This document shows, in pieces, positions 1-64,000 of a stretch of 64,000 nt of DNA. The DNA is taken from NCBI GenBank assembly GCA_051362555.1, contig CM120646.1:2480001-2544000 (forward strand), read 5' to 3'. The notes under the pieces are model-generated. The model was not told where the DNA came from. It did not search any database and worked only from the letters and a program-made list of their open reading frames with translations. Position 1 is the first letter of the stretch. Every line of letters begins with the position of its first letter. The stretch is from Lingula anatina (lineage: Eukaryota; Animalia; Brachiopoda). The position numbers and the translations under genes are program-made.

Positions 1-1470
1 TGAAGGTTAATACTGACAGACACGCAAGTCCAGAAAACTTCAAGATGGATACAATATGATTATATAGGAGGGGAAGAAGTAATTACAATTTGAATTAAAT
101 ATTTTCCTAATCCTATTTAATCTTGCACTTTTTTGTCGAGGCCTGCATTCTCTAAGTGCTCTTTAATTTTTGTCTTTATTTCTCCTCCCCCCCCCCCCCA
201 AAAAAAAAAAAAAATCTAATTTCTAATTCAAATCCCTACAGAAGCACCAAGAACTTTTTTAACCTGGCATGACATTTCCCTCAGAAAGGAACTCTATCAA
301 TCCACTTTTCCTTTAAACTGAGACCACATGAATTCTAAATTATGAACAAGACCCCAACTCAAGGAGCTTATCACACTTTTTTTTGTGGACTGATATATAC
401 CATATTTTGGCAATAAATTTCCAAGCAAACGTCAAAACTCATATTACTCGTTTTAATTATATTTATCAATACTTTATTCAGAGCCATGGTACTTTCTTAT
501 TAAGGAATACTCATAGAAACTTCCTGTACTCTTCTATATATTAAAAATGAATTAAGAAAAGATTATCCTTATTAAAAACACATCAATTTTATCTACAAGC
601 AAAGGACTATAATCGACATTCCAAAAAAAAAAAAAAAAAGGCCCACTGCTTTACCATTCTGAACCCCACCCAAACATCAAATTAAAATACAGCAATTACC
701 ACAATCAATTAATCTATATCTTTATATGGCATTTATAATGGGTATAGCTAAAACACAGAGCGGATATGGTGAGGAACAATAGTCCATTCCAGTAATTCTA
801 GTCAAAGCTATCTGTTGGCTGATAACCAGAATATATCTTGTCTAAATAACCAAACTTCTATCCTAGTGCTAAAACAAGCATACACCATCTAACTTGATCT
901 GGGTGATCTAGATCTTAGGAATCTGGAACTGGGTAGATGGCAAGGCTTGTTCACATTTAATTTATGTATAAGGCAGAGATAAAAAGTTGTGTGATTTTAG
1001 CAGCCTTTTGCAGCATATTTGAAGTACAAGTGTACATTATTAAAACTATAAAAAAATGGCTGGCTATGAACAATGGTCAGTGCAAATTACTCACATATTG
1101 TAACATATGGTATATATGGTATTGGCTTAACAATTCTGAAATACATTTTACATAATATAAAGAGCTTTTTTCTTGACATTCCATTATTTTTAATTTTTCA
1201 AACCATAAATACATCTCCCAATCTAGAGCAAGTCACAGGCATTTTTCAAATTCAAGCACAAGACGCACTTTCTGTGCAATTATCTCCTCTTTCCTGCGCA
1301 GTGTAAAGATCTAGTCTTCTCTATGCTGTCTGATCACCCAAGAGAAAATCAATAATTTGCTGTCTTTTCCATCACAAAACAATCCATTATATGGTGGCTA
1401 GAGGGCAGATAAAGATTAATGATCATGTTACTGCTATGAAATGTATATGAGAGAGAAACAAGAAATTATG

Positions 1471-1476
<6 letters not shown>

Positions 1477-1515
<39 letters not shown>
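1477..1515. repeat. (GA)n microsatellite. Other simple repeats: (TTTA)n ~6495-6541, (AC)n ~10608-10640 and 24044-24102, (TAA)n 40141-40195 and 50294-50358, compound CT/AT/GT 42099-42209, (CT)n+polyA 51448-51534
   Basis: Directly visible simple repeats. Confidence 0.95.
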
Positions 1516-1518
<3 letters not shown>

Positions 1519-3691
1519 ACTTAAGGGCTGTAATGGAATGATTACTGGAAAAAATCCTATCATATACTGTACATCAATACACTTTTGCAGAGATAGCTTG
1601 TTAAGAAGTAGAATTCATTGTCAGACTTCAGTTAATGAATCACCTGACAGCGGGGAAAAAAAAAAGATTTGACAGCTATATACCACTTATTCCTTTGGCC
1701 TTTGTATCCAACTCCCAGTTTCAATAGGCTAATTCCTGTTTCTACCTTCTTTTTAAATAGGTCTAAAAAGCAACTATTCACTCCAGGCAAAGAAGCACAA
1801 TGCAACGATGGCACGTACCATACTGCCCCTGAAGCTTAATCCATTAACTGCAAAATTAAATATCTCTGGGCTGGGAATCTTAACCACTTAATCGTTGGTC
1901 CGCTGGGAGAGGGCAAGCAGATGCTACCTTCTCCTTGTCACACCAACGACAAGATGATGACCACTACGAAAACAGATGGTGACATTCTCTCTGGGGCTTA
2001 TGGTCCTGTTTAACAGGCTGTGCTTTACTATGCTCTAACGAAGTTAAATATTGTGACCTCATGGTATTAAGTGATGAAGGCAGTGCAGTAGCTTTCACAT
2101 CTAGCCGTATATACTTTTAAAGTGCTGCAGTCTTTAATGGGACACTTTGAAAGGTCACAATATTTAAATATATGTCTTTTTTTTTCTGGTTTTCTTAAGT
2201 CTGCTTTCTTCAGTTCGGACAAGTTATTTGGTCATGGAGGGGGGGGGGGGGGGGGGAGAGTTCAGTGAGGCTAGAGCTCTTTTGCAATGACCAGTCTATT
2301 TAAGTTATCAATTTTTCAAAGTGTACTAGTAGCTTATACAGACCCTGAACCTGAAAAGCAACCGTGACAGGACAACAATGCTATCTAACATGTATATCAA
2401 AATCACTGTGACACAAATACAAGCTCTAGAAAGCTAAATAATGCAACTACATTTGTACATTGTTTCCCCTGCAAAAAAAATCTCACCTCCATGTCCAAAA
2501 ATATGTGTAAAATAAATTGAATGACACATGTTTGGCTATTTGTGGCATAATTTGATTGCTTCCATTATAAATAAATAAATGCACAATAATCAATAATGCA
2601 AGCATTGTGTTATGCATCTAAACAATGCCTAATTATGTTCTAATGTCACCATGCAGCGGAGGGGGGGGGAGGGGGAAGTGAGAACTTATAAGTTAAAACA
2701 TTGTATCTTTGTATAAATTGCCTTGCAAATCACTAATTATACTAAATATGTCTGCTCTCATCACTATGAATAGCAAGAGAAATATTTACAAGGCAAGTAA
2801 ATCATAGCAAATGCACATTTCCAGTGAATATTATAACATGATTCACATTTTGATTTTCTACTGCACTGTTAGAAACTACCTCAGGAACATTAATATGGCA
2901 GTGTTTTAAAGCATTTCCTTCTTAAAGTTAGTCATCGATAAAATTCAAAATACAAATCATATCTTCACACCCAATATCGTGATCAATATCACAGCCACGA
3001 CTTCCATTCCAGAAGCATCTCCAACTAATCTAGCTCTGGTATTAAACAGTAAGACCGCATTTGATGACCAGCCGACTAAATCAATAAATCGTAAATTGTG
3101 TTGGCAGCTAAATGCACTTGCCAGAGCCAGTAATGGCAGTGGCACAAGAGGTAGCAAGAAAACAACCGCCCGGCTTATATCCAGTTTCTGCATGGAATTC
3201 TGCATATCTTCGCGCTCTGAAACATACCTTATTCTCCTCCCCGGGAGAAAATATTAAACCGCAAGGGCTTAATGCGTACATACAGTAAATCGACAAAGTA
3301 ATTAAAGCGAAATACACTTGTTTAACCCAAAAATTTTACAAGAAGAAAAATCGTCCCACCTCTGTATTCTGCCTCTCGCTTCTAACACCAGCTGCTGCTG
3401 TTTATTGATTGTGGGCGAGTTCAATTTAAAGGGATGTTGGGTTTTGTTTACACTTTTGGCGTGGAATGCCTTTTGACTTGACTTTTTCACATACAAATAA
3501 GTACACGCTTCTTACAAAGAAGAAATATCCGACACGAGAAGTATGCACAAATATAGACGGATAAAGTGGTTTTGAAAAAATATGAAAGAAGTAACAAAGT
3601 GAAAAACGTGAAAGGAATTAACCACAGAAGTGCTGCCCTCTTTATTTTTAGTGATCAATTTCAGGTGAAGGTCGATTGAAAGCACCGGCTA

Positions 3692-3710
3692 CACGTGAAG
3701 GATGGCGGCA
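3692..3710 (+). promoter_or_regulatory. E-box (CACGTG) and YY1-like ATGGCGGC motif at the ATIC start
   Basis: CACGTG at 3692-3697 and GATGGCGGC overlapping the start codon, in a locally CpG-richer segment. Motif match only. Confidence 0.3.
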
Positions 3711-6496
3711 AGTGAACTCGGTAAGTACGCTTTCAGAAAAGTGTACAAGATTGATCTCGCATGCAAAAACTTGAGAAGATAACACAAAACCGTAATGATA
3801 TATCCGTGTAAGTTTTTCGCTGTTTGTGACGTTTCAAAAGTGTTTAGCATTTATTGATTTTGTCTAAGTTTTGTAGGTGTCATTCGGTGCATTTGACTCG
3901 ACATGCGACTGTGTTATCGCATTGTTAGCAACTGACAGGTGATGAAAAAATATCGTCCCGTTTACTCTTCACAGTACAAAGAGAATTCCATTCTATCATA
4001 TTTTAGCCATGGCCTATATGATTTCCTCGTGTAGCTACATGACTGAGTGTTGAGTTAACATCCACTATGGCATGTTGTTTTGTTTAGTGTGTTAATTTTA
4101 GAAAGAGAACGTAGCGGGCTGGTCATGGGGCTCATCAGTTTTAAGTTCAGTTAATTTATCACTTGAAAAAAGTTGAAAAATTGAAACAGAACTCCAGCCT
4201 CATTGGCTTTGCCAAATAAAAAAATAATTCGGTTTTTTATTTCCATTTTATTATTATCATTTATTTATTTGGTTTATTTTGCAAGTTAGAAGATAAAGCT
4301 GTTCGGATGAGTGCAAGGAGTTTTAGTTAGACAATTAACATTGGGAAGTCCTTAATACATCTTGAACAAGTTGTTAATTAATATTTTACTGCCAGAAGAA
4401 TCATCAAATGGGAATTAAGGACGACCCTCTGGAGAGCCTACAAGCAATTCAAAATAACACAGGGTAGCTACGAGAATCAGAATAGTCTCTGACATAATGC
4501 TGAAAGAAATCTCCAACTTTATGGCAGTACTTTATGATAGATTTTGTGATGCCTTTTAAAAGTCAATGTATGGTACGTGCGAAACATGTTACATGATATG
4601 CCTGTAGATCTATATCGTTTGTCTGCCAGCAAGACGGATGTTTTTTTATGCATCTGTATTTGTGTAACTTGACTGTATGTATATGTTTTCTTTTTTGACG
4701 CTTTTTTTTTCTTTTTGAGAACCTTTGGACTTTTGGAACCTTTTGGATCCATTTTTTTTTTCTCCAAAAATGAACAGTTGTTATCCCCTTAAAAAACATC
4801 CCATAAGAGTTCTCAATTTATTTGTCGCAGTTTTGATATTTAATGACATTAACATTATTATTTTTCAGCTTTGTTAAGTGTTTCTAACAAGCAGGGTCTG
4901 GTGCCCTTTGCCAAGGTTCTACATGCCTCTGGGTTGAAGTTGATAGGGTCGGGAGGGACAGCCAAGGCCATCAGGGATGCCGGCATTCCGATACAGTGAG
5001 TGGTTTAGTTTACTTAAGATATTGAAGATACTAAGGAATGTTTGGTTAATGTCCTTTTTGTTATCACTGTACTGTGTTTGCCATTGTTCACTTCTAAATG
5101 CTATAGCTGTGGGATTGTTAGTAATTACTGGTTTTAACCAAATTAAAATTGCTAAAATAATTATAAAATAAAATTGTCTGAAGAAATCAAAACTTGACAT
5201 GATTTCATCATTTCCACCATGTTCTCTCGTTGATTTGTTATGGTTGACAGAAAGACATACAGAATTGTCCAGAGTGGTCCCTGACATCCCATAGTGCATG
5301 TATTGATGGCTAGTCCAAAGGTTCAGGATTCTGAAGCCTTGCTGATGGAGAACCGCATTGGTTTTGCTCCAACTATGTTTTTTTTTGTTTTTTTTGGCAG
5401 TGTCTCTTTAATTCTTTGCTGTAAACCAATTGATTTTCAGACCATTGATCTTTTGAACTAATAATTTTTTAGGCCATTTGCCTTTTGCAAAATGTTTACA
5501 AAATTTCCATAATTTTATATTGTTTATTTTCAGAGAGGTCAGTGAAGTGACCAAAGCGCCAGAGATGTTAGAAGGGAGAGTAAAGACACTTCATCCTGCT
5601 GTTCATGGAGGTATGGACAGTGTTCTTGCCATGGGCAGGTGTCACAAAAACTTTATTCCATGAAAATTGGCAGATAAATTAGTGCAATGCAGTTCATGAT
5701 AAATCCATAATAGTGCTTGTACACATAAAAAAATAACTACCCCAGAAATCTTTTGTTCAATCATTGCTCAAAGGCATGTTGTGCTTTGCCAGGTATTCTA
5801 GCCCGGCTTACAGATGGAGACTTGTATGACATTGGCAAACAAGGGATTTCCCTGATAAGGTAAAGTTAAGAATCTATCTAAACTTAAGATTACTGAAAAA
5901 AAATAGCATGGTTTACGCCTTTGAAATTCATATGTGCCTTTGTGTTATTTGATGCACAAAGAGTGCTTACTGATAGTTGACATTTTACACATTGTAATAC
6001 TATTGGAAAAATAGTTAAACATAATTAAGTTTAATGTAATTAAAAAGAATTAATCTTTACTATGTATTCTTCTTATTATTATTTTAGGGTTGTTGTTTGT
6101 AATCTGTATCCATTTGTTAAAACTGTATCTGCTGAGAATGTGACTGTGAGTGACGCCATTGAAGATATCGATATAGGTAACTAGTAATGGGCAGCATATC
6201 TCATCATTTTAAAGCAAAAACATATAGCTTTAAACAACAGAACCTTAAGGTCTATTATGTTATTATCTCAGTAAGTTTAGATCAAAATGTTTTGGCATAA
6301 CTTCAGTTATTTGAATGATCTCAGTGATTGAATTTAATTATTTTTTATGTAACATTTTGCCTAGAATAACAGCACACATAAGATACTTTATATTTAAATG
6401 AAGTTTTTATTTCAAGTTAATTCACCAATTTAGTCTTCTGTTTAAAATTCAATTGTGTAGTATTATTCAAATTACAAAATGGAGATGATTTCACAT

Positions 6497-6539
<43 letters not shown>

Positions 6540-7879
6540 TTTGTAATGGAACCTTGTGCTGACATCTATAATTGTGCTCCAGGTGGCGTTACTTTGTTAC
6601 GAGCGGCTGCGAAGAACCATGAGCGTGTGACAGTTGTCTGCGATCCTCAGGATTACGACAGTGTTGGTGAAGAGATCTCCTCGTCCTATGATAAAGATAC
6701 AAAGATAGAAACCAGGAAAGCTCTGGCTGTGAAGGTGATCTTGCTGGATTTATACCTGGCTCTGGGTTTTTCTGACCCATTTCTGTATTAGACAAACTGC
6801 TTGATTTTGGCCTGATCAATAAAAAATCAAAAATTTATCAAACAGTGATGATTTCTTGTGAGGATGAAATAAAAAGGTTGCACCAAGATACAACTGGATG
6901 TGGGACTTTTCTAAATTATATGTAATAATTAATAATAATTGTTTGTGTGTGTTTGTATTTATTTTTTACATGATAACCTGAATTATTTTGCTTTAGTTTG
7001 ATAAAGCATTGCAAGTTCCATCTAATGTTTGTAGATTTTTTATTTTTTTTAAATTTCTTGAGACCAAAATTAGCAGAAATCGAACATGTATAGGTTTGCT
7101 TACCATATCTCAACCATCATTTTTTCTCTTCTTGTTAGGCCTTCAACCATACAGCGGAATATGATGCTGCCATATCAGACTACTTTAGACGACAGTTCAG
7201 TGAAGGCGTGTCGCACCTACCTCTACGGTATGGGATGAACCCGCACCAGAAACCCGCACAACTGTACACAACCATGCCCAAACTGCCCATGAAAGGTAGG
7301 TGAAATATAGACAGGTGGAACATGGTTCAAAACATACTGTGACATATATTTCTGGACAGCTCCACAGACAGAGTGGGTTAAGTTGGCAATTTACCTAAGA
7401 CAAATAAAAGCATTCATTAAAATTCATTAAAAAAGAGCTGAAAACACATATTTTAATGATGTTTTATTCATGACATTTAAAAAAAATGTTGCATTAAATA
7501 AATGAAATATTGGCTTCTTTATTTTTTTCTTTTAATTGCTATTCCAGTGCTGTAGTCAAGCTTCAATTTTAATCATTCTTATTTATAAACTTGAAAAAAA
7601 ATTATATGTTCTTAAGTCTGCAAAACATTTGATAGATTTTAAATGAAATTTAATGTTTTATTACTGTGTTCTCACATGGTGTTGATGAAATGTATTCAAA
7701 GTTGACTCCAGTTAAAGCTTAGTCTGATTAAATAAGATGGAATTATAACAAATTTTTCCCACTCTCCATTGCATTGGCCAAGGCATTAATTTGTATTTTA
7801 AAGCAAATTTATTTTTATTCGGTTGTTTGTTGTATCTCATTGGTGTAGAACAAGCAAAAGATGTAATAGGTTTTAATTC

Positions 7880-7913
<34 letters not shown>

Positions 7914-10603
7914 ATGGTTATAGGTATTATATGATCTCTTTTTCAGTGGTGTGTGGTTCCCCAGGTTTCATCAACCTGTGTGATGCCTTGAATGCATGGC
8001 AGCTGGTCAAAGAGTTGAAAGAAGTCCTTGATCTTCCTGCTGCAACTTCCTTCAAACATGTCAGCCCAGCAGGTAAGGAAATGGTTCTGATTGTGAAGTA
8101 TTATGTCAAAATGAGAGAATGACCATTTGTTGATATTTTTCTTTAGCCTCATTCAGAATACATAGGGGAGACTTACTAGTCCGAGGGTCAAATACGGCCA
8201 ACCTACTTGAATATATAGTATACTTCCCCACGGGATATCTATTCGGTGTCTATTATCCGATTAGATGGCAAGCTTTGTAGTGGGTCGCCATATTTGACCC
8301 TCAGACTAGTAAGTCTCCCCTATGTATTCTGAATGGGGCCTTTGTCAGTGAGGTTAATACTTGCAGAAGGTGTACATATCTTCATATACATAAATATACA
8401 TATATTTGTAGATTCTGTGGGCTCATTTACAATGAAACTATCATTCTATGTAGATCAATCAAACTCCGCTAGAGACTGTCGTTGAATTCAATCTGATTAA
8501 CTCATTTCCAACATACTCATGCGATCATTGATATAATATTTGATATCTTCTTTTATCTCTGTGTTAAACATATCTGTATATATCTTCAGGAGCAGCTGTA
8601 GGTGTCCCACTATCATCAGAAGAAGCCAAGGTTTGCATGGTGGACGACATGAAGGACGATCTCACCCCTCTGGCCACGGCGTATGCACGTGCACGAGGTG
8701 CAGATCGCATGTCCTCATTTGGTGACTTTGTGGCGCTGTCTGATGTGTGCGACGTACCAACAGCTAAGATTTTGTCCAGAGAGGTGATACTGGTTTCTGA
8801 GAGTTTTCTATACTTGCATAATTATAGCATTTGGGTACATCTGAAGTAAGAATTTTAATGCAGAATTAACTAAATTCAAATTTTGGTAGTGAAACAAAAA
8901 TGACTTTTTACCCCCAGTTTGTGGAACAATCAGCTCTTTGTAAAATTTTTAGTTTTTTTACACTGATGATATGTCAAGTATTTCTTGGTAATTATATAAA
9001 TTTAAAATCAACATTGTGATGTAAACTTGTCTCCACCAGGTGTCTGATGGCATCATAGCCCCTGGATATGAAGAGGAAGCCCTGAAAATACTTAGAAAAA
9101 AGAAAGGTGGAAAATACTGTATTCTTGAGGTTTGTATCTACCTGTAATAAAAAAATGTCTTAATAATATATAGATAAATGCAGCCAGCATACAGTATGGT
9201 ACTATACTCTAAAATGATACATGAAATGATACCTTTAAGAGAATCCAAAAGCATGTCTTCTTTTGGGAGTTTTTACAGTTCTGTTAACTTTGTCAAGATA
9301 AGTTGTTTTTTTTTATATATTGCCATAGGATTTATATATTCTTATATTTGTAGAACTTGAATAATAAGAGATTTATGTTAAGGATGGGTGCTAAATAAAA
9401 AAGAGAAATAAACGAAGTGAAAAAGTTGGATAATTGTTTGGTCTTGCCTTGTAGATGGATGAGACCTATGAACCCACAGACATGGAGACGAGAACTCTTT
9501 ATGGTTTAAAACTGGAGCAGAAGAGAAATGACGCCTTTATAGACCAGAAATTATTTAGTAACATAGTTAGCAGTAAAAAAGAGGTATGTTTCATTGTTTC
9601 ACAATGATAGTTCAAACATTTAGTTTGAAAACTATAATCTTTGAAGCTGGTTTCATCAGTAAAGAACCAGTTTTCATTTTTATTTAAAGGTGAAACCAGA
9701 CACAAAGTAATAGCTTTTTTTTTTTTTTTTTTTTTTTACTATATTGCATTTATATAAAAGAGTTTAATTTTCTGAACAAAATTCTCTGTTATATGGAATT
9801 TTCTTTCTTTCTTGCTTTCTTTTTTTTTTTTTTTTTTTTTTGTACAAAAAGAAGGTCACTGCAATTATTAGATTAATAAAGTGCTGTCAGGATTTTGTTT
9901 ACATGCATGCATGTAAAAGTTATTGTGTTCATCATGTTATTTTTTCCATACTGAAAGTTTCAATAATTTACATTTTATATAAAAACATGCCATCTGAAAC
10001 ATTTACACACAATTGCATGTTCAGTTGATAAAAATTATTTTGGGCTTTTGGGACTAATTTTAAAGAAATTTTTATCATTATTAGCTCCCAGAAGATGGAC
10101 TACGAGACCTGATAGTTGCCACGATAGCCTTGAAATATGCCCAGTCCAACTCTGTCTGTTATGCTAAGAATGGCCAGGTTGTAGGGATAGGGGCAGGCCA
10201 ACAGTCCAGAATACACTGTACAAGACTGGCGGGGGACAAAACTAACAACTGGTGGGTACGAGAGTGTGTAGATCTGGGTCCCGTATCTCGAATGCATCGC
10301 GTATTGCGAATCGCTATATCAAATAGACGCTACAATGTATTATATGGGGCGAGTTATGGAATCGAGACGCTTACGCATGTGCGCAACACAGCGAAGCTTT
10401 CGAGATACAGGGCCCTGTTCTGGACGAGAAAACTACTGTAAATACAAAACTATAATTAATAAAAAGGCTTTCACAAGTCTTAGAAACTAAAGTACACTTT
10501 GTTGAAATTTCACAAGCCAGTTACTTGTATGTTGATATTTGTGTACAATAATAAAAAAATTATAAGGTCTCAAGCATTTTCAGTCATTAGACAATGAAGA
10601 TTG

Positions 10604-10643
<40 letters not shown>

Positions 10644-11711
10644 TGAACAACTGTTAAAGTATGTGAAACCTACAACTATATCAAAATCAATGGAAAGAAT
10701 AAACTGAGATCCTTAAGATTTTTTATCTTTCTTTAAGGTGGTTAAGACATCATCCTCGGATTCTTGGCATGCAGTTTAAGAAGGGAGTTAAAAGAGCAGA
10801 GATGTCCAACCTCATAGATATCTATGTGAATGGAACTGTGGGGCAAGTAAGTGACCTGGATTTGAGAATAAATTGTAATCTTTCTGAAATAGTGAGAATA
10901 AAATTATTTTAAATTTTGTAGTGACTTTAATGTTTAGTATTTGTTTTGAATGTTTTAAGGAATTGCAAAGAATTCAAGAGGATCCGATTTGTGATCTGTT
11001 ATTGAATAAATACATAGTTTTTTACATCAAGAGAAGCAAGAAGTGGTCAAATGGCAGCTAGTCATGTTTAGATGTCCTCTTGCTCTTGATATTTAACCAG
11101 AGAAAGTAAGCAGACAGATGTATGTTTTTCCAGCTCCGTGCAACCTTTAATATAAGTTTGTTCTTGTCAAAAGTTGAAAAGAAAAGTTTAATGCCTTAAG
11201 TATATTTGTCACTTCTCCATCATTTTGTTTCCATTTCTCGTCAGGATATGGACACAATGTCTTGGGAGAGCAACTTTGAGAACCCACCAGAACGTCTGAC
11301 AGAGGAGGACAGAAAGGAATGGCTGGGGCAACTGAAAGGTGTAGCTCTCAGCTCAGATGCATTCTTTCCATTCCGTGACAATATTGACAGAGCATACCAG
11401 GTACGAAGACATTGATAGCATTTACAGCCAGTTAATCCAATGACCACTTAGCTTACTAAAAAATATTTTTGTATATATTATCTAGGCCATCAGTGTCACT
11501 TATAAGTCTTTGGATTATCAGCCCAGTTTATACACTAATGAAACTGTAAAGGTTTTATATGATATTTAAACTTCTTGTATTTGCATTTCAGAGTGGTGTG
11601 CAGTATGTAGCATCTCCATCAGGGTCCACGAATGACAACATTGTAATAGAAGCCTGCAATGATCACAGTATCACCCTGGTCCACACAGATGTCAGGCTCT
11701 TCCATCACTAA
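3702..11711 (+). CDS. ATIC: Bifunctional purine biosynthesis protein ATIC/PurH (AICAR transformylase / IMP cyclohydrolase), 15 exons, 592 aa
   Basis: Exons 3702-3720, 4869-4995, 5534-5610, 5793-5859, 6088-6176, 6583-6734, 7139-7295, 7947-8072, 8590-8783, 9040-9129, 9455-9583, 10085-10251, 10738-10846, 11245-11400, 11592-11711. All introns are GT-AG and the exons sum to 1779 nt in frame. Hallmark motifs: [91 protein letters not shown]-terminal RLFHH*. Confidence 0.97.
8145..8341. mobile_element. MITE with long terminal inverted repeats (possibly Harbinger-like) in an ATIC intron; related degenerate copies at about 33888-34040 and 37027-37215
   Basis: CATTCAGAATACATAGGGGAGACTTACTAGTC...GACTAGTAAGTCTCCCCTATGTATTCTGAATG forms a near-perfect ~60-bp inverted repeat. 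The internal GGGTCAAATAYGG / CCATATTTGAYCC motifs recur at 33915-34020. Confidence 0.75.
10274..10417. mobile_element. Short MITE in ATIC intron 12
   Basis: Termini GGGTCCCGTATCTCGAA ... TTCGAGATACAGGGCCC are inverted. The CpG-rich interior is unlike the flanking intron. Confidence 0.6.
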
Positions 11712-12721
11712 GTGGCAGCACAGCTATACATGTAGTTGTCAGGATCGACTGTAGATGGCAGTATTGTTGTAATTGTTAAGATCTACTGCAAATGACAGCA
11801 CTGTTGCAAATGTAACAAATTACTGTAAAAGGCAGCACAGTTGTTAGAAATTACTTCAGAAAGCAGCATGCAGTGAGATATTATTTTTTCAAAAGTTAAA
11901 TAGTGCATGCGTCTGCCAGTAGATGTCAAAAAAGAATCTCCAACACAGGACAAGACAACCAGAGATTATATATGTATTTATCAGATTTAAGCAGCATACA
12001 TTTTCACAATATAGATGCCACTTTATAAGAATTCCCTCAAAGAGCGACCAAGCTTAAGTCCATTTCAGTGCAGTGAAAGTAGTACTTTGCACTCTAATTA
12101 TTGAGACAATTCCTTGACTCTAAATCAAAGGAATACTTCTGAGATCAGATCATGCAGCTTTATTAATGCTTTATACTAGAATCTTATACTATTATCTAAA
12201 GTTGAATTGAAATATAATCTTTATATTACCAAAGACTGATTTCTAGATATTATATAGTATTTGAATAGGGCAGGGGGATGGGCAAGGAGCCTTTTTATTT
12301 CATTCTAAGAAATGAAATATGTTATATATAATTCATATTACCCTAAATCATCTAGACCGATCCTAAGGAACGAGCACACATTGGGTTTCAGCGATCACAT
12401 ACTTGTCCCTTGTGGCCGCAAGATGGCACAAGCTACCCAGTTTTTTTAAGTAGTTTGTGCCAAAAATTTTTTATCCGGTGAACCATTCAAACAGCCAGTC
12501 TAACTTGGAATCTGCTGGCCCAAAATAGAAACAGTGACCAGTAACTGAACAAATTTTCAAACATTTTAGACTCCAGGCTTCAATTTTATCGGTAGATGCC
12601 ATGGGAGCAGTGTTAATACCAAAGACGTTTTTTAAGACAATTATATCTTTTTACAGAGGAATGTCCATTGTTGATTGATAAATTGTTGACCTACAGTACA
12701 TGTTAATTATACTTAATTTAA

Positions 12722-12889
12722 CAGGCCCGTAGCCAGGGGGGGTTCGGGGGGTTCAAAAGAACTGCCCCTTTTGCTGGGAAAAGGTCCACTCTGGGTAAAA
12801 TTTGTACTAGGTACATGGAGTTTTTATGGGAAAAGGTCCACTTTTTCAGAAAAAGAACCCCCCTTTTGAAATTGCTGGCTACGGGCCTG
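12722..12889. mobile_element. MITE, CAGGCCCGTAGCCAG TIR family (copy 1)
   Basis: 15-bp perfect TIR CAGGCCCGTAGCCAG...CTGGCTACGGGCCTG. An inverted copy lies at 34721-34885 and a partial copy at about 33190-33303. Confidence 0.85.
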
Positions 12890-14869
12890 TTAAACTTTAT
12901 CTTGACCTGTAATGTGATTACAGAAGACGTCAGAGAACTTTTGTATTGTTTTTTATACAGTGTAGAAGAAAAGACAGAAATTTAGTGAAAACATTGTTGA
13001 AAATGTGTAGAAAACATTTTAAGGTATAAAGTGATAGACCATAAGATATTAGGTTAAGCTTAATGAGAAGAAAGATGTAATTGGTTTTTGTAATGCAGTT
13101 GATTTCTTCCCTATCATGTTGAATATTAGAATTTTTGTGTCTGATGAAAGTGAAATAAATCTTTAATATTATTGGAAATGTTTATGCTTCAGTAACTACT
13201 TAAAAGTCTTAATAAATTAACAAACAAGTTTGAACTAAAGGCATACCCCTTTGAACAACTAGCACAAAACATGAACTGCAGTTTGTTAGGGATGAGATTT
13301 TTATGTCTGTTAGCAGATTTCCAACTTTTTGGGTGATGTTGATGCTTAAATTAGTAATGAGTTTTTCCAATATAGGCAGCTTTCTGACTTTATGAGAGCT
13401 AAAAAGTCTCATCCCTGAGTTGGTATGTTTAAAGTGTGAACTGTGGACAGTAATTTGAAAATGTAATTTGTATTTCTGAGCACTTGGATGAGTTTGACCA
13501 GTCAAAGGCTCAGTCAAACTTAAGACCTCTTCATAGCCTGGCTATTTTTTAGTCTCACCTAAACAGAACCTCTGCACATGACGTGACCAGTTCAACGCAT
13601 AAATTTTGCTCGCCGCAAACAGTTGAAAGCAAATTTGCCAAAGTGAGCAAAACTTATTGTTGCAGTAGCGTATAATTACATGTTAGGGCCAATCGAAAGG
13701 TTTCAAGTTAAACCAGTATATGTTATTAAGCCATGTGATAAGGGACCACATACCTAACAAAGCGTTTCAGATTTTATGAAGTCAAAAATCCATTGGCTGT
13801 GCATGCATTCTTGAAACAAAATAAGCCGCAATTAGAAGAAAACTATAATTATTTTTAAATTTTAAAATTAAAAAAAAGTGAAATTTCGGCTACTCTCAGG
13901 CTCAGTTTGGGATGAATACGGGCTGAAAAAACTTGGCAAAACTAGATTTGGACACTGTAAACAAAATGTGTTTATTTCTAGTTTGTCCGTGGCACACACG
14001 TTCTTGGATCTTGATATTAAAAAGTTGTTGATCTGTGATCAATCTTGTTTTTATCAAGTAAAAATTTAAAAAATATGCTTTCAACAAGGCATTTTATTGC
14101 ATTTAAGTCTTTCTTTATAGTATTATAGCATAAAACATAATAGATATAACACTCATGACAAAGTAATGTACACAAATTAAATCTGCCTAAAAATAAGTTT
14201 CATTTGTACAAGCAAGAGTGTCAAGATATTCACTTAAATAACAAAAATTGTGCTACTGACTAAAAGCAAACAATGTCCAAATAAACTTCCTCAATAACCT
14301 AACTAGGACAAGAAAAATTAATAGCAAAAGTTTCTTGATAATGGCTTTAATAGCTACTACAGAACTACAAATCCTTGGTTTATAGTGTCTTGAAACAAAA
14401 ACATTGTTGTGGACCTAAAGTTGACTTAACTAACCACCATTACACATAACTTCATTCTTTTTGTAAATCACAAAAAAAAAAAAAGAAAAAAAAAAAGGTT
14501 GTGAAAACTCACGAGATTAACAATGTTTTAACTACAATGATTGTGTCTAGAGTTCGGTGAACCATAATTTTACCTAGTTAAATGGTGAGCGTCATGATTT
14601 TTTCTGAATCACTTTGATACTTGGACGGGACATATGATATTAATGACATTATGAAATGTAATCAGGGACTTAATAAAAATAATGCTTTAAATTGGCCCCA
14701 TAGTGTACAGAGTTGCTGTATCCTCCCCAACCTTGCAAGCTGAAATGGCTATTCAAAATACAAACATAATAGAAAAATAGATAATCAACAAAAGAACCAT
14801 CATAAGATTATAACAAAAATATTATAACAAAAAGAAAAAAAAAATTAGAAAAAAAAAAAAAAAAACAAT

Positions 14870-14975
14870 GACTAACTTTAAATGTAGGAATAATGTATTA
14901 ACATTGGTAAGTATGGGAAAATCTATGTTTCCCCCAGTAAAATTCGTTTTTGGCCAAAACAAACAGTTGTTAACC
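14870..14975. repeat. Dispersed repeat fragment; second copy at about 17190-17295
   Basis: Both copies share CTAACTTTRAATGTA...CATTGGTAAGTATGGGAAAAT...AAAATTC.TTTTTGGCC.AAAC. Confidence 0.65.
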
Positions 14976-15601
14976 CTTCAAGTGGAATAGATTTTTCGTT
15001 GTATCTTGTTTAACAAGGATAAAAAATCATTCTAAAGAGATTGCACAGGTTTTCTACCTATCAGTAACTTCAACTGGCCCTTCAATCAGCCTGCAACCTT
15101 TTTTTTTTTTTTTTGTCCTTGAAGGATCATGGGTAAAGCAGGAATGTGGAAGAGGCAATCCACTTTAAATGTCCTCATACCTAAACCACAAACAGGGCCT
15201 GCAACTTGTTCCCCAATTTTACTATCAGGTCACATCAAGGAGTTAGACGTGATGAAGTCTAACTCATGTCTTAAAGGTAGAAAAATGGTTGTTTAATCTC
15301 TCAAAAATGACACTTTTTTAATCATACTTAACATTATAAAACAATTTTTATATAACAAGGTTATGAAACCAGCAAATTAGTATAGATTTGGTACATTAAA
15401 AATAAACAAATAAAATAAAAACACCAAAAATAATATAAGGATTAACCAAACAGAAGATATTCAAAATTGAAAGCAGGTCTGCTTGAAAAGAAAGGCTTGT
15501 CTATTCTTGTCAATCATCTACTTCACTGCTTTTATATTTAACCACATTAATTAAACACAAGGCTACCACCATTTCCATAGAAGTATATTGACAAGTATCC
15601 A

Positions 15602-15673
15602 TGAATCTATCTATTATTTATATTGCTGTATACATATCCATGTATACAGCAATATAAATAATAGATAGATTCA
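15602..15673. repeat. Perfect 34-bp-arm inverted repeat (hairpin with 4-nt loop)
   Basis: TGAATCTATCTATTATTTATATTGCTGTATACAT-atcc-ATGTATACAGCAATATAAATAATAGATAGATTCA. Confidence 0.9.
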
Positions 15674-17382
15674 CACATATTGACCCATTTCACACCTTTT
15701 GTGTTAGAACAAAAACAGACCATATATTGACTCTGCTACTGTCATCAAGCCAGCTAGCCCAGTAATATTCCATTGCCTTACTCTTTATACGGGTCATAGC
15801 GGGGAGTTATTCACTTAATATTCACAGATATTTCTCTCACTAGCTTTACACTGTCTGTGCATATTTTTATACTGTCCAGCGAGACATTTTGCACAAAAAA
15901 AGACCCTGCTGAATTTAAGTTGGACCCCTACCAAGACTATCTAATACCATGTAAAAGTACCTTTGTGAAAAGAGGTTGAGCCAAGCTTTGAAATACTCCA
16001 AAACTGACCCATATCCCAATATCTCACAGCAAAGATACTGTTACTCATTCAATATTCACAGACTACATTTTATCCCTAATGAAAATGACTAAAATACCTG
16101 GTAAAATGACATTTTAATGGCATGAAAAAGGATGAAATTGCCAATTAAAAATACTTGATTTTCTCAACTACAGTGAATGAACTGTCCATTTCACTGCCTG
16201 ATACTAAGTCAGACCAATGTTAACAAGCCACACATGCGCAACTCCCTAAATTAGTGGTGCAAGAACAAGTAAGTCACCAAAAAATATTATACTTTTTCTC
16301 GGCATAAAATAACAAGGGTTCCTAATACATATACACTGAAAATAAGTACTTTATGATGAAAACACTTTACAGCTATTCTACTTTCTAAGTACATCTGCAT
16401 GACACTTTTCAGTTTACTTACTGAATATAACAACCTTCACATCTGTCACCATCCTCTTTTTATGTAACAAACTTGTATCAACAACAACAAAAATTGACTT
16501 ACTGATAGTACTCTCACCATAATACCATTATGAAGTATAGGTATGTATATGCTTATACTCTCTATTATCTAAAATGCCCATGTGGATTGTGCCTGAGCAT
16601 ACACTATTACCATCTATATATGTAATCTTTTTAAAAATATTTATTCACCCAGCTAAAGTAAGATTCAGACAAATTCAATAAAGGGTTCAAAACAATGGCA
16701 AAAATATATACTATATGCTCCCCTTTCTTTACCTGAGCAAATTTTTGGCGAGTTATTTTCTGGGGTACTAGACAATTTAAAGCAAAGTCCACTAAGCCCT
16801 CTCTATAAAATTTAACCAGGTAACCAAGCTTCATTACACTGTATCCTTCTGACCAAAATCAAATGGTTAAACTGTTACTTCATCCATGGAAAATTCAAAT
16901 TCAAATTCAATATTTAACTCAAAACAATGACAAAAATATATTCCTCTCTGTTTTTCCTTAAAGGCATAATAACTCTTTGTATGAGACCTATATTTCACAA
17001 TAAAAACCTTGTGAATAACTAATAGAAATATAATATATTCTGTTTTACCACAAAAACAGCAGTTATAGCTTTTATTCTGATATTTGAACTTGTCTTTAGA
17101 CCACGCGACCTCCATTGATGTCTATACGTTGTTAAAATCTCTTAAGAGATTTTAACAAAAAACCAAACTTTTTAGAAAAAAACCAGGGACTAACTTTGAA
17201 TGTAAAAATGGATTCATTAACCATTGGTAAGTATGGGAAAATTGTTGTTTACTCCAGGAAAATTCATTTTTTGGCCGAAACGAAGAGTTATTATTGCTTT
17301 AAGTAATAAATTTTTGGTTTAAGAGACTTTGTAGTGAAGTCCACTCTCAATACTACATCCTTCCGACCTAACTACAATAATA

Positions 17383-18929
17383 TTATTCCTTTGTCCATGG
17401 AATTTCTTGGCCATCTACTATCAGACTGTGGATTATTCCCTCTCTTTTCTTCCCACTGCTCACTGCCTTCACGTAACAACTGTGCTCCCCAATGGCAAAG
17501 TGTGTCTCTGTTCCATCATCTGTAAATTCCCCCTATGAAATAAAATATTTACTATCATTGTTCTTATTTTATTCTATTTTGGTTTCTTCTATATCCATCA
17601 ATGTACATACGGCATCCTTTCACCAAGACAGAATCTCAGTTTTTTTAGCAGTTGAATTTTAATTTGGCAAGACTTTATAGTAGTTTGAAAAAAATAATAT
17701 GTATCGCACTTAAGTGACAATATATAGATACTTATACACCATGGGTTGCATAATAAGCTCTATTTTATATCAATATTTTCATGTTTTGAAGACGTAATAT
17801 CACCCTCTACCTATAAAGTATTTAACTCAGAAATAATATCATAAAAAAGAAAAAAATTAAAATAACCATGTGCTTCATATACCCCCCTGCTGTAGAATGT
17901 TATGAAAGGAAAAGCAAACTATACTCACAGTGGTGTCCAGTTTCTGCCCATTCACCCATATATCTAAAGTATCCTTTTCTGAAAAAAAAAAATACATAGT
18001 GAACATACCATTTTTTTTAATTTTTAGTCAGTGACATATATCAGTACAATAAAATATTCTGAGCAAAATAACACAAAAATACTATACACTTGGAAAAAAT
18101 ACCACCCCAATATTTTCCATCTCAATTTTGATATAATGATTAAAATATTTCCAACTTTCATATCAAAATTGAGATAGTAAAATAGGTCATTTTTTACGAA
18201 CCACTCTGTATATGTAATAAATATAAAACCTGTCATGGCTTTTTAATATTCTACTCAGTATTTGCCTCTAAGGAAAATTAGTTGCTGGACCAAAGGTCCA
18301 GCCATCTTGAAAAGAAGCCGGACCAAATGTCTGTCAGGTGGGAAAACTTCTCGGACCGTTCTGAAAGTTGTCTACCCTGGGCAGACGGTCCAGTGTTAAT
18401 TTCGAACACTGATTCTACTAACCTAAAACAATCCTAGTTGGGACATCATCCAAAGTCATCACCCAACAGTTCATGATTTTACTCTGATTTTCTGAGAACT
18501 TTTGTAGGCTTTTTCCGTTGACTTCGATGGTGTATTCATACATGAAACCACTGACAGCATCAATGTTTATTTTACACTTGGTCTTGCCAATTTGAAAAGT
18601 TTCTGATCCCACAAGTTTGAACATCCAGTCAGTTCTTTTTACTTCCTATAAAATGAAAAATATATCAATATCATAATGTATAACAATGAATATATTGGAA
18701 GGTGAATAATAGTTTTCTGAGTTAAGGATTTTAACATTCTGAGTTTTCTCCTCTTCATCACTTTTTAATTGACAATTTGAAAAAAAAATACTGTCAATTC
18801 TTCCAACTTCACAGTATTTACAGTAAGTTTTTAAAATAAAAAATAAGGTTTTAAATGTTGCATTTTTACCAGTGTTGAGTTATGATGTGGGGGTGCAAAA
18901 GCATACCGAGTTGTGTGTGTATGCATGCA

Positions 18930-18973
<44 letters not shown>

Positions 18974-19102
18974 GGGCCTGGTATATTCTACCTTTCCATC
19001 CAGCCATATGACCCTCTTCCCTGTCGTCGTACCATGTTCAAATTCTACCTTGTGAACTCCATCACTCAATGCCACCTCCCAAACAGCAACAAGATCTGAC
19101 AT
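17383..19102 (-). CDS. FAIM: Fas apoptotic inhibitory molecule (FAIM1), 4 coding exons, 177 aa
   Basis: Exons 19102-18992, 18645-18423, 17978-17929, 17532-17383 (534 nt). Protein MSDLVAVWEVALSDGVHKVEFEHGTTTGKRVIWLDGKEV..DWMFKLVGSETF..INIDAVSGFMYEYTIEVNGKSL..EKDTLDIWVNG..GEFTDDGTETHF..VSSGKRKEGIIHSLIVDG matches the FAIM1 family. Confidence 0.95.
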
Positions 19103-19688
19103 CCTGGGGCAGGCTGAAGACTTCAAAAGCATTTAAATTATTTTACGAAGCATATTCATTTTTAATGAAATTTTGTGGATGAACTAGAAATGGCAACCAA
19201 TTTCATTAAACACTACACATGCCTGATGTCTTATTTTTCTGAAGTCATTGCGACCGAAAAATGACTTTAAAATAACTAGATCAGGCCAAGCTTCTTCAAT
19301 ACATTTAAAGCTTGAGCCTCTTCGACAATGAACAGCGAAAGCGAACATCAAATGAGTAATAAATTTTCAATGAAATTTTGTGCAATGTAAAGAGGTCCTT
19401 TCCCTCTGGCTAAGCTGTCTGACTTTTCTGTCTTTAAGTAACGGTAAACTTTACCTTTAACTACAGATAGTTACCCACCTGTTCAGCAGTGTGTTTCTAT
19501 TATTCACCGGCCAAGATAATCAATTTTTTTGCTCTTCCAACAAATAATGATTTTGGCCTATATATTCTTATCGACCGTGCAAATAATATACAACATCCGG
19601 GAAATCTATACAAATGAAAATTACTCCACACCGATGCTGCGAGAGCAATGTGAAGGTCGGAAGTGGCTCTAATGCCTTCTGATAAAAT

Positions 19689-21156
19689 ATGCCTTGGAGA
19701 CAAATTTTGAGGCAAGTTGATAAAAAACATTTGCTTAAAATCTTAAGAACATTGGCTGTTTAATCGTCTGTATATAATACCCGCCAGTGTTTTAATGAAA
19801 CCGTTAAGAAACTAAGGAAAATGCCATGTTGTTGCCGAGATTTAAAAAGTGTCTTGGCCTTAGAAACATGTAGTTATCATTACACATTGCGTAAGATGAA
19901 AATGCATTTCCACTAAAATATTGTTAAAATTTTTGTGCTGTGTTTCGCTATCTATGCCCGGTTAGTTTTATATATCAATTTTCTTTTAATATAAAGGCAG
20001 CTACTGAATAACCCACATCTGGAACAGAAGGTGAGATATGGCTAAACCCGAACGATATTGATTTTTTTTAAAAGATAAGTTGGTTGTCTTAACAAATTAA
20101 ATCAAATATTGGTCAGAAATCAGTTTGAGTTTGTCTTATACTGAAACTAACTTGTCAGTTAAATTAATTTAATACTACATTAGAGATGCGTCACAACAAT
20201 CAAACCATTACAAGCACATTTTAAGATACTCGAAATCACTTCATTGCAATTTATCTTTGTGTTGTATTTCAAGTTGGCAGATTCATACATTATCAGGCGG
20301 GCAGCACAAATCACAGCATATTTCATGCATAGAGGGAAACAACTTAGTAAGTAAATCATGTTTTACTATATCGCTATCAATATATTAAAAACTTGTAACA
20401 TATCTTAGTAGACCTACCCCAGTTCTCTTCTGTATCAGTGCCTGAATATTTAAGCAGTATAAAACCCAAAATTTAAGCATGATAAAACAGAAAAATTATC
20501 ATAAACTGTTCTGGTTATTGGTGTTCATTATGAAGCCTTCAGCTTGTCTTTTACACTGTCCGTCACACATGAATTTTAATGCTGTGAAGTACTGTAAATG
20601 ATTCGTTATTTCTTTTTCGTGAATTTTAAGGAAAAAACCAACAAAATGAAAAAAAACAACTACATCCTCAAACATACAGTTTATAATTAATTTCATATGC
20701 AGTTTAGTCTTGAAAGTAATAGTAGTACGCTGTAGGAAGCAGTTGAGTGTTGGGTATCCAGTTTGACATCACATTTGCTTTAACCTGTACTTCTCATTTA
20801 AATCTTCTACACCATTATGCTTTAGATTTTAAAAATGTGTTTTTTTTTGTAGTGTGTTTTACATGTCATTCAAGTTTAAATGTATAAGACAATATCTGAA
20901 AGGCGCACAATAAGTATTCAAAGGTCAAACATGCAATTTTATGCCTTAAAAACCACATACTGCAAAAATAAGATTTATGCATTGAAAAGAGGATTATATG
21001 TTAAAAATGGATTGTTTTTTTTCTCTAGCTCAGGACAAGGTAGATGAACTGGCAAAAACCACCTCCAAGACAGGATCTAAACTTGACTCCTTTAAGACTA
21101 CATTTGCCAAGGAACTTAAAAGGGAATGGGACAAAGAAAAGAAAAAGCTAAAATGA
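19689..21156 (+). CDS. NCBP2AS2: NCBP2AS2 (HIAR)-like microprotein, 4 exons, 85 aa
   Basis: Exons 19689-19711 (GC donor AG/GCAAGT), 19997-20030, 20274-20346, 21029-21156 (258 nt). They give MPWRQILRQLLNNPHLEQKLADSYIIRRAAQITAYFMHRGKQLTQDKVDELAKTTSKTGSKLDSFKTTFAKELKREWDKEKKKLK*. LLNNPHL..KLADS..IRRAAQITA resembles the conserved NCBP2AS2 N-terminus ([25 protein letters not shown], from memory). Confidence 0.85.
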
Positions 21157-22623
21157 CAGCACTAGACTTGGACCGCCTGAATTATTTACACATTATTCAG
21201 TATTTATACAACACTTGTAAAATTATATTGAGCTTATGATATCCATCTTTAATATAGATTTATAAATATATCAGCCTGACGGCATTGGCTCTGTATTTAA
21301 GTAATGGCAACTGTAAGATTTGGCTGGCTTGTAAAGAAAGGAATCCAATACAGCAGTAGGGGAGGAAATAACCATAACAATACTTACACATTTTATCCTC
21401 ATCACTGGTTTACATGACTGATTGAATGATGACAGAGACAATATCCAATTACCAAGCTGATGAACATTTTTGCTCATTTATGTCAGAGCCTGTAGTTTTG
21501 AATTTTGTGCTGGTGCTGATGAAATGAAGCAGTTTCCCTTGGAAAGGAAAGGAAAGGGGTGGAGAGGTTTGCTTTTTACCGAAATGCACCTGATCAGGGG
21601 TCTGTACCCTTGGGTTCATATGCTAGTAAAAGCAACAGAGATGATGAATGCACAGAGGGGTGTTTTCAGTGGCCTTTTGGGTGGGGGGGAGGGGGGGGGG
21701 TCTGGCTCACTGCAATTTTTATTTTACTTTTAAACTACAGAAAACTTAGATTGTTAAAATTGTGTCATCTGTTGGGAGATAGGATCCATGACAAAATTTG
21801 GCAGTTGTACATGTAGTCCAGATAACATCGGCATAAACCCACTTTGGAATCCACGAAATAATATAATACTTGAATTATATGATACTAGAAGTTTATTTAT
21901 TTTAAATTTTTTGACATTTTTGTACCAGTTATATGTCATTAATCTACTGCAATAAATTGTTCTTTCATGAAAGTGTTTTTGGTTTTGTTGGAGTCTTTCC
22001 ATTTTCGGAACGGAACGTTACATTAGCAAGGTATTAGATAAGATATTTCTTGGTACTATAGTAACTGACATAATGACATAATGGAAAAATCTCTCAGAAT
22101 ATTCAAAGTCACCGCCATGCGCAGAATATTTAACACAATGCGCTACTAGAATTACGATCTTTGACACCCGAGATCTAGGATGAAATTTAGCCCCTTTTTT
22201 CAGGGATTCTCGCTCTTTTCTAGTTTTGTATAACGATACGTCGTTCACTGTCGTCAGCAACTCGCAAGTCCGTAATGAGGCGTAAAGTCGACAGATCTGA
22301 GTAGATGTATTTTTCTTGCTGGTTTGATTTACCTGTCGTGAACCCGGCTGTTCCGTCAAGACGCGTTTCGTTGGCTGACGTCGGCGGTGGGGAACTGGTG
22401 TGACAGGAATGAAGTCCTCTAGGAACTGTAGTCCGCTTCCCATAACTTTGTACAGGTGACACACGTTCCATATACTAACCCCAATACTCCAACTAACCCT
22501 AACCTGTACTTATCATAGGGGAGCTCGGACTTCCATTCCTATGACAACCATTTCTATCACACCTAGACGCCCGTCTACAGCATTTGTGATAGGCCACGGT
22601 GAAGACTGTAGGCTAGAATGATA

Positions 22624-24029
22624 CTAGGACATCTCCATAGGTTTAGAGGATGTGAAGACGGAATCTCTGAACGTTTCTTGTTCTACAGCTTGTGGTGAGG
22701 GTGGAGAGTTGGGGCCTTGCGGCGTGACTGACACGCCTAACTCAGACGAGGGTGGAGAAACAAGATGTTCAGACATTTGTTCTGAAAACGGCGTGGCTGA
22801 AACTTCGTACGAGTGACTAGTATTTTCTCCATTCATTGCAGCTGTCTCACTTTTGCTGATATAAGCTTCTGAAAAGAAAAACGCCATTTAAAATTATTCT
22901 TGGTTTTTTGTATGTGCTGGACATTAAATATGGAAGAATGAAGATGTACATAATTACAGCGGGCTTCACTTTTAATATTACTCAGCAACACTTTTATTAA
23001 AAACACCGCCATACTTCCGAAATGGTTTCATAATATTTAAAAAGATATGATTTGAAGAAAAACCTCTGCGCTGCATGGGTTTATTTAGTTTTATGTATAT
23101 TAATATTTGGCAGTACCCATTTGTTCCTACGATAATTATAAAAAAAAAAAAAAACATTGGAACATTTCGTGCAGAATACCAAAAGAGACCCCACCTGGTG
23201 AAACATGAGATGCTGACGATGACCGTTTATCCAGAGCACATTTTGCAGCTTGCACCATCGCACTCAGTACCAAGAAGCCAAAGATACCAGCGACCACGAT
23301 TGCTGCTATTGCGATAGGTGGGAATTCTTCTGGAGTGGGCGTGGTCGTTGGTTCGGTGGTGTCTGCAACGGAGGCACATTATATATCTTGCAGATAGATT
23401 AATGTATAGAATTGCAAACATATTTCTTTTGCTGTGCTATTCATCAATAGCATGCACAAGACGGCACATATACTCAGTGAAAAAACCTGACGGCAACATA
23501 TACGTGTAGCTAAAATCCGCCCAATTCCGTATAAATTTATTTAATCATTATCAAGTCGCGAAGAATAGAAGGAAATTTATTTGATGCTTAGTTCACTGTT
23601 CAAGTCTGTGATGTGGGTGTAGGGAGCAGCCGGTGCTGAAAGTATCTGGTTAGGGGAAAGTGAGGGCTAAATGAAAATTATTTCTTGAACGTTTTAGAAA
23701 CTACAGTAGATACACCATTAGCTAATCAAGGGCGTGTTATTATTTTGCTAACTTAATGTCTTAAAAAGGACACACATTTTGGCCCACACTAATACATAAT
23801 ATGTAAAAAAGACCTGTTTCAAAACGAAAATCCAAACTTAATCATTAATAACCATCAGCAATCCATTAAGGCCTATATTCATGCATTTGTGCAAACAGAC
23901 AGGATTTGATAACATTAGTCGCCCCGACAGTCGATTTTTATATCATGCCATGGCTATCCAGTGAGTTGCCGCCCCCCTCCCCTCCATCAATTGACTTTTG
24001 AAGACTCCCCCTACCCCCTATACACAAAC

Positions 24030-24105
<76 letters not shown>

Positions 24106-24273
24106 CCCTACCCCCCACCCCCGCTGGAGAACTTTTCTAAAAAATCAACCCCACTGTGAAATGTTTTAGGACGAGAGACCTACCCTCCACCTACTGAGCA
24201 ATATTAGCCCCCAGTGGTTGAATGACCCCTTATGTCACTTACCGTAGTCAGGCCAAGTTGACTGGAGATCCAT
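22624..24273 (-). CDS. Small single-pass membrane protein without signal peptide, 3 coding exons, 147 aa, unknown function
   Basis: Exons 24273-24243, 23362-23195, 22868-22624 (444 nt, phase-1 introns). Protein: MDLQSTWPDYDTTEPTTTPTPEEFPP-IAIAAIVVAGIFGFLVLSAMV(TM)-QAAKCALDKRSSS... followed by a Ser/Pro-rich tail. Confidence 0.7.
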
Positions 24274-24459
24274 ACGCTAGCAAGCAGCCGTCCTAGAGGT
24301 AAAATTCATACAATATTCAGTGACGAACTATTAAAAAAAGGACAGTCCTTGAAAAAATGAGTGCATAAAAAGAAGAGTAATACCTTTAAAATAACGCTTT
24401 TTATGAGAAAATAAGCTTCCAAGTTTATCCCATTTATTCTTACAGGAATTTAGATAGTG

Positions 24460-24610
24460 GGCGTCTCGATAGTCCGAAGGTGCATTGGTCCAAAAAATGG
24501 TAACATTTTCATCGTTTTTTTAATCAAGGGTTCATTGGCCTGTCCGAAGGTGAACATATGGACCAATGAACCTTCGGACTATTGAACATTCGGAATATTG
24601 CTACGGTCCC
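24460..24610. mobile_element. Degenerate MITE-like inverted-repeat element
   Basis: ATAGTCCGAAGGTGCATTGGTCC ... GGACCAATGAACCTTCGGACTAT are inverted subrepeats. Confidence 0.5.
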
Positions 24611-26396
24611 TTTAGAAATTATTTATCACCCTTAACCTTCTGATAACCGCTATGACACCGAAGACTTCTTTACTGAGGCGACCAATCCTAAATACTGTAC
24701 ATGAGCTGTTCCTTTCTACGGTTATAACCGAAAATACATATATTTACAGCCATTGCTCTTAGATCCCATACTCAAAGTGCGTGTTCAACAAGATGTCTGC
24801 TATATTTACAATATCAGCTGTCTAAGTGTGACGTGCCGCAGTACATGTTTGTACAAATCATAAAAGTTTACACAATGGAAAATTAACGTGCGCTTTGTAT
24901 TGTTTCGTATTCTAAAGGTATAGGGGCGAAATAATGGCTGAAAATACCACACTACAATGCTTGATTCGCACCTAAACATTTTCTCGAATCACAGATAGAA
25001 GCTGCTAGTCGGCCAGCATTTGGGATAACGATGTAATTAATATTAAGCTTTTGTTTTGATTGTTTGGACTATCGATATAATCAAAATTATCCTGAAATTA
25101 CTGAAAAAAAATTCATTTTCAACATACCATTAGTCATAAAATTATCAGTTTATCATTGTACAATATCACAAGTTATAAAAAGACTGTGTTTTCTAAAGAC
25201 TTTTGGGTTATTGCGAAATTTCCCAATCGATAGTGTAGGTCGGTTCACGTGTATGTTTACATTGCTATTGTCGATGTATTATTCAGGTAAACAATTCATG
25301 CTTAAGAGGATGAATAGGTGTTGTTCACGTCACTAAGCACCGCGTCAATACTCGGCGGACATTTTGGATCTGGCGGAAGTAGAATAGGTGATACTTGGGT
25401 TTTTTGGTACTGTGGAGAGTTTACACTGTCATCAAATTACGACTTGAGGTGTGAAGTCAGGGGAAAACGGAATTTGTGAAGTGACCAAGGAAGGCTGTCT
25501 TGACCGATCTCGGTACTTTTTACCAGGTATGTCATCTATGAGTAATGTGTAACGCTAGTCTAGTGACTGTGATTTTACATCAATAGTTTTAGGCTCAGAT
25601 TACCACAGCTGGTTTGAAATTTAATTCAACCACGTGGTATGTTTTACTGAAAAGGTAGCCACATTTTAAAGACAGTGACACACTAAAAAACGATTTTAAG
25701 GATGTCTAAATCACGGTCAGCATGCGAAAGGAATCCTTGATGTCCCCCTGGTGTAGAAGTTGTCCTCGGGGTCTGTTAGATATCCCAGCTTGTTGTCAAT
25801 ATGTCAATATTTGTATAGCATACGACATGCAAAGCTGATACGATATACCTAAGACGGTCGAAAATGTGACAGAGTATTTGCTACATCCATGAGAAATCAC
25901 AGGTGTTGCTATAGGCCTATTACACGTACATCACGTCAGTGAGCAAATACACACATAAAACATGTATAAGCTGGCATCATTGCAGCGCTCACAGTGTTTA
26001 TACCAACAGCTATTCTACCATACTATTATCTTACCGTACGCAAATATTCCTACAAAGTGAATTATCTCACTGTCAAATAAACGAGGAATGTTAAATATTA
26101 CATGTAGATTATGTCAAAATAATGCGATCAGAAAGTTATGATTTGGGTGTGCAACGCCAGGAAGAAGGACGCGTGGAAATGAAGAGAAATTGGTTTAAAA
26201 GTAGCTTTAAATCCGAAATTATGTACTGTTTTCTTTTTTAGGTGTGTAGAGTAAGCGTGAAGTGTTTTTCAGTCCAACTAAATACCTTTCAGTGTTTTAA
26301 AAGCTCTTTTAAGTTTTTAATCCCACGTTTTTTCTGTACATTTTATCAAGGGGATTTGATTTAAGCAAATTTTTTTAACTCCAGGTTGAAGAGGCA

Positions 26397-29300
26397 ATGG
26401 CTGCAATTTGGTGGAGAGCCTTTTCCTTATTGCTGCTGTCCGCGATAGCCGTGGAAGGTTGGTACTGGAATACCATACTGTGCTTGAAAATATAATTGGT
26501 CCAGTTGTAAACCATGACATCTTATACGGAAAATTATATTGAAAACCCGTAGAGTCTGAAAGAAACCATGTAACGTTTTATAGAAAATTATATTGAAAAA
26601 GCGTAGAGTTTGAAGAAACCATGGCATGCTACATAGAAGATTACATTAAAAACCCGTAGAGTTTGAAAGAAACCTTGTCATGAAATGTATAAAATTATAT
26701 CGAAAACCCGTATAGTTTAAATAAATAACAACATAGAAAACAGATACCAAAATTTTACCGTCTACTCAACTCACACTGAATATTAACGTCAATCTATTTC
26801 TTCCTTCACAGGCAGCACGTATTACATGGACAGCTATACAGGGTCGTGTTCTTCATACTCTTACAAGTACACATATTCCACTAGTCACACAGTGAAGGCG
26901 TGGTACCCCGGCAACAGTTACATGTCCTCTTCCTACTGCTCTCTGGTTTTCTACGCCTCCCCGTCAACAGGAAAATTGGCTTTTAGTTTTTCTTCCTTTT
27001 CTGCGACCAGCTCCATAACTCTTTCATTTTACGATGGTTCTTCCACGTTGGACACCCGGTTGGTAAGTGGAAAGACGAGTCAGATTGTGAGGTTGAACAT
27101 CGGTTTGGGTGCCAAGTTTATTGCTCTAGTCTTTTTTTTTTAATTTTCTTAATGGGACGTGAGATGTACACAGAGTACAGATTTCACCTGTATTGCATCC
27201 GACGATGATGGCTCAAGCTAACGATTGCCATTCCAAGGTACGATGTAAGCTGTGTAGGGGTCCATGTTCCACCCTACCCAGGTTCTTCTAATATTTTACT
27301 TGTCACTGATGCTTGGGAGAGGGAATATAGCCACAGACTCACATATTCGGTTCCAAGTCTAAAAGTCCCTTTATTAAGTCCAAGCATTCAGCCTTTATAC
27401 ACATTATCTCCAGAGAATCTATCTGCATGCCACAGTGGCAGAAACTCATTTAAATACTAATTGCAATGCAATAGATAACAATTGAGGGCTTCTACTTTTA
27501 AGTTACATCAGTTCTACTTATCAGGTATACCTATACAGAGGATGATAAATATTCATTCAAGACTGAAGTAAGGTGAATGATAATATGCTGACTGATTACA
27601 AGTATAAACATAATATGTAAATGAGTGATTTCATCACATGCATTTAGTGGACCTTAACATATTCCTTCTTTTCCCACAAAAAAAATTATGGTTACATAAT
27701 TTTTTGAAATAAAGATTCCACAGAATGCTCAAAGATAAAATTTAAACAGCTAAACACTTATGCAAAATATCTGTCATGATTCAATTACAAAAAAAAAAAA
27801 TCCATATATAATTGTCAAATATCATTTCTTTAACTAACAATTGTAATTTTAAAATTCAGTTCATTGTCTAATCCATTGCTGTACAAAGACGTCGTTATTC
27901 AAATGAAATTAAATTTGAATTTTCATGCTGCCAAAATATTTTGACAGAGATAAATGTCCAGTTGTAATACAGATTGTTCAAACAGCTTTCTAATGGACTG
28001 TACATTTAAAATCTCACCAGTTAAACAATTCAGTATCAGGTATATCATGAAACTATATTTTTACCTTCTATAATACATATCTTGGGAATCTCCCCACATG
28101 TTGGAAATTTACCATTTTTTAATAAAAAAAACCTGCTGTCACATATTCTTTTATAATTCAATTTAACTTTATCTGTAAACACAATTTATGTTATTAATTT
28201 CAAAATTTATGTAAGTCATGAATTATTTGGTGCAATTTTACTTAAAACATTGAAACAAGAATATCAAATACTGAGCCAAGTGTAAAATATCTATAAATCT
28301 CATTTTTCGAACCTACAGTACAGCTCTAACTGATGCATTATCCTTTAACTGAATAAAAAAAATCATATCTTAATTTGCAGTGTGGAAGAAGTGTCCATTT
28401 TAGTTTCTCTGCCATAAACTTTCTCTGCACCTTTCTGTTGTCTCTGTTAAAGTCCCATTTTACACCTGTCCATTCTTTTGTGTTCTCACAAACATTTTCT
28501 GTGTCTGAGCCTTGTTTGTCTTCATTCTCTACAACTTTAACCACCTCACCTGCACTTTGTTTCATCTCTACTTCAGTAAGTTTGTCTCTGTCTGTATCTT
28601 TAAAGTTAGAAAAGTCCATTCCCATCCGTTCGTCAGTAAGTCCTTCATGAGCATAATTTTCAAAATCTGTCACAGCCCTTTTATTTACAGCATGTTTCTC
28701 CTCAAACTGTGGGTCATCATTATCAAGTCCTTCATTAGCACTCTTCACATTATCTGTTAAAACATTATCCTCTACAGCAAGTTTCTCATCATACTTCAGT
28801 TCACCCATTTTACTCTCACTTCCAATAAATTTGTTGTCATCATCATCATCATCATCAGTTTTCAAACCTAGTTCTTGTTCTTTCTCAACATGCCTTTCAC
28901 ATTTCTCCCCTTTCTCGAAATCAGTTCCTTTTTCTTCCTCTTGATCATTTTCAATCACAATGTCCTTGCTGAGTTCATTCCCATCATTTTCTTCACCTAC
29001 AACTTGTTCCATCACAAACTCCAGCATACATTCATCTTCTTTAGCAGTACTCAATGTCTCGACTTCAGTTCCCCTCTCCATTTCTGATGGTCCATCTACT
29101 TTGCTTTGGTTTCTATCTTTAACTTCTTCCTCTGGTTTTATTTCAGACTCTGCAGAAATTTCATTATTTTGCTGGTCCAAACAGCCATATTGTCTTTGTA
29201 ACAAGTCGGCTAGCTTGGACAGGCATTCCACCAGTCTGCCATTAATGTTATAGTCCTTTTCAGAATCCCAGTCATCATCTTCATACACATACTCATCTTC

Positions 29301-32300
29301 AAAGTTGGATCCATAGCTATATCCATAGCTACATGTATATCCCTCCCCCGCAGTGACCCTGGTCGAGCTCGCCATTATGTAGGGGTCCATGTTCCACCCT
29401 ACCCAGGTTCTTCTAATATTTTACTTGTCACTGATGCTTGGGAGAGGGAATATAGCCACAGACTCACATATTCGGTTCCAAGTCTAAAAGTCCCTTTATT
29501 AAGTCCAAGCATTCAGCCTTTATACACATTATCTCCAGAGAATCTATCTGCATGCCACAGTGGCAGAAACTCATTTAAATACTAATTGCAATGCAATAGA
29601 TAACAATTGAGGGCTTCTACTTTTAAGTTACATCAGTTCTACTTATCAGGTATACCTATACAGAGGATGATAAATATTCATTCAAGACTGAAGTAAGGTG
29701 AATGATAATATGCTGACTGATTACAAGTATAAACATAATATGTAAATGAGTGATTTCATCACATGCATTTAGTGGACCTTAACAGCTGGTTTGTAGAGTG
29801 TGTCATACTTAGCGTTGAGGTGAATTCAGAAATGATAATTTCGTTGGGAATCCTCAACACATAAAGAAGGTTTATTTGTTTTCTTGATGAAGAAAGAAAG
29901 GGGATATTTATTGTTCATTACCAACATAAGACCAGTACATGTCATGTTGAAAATGTTATAACTGCTTCATCAATTGTAAAATAAAGCTCCAAGTCATACG
30001 CTCATAACGAGAAAATAACACGAGTTCTGTTGGACAAAACTGAACCTTGTAAACATGCTCAGTTTTTGTTGCTGTTGAAATTTGCCACAAATTTAATGTC
30101 TGCAACACGTAATTATTGAAATACTTACCTATAACGTTATGTTTTCCAGCTAAGGTTAGATAACTCCAACTCGGCGCCTTCTTCCACATATTTTACGACC
30201 GGGAGCACGTTGCGTGTCTATCTGGTCAAGACCTATTCCTCCAGCACTGGCTACAGTTTTGAGTTCAGCGTGTGGAGACACACCGGTACTTCAACCACCC
30301 TGGGGACTCTGTCGCGTAAGTATATATATGTTTGAGATAATACACTGTCACCCGAGCGATATATGCCACAACACCTCGAGCGTCAGCGAGAGGTGTTCAT
30401 GGCATTTATCGCGAGAGGGTGACAGTGTATTATTTGACATACACACCGAGAAAAAATACAGTCATTTCATCCTAAAACACCCCTAAAACCGAATAAAGTG
30501 CCCCTATATCACGCTCTAGAGATGTTATACGGAATAAACTCGTCCACGTGCGCTGGTCAACTCCCGCCAAATTCTTACGTAATGTCTGACCAATTTAGTC
30601 AATTTTTGCTAAATACTTGTCGTGGACGTTCAACCGTCGACACTGACCATGCGCGTGTCAGCTGAGCCACACCTAGCTGGTACTGCTGCGGAAAAAAGGT
30701 CCCAAGGCAAAACCTCTACTATTTAGTGACATTTCTGATAAAAAAGGAGCATCAGACCGGAATAAAGTCAAACTAATTTTTCACAAGTGCAAAGGAGAAA
30801 GAAATTTACTTGTTGGTGATATTTCTGACAACGACGCAGTTTCGGAATATAGTCAAGATCGACGGATGTTTATTACAAGTTCACAGGAGTAATAATTCTA
30901 CGTTTTGGTGACATTTTTTACTACGAGGCGGTTTCGGAATGTACATGTGCTGGTTTTCAGAGCATTTATGTGCTACATGTAATTACAAGTTCAAAGGGGA
31001 AATACATTTGATTTTTACCGATATATCTGATAAAGAGGAAGAATGAACAGCTTAAAAACAAAACGTAAATAACACAACCCTCGTTAAAAAGTTATAGATT
31101 TACAAATAATCTGTATGCACGTGTGGCTTAAATGTATACTAATTCCCGTTTTCAAACCATACCCATATGATATGACTTATTGAAAATGATAGATAATAAT
31201 TATTAAACGTGAAAAGTTTATGCTAATTTAGTTTATGCTAGTTTTTAAGTGTGAGAGATTTTAAATGTCTACTGGTAGGTATATAACGCAAGCAACGTCA
31301 CTATTCTCTTGATGCCAAGAAGGTCACATGATCACACTGTCTTTTGGCTTTCAGTATTTAAGAGACCACGACTGATTTAACCAAGATGTAGTCGTGAAAT
31401 TCTAGACTACATCGAGGTAAAATCCGGGTTTTCCGAGAGACGCTACGCAGAAATGTCGAGTGAAGCGAGACATTTTTGGGTAGCGGCTCGAGGTTGCCCT
31501 CGATCTTCACTGAAGCTTGGCTAAATGGACAGGCTTCAGTGATCATCATATCGCCACGGTCATATAACATCCCTAGGTATGTATATATAAGTACAGAGCA
31601 GGGTTAGTCGTAGTTTTGGGGTCAGAATATGGGACGAATGCCACCTGTACAAAATAATTATGGGGAACGGACGACGGTTCCTAGCGGACTACCATCCCTC
31701 TTACTCGCAGGTGAAGGAATGATTCTAATAACTTCTGCATAGCAGACATCTCTGACAAGGGTGAAAATTGTGTTAAAATATAATAGGTTTGGCATTTCGT
31801 CGACATAACACTTTTTTAAATTAATCTATCCCATGGAAAGAAGGGACAGGTGGGCTCAGTATGAGGTGAATATTGATAATGTCATCTAGTATCATTAAAC
31901 GGATGAATCATCTTGCTCGTTTGTATCTCCATCTAGGTTAAGTTGTATTCATATTTCTTTAAATTTAAATCTTTTAATTTCTTCTTCTTCTTCTTCTTCT
32001 TCTTATTTTTTTATTTATTTTTATTTATTTATTTTTTTTTGAGTGATACATTGATACATTTATTATAATGGTTTATAAATCTTCATTCCCAGTTCCTATC
32101 TCAATGGACGACAGCACACAGTGCGGTACCCAGACTAAGTACGTGAACAGCGGCCAGTACCTGTGGGTGAACGCATGGGCCCCTTCCAACACCTACAGGA
32201 CCTCCACCAGCTCGTGTACCATGTATTTCAGAGCGGCAATCTCCACAGACTACCTGGCGGTCTCCTTCGCTTCTGGAAGTCTTTCCATCTCCAGCAGCTA

Positions 32301-35300
32301 CGTGACGTTGTATTTTTATGACGGGTCCAGCACCTCTAGTACTTTGCTGGTGAGATTTTTTCTATTATACATATAATCTTTGTGTGTGTGTATGTGTGTG
32401 TGTGTGTGTGTGTGTGTATGAGTGTGTGTGTTTGTGCTCGTATCGGCCTAGTCTTAATGAAATAATAAGTTTGTAAATCCTATAAATTTCAGTGTCGCTT
32501 TCATTGTGAATTTTGCCTCGGATCAGACAAAAAAATGATAGCATATTGTTGACGAGCGCTACCAAACATTATTTTAAGGATATCAAAAAAATATGTAGCA
32601 CTTGTAAACATGTATTTATTTTCAAAGAGAAAAATCATAAAATATTGGTTTGGTAAGTGAGGAAATGCATAAGTTAATACAGGAAAATATAAACTGAAAA
32701 ACTTTGCTTATGTGGTTAAAACTGTTTAGTCAGAGCTTTAAGAAACATGAAAGGTGACATATATCATTGTCATTTATATCTCACTTTCACTTTCAGACCA
32801 GCCTCAGCTCTTACGACAGCTCGCCAAGCAGTGCATACTACGCCACAGGGTCCTCCCTGACTGTGTACCTAAGTAACGGCTACAGTTCGTCCATCAGTTT
32901 CAGTTTCCAGGTGTTCGCCACGTCAACTCCAGTCACCACCACTGCCACGCCGTCGTCTTCCAATAGTAAGGTTTTAACGGGTTGACTGAAAACTTTCTCT
33001 CTCTCTCTCTCTCCCTCGGAATGTGCATGTGTGTGCGCGCACGCGTGTGATTGTGTCTGTGAGCTATTAACTTGCTTGTTTTCAAGAAACATGGAAATGT
33101 TTAATGAAAATTGAACAGTATGTACATGTAGAACCGTAGCCAGCAAATTTCTTTTTCAGATATTTGGGACTTTTGTCATGAAACTTTTGTTGACCTAAAT
33201 CAAATTTACCCAGAGTGGACCTTAGCCCAGAAAAAAGGCGGGTTCTTTCTACCCCCCCCCCCCACCCCCCCGAGCTCCTCCCCCCCCTGGCTATACGGGC
33301 CTGTTATGAAACAAATCGAATTGGTTCATTTTTTTCAGCAAACTACCGTTACATGGATGACAGCACGGATGATTGCAGTGACACTATCTACATGAGCGAT
33401 GACCAAACTGAAATCGTCTCTGCTGCGTCGGGTAGCAGCATGTCCTACTCCAGTTCGTCTTACTGCTATTTGTATTTTCGAACCAGAGATAGTTCCGCCA
33501 CAATGAAGGTCAACGTGACTCAACTGAGCCTCTATAGTTATGGCACCCTGAAGTTTTATGACAGCCGTTATACGTCTTCAAGTCTAGTACGTTAATATTT
33601 TTTAAAAGTCTTATTCTAGTGTTGAATTGCCCGAGTCAATTGTTGAAATGCAATTCACGTGAAAAGCCTAATATTCCAGAGGAAGTAAACTTACATATTT
33701 ATCAACTTACATATTTATCTAACTGTATTTGTACATATTTATCTAACAATTACCAGCATAGCTGAGGTACGAATATGTTATTCCGTTGATAAATACATGT
33801 AGATGCAGTTTTTATTCTTGACAATACCCGTATTTTGATATGCGGTATAATACTATAAAATATTTATTTACGTTCATGGGATACTTAGGGCGCATTCAGA
33901 AAAAGTAGATCCGCGGGTCAAATATGGCTGGCCCACTTGAAAGCTTGCCGCATAATCCCCAATAAATTCCCCGCGGGGATCACGCCGCAGGCTTTCAAGT
34001 GGGTCGGCCATATTTGATCCAGGGATCTGTTAGTCTGCAGATCAACTTTAGTACTTATGTACTATGGGCCGGAGGCCTTGAAAAACTGAATAAATTCTTA
34101 TTATATCAACTTTAGTTGTGAATACGGCCATATTCATACCGATTCCAATGTCGATTTTATATTAATCTACACTGTATGTTTTCAGCTGAAGGAGTACAGT
34201 TACACAGATTATGTTGGATCGACCCCTGAGTATTTCTACACATCGGGGCAGTATCTTTCCGTGAGGCTTTACCGTAGCTCCTCCTCCAGCCATCGCTTCA
34301 CTTTCAAGGTGTCAGTTGGTAAGTGTACCTACTTCCGCTTCCTGTCCTCTCAGACTGGGTTCCCATCCCTAGTTCGATCTAACAGGATCGGTCCATCTCC
34401 ACGGGGTCTCTCGCTAAATTGCTTTCAGACCAAACGGCTTATATGTCTGGGACTGAAGCTGCTAAGGGATAGTTAATTACAACTCTCAGCTTCAGCAGGC
34501 GTGACAGACATCGGAGCCGCCCAAGTTAATTGCAATTAAGCGAGAATCCCCTTCGATCCAAAGTTGGTACGATAGGGTCTGGGAATGTTCTCTCAGACCA
34601 TCTGCCAGTCTCAAATTCCTTACTGTTGATTGCCTTAAAATGTCTCTTGGTTTCTAGAACAAAAATCGGGCCTTAATGACTGGCTTATGGTCGACAAGGC
34701 AGTTTGATATCGACAGTGTACAGGCTCGTAGCTAGCAATTTCAAAAGGGGGGTTCTTTTTCTGAAAAAGTGAACCTTTTCCCATAAAAACTTCATGTACC
34801 TAGATCAAATTTTACCCAAAGTGGACCTTTTCTCAGCAAAAGGGCAGTTCTTTCGAATCCCCCGAACCCCCTGGCTACGGGCCTGGTGTAAATCAAAGCA
34901 ATGGCAAATGTAAAATTATTGAAAATATCTTATCTTTGTGTGAATGAATTCAAAACAGTGGAGTTATCTTTTGACATAAACATGATGCTGTCGTCTTGTG
35001 AGAAAATCATGGTGGCTGGTCATTGAAGTATGCAAATAATTTGTGTATTTTTCCTGTAGTATTTTTTCACCAGACAGTTTTTCCCCCTCTGACAAAGCTT
35101 AGCTTTTAAAACTCATCAATAGATGCATCATTCATGTTTATGCAGAAAATCTGTGATGTTTCTAGAGAAGTGTTCTTTTAAAATACGCTCAAGTTTGACG
35201 ATGTTACTTCCAGGAATTAGATATCTTATTCTTTTGCACTATATTTTAAATAATAAAAATTGTCATTTATTTCAGTTCCATCGGGTTTGTCAGACGGTGC

Positions 35301-36214
35301 CATAGCGGGCATCGTTATTGGTTCACTGGGTGCCGTGGTTCTGTTAGTGATCGTGATTAAGGTTTGCTCATCATCCAAAAAGTCATCCCCAAGAACCCAG
35401 ATCAGACCGCGTGAGTTTCTTTTCATATACGGTTTGTTTTGTTGAGAGAGAGAGAGAGAGAAAGAGAAAGAGAGAGAGAGAAAGAGGGAAAGTTCGATTA
35501 GACGGGGGATGTGAAAGAGGGCTTTGAGTAATAGGATGTTTGGGACTGATGCTTATCGAATATGTATAATAAAAAGTACTCTGGGAATATTGTTGGCATT
35601 AAGAAACCCATTTTGGGTCTGTCTTCCAGAGTATCCGCCCCTCCACCCTACTTACAAGTTGTTTTCACCATAAATAATTTCAGTGAGCCAATTTTGCTGT
35701 TTTTTTTTTTTTTTGTTTGTGTAAATATTTCTTCACCTGCAGGTATTTCTTAGATTTAAAAACGCCCAGGTAAATTATACGATACACTAGAACGCCATTG
35801 ATCGTTTGTATAATTTTTTCAAAATGTGATCGTATGTCTTTCGTAGATAACACACGCAATCTCACCACCACTGCCTCGACGGTCAACTACACCACCACCT
35901 CAGGACAGATGGGAATGCAAACCCAACCGTATGGCGGATTTGCCTCTCAGGGCCCCGCCTACCCCCCGCCGTCACAAGCTTATGGACCAACCACATCCAT
36001 GGACTCCGCCTACCCCCCGCCGTCACAAGCTTATGGACCAGTCACATCGCTAGACCCCGCCTACCCTCCGCCTTCACAGCATTTCTCCGCCCCTCCACCT
36101 TCTTACACGGATGCTACTGGAGGTGATGGCCTATACGCCCCGCCTCCGCCACCGCCTTCGTACTGCTCAACGCTCAATCAAACAGACTCTGCATACAAAC
36201 CTGGGTTTTCGTAG
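26397..36214 (+). CDS. Type I membrane protein: signal peptide, three Ser/Tyr/Thr-rich CUB-like domains, TM helix, Pro-rich PPxY tail; 9 exons, 595 aa
   Basis: Exons 26397-26457, 26812-27062, 30150-30315, 32093-32349, 32797-32965, 33339-33586, 34186-34318, 35276-35410, 35847-36214 (1788 nt in frame). Signal peptide MAAIWWRAFSLLLLSAIAVEG. A two-exon unit occurs three times (MD..C...C.L.F....L.FYDG / Y.TG..L.V.L....FSF.V), typical of divergent CUB folds. TM GAIAGIVIGSLGAVVLLVIVI. Tail has AYPPPSQ x3 and PPSY x2. Confidence 0.85.
26528..26722. repeat. Degenerate ~54-bp minisatellite, ~4 copies
   Basis: Recurrent AAAATTATATTGAAAACCCGTAGAGTTTGAAAGAAACCATG in intron 1 of the CUB-like gene. Confidence 0.75.
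27253..29784 (-). mobile_element. Non-autonomous LTR retroelement (Gypsy-type hallmarks), full length, recent insertion
   Basis: Two 407-bp direct repeats (27253-27659, 29378-29784), apparently identical, with TG...CA ends. 4-bp TSD GCTG (27249-27252 / 29785-29788). Minus-strand PBS TGGCGAGC at 29374-29367, 3 nt inside the 5' LTR. PPT GGGAAAAGAAGGAA next to the 3' LTR. AATAAA inside the LTR on the minus strand. Confidence 0.93.
28338..29390 (-). CDS. Intact 350-aa (345 aa from the second Met) acidic ORF carried by the LTR element; no recognisable Gag/Pol domain
   Basis: Longest ORF in the window. Extremely D/E-rich, with a short helical-looking segment LVECLSKLADLLQRQ and a basic/aromatic C-terminus. 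No CCHC knuckle, D(S/T)G protease, YxDD or integrase motif seen. Confidence 0.6.
   Translation of the reverse strand: MDPYIMASSTRVTAGEGYTCSYGYSYGSNFEDEYVYEDDDWDSEKDYNINGRLVECLSKLADLLQRQYGCLDQQNNEISAESEIKPEEEVKDRNQSKVDGPSEMERGTEVETLSTAKEDECMLEFVMEQVVGEENDGNELSKDIVIENDQEEEKGTDFEKGEKCERHVEKEQELGLKTDDDDDDDNKFIGSESKMGELKYDEKLAVEDNVLTDNVKSANEGLDNDDPQFEEKHAVNKRAVTDFENYAHEGLTDERMGMDFSNFKDTDRDKLTEVEMKQSAGEVVKVVENEDKQGSDTENVCENTKEWTGVKWDFNRDNRKVQRKFMAEKLKWTLLPHCKLRYDFFYSVKG
30321..31590. mobile_element. ~1.27-kb non-autonomous element with a long subterminal hairpin (Crypton-like; tentative)
   Basis: Hairpin 30337-30433 (ATAATACACTGTCACC...CTCGAGCGTCAGCGAGAG...GGTGACAGTGTATTAT). Small CGAGG..CCTCG stem near 31490. 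TATATATA runs at both ends and a CpG-rich interior. The family assignment is from recalled architecture only. Confidence 0.45.
34350..34560. mobile_element. Palindromic MITE family copy (related to 37290-37520; remnant at about 57420-57530)
   Basis: AGACTGGGTTCCCAT.CCTAG.TCGATC...GTCTC.C.CTAAATTGCT is shared, in inverted orientation, with 37440-37520. Confidence 0.65.
34721..34885. mobile_element. MITE, CAGGCCCGTAGCCAG TIR family (copy 2), 5-bp TSD GTGTA
   Basis: Reverse-complement homologue of 12722-12889, flanked by GTGTA on both sides. Confidence 0.85.
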
Positions 36215-36717
36215 GGTGATGTTGCGTCGGGGAGGTCCCAGAATTCGACACAAGAGACGTGTACAGTTAGACCCACACGTGTAAATATTTTCTGCAAATT
36301 AAAATGTGCAGGTAATGTGCATGTGTGCAACACAAAATTGCCGTAGGACTGAAAATGGCTCGAGCGTATGATGTGCCTTATCTGAATGCCCGAGTCCCAT
36401 TCACCGGGGAGTTCCTTCTGTGCCAAATGTTTTCCAGGAGAAGGTCCTGAGACGCGGTCGATTCTAAAGATCTCCATCTTATCTTTATGAGCCACAGTAT
36501 ACATGACAGTCACTAAAGTGAAGAATTGCCTCCAAAAGGACAATATTTGCCTTAAGTACAAGACAAACCAAATGTAATGGCTCGTTTTTATTTATTATAT
36601 CAATTTTGGTGGAAGGGTTCATGTACAAAGTACGTGTTAAAATTTGCTGTAACTATGTCCCTATTATAAAGCTGCAGTTGATGACATTCTGCCCCAAGCC
36701 CCTCTGATTTGTAGGCC

Positions 36718-36952
36718 CTATATACAGTAAAAGTTAACTACACGAAGGCCATGTGTATATTATTACTATATACAGTAAAAGTTAACTACACGAAGGCCAT
36801 GTGTATATTATTACTATATACAGTAAAAGTTAACTACACGAAGGCGTTGTGTATATTATTACTATATACAGTAAAAGTTAACTACACGAAGGACATGTGT
36901 ATATTATTACTATATACAGTAAAAGTTAACTACACGAAGGCCATGTGTATAT
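36718..36952. repeat. 48-bp minisatellite, ~4.9 near-identical copies
   Basis: Unit TATACAGTAAAAGTTAACTACACGAAGGCCATGTGTATATTATTACTA, head-to-tail with no spacers. Confidence 0.95.
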
Positions 36953-37289
36953 TAATCTATCAAAAGAGCAAATGTGTGATAAAACATGTCCAAAACGTCC
37001 AGTGTTATGCCAAATTGTGATCAAATGGCCGCATTCTTATCAGAAGACTAACTCGTCTGCCAATCAGTTATGGCAACCCACTTTTAAGCTTGCCGTTTTA
37101 TCTCCTAATAGACACTGAATAGATTCCCCGCGGCCATTAAAGTATTTTAGTATTTAAGTGGGCCGACCGTATGTGATCCGTGGACTAGTTTGTCCGATGT
37201 TGCGATTGCAGCCTAAAAGTTATGTAAAAGTTTGCGGTGCAGCACCATTACTGCTTAGTTAGCAAGAGTTAGGGACCGTTCTCACAGAT

Positions 37290-37520
37290 ATTTGGACCGA
37301 TCTATCTCCCTGGGGAGTCTCACTAAATTGCTATCAACTTAACCGGCTTAAATGTCTGTCACGCCTAGTTAAGCTGTTAGGGGGTAATTATCTTTAACCC
37401 CTAGCTAATTCGGTAGGCGTGACAGACAATTAAACAGGTTAGTTGACAGCAATTTAGTGAGACTCCCCAGGGACTTAGACCGATCCAGATGGATCGATCT
37501 AGGCATGGGAACCCAGTCTT
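37290..37520. mobile_element. Palindromic MITE
   Basis: CCCTGGGGAGTCTCACTAAATTGCT...TGTCTGTCACGCCTA / TAGGCGTGACAGACA...AGCAATTTAGTGAGACTCCCCAGGG fold-back. Confidence 0.75.
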
Positions 37521-39159
37521 AGTATAGCAGGGAAGCAAGGAGTGATTACCCTCTACCAGGACCACAGATTGATTTTCACTACATATTAACCGATATGTGC
37601 CTGGTGAATTCATGACAATTTTCTCTGCTGTGGCCCTGGTAGAGGGTATTGATTAGCTATGTTTTCCGTGCCTTTTGAGTATTACCACCCTAGCCATACA
37701 TGTAGTACCCAATAGATACATGAATGTTATAACCAGATACTATATTTGTTTATTGACGAGGTTTGGTTGCATTTTTTTTGTCTAAGAATTATGACTTTTT
37801 TAAGCTTGCTGACCATTCGTCATAAAATTCGTGACTCTTAACCCAGTATTATATGTTTTTATATATATATATGTAAAGGAATATGAGTATCTTATAAACA
37901 AGATTTTGTAGGTCTGTTTTAAAACATAAGCGGGATATTTACAATATATAAAACGAAGAGGAAAATTAGTTATCAAAGGAGTGCAAACGTTTGTCAATCG
38001 TGTTGCAAATATATAATCAAATTAAACGTCACTGTGAAATTATTTTGATAATTATAATTCTTCGCAAGACTTGAAGTGTGTGTAATGTGTATGCTTCGTG
38101 CCCGGGCGATGCTGCCAACGTTGGCCTCTCAAAATGTGTAGATAATATAATGTATGTCGTCTTTCACGCAGTGAACGATTTTATAAGCCGTAAAAACAAA
38201 GAGAATGTGTACGTAAAATACGTGAAATACGCGTAAGTGCATCGTGCTGGTATTCCTGTTAAAGGCATTTTACCCAGCTTAATACATAAGCCAGACTTAC
38301 TAAAATAAGTGATCTTTTTTTTTATCAAACCATGAAATAAATATATGACAACAGGTAATATCTGAAAAAAATATTCGAAAGAAAAAAACATTTTCGTCAA
38401 ACCACACTGCATAAATATACATATTGAAACAGGTATTGTACATTATATACTGTATATTCCGTACAAGCGTTTGTGATAAACGTGTCATAATTTTACATGT
38501 GACAACAATGGATACCAGTTTACCAGTATTCTATTCTTCAATATCGTATTGGAGATTCGTATACAGTATTAACGTAGTCATTATCAAGGATATACCTATT
38601 AACTGGAAGTCAAGATATCTTTAAATATTAAAATCTTAAAAGAAACATTTGTCCACTGTAGTAATTGTGTCACACATATAGTTTTGTAATAAAGTGTAAT
38701 TGACTACCATGAAATCAATCTCTCACTTTTTGTCAAGATCTTTGAGGAGTTGAATTAATTCCACCAGATCCAGTTGAGGTCAAATTACCGTTTCGAATAG
38801 CATAACGTAAAGAAATACCAAATGATATTTGAACGCATATTTTCTGCTTTCTTTCTGTATATAAACCTCTGGCGTTTTCGGTACCTCATTTATATAACTG
38901 TGCGCTTCAGTTATGTGCCTCGCATTAGGACATACTACATGTATACTTATACGTCAGTCTGATGGATGTGTACGAATTAACTGGGGGCAGGGATAAATAG
39001 GTTAATTAACGAAGGATAAGTAGGTCAATTAACGACATCTTCTTTAAAGAAGACGCAGTTATTGTTGACCAAGTGATTAGTTTTGTTTATGTCTTCGAAA
39101 GGCGGCATCATTTGAGTCGTATCAGAAAAAGAAAGTAAGATTAGTTTACCGGTATATCC

Positions 39160-39990
39160 CCCTGTGTACCATGAAAATGCAACTCCCCAGTCAGATTTTC
39201 ATAATGAAAATGTGTATCCCCTTATGAAATTTTGACTCCCCCCCCCCCACAAAACTTCTAAGTTTATTAAAATAAATGTTATTTTATTTGAGTATATGAC
39301 TTTTATGTTGCAGTATGCATAATGGAGGATACATTGGCAATTTTTGTTAGTTTGCAGGTGAAAATTTAATGATAAAATAAGAAAATTAAAAAAATGTATA
39401 TTTTACCACCCAATGACTCCCCCTTGAAAAGGCTATTTAATATTTGATGTTTGGTGATCATTTCAACATCTTTCCCGTAAATATCATTATGAAGGATATA
39501 TTGGAAGTATTTGAAAGTTGGTGGTAAAATATTGGGTGCAAAAATGAAAATTCATGAAAAATCTTCATATTCATACCCATGGGATTTGGACTACCATGAA
39601 GAAAAGGCCCTATTTTATATTGAGTCACCATACCATTGTTTCCACATGGTTTGCATTGTGACATATTTTGTTAGTATTTGAAAGTTTGGTGGTGAAATTT
39701 TGGTGAAAATTGATAACTTTTTTAACAAGTATTAATCTTACTTCCTGTACGATTTGGACTCACATAGCCTTTTCAAAGGGTCATTGGGTGGAAAAATACA
39801 CATTTTTAATTTTCTCATTTTTTATGAATATTTTCAAAAAGTGCAAATGTATCCTCCATTATGCATACTACAAGATATAAGTTATAAATACTCAAATAAA
39901 ATATGATTTATAAAGTTTTTTGAGGGGGAGTCAAAATTTCATGGGGGAAGTCAGATTTTCATGGGAGTCAGATTTTCATGTTACACCTGT
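39160..39990. mobile_element. Foldback-type non-autonomous DNA element with ~270-bp imperfect inverted arms
   Basis: 39160-39440 (ATGAAATTTTGACTCCCC..TATTTGAGTAT..GTATGCATAATGGAGGATACATT..CCACCCAATGAC..GAAAAGGCTAT) mirrors 39760-39990. Confidence 0.75.
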
Positions 39991-40138
39991 ACCGAACGAT
40001 ACAGAGAATCATATGTAACTTTGAGTTTGCAACATTATGTAAGGTAAAGAAGCACCTGTTTAATTATATGATCATAATAATAATTTTATTGAGCACAGAT
40101 ATGTTTTACATTAAAGGCTCTCCAACAACCTCAAGTAA

Positions 40139-40197
<59 letters not shown>

Positions 40198-40369
40198 CTA
40201 TATAACATACATTATAAGGCAATTCAGGTATATACAGCTGTATTTGACGCCATCATTTGCGTTTTAAGATATACGTATTAAAAACTTAGCTATAGCAGTC
40301 ACAATCTGCGCAGAGGGTGCTGTAATGATGATTGACCTTGTTTGGTCCCTTGTTGATCAAGGTTTGACA

Positions 40370-40652
40370 TAAAGTGCGCAGAATGTCTTAGAAACAGGTC
40401 AAGCACCTTGTTTATCACGTTGCACCCCGTCACACCTTGTTTACCACGTTATAATCGCGATTTTAGACACGGCCTATTTATAGTTTGCCGCATTATATTA
40501 GGGGAATCCCCTTAAATACAGTGTAGAGATCTGGGCAGAAAAACGTACCGGTATAATAGAATTCCTGCCAGTTACTTCCACAAGACCTTAAAAATAGTAA
40601 CAAAACTTTGACTCTCGATATCTTTTTTATACTTTGGGACTGTTTTATCTCA
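40370..40652 (-). promoter_or_regulatory. Orphan duplicate of the kB-TATA promoter module at 48140-48389
   Basis: Shares TAAAGTGCGCAGAATGTCTTAGAAACA, CCTATTTATA (TATAAATA on minus, 40475-40482), AGGGGAATCCCCTTAAATA (kB site 40501-40511) and TTGACTCTC..CTTTGGGA..TTTATCTCA with 48140-48389. Confidence 0.65.
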
Positions 40653-40899
40653 GCGGCTCATCATATTACCGCAAACCAAAAGAAACTCGAAGTAATAACT
40701 ATAGAAAGATACCGAACTGCGTAGAAAGGCACACACAATGATTGGCACTTGTGCCAACAGATAGCACAGGGAGCTTTCTTAAGGAGCATTCACAACAAAT
40801 TGATCTACAGACTTATGCGGCTTGCTTTCAAAAGCACGCCATACTAGTTAGTCCGCGGACCAAATTGGTTGTTAATGCTCCCTTAGAATGTAGGCATTA

Positions 40900-41182
40900 C
40901 CCGCACAAAACGAAGTAGATACTCCAGCGCAGTAGACTACTGCAATCATACTGCAAACATGCTTCAAATCTGCTTCGATGTGGGAGCTAATTAGCATATT
41001 TGAAACATGCTTCTATCATGCTGCTAATCTACTGCATTTATGCTCCTCCTCTGTACAAACCTATGCAATTTTTGAAGTAGAATTGCAGTAGGGTATACTG
41101 CATTTCTACTGCAAATATGCTCCACACCTCCACTGCGTTAATGCTTCTTTGCTACTTCGATACTACTGCATTTTCGTGCGGG
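40900..41182. mobile_element. MITE with CCC...GGG termini, TA flanks and internal CTACTGCA subrepeats
   Basis: TA|CCCGCACAAAACGAAGTAG ... CTACTGCATTTTCGTGCGGG|TA. Confidence 0.6.
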
Positions 41183-42096
41183 TAAAATGAAAGCAAAACA
41201 ATTCACTGGTTTATCAGGAACATCATAAAAATAGCACATTTTTATTTGTCTTTTTTTAGGCAGAAGTCTTGTACGAAATCCCCTGACCAGCAGAAGTTCT
41301 TGGAACGAAGACAAAATTTTATAAAATGTTGCATGTAATAAGATCATAAAATACATCTTAATAACATTAATGTTTGGCGATAAATTTAGTAGTACTAACT
41401 GGGCTGGTCCAGGTATGACTATGCAGGAAAAGTGGGAAAAAATCAAAGAGAAACGATTTGGAAAAAAATCCCATTTTAAATGTCAGTATGTAAGTTGTAA
41501 AGATATGGAAAACTAAGTCATACATGTATATGCACAGCACACATAAATATAATATAAACCAGTAGAAAAATATAATTATATATACAATAAAATTAACAAA
41601 TAAATCTTACTTACTCTAAGATATGGATTATAAAAAAGCTGCACTAGAAGTACATTGAAATAGCACGTCAATAGGAACGATAGATGAATATAAATTGAAT
41701 AATTATCTTATGGAATTTGTACAGTTGTTGTGGTGAGAATCCATTGTTACATTGTCGTTGACATTGTTTTCCCACTCACTCACTCACCACTGAAGTGATG
41801 TACTGGACTAGAATACATTACAGTTAGGAACTAAAGGACAGAAAACAATACAATAGTGATTAAAATGACATATCCTGCTGTCTTTGACTTGATATACAGG
41901 TGTAAATGTGCATTTGATTTGCGCTTTGTAATTAAATTTTTTTTATCACAGACTTAATTTGGCACGCGACTGGCGCAAGGATTATGTTTTCACTTCACAT
42001 TGACGGAAATAGCCACACAGTTATCAATTATGACAGTGCAACCTCCAAAAACATGATTCGTTTTCTATTTTCTCGTTCATTCTCAATATTAGACTT

Positions 42097-42169
<73 letters not shown>

Positions 42170-42243
42170 TGTGTGTGTGTGTGTGTGTGTGCGTGTGTGT
42201 GTGTGTGTGAAAACTAAGTTCAATGTTTGGAGGTTGTGGATTC

Positions 42244-44422
42244 TCAGGACGAGCACTCATCCATGTGTTCTAGCAGGTCTAGATGACTTGCGGCATCGAA
42301 ATACTTGTGGCACGTTGGGCATCGAAGCCCTTCACTCATTTCAGTCCTCAAACCAAAACCACCAACGTCTTGTTTACTTCTCTCAATCACAAGTTGGAGC
42401 TCTGCTTCAGAATCAAGTCTCTCGTCAGCAACACCGCCGACGTCACAGCCATGTGATATACCGGGACCTTCTGATTGGTTCAACTTGTGCTGCTTGAGAT
42501 TTTCGTCCAGTTTTTGGGAGACACTGCCTGTGGCCGCTGGACCATCAATGACGTCACAATCTTCTTCTAAATCCCCGGTGTCTGGGACAGTGCGGCCCCA
42601 GCAGGTTTCCCCACTTGGCCCTCGGCTACGTAGTCCATACGGTGTCTGCAAATAGGAAGTGAAACTGCTTTAGTTTGTGATTTTATTGCTTAATGTACAA
42701 AGCGAGACGAATGTTAACACTAAGTATAAACGCCCTCTGTACACCTTTAGTAGGCGTCTGACAAATGAAAATATTTAACGGAAGAACGGACATGGTTTCC
42801 CTTCATAATGAAACAGAATAGGATTTAGACTACTACTACATGTACAGATACTACTACTAGGCCTACTTCTTCAACTACTACCAATTCGACTACTATTTCT
42901 TCTTCTACTACTACTACATTGTACTACTACTGCTAATTAAAAGTTACGTAAGAAAACCCTCCCAATAATTATGTTATACAACTTTAAAAACCACAAACCT
43001 GGTTTCCGTAATATTTCTGTTTGTAGTTAATCAGCGCAGCCTCTCGTTGGTTGGCCATAGCTGTTGCTGCTGAATTTTCATACATGTCAAGCTGTAAAGG
43101 GGAAAAGTGTCTTCAAGGAGACGTCAAAAAGGCACGTGTGAAAGATTGGCATGCTACTTATATTACATGTATAAGCGGTCTTTTCATCAGTGTAAACTTT
43201 TCTATTACGGGAAAATTACAATTTTTCGTTTTCTTTCGTCTTTCGATCATCGAATTACCTTCATCCCATTTACATAATCACAAAAGGACAATAAAAACAA
43301 ATATCTAAATGACAAAACAATAATGTCGATGTAAAATGTTATGCCTTACCTGGCGTTTAAGTAATTCCAACTGCGTCTCCAAATCTGAAATCTTTGACTG
43401 TGCGAGTTCACGATCTCGTCTCTCCGCCTCAAAATCTTCGGTACAAAGCCGGATCTGCTGTTTCAGCATCTCTGTGATGTCATCTTCAGCTCTGGAAGCG
43501 TTGCTCGATAGGTGGCGCACCTGTTCCTCCAGTTCTCCGATTCTTTGTTCTTTTTGGTTACATAATAGCTTGAACTTTCGTAGTTCGTCTTCAAGCTGCA
43601 ATAAACGCAAATAAATCAATAAATAAACAATAATGATAATAATGCATCTTTCTACGAAGAAACGATCGCCAGCAAATCTGAACAACATCATCGGCTCTTT
43701 TGAACAGGGCTGCTTTATAATTTACTTCGAAAAATTTTAAGTTCTTACAGCAAAGTTTGTTCGGACTGCTAAGAGAAGTCTTTAGAATGTTCATGTAGAA
43801 GTTTAAATCTGTTAAACCAAAAAACAAGAATTATAGTCAGTTTAAAAACCTCGCACTGTGAAATGGGTGACACCATATTGGCTTATATTCCCCAGACATT
43901 GAAAAACGTATATGGAAGTCTAATTTAGTTGTCTCTTGTGCTTCCTAACTAAGTCAACATATTTCCCTTTTCCGCTTTATATTAGTATTAGGTTTGAAAA
44001 GGTCCAATCATCAAAATTATCAGGACTTTCATTTTAACTTCCTAGTTGATCTGGAAATCACAATTTGCGGGTGAAATTGTTTTATTTCAGCATGACTCAA
44101 AATATCTAATCGACTTACCGCTTCTTTTTCCTCCTGAATCGCATTCACTTTCTCTTTCGTAGAGATGAGTATTTTATCAATTTCTTTTTGCGTGTCCTCG
44201 TTAAGTTCACCTACTGGCGACTGTTTGGATCGGTCAACTTGACATTTCAAGCTGGATATTTGTCTCTGAAGTGTGACGACAAACGCATCCCTCTGGGAGT
44301 TATATACTTGCCACTTCATATTTGCCTGTACAACCTGACAGAAGAAAAAAATGAACAACAACTATGTTTTACATTGTGGAATGTTACGGAGAGGAGTAAG
44401 CTGGAAAACGATAGCGTGGTGA

Positions 44423-44457
<35 letters not shown>

Positions 44458-47400
44458 CACGAACTTTGGACAGACAAAGTTGTTGCTAAATCTCTATGAT
44501 GGTTTGCTATAAATACTGAAAAATCACCTCCTATTTGAGTCACGCGTGCAGGTGAATGATGGTTGCGTGTCCTCGGCCTAATCAAACTCTGGACCTTGAA
44601 CTTTCGATCATAGCATTCAGATTTTGACCCAAATAGATAAAACCGTTCACGCCGACCTTGCGTGAGTACGCATGGTCTTTGTACATGTAATAAGGTAAAC
44701 AGATAACCTTATGGACTCGACCCCTTTGCCCTCATCAACAATTGCTATCATGACTATGTTGTAAATTTCCAGCCAAAATATGTCGATATTCCAAGTACGT
44801 TTTCTCTCGGGGAAAATGTCAGGAAGAAATAATTTTTCAACTTCCTCTTATCCAATAGGCTGTATTGATATAAATATAAAAGTGAGTCTTATCTAAAGGG
44901 AAGCAATTGGTAACTTTACTTACCTCAGTTAACTGATTTCGCAGTTTGGCAATTTCACTTTCATAGCGCTGTCTTTCCTGAAGGGAAATTGAAAATGTTA
45001 AAAACTTGATCGTGCCCATGAAAACTAAATTAAAGGCAACACTATACATATATTCTAAAGTATATATATTTTCAAAATAAAAAACTAGTAACATAAGGGT
45101 AAACGAATTTAATTTTGAATGTGTATTGACTCGAAGGAAACCCATAGTTAATAAAAAGGCAAATTATTATTCTTCAATTTACCTTTTCAACAACGTCTTC
45201 CTTTTGTTTCTTTGAGTCCCCGGTTGCTCCCTTTCTCTCTAGCTGAATAACCAACGCCTTACATTGCTCTGCGGTCGCCCTCAACTGTTGCCTCAGCGTC
45301 TCTGTTTCTAGACTTAAAGAATGGTTTTCCTGTTCGCAATGGTGGCAGCTATGTTTCAGGTTTTTTAATTCTTCGCGAAGTCGGTGGATTTCTTGTAATT
45401 TCTCGTCTGGTGATGCGGCAAGGAGATGTTTCAATTGTCTGATTTCTTCCATCAGAGTTTCGTTCTTTACCTGAAAATACCACAACCTAAGGTAAGAAAA
45501 GCAATAAGTGATTTTTTGTATTTGTGTTGGGGGGGGGGGGGTACCTGAAAATTTACGATATTATGCAATTCTCCCCCCCCAACCAAAAAAAAAAAAAAAA
45601 ACAAACTGAAAACCACGTCCCTCACCAATTTACAGTGTTAACTTATGTATGTCCCTTTCCTCTTCCCTCAGTCCCTCCCTCCCGAGCACTACTTTATACT
45701 TTCCTGTACTCTTCTGTACTGTACTGTACAACACTCACACATCAAAATAAAATCACTTCAGATAAGTTCATTTGCACTGATTATTAATCTCTCTACACAC
45801 ACCATTCTTTATTGGATAGTTCGACCACACTTGCTTGCTGTTCACGAATCATGTGACGTCTCACATTCTCTGTCTATATATAATATCTCAATCCCAATTA
45901 CATTGCTCATCGATACACGTGGCTCTGAGTCCTCATGGACCATTTCACATTAGGCTTGACGAATCATCACACGATGCCTTGATTTTGTTTAAAAAAGGTT
46001 ACATTCAAACCCGTGGGAGGAGCCACGTCGCACGTGAACGATAAGAAAGTGGTCTGACTCAGTGTCACACACCCCAGGGGAAAGAAACACAGGGGGGTAC
46101 ATTTCGCAAGCACAAAAGTCAGCCAGGAATCAAACGTGCCTCAATTGTATTAACAGACCTGTATATGTTGACCCCACTATTATACAATATGTATACTCTA
46201 CAAATAAAAAAGCCAACAATAGACGCATGACTCAGCACAAAAAACGTGCTTTTTGTTTGATGGGTAACAAAGCACGGGGGGGGGGGGGGGGGGGGGGGGG
46301 ATTACTAAGTGATTGCGACACATATTCAAACATTAATATCATATCTAAGTAGGAAAATTAAATATAAGTTCTTATGGTGGAGCAATACCTCTCCGTGACA
46401 ATGAGATTAAGTGAATCACGGGGTCAAAATTTAGGCGTGTGTCCTCGTATCTAGGGGATGAATGAATTTGCGGGTCTAAGCTTGCCTTCTTTTCACTAAC
46501 ACAGTCATATATATGTCAGTTTATTTGGTATATATAATAAATGTGTGGCATCCATCATATCAATATTTTATCGTTTTAATCCTGATCTTAACATTGTCAT
46601 ACATTCACCACATTTCCCATTTCAGCATTTGAAGGTGATAAACTGCACATATTTTTTCCAGAGCAATTGAAGGATTTTGATCCGAATTCTTTGTCAAGAG
46701 AGTTATTGCCATTAAGTATTGCTAGGATCGATGAAGCAGAATCGACAATGTGTTACTTTGCCGTCCATGTGAACTTTTAACAAATTAAAAAAATAAAATT
46801 TATCATGATACTAAGGGCTTTAAATTTGAACAGCTTTCTGATCATGTTTCCAGTTTTTTTAGGTGTGAGTTTAACAGGAGTTTAGGTTTAACAGGGCCTA
46901 CCCTGAGGTCATTTCCCAGTTACAAAGTCAAAATAAATCCTGTTGTCTGTATCTCGTATCAGACCCTATACTTCAGATGACGTGCTCAACTGAATGTACA
47001 CCTGGCTAATAGCAGATCCCCTCTAATATCTGGGGCTTTGAAAATAGTATATAAAGTTAAAGTATATGTTATAAAGTAATTTTGTAACTCTGGTCCGCTT
47101 GTTGTCTGAATCTGTTGAAAAATTATCATATCTTTGAACTTGTACACTATTTTTATTTAGAGATCCAGATATTAGAGGGTGGCTACCATGTCCTTTGATT
47201 CCCTGTACTACAGGGGACTAAACAAAGTATTTTTAAATAATCTCCTTAAAAGGAGATCGATATTGTTGACAGTAAACTTCTAACTACAGCCACATTATTT
47301 TACTTACCTGCAGTTCTGAGAAACTTGGAGTCTGTATGATATCCTCATAGTTATCAGTCGGGACACTAGAAGCACTCAACTCTGTCGGCAAGCTCATCGA

Positions 47401-47679
47401 ATGTTCCCGATGTTTCCCGAAGTCCCTGACTTCCATGTCACCCCCTGTGTCCAAGTTTTTGTTGGAACTCACAGGGACATTAAAACAGCTTGGTAAACTT
47501 AACGTGTCCTCGCTGTTAAACACCGGTAGACCAGCTGACAGGGGACTTGGCTCCACGTGCTCCGTGGGCGTTGGCGGAGGCGTCGGGGTCTCATGATTTC
47601 TCCCCCGCCCCTTGGACCCTTGCGTGGCGACCGACTGAGAACTCTTTTCGATACGAGTTTCGCGATGTTCCATAAACAT
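42244..47679 (-). CDS. TNIP2: TNIP2/ABIN-2-like (CEP55-related) coiled-coil ubiquitin-binding adaptor: EABR, UBAN and C-terminal zinc finger; 7 coding exons, 556 aa
   Basis: Exons 47679-47308, 45470-45183, 44977-44924, 44334-44119, 43595-43350, 43091-42999, 42645-42244 (1671 nt, all phase 0). EABR-like ANMKWQVYNSQRDAFV. UBAN motif LKQQIRLCTEDFEAERRDRE. C-terminal LRCPTC...LLEHMDEC finger. TNIP2 versus CEP55 orthology needs a phylogeny. Confidence 0.85.
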
Positions 47680-48170
47680 GTGTATTGACTTGACTTGGTG
47701 TGATTTTTGAGTTTCAGAAGTTTACCTGTATAATAAGTCAAATTGTGGGTTAGTCTGTGTGTACTGGTATATATAGACATACACTGCGTAAATTATACCA
47801 ATGTTATGCAAGGCTTCCTTGGGTATTTCTGTTTAACAAAAAAACCCATACTGCGCAACAACATAAATTTTCTGCTGATATTGACAGAAATGGGCGACCA
47901 AGGTTGTCTAAAATCAATGTCGGACAGTGATGCAACATTAAAGTGAATTTAATGAATCAGCCCATCAAACCATTTGAACAATTGCTCATAAGAAATCTTT
48001 TTTAATCCTATCCTCTGGTGACCACGTCAAACTGAGTATTTCACACCAGTAGATTCAATTTGTTACGAAGTTCACAACATTACGATAAATCTTATTATAT
48101 TCACGTAAAACAGTTAAATGTATAATACTTTAGAGTTAATAAAGTGCGCAGAATGTCTTAGAAACACGGT

Positions 48171-48261
48171 ACTCACCTTCTTTGTCGCGTTGCTATGTTT
48201 GATTGCGAATTTGCGATGTTAACCTCGAACCCTATTTATATGTAACATTAGGGGAATCCCC
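48171..48261 (-). promoter_or_regulatory. Predicted core promoter and non-coding exon 1 of the TNIP2-like gene (kB site, TATA, short exon, donor)
   Basis: On the minus strand: kB site GGGGATTCCCC (48261-48251), TATAAATA (48240-48233), consensus donor AAG/GTGAGT at 48177/48176. A matching acceptor at 47727-47726 lies 46 nt before the ATG. Confidence 0.7.
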
Positions 48262-49866
48262 TTAAATATATATAGGTCATGAGTACTGTAAACCGGTACT
48301 ATCTAGATCCTTCTAGATGAACATTAACACAAAGACAAATTTAAAATAGAACTAAATTTTTGACTCTCCTCTTTGGGATTTTTATCTCATTCAACTTTGT
48401 AATTATTTAGAAGTTCCTCTTTTTTTCTGAAAAAATTAATGAATTTCCGTTGTTGATTTTTTACTTTTTATTCTATGTAATTAGTTTCTTTCGTTAAGTA
48501 CTAAAATTCCAAGTGTAGGGCTACATGTAGACTCAGGTTTTTTATATTTATCATATATATTAAACTTTAGTAAAATGGAATATTGTTTATTTCATGTTAT
48601 TATATTTTAAAGTAAAATGTGCTTTCTTTTTCATATTGAAACCGAAATTATTTTATTTTAGACTTAGAAATGACTGGTTTTCTAAAAGAATGCCACAGAA
48701 ACGTGAATGGGCATTTCTATTATATTCTTTCATCTTTGTTTCCCACCTAAAAGCATTTCTTTAAAATTAACTATTTAATAATTAAAAAATGAACCGAACA
48801 AAGAACTAAAAATATTTCAAATGAAAAGCCAGATAAAAATAAGATCAACTTGAATAAAAAGAAAACAATGGATATATTAATTAAGCAATTTAGTATCTTC
48901 AGTATATAGAATAAAAACTAGTTCAATATAATCTTTGAATAGTTAATTTATCTTTGAAACACACTAAGTTACTTGCTAATTGGTCATTTAATAAAGTAAT
49001 TAATAATATGTATTATTGAATTATCAAACTGATCAATAAAATGAATAGCTATTGAATCAATAAAGGGATAAATAAATTAATGGGTCAACAGATTAAGAAT
49101 GAAATACAATAACAATAATTAATATTAAGGAATCGTGTCCTATTAATTTATGCAAAGAGGACTATTTCCCGAGAAAGAGAGGTGACAGTTCGGTGAACAT
49201 GTTTCATCTTGTATTAGCTTTTCCGAATCAGATTTATTACGGCTTAAGAAAATTTTTATATATCATAAACACTGCATTTTATCCTGCAGTGCAGTGGATT
49301 GAGAGATTATAAAATATTCCTGTATGTGGCAGTGATCTTGACTATCTGGTAAAAATATATATGGCCTACAAGCCAAATTATTGTCCAATTTTTATATCAA
49401 ATACGCGGCAACCGCTTTGATGCCGTTCTCCTACCGTAGTATGTGGTGTAGATTTATGAATATTTTTACGAATTTCATTTAATTGCACCATGAAGAACCT
49501 ATGTGGATGTGAGTCATACTGTATGCTAAATTATTGTGGCACTTGACTGTCACAGAGCAGTGATGTGTCGCTGTCTTCATACACAAACACACACATACAT
49601 ACTTAACACATACATACAAATATTGAAAAGGTGGAATTTGACCAAGACACTTCATTTTTCTCTTCGACCGTTCAGGCACAGTCAATCAAAACATACAGTG
49701 TACGCGTAAAACAAAATAGAAACAACTCCTGTTTCTAAACAAGAGTTGCACCCATAAGACAATTTTCAAAAGACACAGAGATCAGTTTGAAGACGATGGG
49801 CTGAGCATGGGAAGTTCGTGTCGATTTACACCAGGTAAACCTGGTTATGTTGCTATCTGAAAGCTT

Positions 49867-49878
49867 GGGGAATTCCCC
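49867..49878. promoter_or_regulatory. Perfect palindromic NF-kB site GGGGAATTCCCC
   Basis: 12-bp palindrome about 1.6 kb upstream of the predicted TNIP2-like TSS. Confidence 0.55.
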
Positions 49879-50293
49879 TTTTCTTTGTGAAAAAAAAACT
49901 AACCCATACGTGCACTACGTCATCAAGAAATTTCCGTTTCTTTCGCATCAAAAACACTTAATTTTTCTATTTTCGTTGTTTATTTTCGCTGACATATTTG
50001 TTTTAAATAGGTCCAATAATTTTCATAAACTTGGGTATTTTTTAAATAAAAGGTTTGAAAGATGAAATTAAAGTGTAATCATTTTTTTAAATGATAAGAA
50101 ATTAAGTGCTGAAGCGATCGCCATGTAGGCCTATATTGATGTAAAAGATATGGTGCACATGTAAATATTCTTTATTTAATATTTTACTAGTTACATATAT
50201 GTTATAATTGAGTCACGATTACCAGATTTAGATACTCTTGCCAGTTCTGCTCAAATGTTTTCTTTATTTTAGACTTTATTCATAAAAATGTTC

Positions 50294-50359
<66 letters not shown>

Positions 50360-51442
50360 CTTTATTGGAATAATGCAACCCGAAGGTTGAAGTTATACAT
50401 ATAAATATACTTTATTTATTTATTCATTTATTTATTTACCATTAAGTCAGAGAAGCCTGGTCATTTTTGGCCCTGTTGCACACTACACAGGTAGTCGCTC
50501 TCACCACCCTGGGGAGTCACAATTGACGTGTTATGTCAAATTAATAAACCAATACATTATTTTATGGCAAAATAACAAGGGCGGCTCGTATTGTGGGTCT
50601 GTTGAAGTCTTCTTAATAAAATGGAAATATTACGATTATCACGGTTATACTACTGGTTAACATTTGATGTGGATATCATAACAATATGAACCTCCGAAAC
50701 AAAAGAGTGGTGTCCCCCACCCAAACCTGTTCCTCCATTGCCTGGTTATATGTAGATCATGAACCTAACGGTGAGCTTCCCAAACCCTCATATGTGTCAG
50801 CATTGTCCTTGACAATAAATAAATAAACAAATAAATAAATAAAATAAAATAAAATTGGGTCTGGTCGTGTTCATGATAAGCACAGCACAAAAAATAACTT
50901 CGAAAACGCCTGGTGGAATTTTCAAAAAATTATTCGTATTAACATCACCCCATCCCTATTACAGTTGAATAGTACTGATTAAGACAAAATCATACAGGTA
51001 AGGATTAAAACAATTAACAATATTTATTTTTTAATAATGTAATGTGTATTACTTAAATTATAGTTTACAACAAATAGGAATGTTGACAATCACATCATTA
51101 TCTGTGCCTGAAAATTGATGAAAACAAAAGGGAGAAGCGCTTAGTACATTAGTATATCATTTGGCTACAACAAACGCATACCATATACCATTTCACAGAG
51201 AACTTTTTTCTCAATTACAGTACAAGAATGGAACCTTTCTAAATGCTTGCCAAAGTTTTCAAACTAAAAAGTATTACACGTAGAGCAAAACCGCTTTTTT
51301 GTTGAAGAACCCGTTGTCTAACATACTTTAAAAAAGGGTGTTTGTCAAAGTTAATGGCATTAAGGGGACAGCAAAATTTCTTCGGTAGAACTTAAGTTTT
51401 TATGAAAATGGCTCGCAGCTTTATTTGTGAGTAATAAGTAAC

Positions 51443-51536
<94 letters not shown>

Positions 51537-51791
51537 ACACTTTGTATAAACTAGATACAAATATTTAGAATACAGTTCTTATACTCTGTCATATATTGAA
51601 TAAGAAGCTTTGTGGATTATGTTTCAAGGAATTTGAAAATGAAGCACATTTTATACTGAAAAGCGCCATACACAAAGAAAAATCAATGTCACTGAGCTAC
51701 ACTAGTTTTAGTACCCTAGTTAAATAATATATCTCAAGCTCAGAGTCATTGTTAAATACACTTGAACACACACATATAAAAGCAGGGATGC

Positions 51792-51824
<33 letters not shown>

Positions 51825-52096
51825 GTAGTAGTAGTAGTAGTAGTAGATTTATCGCACATATGACTAACATAGTGTCTGAAATAGCAGTTAAAGTGTAGGC
51901 CCACACCCAAATAACATTGTAAACATTGCCGAGAGTCGGAAAAAAAGAGAGATGCAAAAAAGTAATGGAATTTTACAGATGTTCCTGAAGGACAATCACT
52001 TAAGTCAAGATGGTGATTTATTAAAAGAAGGTGCAACATCCATTTTAATGTCATGAAACCGTTTTCCCAGAAAATTTTGCATATGTATATCTAAGA

Positions 52097-52243
52097 CAGG
52101 GCCGTAGCCTCCGGGGGGCAGGGGGGGCAGCTGCCCCCCCTGGAATTTGGAATTTTACACACCACACCCTCCCCCCTCGGTAGCTTCGCCCCCTCGTGTC
52201 CGCTTACTGCCCCCCCTGGCATTTTGCTCAGGCTACGGCCCTG
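52097..52243. mobile_element. MITE with CAGGGCCGTAGCC TIR and 5-bp TSD TAAGA
   Basis: TAAGA|CAGGGCCGTAGCCT...AGGCTACGGCCCTG|TAAGA. Confidence 0.85.
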
Positions 52244-52526
52244 TAAGATCAGCGTTGCAAATTATTTTACGTACAATATTGGACGTTATTTACCTTATTA
52301 TGTCCAAGGCACAATGTATATGAAACAAGAAGTAGAGGGTTATGAATATTATCTCTGATATACATTATTTATTTACGTTATTAACTTATTATCATGGGAA
52401 TTCTTTAACCAAATACAATTGTTATTAAAACTTAGTTCTTATAGTGCTTAGTGCTTATATAGTGCAATTTTGTTCTTACAGTGCCATTAAGCACAACTTA
52501 TACATTATCACATGATTCTTGGTGCA

Positions 52527-55500
52527 TTAGACGAGTTTGAAAATGCCGTCTCCAAAGTGACGATATTTCATCACCGCTTCAAGCTTCCCGTTGCCACCAT
52601 GCCCGTCTTCTTTACCATTTTGGATTCCAAATCCACTGGCTTTCACGTACAAGATCTTCAGGTTGTCAGAGACGTAACCCTCCAACTTCACCGGACGCAT
52701 ATCACCCAGGGCAAATGAGCAGATGTCTGGCAGATCTACGGCAGTAAGACGCTGGTATTCTTCCGCTGACATTCCATACACTTTGCACAGCTCCTCTACA
52801 TAGTGCTGCTCAATGATCTCTGCAGGGAGAAAAAAAAACTAACTTCAGACAATATAGAACTGGTGGAGCTTTTCTAGTGATTTTTTAATCATGAGAAACA
52901 CAGGGTATCATTATTTTAAGTCGACAAGTATGTTCTGGACCCAAATATACAAAACAAAACAAATGACGGGTCAAGTTTTATTCCCTTCGGCGACGGGAGA
53001 GAAACACCCTGAGTAACCGTTTTAATAATTTTGGCATGAAGAATCATGTGCACGTGAGTTTTGCTGATGCTTGACTCACCTGCCGTCTTAACCAGCTGTG
53101 CAGCTCTCAAGAAGCCAATCAATATTTTCACTGACGCTTCTGATGTCTTACTTCTCCACAAGGAAAGCATCTGGAAGCGTTGCTCCCAAGCGTTTCGTTG
53201 GTGGTTCATGTCAATGTCATCTATTTCTACGTCTCCAATACCAAGGTGATCTCTTGCCAACATGCGGCAATCGTCCAATTTGATGTGATCACATAACCTG
53301 AGGAAGGCTACTTTGAGGAGGTGGTCCTGATGAAGAGAAAGTAAAGAGTAGGAAAGATATTATAACAAACCTACACAATAACCTGGGTAATAAATACATT
53401 ATGCGATCATTTAAATTATACTTAAGTCGCCGCATCTTTAATGGGAAAGCGTGAATAGTATTTTTTTATAAAACAGAAAATCTGGATTTGAGAGATATAC
53501 CGTGTTATTCTTCACTGATACTTCATGTTACTGTGTAAATACTGTATAAAGGACATACCGAGACCTTGTAAAACGAAAAAAAAAACAATAATAACAGAAA
53601 AGAATGAATACAGTCACAGAAGAATTAATATATTGGGTACTTAAGGTTGCTGTAGAAATGTTTGCTGAAAACTCTGATATACCTGAACACCTGGGTTGTT
53701 AAATCGACACAGGTATTCTGCAATCGCTGTTAGGCCCTTCTCTTTTGCAAGCGTGAACGGGGTTGCTTTCTTCTATAAATTAGAATACAACAGTTGATCT
53801 CACCCTAGAGTGTCTATTCATCCATCCCTCATCTATCTATCTATCTATCTATCCCAGATACTGTTAACCACTTTAAAGTTATTATCAAAATAACTAAGTA
53901 AAGGTCAAGATAAAAAACTAAACAGAGCAATCTTTTAAACATTATGAAAAGGGTAGGCCTATAACTGATTCCGTGATGTTTACAAAACAACTTTTGTCTT
54001 TTCCTGACAATGAGTCTGGACTGCAGTGCATTTCCATTAGTACACGTATTTTAGCTAGTATCATTTATATCGCTTTACATTTGTTTACTTACGGCAAAAG
54101 ATATCAAACAAAGAGTATTAAAGAATGGAGAAATGATCTATTGCCAAGTTGTGTGATAAATGACAGTCGACACACACCTAAGCATACGTCTTTTAACACA
54201 CTAACCCTATCTGATACGTTGGGATCCGCCCCGTGCTGGAGGAGAAGCTGGATACACTGTGTAGCACCATGTTCTGCAGCCAAGTGTAGTGGTGTACGTC
54301 CTATCTGTGGGTTTTAAAAACGTGACAATTTTGATGTATAATTAGTTGATTTTAATTAGTCATATTTCATTATTTTATTTTCACATAGTTCACTGTTTGT
54401 AAATAGTGTTTGGTCATTATGATTGGTCATTAGGCCTTATAATAATATCTATTCTATTAAGTCAGTAGGCCTAATTATCAATTGTATGAAGGACGTTGAA
54501 TGTATATGTATATGTTGCTGTTGTGATGAGAAACTGTAAGATTTGGCTGCAAAATAAATGTCACAGTGAATTGATATAATGTTTTAATACTTAAGTTCAA
54601 AAAAGGCACACACCCAAGCATACGTGGACTCACTTACCGCATCCTGTTTATTGGGATTAGCCTTATGTTGGAGGAGAAGCTGGACACATTGTGTGGCACC
54701 TCGCTGTGCAGCCAAGTGTAGTGGTGTACGTCCACGTGCACTCTGTGGATTCAAAAATTATGATAATTTTAATGCAAAATATGTCTTTATTTTATGATCA
54801 TTCGTCTATATTCTCATATTATTTAACAATTTACTGTATATCAATAGGGTTAATGTATGACATTTAGACCTTACTTATTGATTTTAGTCCGGATCATTTT
54901 GCGATATGAAATTTAAAGATTTGGCAACAAAATTGTGTAAATAAATGTGATTTAAAGTTACATACAATGTATTCACAGTAATGTTAAAACAGCGTACATA
55001 CCAGAAGGAAAAAACTCTTCCCTTCGCACTGTATATTGGGATCAGCCCCGTGCTGTAGGAGAAGCTGGACACACTGTGTGGCACCTCGCTCTGCAGCCAA
55101 GAGAAGTGGTGTACGTCCTAACTGTGGATTTTAAAAACGTGATTGTGTTGATGCATAATTACTTTGTTCATTAGTCATATTTTATTTTAACACAGTCCAC
55201 TTTTTGTAAGTAGCATTTATGGGTGGTCATCAGGCCTTATAATAGTAGCTATTCAAAGTCCTTTATTATCGATTGTAGGAACGACTTTGAATGTCTTTTG
55301 CTTTTGTCATGGGATATGATAGGATACAGAAGCAAACTACAGTATGTGTTACAGTGAATGTGTTTTTTTAAAGTTTGATATAATGATTTAATAATAAAGT
55401 TTAAACAAACCACACACCCCAAGCACATTTCCACTCGCACACTTACCTCATCCTGTATATTGGTATCTACCCCCTGCTGGAGGAGAAGCTGGACACACTC

Positions 55501-57312
55501 TGTGGCACCTCGCTTTGCAGCCAAGTGTAGTGGTGTACGTCCATCTGCATCCTGTGGATTCAAAAATTATGATAATTTTGATGCAACATCTGTCTTTATT
55601 TTATGATAATTAGTCTATATTCTTATATAATTAAATAATCTACTGTATGTAAACAGGGTTTATGTATGATCATTAGTCCTTACTAATTGATTTAAGTCCG
55701 GAATATTTGGCGATGTGTCAATGAATGTGGTTTAAAGTAAAATACAATGTATTGATAGTAATGTTATAACAAAGTACACACCCATGATATCCCTTTGCAA
55801 CGTATATTGGGATCTGCCCCGTGCTGGAGGAGAAGCTGAACACACTCTGTGGCACCTTGCTCTGAAGCCAAGTGTAGTGGTGTCCTACGTCCCCACTGTG
55901 GGTTTAAAAAACGTGATAATCTGGGTGCATTATAAGTTATTTTCAATTTGTCCGTTTTCATTTTCACACAGTCCACTGTTTGTAAATAATGTTTATGACT
56001 GGTCATAAAGCCTTATAATAATAGCTATTCTAAGTCCGTAAATATCAATTGTAGAAAGGACGTCGAATATACGAGGGTTGATTGATAAGTAGTGAGTCTC
56101 ATATAGAAGGCGTACACATTTTACAAGTATTTTTCTTAATTTTTCAACATAGTCTCCTTGAGTATCTATACACTTTTGCCAGCGAGTTTTGAGAGCCTCT
56201 ATGCCACTTTTATAGAAAGCCTTCTCTGGGCCGTTCAGAAACCCCTCCACTTCACGTATGATGTCATCATCTGACGCAAAGTGAGTACCTGAAATGGCCT
56301 TTTTCAATTTGGGAAATAGATAATAGTCAGAGGGAGCAAGATCAGGCGAATAAGGTGGATGTTCTATCAGTTCAAAGCCACACTCGTTGATTGCAGCAAT
56401 GGCAATGACAGACTTGTGAGCAGGGGCATTTTGCAAAAGTCACTTGCCTTGCTTATTTGAGAGTGCTACCTCGTCGACATAAACTAACCAAATGACACCA
56501 AACTTCGGCTACACCCCATTAAATAGTCAGGGAATAGAAGGGCTGAAAAGGGATATCCCTGCTTAACCCCTTCCACACGAGGATTACTACTTATCAATCA
56601 ACCCTCGTATTTGCTTTTGTCATAGGAAATTGTAAGATTTGGCAGCAAAATAAATGTCACAGTGAATATTTTCGTACGTTTGATATAATGTTTAAAGTCC
56701 TTATTAATCTATTGTAGGAAGGACGTTGAATGCATGTTGCTTTTGTTATGGGGAATTGTAAGATTTGACAGAAAAGTAAATGTCACAGAGAATATTTTAA
56801 AAGTTTGATATAATGTTTTAATAGTAATGTTTAAACAGACCACACACCTAAGCATACTCACTTACTTACCCAATTATCATGTATATTCGGATCCGCCCCG
56901 TGCTGGAGGAGAAGCTGGACACACTGTGTGGCACCTTGCTCTGCAGCAAAGTGAAGTGGTGTACTTCTTAACTGTAGGTTTGAAAAATATGCAGCTTTTA
57001 CTTAGCAAAATTATTCTTACTTAATACAAAAACATTTATAAGTACACCATTTTTATAAATAGAGATAAATTAAATTAATGCATGATTATAAACACTACGT
57101 TCCTACAATTTTTGTCCTGAAAATATATATTTTAGGCTGAACAATGTTTAAGCTAGAGGACGTCAAATAGTTTCACATTTTGATTAGACACTGAAAGATG
57201 AATTCATCACCAGGTCAATTGTGTTCATATCCAAGGTCCCGTCTCTCAGTAGCTTCGTTAACCTCTGCAAGTCTTTGACCAGAACAGCTTCGAAGAGATC
57301 CACTACAGACAT
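52527..57312 (-). CDS. Ankyrin-repeat and death-domain protein with one ankyrin repeat per exon
   Basis: Start exon 57312-57211 (MSVVDLFEAVLVKDLQRLTKLLRDG, capping repeat). Ankyrin exons 56971-56870, 55895-55782 (weak donor), 55551-55447, 55121-55002 (shifted donor), 54742-54638, 54304-54206 (consensus GRTPLHLAAxxGAtxCVQLLLQHGADPN). Cap exon 53772-53683. Possible microexon 53564-53559. Death-domain exon 53326-53080 (LARDHLGIGDVEIDDI...EQRFQMLSLWRSK..ASVKILIGFL). Last exon 52819-52527. Frame is continuous. Confidence 0.85.
56072..56607 (-). mobile_element. Internally deleted mariner (Tc1/mariner) transposon, 536 bp, TA TSD
   Basis: TIR CGAGGGTTGATTGATAAGTAGT...ACTACTTATCAATCAACCCTCG flanked by TA. 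Residual transposase C-terminus NAPAHKS...EHPPYSPDLAPSDYYLFPKLK...RWQKCI..QGDYVE. Confidence 0.93.
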
Positions 57313-57752
57313 CCTGGCGGTTGACTTAATTCACTGAAGAACACATATAGAGTATTACACGACAATGCCCCCCGTTTTTCTGCGTACACACTTAAAGCGA
57401 GATGACCTAAAAAAAAGTCTCTCATAATACAATTAAGCTGGCCCGATTGCACTGAAAGCAATTTAGCAAGAAGCACACCAGAGTTACATCGATCCAGCTA
57501 GTACGATCGGATTTTTGAGAACGCAGTCTTAGTTTCAACTCTTAAAAGATCAATAATTAGTACAGTTCAAACTCTCGTTATTCGTTCTCTGCGCATCAAG
57601 AACTACATCAAAACACTTATCTGACTTGAAAGGGTGTCAGTACTTTTCAGCTCTTGGACCTTGTGATATGTTGTACAGTGATGTAAAAATGTAAATATTG
57701 TACTTATATGTGCCTAATTATATTTGCATTTTACTGATCATAGTAGTTCCAG

Positions 57753-58252
57753 GGGGAGATTTTAAGGGGAATCCCCCTCCCTCCTGCACAGATTTTGTGT
57801 AGTTCAAAAATAGCTAGAAAACGAGACAATTATCATATGACCGAAACGGCTTCTTTAGTCGGCAAGTTTCTTGGATGGTAGAATCTAAAGAGGCACAGTA
57901 GTGATAGAAAGTATTAAATATGAGAAAAGAACGGCAGAGAGATAATGATGGGCAAATAGCCCTCAATCTAAGGCGTACAATGTAGGTGCAAAGTGAAAGT
58001 ACCTGTTGTACAGGTATCTTAGTCTTTTTTTGGTCGTTTAAATGTAACCTCACATTAACGACGGTATTTGTGTGTAAGAAAAGTCATGAATACTAAAATA
58101 AAAGAAATGTTTTACATCCAACCCAACAATCCTGGAGAATAATTAACCTAACTTACCGCAGATACAAATGGCGTCTGGCGCTCTTTGTTGTGGAAATCCC
58201 AGGATATTTTAGTCCCTGTTATTCCCCTGTTTCGTTGATGACGTTATAATAG
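57753..58252 (-). promoter_or_regulatory. Promoter / non-coding first-exon module, copy 1 (ankyrin-DD gene)
   Basis: Minus-strand donor GCG/GTAAGT at 58157. kB-like GGGATTTCCA at 58200-58191. Intronic GGGGAATCCCC at 57766-57776. Homologous to 59008-59533. Confidence 0.6.
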
Positions 58253-59007
58253 TCACAACTAGCACATTCACGGAAGGGTGCGCTATCACACTCGTGTTTA
58301 TGAAGTTAAACCGTTATGGCAGTAATCTGTGTCCGTCGAGTGTAACTTCGTATTAATATGCAAACGCACTGTATAGTAAGCTATAGATAATGAAAATCCA
58401 AAAGTTTGTTAGATCACCTAGTCTGTGTAGTGGTGCATGTCATAAGGTAAATAGGATCAGATATTACCGGTAAGAGTCCCTTTGTGTCTGTAGGTGTGTG
58501 TGTGTGTGGGGTGGGGGGGGGGGGGATTGATCACTATTTATAATTCAAAACAAAATCACCAATCTTAATTCACACTAATGGGAACTTTTTCATATCTACC
58601 TGATAATGCGAGAAAAAATCCTGAAAATTGCGAATCACTGGGTATAAGGAAAAAAAGCCGCACGGGTGTAATGTACGTGCTTAACGAATCAGGGCCCCCT
58701 TGACCCCCCGATGCCACTGAGAATTGATATAAATATACAATGTTTTAGTTCTAAAGGCATGTTATGGTAAAATACTTTCTTTTAAAGAAAATTAATTGCA
58801 TCTCAATAAATTAATTTAGATATGTGACGTTACACAGTTATTTACTTTTTTCTTGCATTCAAAATACTGGATGTTTTCGCTTGACTTGGACGAGTTGCAG
58901 TGCTTGTTAACCTTGTGATATGCTCTACAGTTGACGATGTAAAAAACTGAACTTATATAGAAGTGTTTAATTATGTTTGTATTGTGCAGATCATAACTTA
59001 TGCCCAT

Positions 59008-59533
59008 GGGAAGATTTTACGGGGAGTCCCCTCCTGCGTACATTTTGTGTAGTCTAAAAAAGTAATAATAAATTTAAAACAAAAACAAAAAAACTAGGAA
59101 ACAATACAATTAGTCTACGATCTAAACGGCTTCTTTAGTCGGTACGTGTCTTGGACGGAATCATTTAAGTAGGTAAAGAAGTGCGAGAAAGTATTACACA
59201 TTAGAAGAGAAATAACAGAGAGGGAAATAATGGGCAAATACCCCTCGATCCTATACATAAAATGTAGGTCCAAAGTGAAACTATCTGTACCTGTACCTAT
59301 GCCTTTTATGGTCGTTTAAATGTACCCCGGTAACTCCACGCTAACGACAGCATTCGTGCGTTAGAAAAAACATGAATATTCAACTGAAAGAAACGTTTTA
59401 AATTCAACTATCTTGGATAATAATTAACCTAACTTACCGCAGAAGCTAATGGCGTCTGGCGTTATTTGTCGTGGAAATACCAGGATATTTTCATCCTCGG
59501 GATTTCCCTCTTTCGTTGCTGACGTCATAATAG
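59008..59533 (-). promoter_or_regulatory. Promoter / non-coding first-exon module, copy 2
   Basis: Donor GCG/GTAAGT at 59438. kB sites GGGATTTCCC (59499-59508) and GGGGAGTCCCC (59021-59031). CRE TGACGTCA (59520-59527). Colinear with copy 1 (AAACGGCTTCTTTAGTCGG, ATGGGCAAATA, GGTCGTTTAAATGTA, AATGGCGTCTGGCG). Confidence 0.6.
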
Positions 59534-61194
59534 GCTAAATTAATCAGCACATCGATAGAAGAGTGCACTATGAATAGGAAATTATGTACTAGTAGTTGTG
59601 GCATCACCTAGTTATTTGCGTTTTATTCTTGCATCCAAAACACTGAATGCTTCCGTTTTCGTTGTTTTCGTTGTTACTGACGCCTTTTTTATGGATGAAA
59701 TTATTTTCGAGTACTCTGGTCGCAGGTTTCTATGGATGAATTAAAAGAGTCAATTTTCTTCATTGGATAATTTGTTAAGTACATGGATGATATATGATGA
59801 CTATGCGGTGAACCGATGGTTTTTGTATATCTTCTATTAAGACGACAGATTTATTGTACACAGGACATTTACCGGTATGTCTCTAGCTAATTATGTGCAC
59901 TTTTCTGTACCGTGATTGTGTCAGGATCATGGCAGGGACATATCTGTGGATATGCAGAAGTTAGTATTTATTTATTTAGAAGAATAAGAAGGGATGGCAC
60001 GTGTCGTAAGGGTCTATTGAAGTACATATAAAATGGAAATCAAATGTTGTGATGGATAGCTGAAATAGGTTTATTTCTACGAATAAGGTGAAAAACACTA
60101 TAATCATAGTACTGGTAAACATTTTAGTGAATATCGTTATTAAGTGTAGGCTAAGTCGTGTGCCATGTCACGTTGACGCGAGTTTTCTCTACTTTCGCCA
60201 CCTGGTACATGTATGTACGGCCAGTTAACTCTCAGCACAGGCGGTATGTCTTACCCATTTGTTTTTCAGCACACTGCATCCTTAATACGGAAAGTCAATC
60301 GCCGTTAGGCTAATGATCTTGATATACATGTTACAAGGCAATGGAGGTGCCGAGGGGGGTACAGTGATCACATGCACCCCTCGCCCCTTACCTTGGTGGG
60401 TATCGCCCTCTCCTCCTTCAACATTTTACGAATCCTCAGTTGTGTAATGCCTCTATTCAACGCCGCCTACGAATTCCATGAACCGCCAAGAACTGGTAAA
60501 TCCAAGGGTTCTAAGTTTAATATTGACACATTTTAAATCTCTTAACAATGTTTCTTATTTATTCTTAGTCAGTTTTTACAATTTTTGAGAGTTCGTTAAC
60601 CAGTCTTCTATTTATTACCATTTTATGTTCATACCCCAATTCTAGGGCCAGTATAGCTTACTATAGCTGCTCTATGTTAAACATCCGTTCCAGAAATGAA
60701 GCCCAAGCAGGGACCATATTTCCACAAAAAGAGCAAAATACCACGATTCCTGCTGATTTATAAACTTTATCAGTTCCTGGCGATTCGTGTATGGGTAGTC
60801 GGTGTGGAATAGGGCTATAAAGATAGCCCCCTTGCGCAAAACACACACGTCAGATTGCAGATTCGGTCATGTGAATGTTGGACACGGTTGTTATAGGAGG
60901 CAATGAATAAAAAAAGGTTCAGCCTTATTTTCAAAATCTATTTCTAAATATAATCCAATTCCAATTACAGTTGAATGTAATTATTAATTGAAATCTTGAA
61001 TGTATAGAGCAAAGAATCCAAGCTATGGGTTTAAAAAATATGCAACTTTATTTTTAGCAAAATTACCCTTTATTAATTCAAGAACATTTATAAGTCCACT
61101 GTGTGTTTAAATAAAGCTTTTTAAATGCTTGACTACAAAAAGTTCCATTCTGAGTTTATTAGATCCTTTTCCTAGTGAACTATTAGTGTAATAT

Positions 61195-61231
<37 letters not shown>

Positions 61232-62354
61232 AATCAAAACTCTCTGCAGCATTGCGTTTCACAAAGGTAATAAACACAGAAAAAGCTACGAAGATGGATA
61301 TTACATGTAACTCAAAATAACAGATCACTTATTAGTATTTTTTCAATTATAGCTCACTGTTCGATACACAACCAACATCCATAAATGTTTAATCCGTTGT
61401 CGAAATAGCCCTTCGTAAATATTAGTACACCTATACTCCTTTATAATTATTTATTAATTGTATTTATCTATCTATATATAAAGTGCAATCAATGTTTAAT
61501 TTAGACAGATCCTTGGAATAAGTAAACATTAGAGAGTTTGGAATACACTGAAACAGGAAGTTCAATCAAAGGGGTGAGGCCTATATACTAAATTAAATGA
61601 AAATCTCTACGTCTATTCAGTTTGTCAGGTTGGCTTGTTGATCAAAATTATACGTTCCGAATCTATCAGCAAAGCAGCACTCAGCAAATGTCTTTCTTTG
61701 ACTTCATTCAATTTTTCTTCCCCACATCTCATCAGTTAATCAGGGTGCAACTGCTCTGAAAAAAATACGCAAATTCATAAGTATTCAAAGGGTTCAAAAT
61801 GGGATTATATGTGACCTAAATCCAAGAGATGGGGACACAGGTCCTTGAGGGTTAGGAGGAGAAGCGGTAACAGCGGAACAGTACGAGACGGGTCGGAACT
61901 AAAAACATTAGTACCGCCAGAATACGCGCTGTTGGTACTAATAAAACGCGGTTAATTAAATTATCGTTGACAAAAAATAACATATCAATACAATTCACTA
62001 TTTTCTACAAAATGAATGTTTTCAGTCCTTAAATTATTTGTAAAAATGTGACTGCATCTATACATTGAGCAAAACAGCAGGAAATGGAACATTAGCGCAT
62101 CTTGTTTTTTTTTAATTGCAACTCAACCGTGGACACTGATGAAGATGTAAAAAGGGATGGTGTGATAATTATCAATTTTTATGTTCAGATTCATTCATTT
62201 ATCAACATTATTTTATGTTCAGATCCTTTCACATCTTTCAGACAATACGGTAACCTATCATCAGCTCACAATACTAAACCATTATATTACGTAAAATATT
62301 TTGAAAGTTTGCCCTCGGAACGACTCTTATGGGCATTTTAAAGTTTATTTTAGT

Positions 62355-62490
62355 ACAGTTTTGTGTTAAGTGTATGTAAGTGTCATGCTTTACTAATATT
62401 TATCTATTTCTATTGCCTCAGGTGGACCTGCCACAAGGTGTGTCCGAGGAATCACATTCACTGAATGGGGGCTTTAAAAGAAGACGTATG
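62355..62490. repeat. Diverged local duplication; second copy at about 63470-63605
   Basis: Both copies share TGTTAAGTG..TGTCAT.CTTTAC.AA.ATTTATC.ATTT..ATTGCC...GTGG.CCTG.CACAAG...AATCA.ATTCA.TGA...GCTT.AAAAGAAGACG. Confidence 0.6.
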
Positions 62491-64000
62491 TTGCTAAAAT
62501 GTAAAAAATGAGCTTGCAATGATATTTTTCTTATAAGTTATATTAATTCAGCATCTGTGCATACGTAGATCTAGTCCAGACAGATACGGTTTAGGTTTCG
62601 AACCGCATATAGAACTTGGTCAAAAATAATTTTTCGTTCTTAGTATATATGCCAAGCTTTTTTCAGATTTTAGTTTATACAATAATCAGAAATAAACCAC
62701 GTCCCTTTTTTGCAAACGACAAATTAAAAATAGGACAGAATAAAATTTTATAGGAAACAAACACTGACAAAAATACAATGTACACATGTAGGAAGAGAAA
62801 CCCGCCTCCTTCACAGTGTGAAGGGATCAGAGGTCAGAATTCTGTGTCCTTTATTGAATGCGTGTCTTAGGTCCCCCGTTCTTAGGAAAGCATGTCCTCT
62901 GACACAAGCTCCTGGAACTAAAAGTTCTGCAGAAAGAGTTCGATGTCTTAGTTGGAGATATTTTCGCAACTAGACTATAGTAATAGTTGTTTTGTAGGAG
63001 AAATAGTTTAGGATTCTGTTAACGCGATTTAACGTGAGATAACGCTCTTTATAATTACTCGCATAGCCCAGTTTTCACTTTATTCGGCTTAATTAAGATT
63101 TTGAAATAAACGAAAGAGAGCCTTCAAATTTAAACTTTCACTTTATTTCAAATAACTATGGACAACATATATTCACCATTCACATTAAAATATCTCGACA
63201 TAACAGACCAGAATTGATAGCTAAAATATATGGCAGTCACAACACATTATTGTTTTTCAAAAAAAAAAAAAAAAAAAAGAGATAAGCATGTCAGGAAAGA
63301 TTACAGTTTCATACCTCATAATAACGTGTACCTATGATCAGCCCACAATACTTAGCCATTACTGTTGTGTAAATTTAAAGGTGTTAAACCTTTAGGCTAA
63401 GTATCCCCAAAAGTTTGAAAAATTGCCCTGGAACCAATCCTCTGGGTATCTGTCAAGTTAATTTAGTGCAGTTTTTGTTAAGTGCATCTTAATGTCATAC
63501 TTTACCAACATTTATCAATTTTAGATTGCCCTAAGTGGGCCTGTCACAAGAAGATATGTGCGACAAATCATATTCAGTGAGTAGGAGCTTAAAAAGAAGA
63601 CGCATTTAGCCAGAACTTGGACCTAACTCTCTATTTAGGTCCAAGGCCAGAATAAATGTACAGACATAGTTTAATCTGTAATGATAATTTCCTTTCAATA
63701 CCTTAATACTGGCTTTAGGTTTATTTGTTATCAATACAGCATCTATGCAAACGTACGTCTCCACTCTGGTCCTTAGATCAAATTCGGTCCTTTAGCTTTA
63801 AATTGTTTCTGAGAGGTTCTGTTCTGTTCCTGCACCTGTGAATGTCCATCATACCTTGATCGTACGTGTTCCCAAATTTTTCAGCTGTCTTTATTTGGAA
63901 ACCTGCTAGTATGACGTCCAAGGGAAGGGGGTTACATGTAGGCAAGATACGTGTAGTTTAGCAACCAAATTAACGGTCATTTGGTTGATCCGCAAGATCA

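Follow-up and report, generated by a model that had tools for sequence, protein, structure and literature searches.

What does a young LTR retroelement gain from an open reading frame (ORF) that encodes neither a recognisable Gag nor Pol? The question is raised by an element on the minus strand of a 64-kb stretch of Lingula anatina DNA (the window). The original prediction proposed an element mobilised in trans that keeps a protein of its own, either an extremely remodelled Gag N-terminus, an accessory or anti-silencing protein, or a captured host sequence. Much of this reading has stood, namely the young non-autonomous LTR element, the family copies with an open ORF and the lack of an ordinary gag match; the captured host sequence has not. 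The family is best read as a non-autonomous LTR lineage, probably Gypsy-driven, in which the place of gag is taken by a maintained ORF that codes for no capsid.

Structure of the element

The two LTRs had been described as apparently identical, and they match at all 407 positions. The 4-bp target-site duplication (TSD), the primer binding site (PBS), the polypurine tract (PPT) and the internal part of 1718 bp between the LTRs were likewise confirmed, the PBS and PPT by position and make-up. The flanks of the element share no 5-bp match. Since GCTG occupies both 27249-27252 and 29785-29788, the span first proposed (27249..29788) takes in the TSDs, and the element proper measures 2532 bp. Its features, in positions of the window, are as follows.

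27249..27252, unstranded: left copy of the TSD, GCTG
27253..27659, minus: 3' LTR, 407 bp, TG...CA, the same as the 5' LTR at 407/407 positions
27660..27675, minus: PPT directly at the edge of the 3' LTR, with purines at 15 of its 16 nt
27660..28337, minus: non-coding AT-rich tail, 678 bp, GC 26%
28338..29390, minus: ORF of 350 codons (protein P0001), first ATG at 29390
28638..28795, minus: decayed internal repeat, 87 bp (29 codons), family D8, 72%
29357..29374, minus: PBS, 3 nt past the 5' LTR, beginning TGG, read in the ORF frame
29378..29784, minus: 5' LTR, 407 bp, with TATAAA at 29524 and AATAAA at 29500 (LTR positions 261 and 285)
29785..29788, unstranded: right copy of the TSD, GCTG

The PBS may resemble tRNA-Arg(ACG); the 64-kb window holds no tRNA gene (ARAGORN, 0 genes) and no second copy of the element. 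Protease, reverse transcriptase, RNase H and integrase had no Pfam match in the ORF or in the six frames of the tail, and no remnant of pol was detected in the tail (0 Pfam families, with stops read as X). By eye the tail looked like the C-terminus of an integrase, but Pfam gave this no support. The assignment as a young, non-autonomous LTR retrotransposon is supported.

The protein and its copy family

The ORF was verified as one uninterrupted frame starting inside the 5' LTR (29390-28338). Its first ATG lies 13 nt inside the LTR and its second overlaps the start of the PBS, so that the PBS is translated. This single ORF sits in the gag position, at the LTR/PBS, and because gag sits exactly there, a remodelled Gag N-terminus is still a candidate origin. 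Such a frame had been considered unlikely to stay open by chance, and 2000 base shuffles agree (longest frame 134 codons, mean 58). Codon-position bias is strong, and the other two frames of the same strand hold 22 and 61 stops.

P0001 is D/E-rich, as described (D+E 26.3%, net charge -47). The reported lack of protease and zinc-knuckle motifs also held, CX2C and D[ST]G both being absent from the ORF; a single YEDD occurs at residue 36, inside an acidic run. The protein is laid out as a short aromatic and acidic N-terminus, a predicted helix at 43-81, a long acidic disordered middle and a basic and aromatic stretch of the last 50 aa (residues 301-350 have 12 basic and 6 acidic residues). FoldIndex is below 0 for 98% of residues, which speaks against a capsid. 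P0001 is predicted to be disordered, with no space for a capsid. Its AF2 model reached pLDDT 33, from 3 sequences only, and the AF2 models obtained (pLDDT 33 and 49) did not have the quality that a fold search needs. No Pfam family passed its cut-off for P0001, NCBIfam gave no match, and Pfam and PDB profile searches gave no match to a Gag family; together with the search for longer proteins described below, these checks found no ordinary gag. PDB profile matches with E of 0.09 and 0.2 and the Pfam matches DUF4320, DUF7167 and DUF2860, all below cut-off, were discarded as composition. A resemblance of the C-terminal end to a chromodomain, seen by eye, had no Pfam support.

Two relatives were found among 918 candidates, both from Lingula anatina. 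These proteins, P0002 and P0003 (XP_013404243.1, XP_013398889.1), are 79% and 76% identical to P0001, have 351 and 330 aa and carry the database names 'LEO1-like' and 'IWS1 homolog'. In each, the first residues are coded by the PBS or the LTR, which marks the two as mis-named copies of the present element. The two names can be corrected to products of this element family. That the element retains its ORF is borne out by these further copies, which hold it open, in databases biased towards intact frames because they contain open copies only. P0002 and P0003 are known as gene models, not as DNA, and small introns may therefore conceal frameshifts; the case for selection rests on three proteins in all.

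Conservation along the protein is uneven. P0001 and P0002 are identical at 103 of 115 positions over residues 6-125 (90%) and at 56 of 65 over residues 286-350 (86%), whereas the middle (residues 201-285) is identical at 50 of 85 (59%; Fisher p 5e-7 and 3e-4 for the N- and C-terminal segments against the middle). This unevenness could reflect recombination or repeat turnover. At 21% divergence all 10 internal gaps in the alignment are in frame, some of them falling in triplet runs. Repeat units have been gained or lost in frame among the relatives, and the repeat region of the ORF coincides with a 16-aa gap of P0003. Net charge is -47, -48 and -42 across P0001, P0002 and P0003. The C-terminus is conserved, and the end points of all three proteins agree to within 2 residues. 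Searches for shorter proteins (0 of 399 candidates), metagenome contigs (0 of 372 pattern matches confirmed), viral contigs (0 of 52) and phages (none) added no relative, and none from outside Lingula was found in the protein, metagenome and viral searches. The ESM Atlas yielded no usable match on either of two occasions, a result that speaks neither for absence nor for novelty.

The element belongs to a multi-copy, dispersed family. In DNA run X9, median depth relative to the flank median was 26.5x over the tail, 16x over the ORF and 106x over the LTR, depths that are not equal to copy number, and loose read ends were mixed at the LTR borders. This run is apparently without the haplotype that carries the present copy. 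The 12 indels listed out of 31 all fall in the tail or LTR and none in the ORF (1 of the 12 is a multiple of three), a contrast weakened by the readiness with which AT-rich tails acquire indels. The 12 ORF variants listed, from a table with 205 further variant rows, comprise 10 non-synonymous and 2 synonymous changes, which against 798:194 sites is the neutral ratio and counts against selection on the protein. Expression was found in part: family RNA covers the ORF in two of three runs (mean depth 3.7 in X12 and 3.0 in X18, none in X15) at a low level, roughly 2 RPKM. The RNA of X12 is all of one strand, by rule of thumb the ORF sense. Among the indexed runs, no RNA dataset was named as a holder, a result given no weight here. 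The ORF-covering RNA derives from other copies, mostly 90-95% alike.

Origin and role of the open frame

How could such a protein serve its element? In LTR elements, RNA driven by the 5' LTR serves as both mRNA and genome, with priming by a tRNA at the PBS and, for the second strand, by the PPT. An autonomous Gypsy helper would copy the element in trans, and the helper integrase would leave the 4-bp TSD, whose length agrees with Gypsy-dependent animal elements in a way that is suggestive, not diagnostic. Selection would maintain the frame and both protein ends, and the middle may be a spacer in which charge and length outweigh the exact letters. The chances are about even that the element is a recent copy of a multi-copy Lingula LTR family, dependent on a Gypsy helper in trans, whose disordered acidic protein is under selection as a cis-acting RNA adaptor. 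It is proposed more tentatively that a brachiopod LTR family swapped or stripped its gag to leave a capsid-less disordered acidic protein, translated through the PBS, selected and aiding spread as an adaptor for RNA, an export factor or a decoy against silencing. It is a guess, and a rather doubtful one, that the ORF encodes a remodelled Gag without a capsid; its N-terminal helix would dock on the Gag of the helper or on some host factor, and its basic C-terminus would hold on to the RNA of the element, aiding packaging or export.

Other readings make the frame a leftover or a by-product. In a plain deletion derivative, the ORF would be what is left of an ordinary Gypsy Gag, namely its long acidic N-terminal portion, truncated ahead of the capsid and open through the youth of the family only. 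It begins at the LTR/PBS as gag does, the 12 variants among those listed have a neutral ratio, the Gag of Bik-1 has an N-terminal helix ahead of its capsid (PMC12067270), and L. anatina shows recent LTR expansions (PMC13121700). A simple cut fits poorly, however, with three proteins that share an end point after a conserved C-terminus, with gaps kept in frame despite their divergence and with a tail that lacks a coding remnant; in addition, 0 of 7994 candidates of 616-2000 aa scored as a longer relative, in a search that was weak. This origin is judged unlikely. It is less probable still that the frame is kept for the RNA, with ribosome transit shielding the transcript from nonsense-mediated decay or steering packaging and the protein incidental. 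The open frame alongside neutral-rate amino-acid change among the variants listed agrees with this, as do repeat units that come and go in frame, but conservation is much higher at both protein ends than in the middle, net charge is steady, and 678 nt of tail plus an LTR remain downstream of the stop.

The remaining readings look to the host. A protein that serves or addicts the host, used in development or shell tissue, has a precedent in the zebrafish Bik-1 Gag (PMC12067270) and would suit the family RNA in two of three runs. It is very improbable, given that the RNA is low, the copies are young and scattered, run X9 apparently lacks the haplotype of the present copy and no relative was found outside Lingula. 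A captured piece of a host gene, a LEO1- or IWS1-like acidic protein carried as passive cargo, is suggested by the database names of both relatives. This part of the original prediction was not supported: both relatives start in PBS- or LTR-coded residues, P0002 and P0003 have 0 Pfam families (no Leo1 or TFIIS-N domain at E up to 10), and no host parent appeared among near, longer or shorter proteins, so that capture is likewise very improbable. A selected RNA adaptor is the preferred reading, and since one genome holds a few tens of natural copies, a test for selection is cheap.

Known single-ORF elements and the host locus

The mammalian MaLR elements are a non-autonomous LTR family related to ERV-L, with one internal ORF and no pol. 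Zebrafish BHIKHARI (Bik-1, Bik-2/crestin) and chicken ENS-1/ERNI, which are relatives of vertebrate retroviruses, resemble the present element as young expressed LTR families with one long ORF that is intact in full-length copies and that went uncharacterised for a long time; Bik-2 and ENS-1 are also non-autonomous (PMC12067270). These ORFs, of 617 aa in Bik-1, take the fold of a Gag with a capsid domain (PMC12067270), whereas the present protein has 350 aa, is predicted to be disordered throughout and has no detectable capsid. Plant TR-GAG elements likewise stay below 4 kb, carry a complete set of cis signals and a single ORF, lack pol and are apparently active, but their ORFs match Copia or Gypsy Gag (PMC4350172); the present ORF matches no Gag family and has an animal host.

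TRIMs, including Helenus of Lingula, are likewise non-autonomous, with a PBS, a PPT and a 4-bp TSD, in the same genus (PMC10886601). Animal Helenus elements have 4-bp TSDs and PBS regions common to Gypsy elements only, and depend on Gypsy (PMC10886601), a dependence that is probable for the present element. TRIMs do not reach 1000 bp and are non-coding (PMC10886601), in contrast to 2532 bp with a 350-codon ORF here. The Helenus LTR has a tRNA-like sequence; the present LTR is without one (ARAGORN 0 genes; Rfam matches at chance level, best E 0.8) and its PBS differs, the motif being absent from the Helenus/Ajax supplement (PMC10886601). CERV of C. elegans Cer1, a non-Gag, non-Pol LTR-retrotransposon protein that acts on the RNA of its own element (PMC10309623), offers a model for how the present protein may act. 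It is made from a spliced mRNA of a gag-bearing element (PMC10309623), and no relation in sequence is claimed.

In the literature searched, no title or abstract start described the present family, which Repbase, Dfam or the Lingula genome supplements may hold, and the accessions of the two relatives were not mentioned. As far as the available parts of their descriptions go, the single-ORF elements TR-GAG, BHIKHARI and ENS-1 encode a Gag with a capsid (PMC4350172; PMC12067270), and the present ORF shows none. If the preferred reading is true, an open, transcribed capsid-less ORF would mean that a retrotransposon parasite can profit from a private disordered protein, and a non-autonomous retroelement would pay its way by a private non-Gag protein.

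The element lies antisense in a predicted host intron, for which splice signals and frame argue and across which no RNA joint was seen.

27063..30149, plus: predicted host intron, GT...AG, phase 0
26812-27062 and from 30150, plus: predicted flanking host exons

A similar exon pair, at 32167-32349 and 32836-32910, also speaks for this prediction.

Structure, copies and expression of the element

The element is real, well formed and present in multiple copies. It occupies 2532 bp on the minus strand (27253-29784), with 1718 bp between its LTRs, and all of the features listed in the original prediction (LTRs, TSD, PBS, PPT and ORF) are present in the sequence:

27253-27659 and 29378-29784, minus strand: LTRs, 407 bases each, identical, TG...CA
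Both element ends: TSD, GCTG on each side
Starting 3 nt past the 5' LTR, minus strand: PBS-like TGG
Adjoining the 3' LTR, minus strand: purine tract of 16 nt
LTR positions 261 and 285: TATAAA and AATAAA
29390-28338, minus strand: ORF of 350 residues, 26% D+E

The absence of differences over 407 bases bounds LTR divergence below about 0.7% and, barring assembly collapse of both LTRs into one, indicates a recent insertion, as had been proposed.

No second copy was seen within the 64-kb window. In contigs of the DNA run X9 over 27660-30600, median depth relative to the flank was 26.5x for the tail (the AT-rich non-coding stretch 27660-28337), 16x for the ORF and 106x for the LTR. This ratio is no copy number, according to the tool's warning, and tens of element copies plus solo LTRs is only a reading of it. 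Among 918 candidate proteins (192-613 aa searched), two matched the ORF product (P0001), both from Lingula anatina: XP_013404243.1 (P0002; 'LEO1-like', 351 aa, 79% identical) and XP_013398889.1 (P0003; 'IWS1 homolog', 330 aa, 76% identical). Their starts are the LTR ATG in one case and the PBS ATG in the other, and Pfam finds no family in either; both are thus wrongly named copies of the element, whose host is accordingly likely Lingula. Together, depth and protein copies bear out a multi-copy family. At many listed sites, including the LTR, every X9 contig differs from the letter of the window, and one contig matches the flank at 29806-30086, followed by 136 unplaced letters toward the element. 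These observations fit a private young insertion and a putative empty site in that animal. Contig joints at 29020-29727 (depth 612) and 29106-29402 (depth 80), both with short sides, suggest that some variants in the family carry a deletion or duplication close to the 5' end.

The element is transcribed at family level. With about 6, 6 and 25 in 100 of three RNA runs sampled, family RNA was found over the ORF in two (mean depth 3.7 in X12 and 3.0 in X18, no coverage in X15; roughly 2 RPKM). Over the ORF, the X12 first mates all lie on plus, a sign, under a rule of thumb of the tool, of RNA in the sense of the ORF. Reads mostly match at 90-95% or below, which places their origin in other copies; in X12, four reads break away from the reference sequence at 28544 (codon 283), close to a short duplication in P0003. 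Depth in the X12 tail is almost zero, though X9 DNA covers it. Candidate explanations are poly(A) addition ahead of the tail, splicing, AT dropout and divergence of the tails among copies.

Probable maintenance of the reading frame

The frame is unlikely to be open by chance, as predicted: the longest frame in 2000 base shuffles reached 134 codons, and codon-position bias is strong. The first ATG lies inside the LTR, and a further one overlaps the PBS, which would thus itself be translated.

Judged from sequence comparison, selection probably keeps the frame open. Between P0001 and P0002, 10 of 10 internal gaps are in frame (chance 2e-5 at one in three per indel; 5e-4 with three gaps set aside as triplet slippage), although P0002, like P0003, is a gene model compared as protein, and protein databases contain open copies only. 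Among 12 indels listed of 31 rows, eight fall in the tail, four in the LTR and none in the ORF, with one a multiple of three; the homopolymer-rich tail counts against this contrast. Identity is 103/115 over residues 6-125, 61/75 over 126-200, 50/85 over 201-285 and 56/65 over 286-350 (Fisher tests of the N- and C-terminal ends against 201-285: p 5e-7 and 3e-4), a pattern that recombination could also produce. The three proteins carry net charges of -42 to -48, and their C-terminal ends agree within two residues. Counting against maintenance, the 12 ORF variants among 40 listed of 245 rows divide 10 non-synonymous to 2 synonymous, matching the site ratio of 798:194.

Comparison with known systems and possible roles of the protein

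In LTR elements, the transcript that starts in the 5' LTR enters a particle, is copied into DNA and inserts into the genome. The PBS presumably resembles tRNA-Arg. It is near certain that this is an LTR element, and a helper likely packages, reverse-transcribes and integrates its RNA. According to one study, animal Helenus elements with 4-bp TSDs have PBS regions in common only with Gypsy (PMC10886601), so the TSD points to a Gypsy helper. Identity with TRIM/Helenus itself was ruled out by size, the coding ORF, the lack of a tRNA-like LTR and a different PBS. TR-GAG (PMC4350172) and BHIKHARI/ENS-1 (PMC12067270) are likewise non-autonomous LTR elements with one ORF, but a Gag sequence match defines them and none was detected here. 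Compared by sequence, the element varies this known kind, without detectable Gag. No account of the family was found in the literature searched; Repbase, Dfam or supplements may contain one. Other studies report recent LTR expansion in L. anatina (PMC13121700) and 41 of 223 annelid LTR elements unclassified by TEsorter (PMC8220671), so unclassified elements are not rare.

The protein is not a recognisable Gag in its sequence. Above cut-off, P0001 matched nothing in Pfam, NCBIfam, PDB sequences, phages, viral contigs or metagenome contigs, nor any longer or shorter protein searched, and no ordinary Gag appeared; the ESM Atlas gave no usable match, which bears on neither absence nor novelty. As predicted, protease, zinc-knuckle and Pol motifs are absent from it, and the tail holds no pol remnant. 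FoldIndex is negative over 98% of residues. AlphaFold, on alignments so thin that its output is no proof by itself, gave loose helices at 43-81, 116-130 and 321-333 (pLDDT 33) and, for the last 55 residues, pLDDT 49. The residue composition would leave no long hydrophobic stretch sufficient for a capsid. A young truncation of Gag deserves some credence, if a doubtful one. The BHIKHARI ORF was long uncharacterised before it proved to be Gag (PMC12067270), a caution for P0001.

The favoured reading is a capsid-less protein encoded where gag normally sits, its N-terminal helix and its basic end conserved on either side of an acidic spacer that varies; it would serve the element's own RNA as an adaptor, either to the particle of the helper or for export. 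This role is a tentative guess; CERV of Cer1, an accessory protein reported to act on the RNA of its element (PMC10309623), offers a precedent. A frame kept open for the stability of the RNA is rather improbable. Use of the protein by the host, from a family transcribed at this level, is very unlikely, and so is a captured host gene. The labels 'LEO1-like' and 'IWS1 homolog' seem to have been given to copies of the ORF in error, on the strength of amino-acid composition.

Genomic setting

From splice signals and frame, the element lies antisense to a host gene on the plus strand, within one of its predicted introns (phase 0, 27063-30149); no RNA joint across this intron was seen. The multi-exon gene (26812-36214) has repeated Ser/Tyr-rich exon pairs, which we take to be CUB-like, and Pfam gave no family for them, including those around the element. 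A pair resembling the flanking exons recurs at 32167-32349 and 32836-32910. The last ORF (35774-36214) is Pro/Tyr-rich with 51-bp repeats, and a predicted intron holds a MITE-like 54-nt inverted repeat with a 14-nt loop (33907-34028).

A second, very high-copy repeat lies at 30327-30600 (X9 depth up to 45,000 versus about 90 in the flank; RNA reads in three of three runs), and a tandem array of a 48-bp unit at 36670-36957. An ATIC/PurH (purine enzyme) exon is found at 10085-10441 on the plus strand (Pfam AICARFT_IMPCHas, E 5e-15). Minus-strand coiled-coil exons at 42244-53359 include a NEMO-type CC2-LZ match (E 1e-6, below cut-off), a Death domain (E 1e-7) and a C-terminal C2H/C zinc-finger-like end; by their sequence, they possibly form one NF-kB-pathway adaptor gene. 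A mariner-type DDE transposase fragment (Pfam DDE_3, E 3e-5, below cut-off) occupies 55993-56439 on the minus strand.
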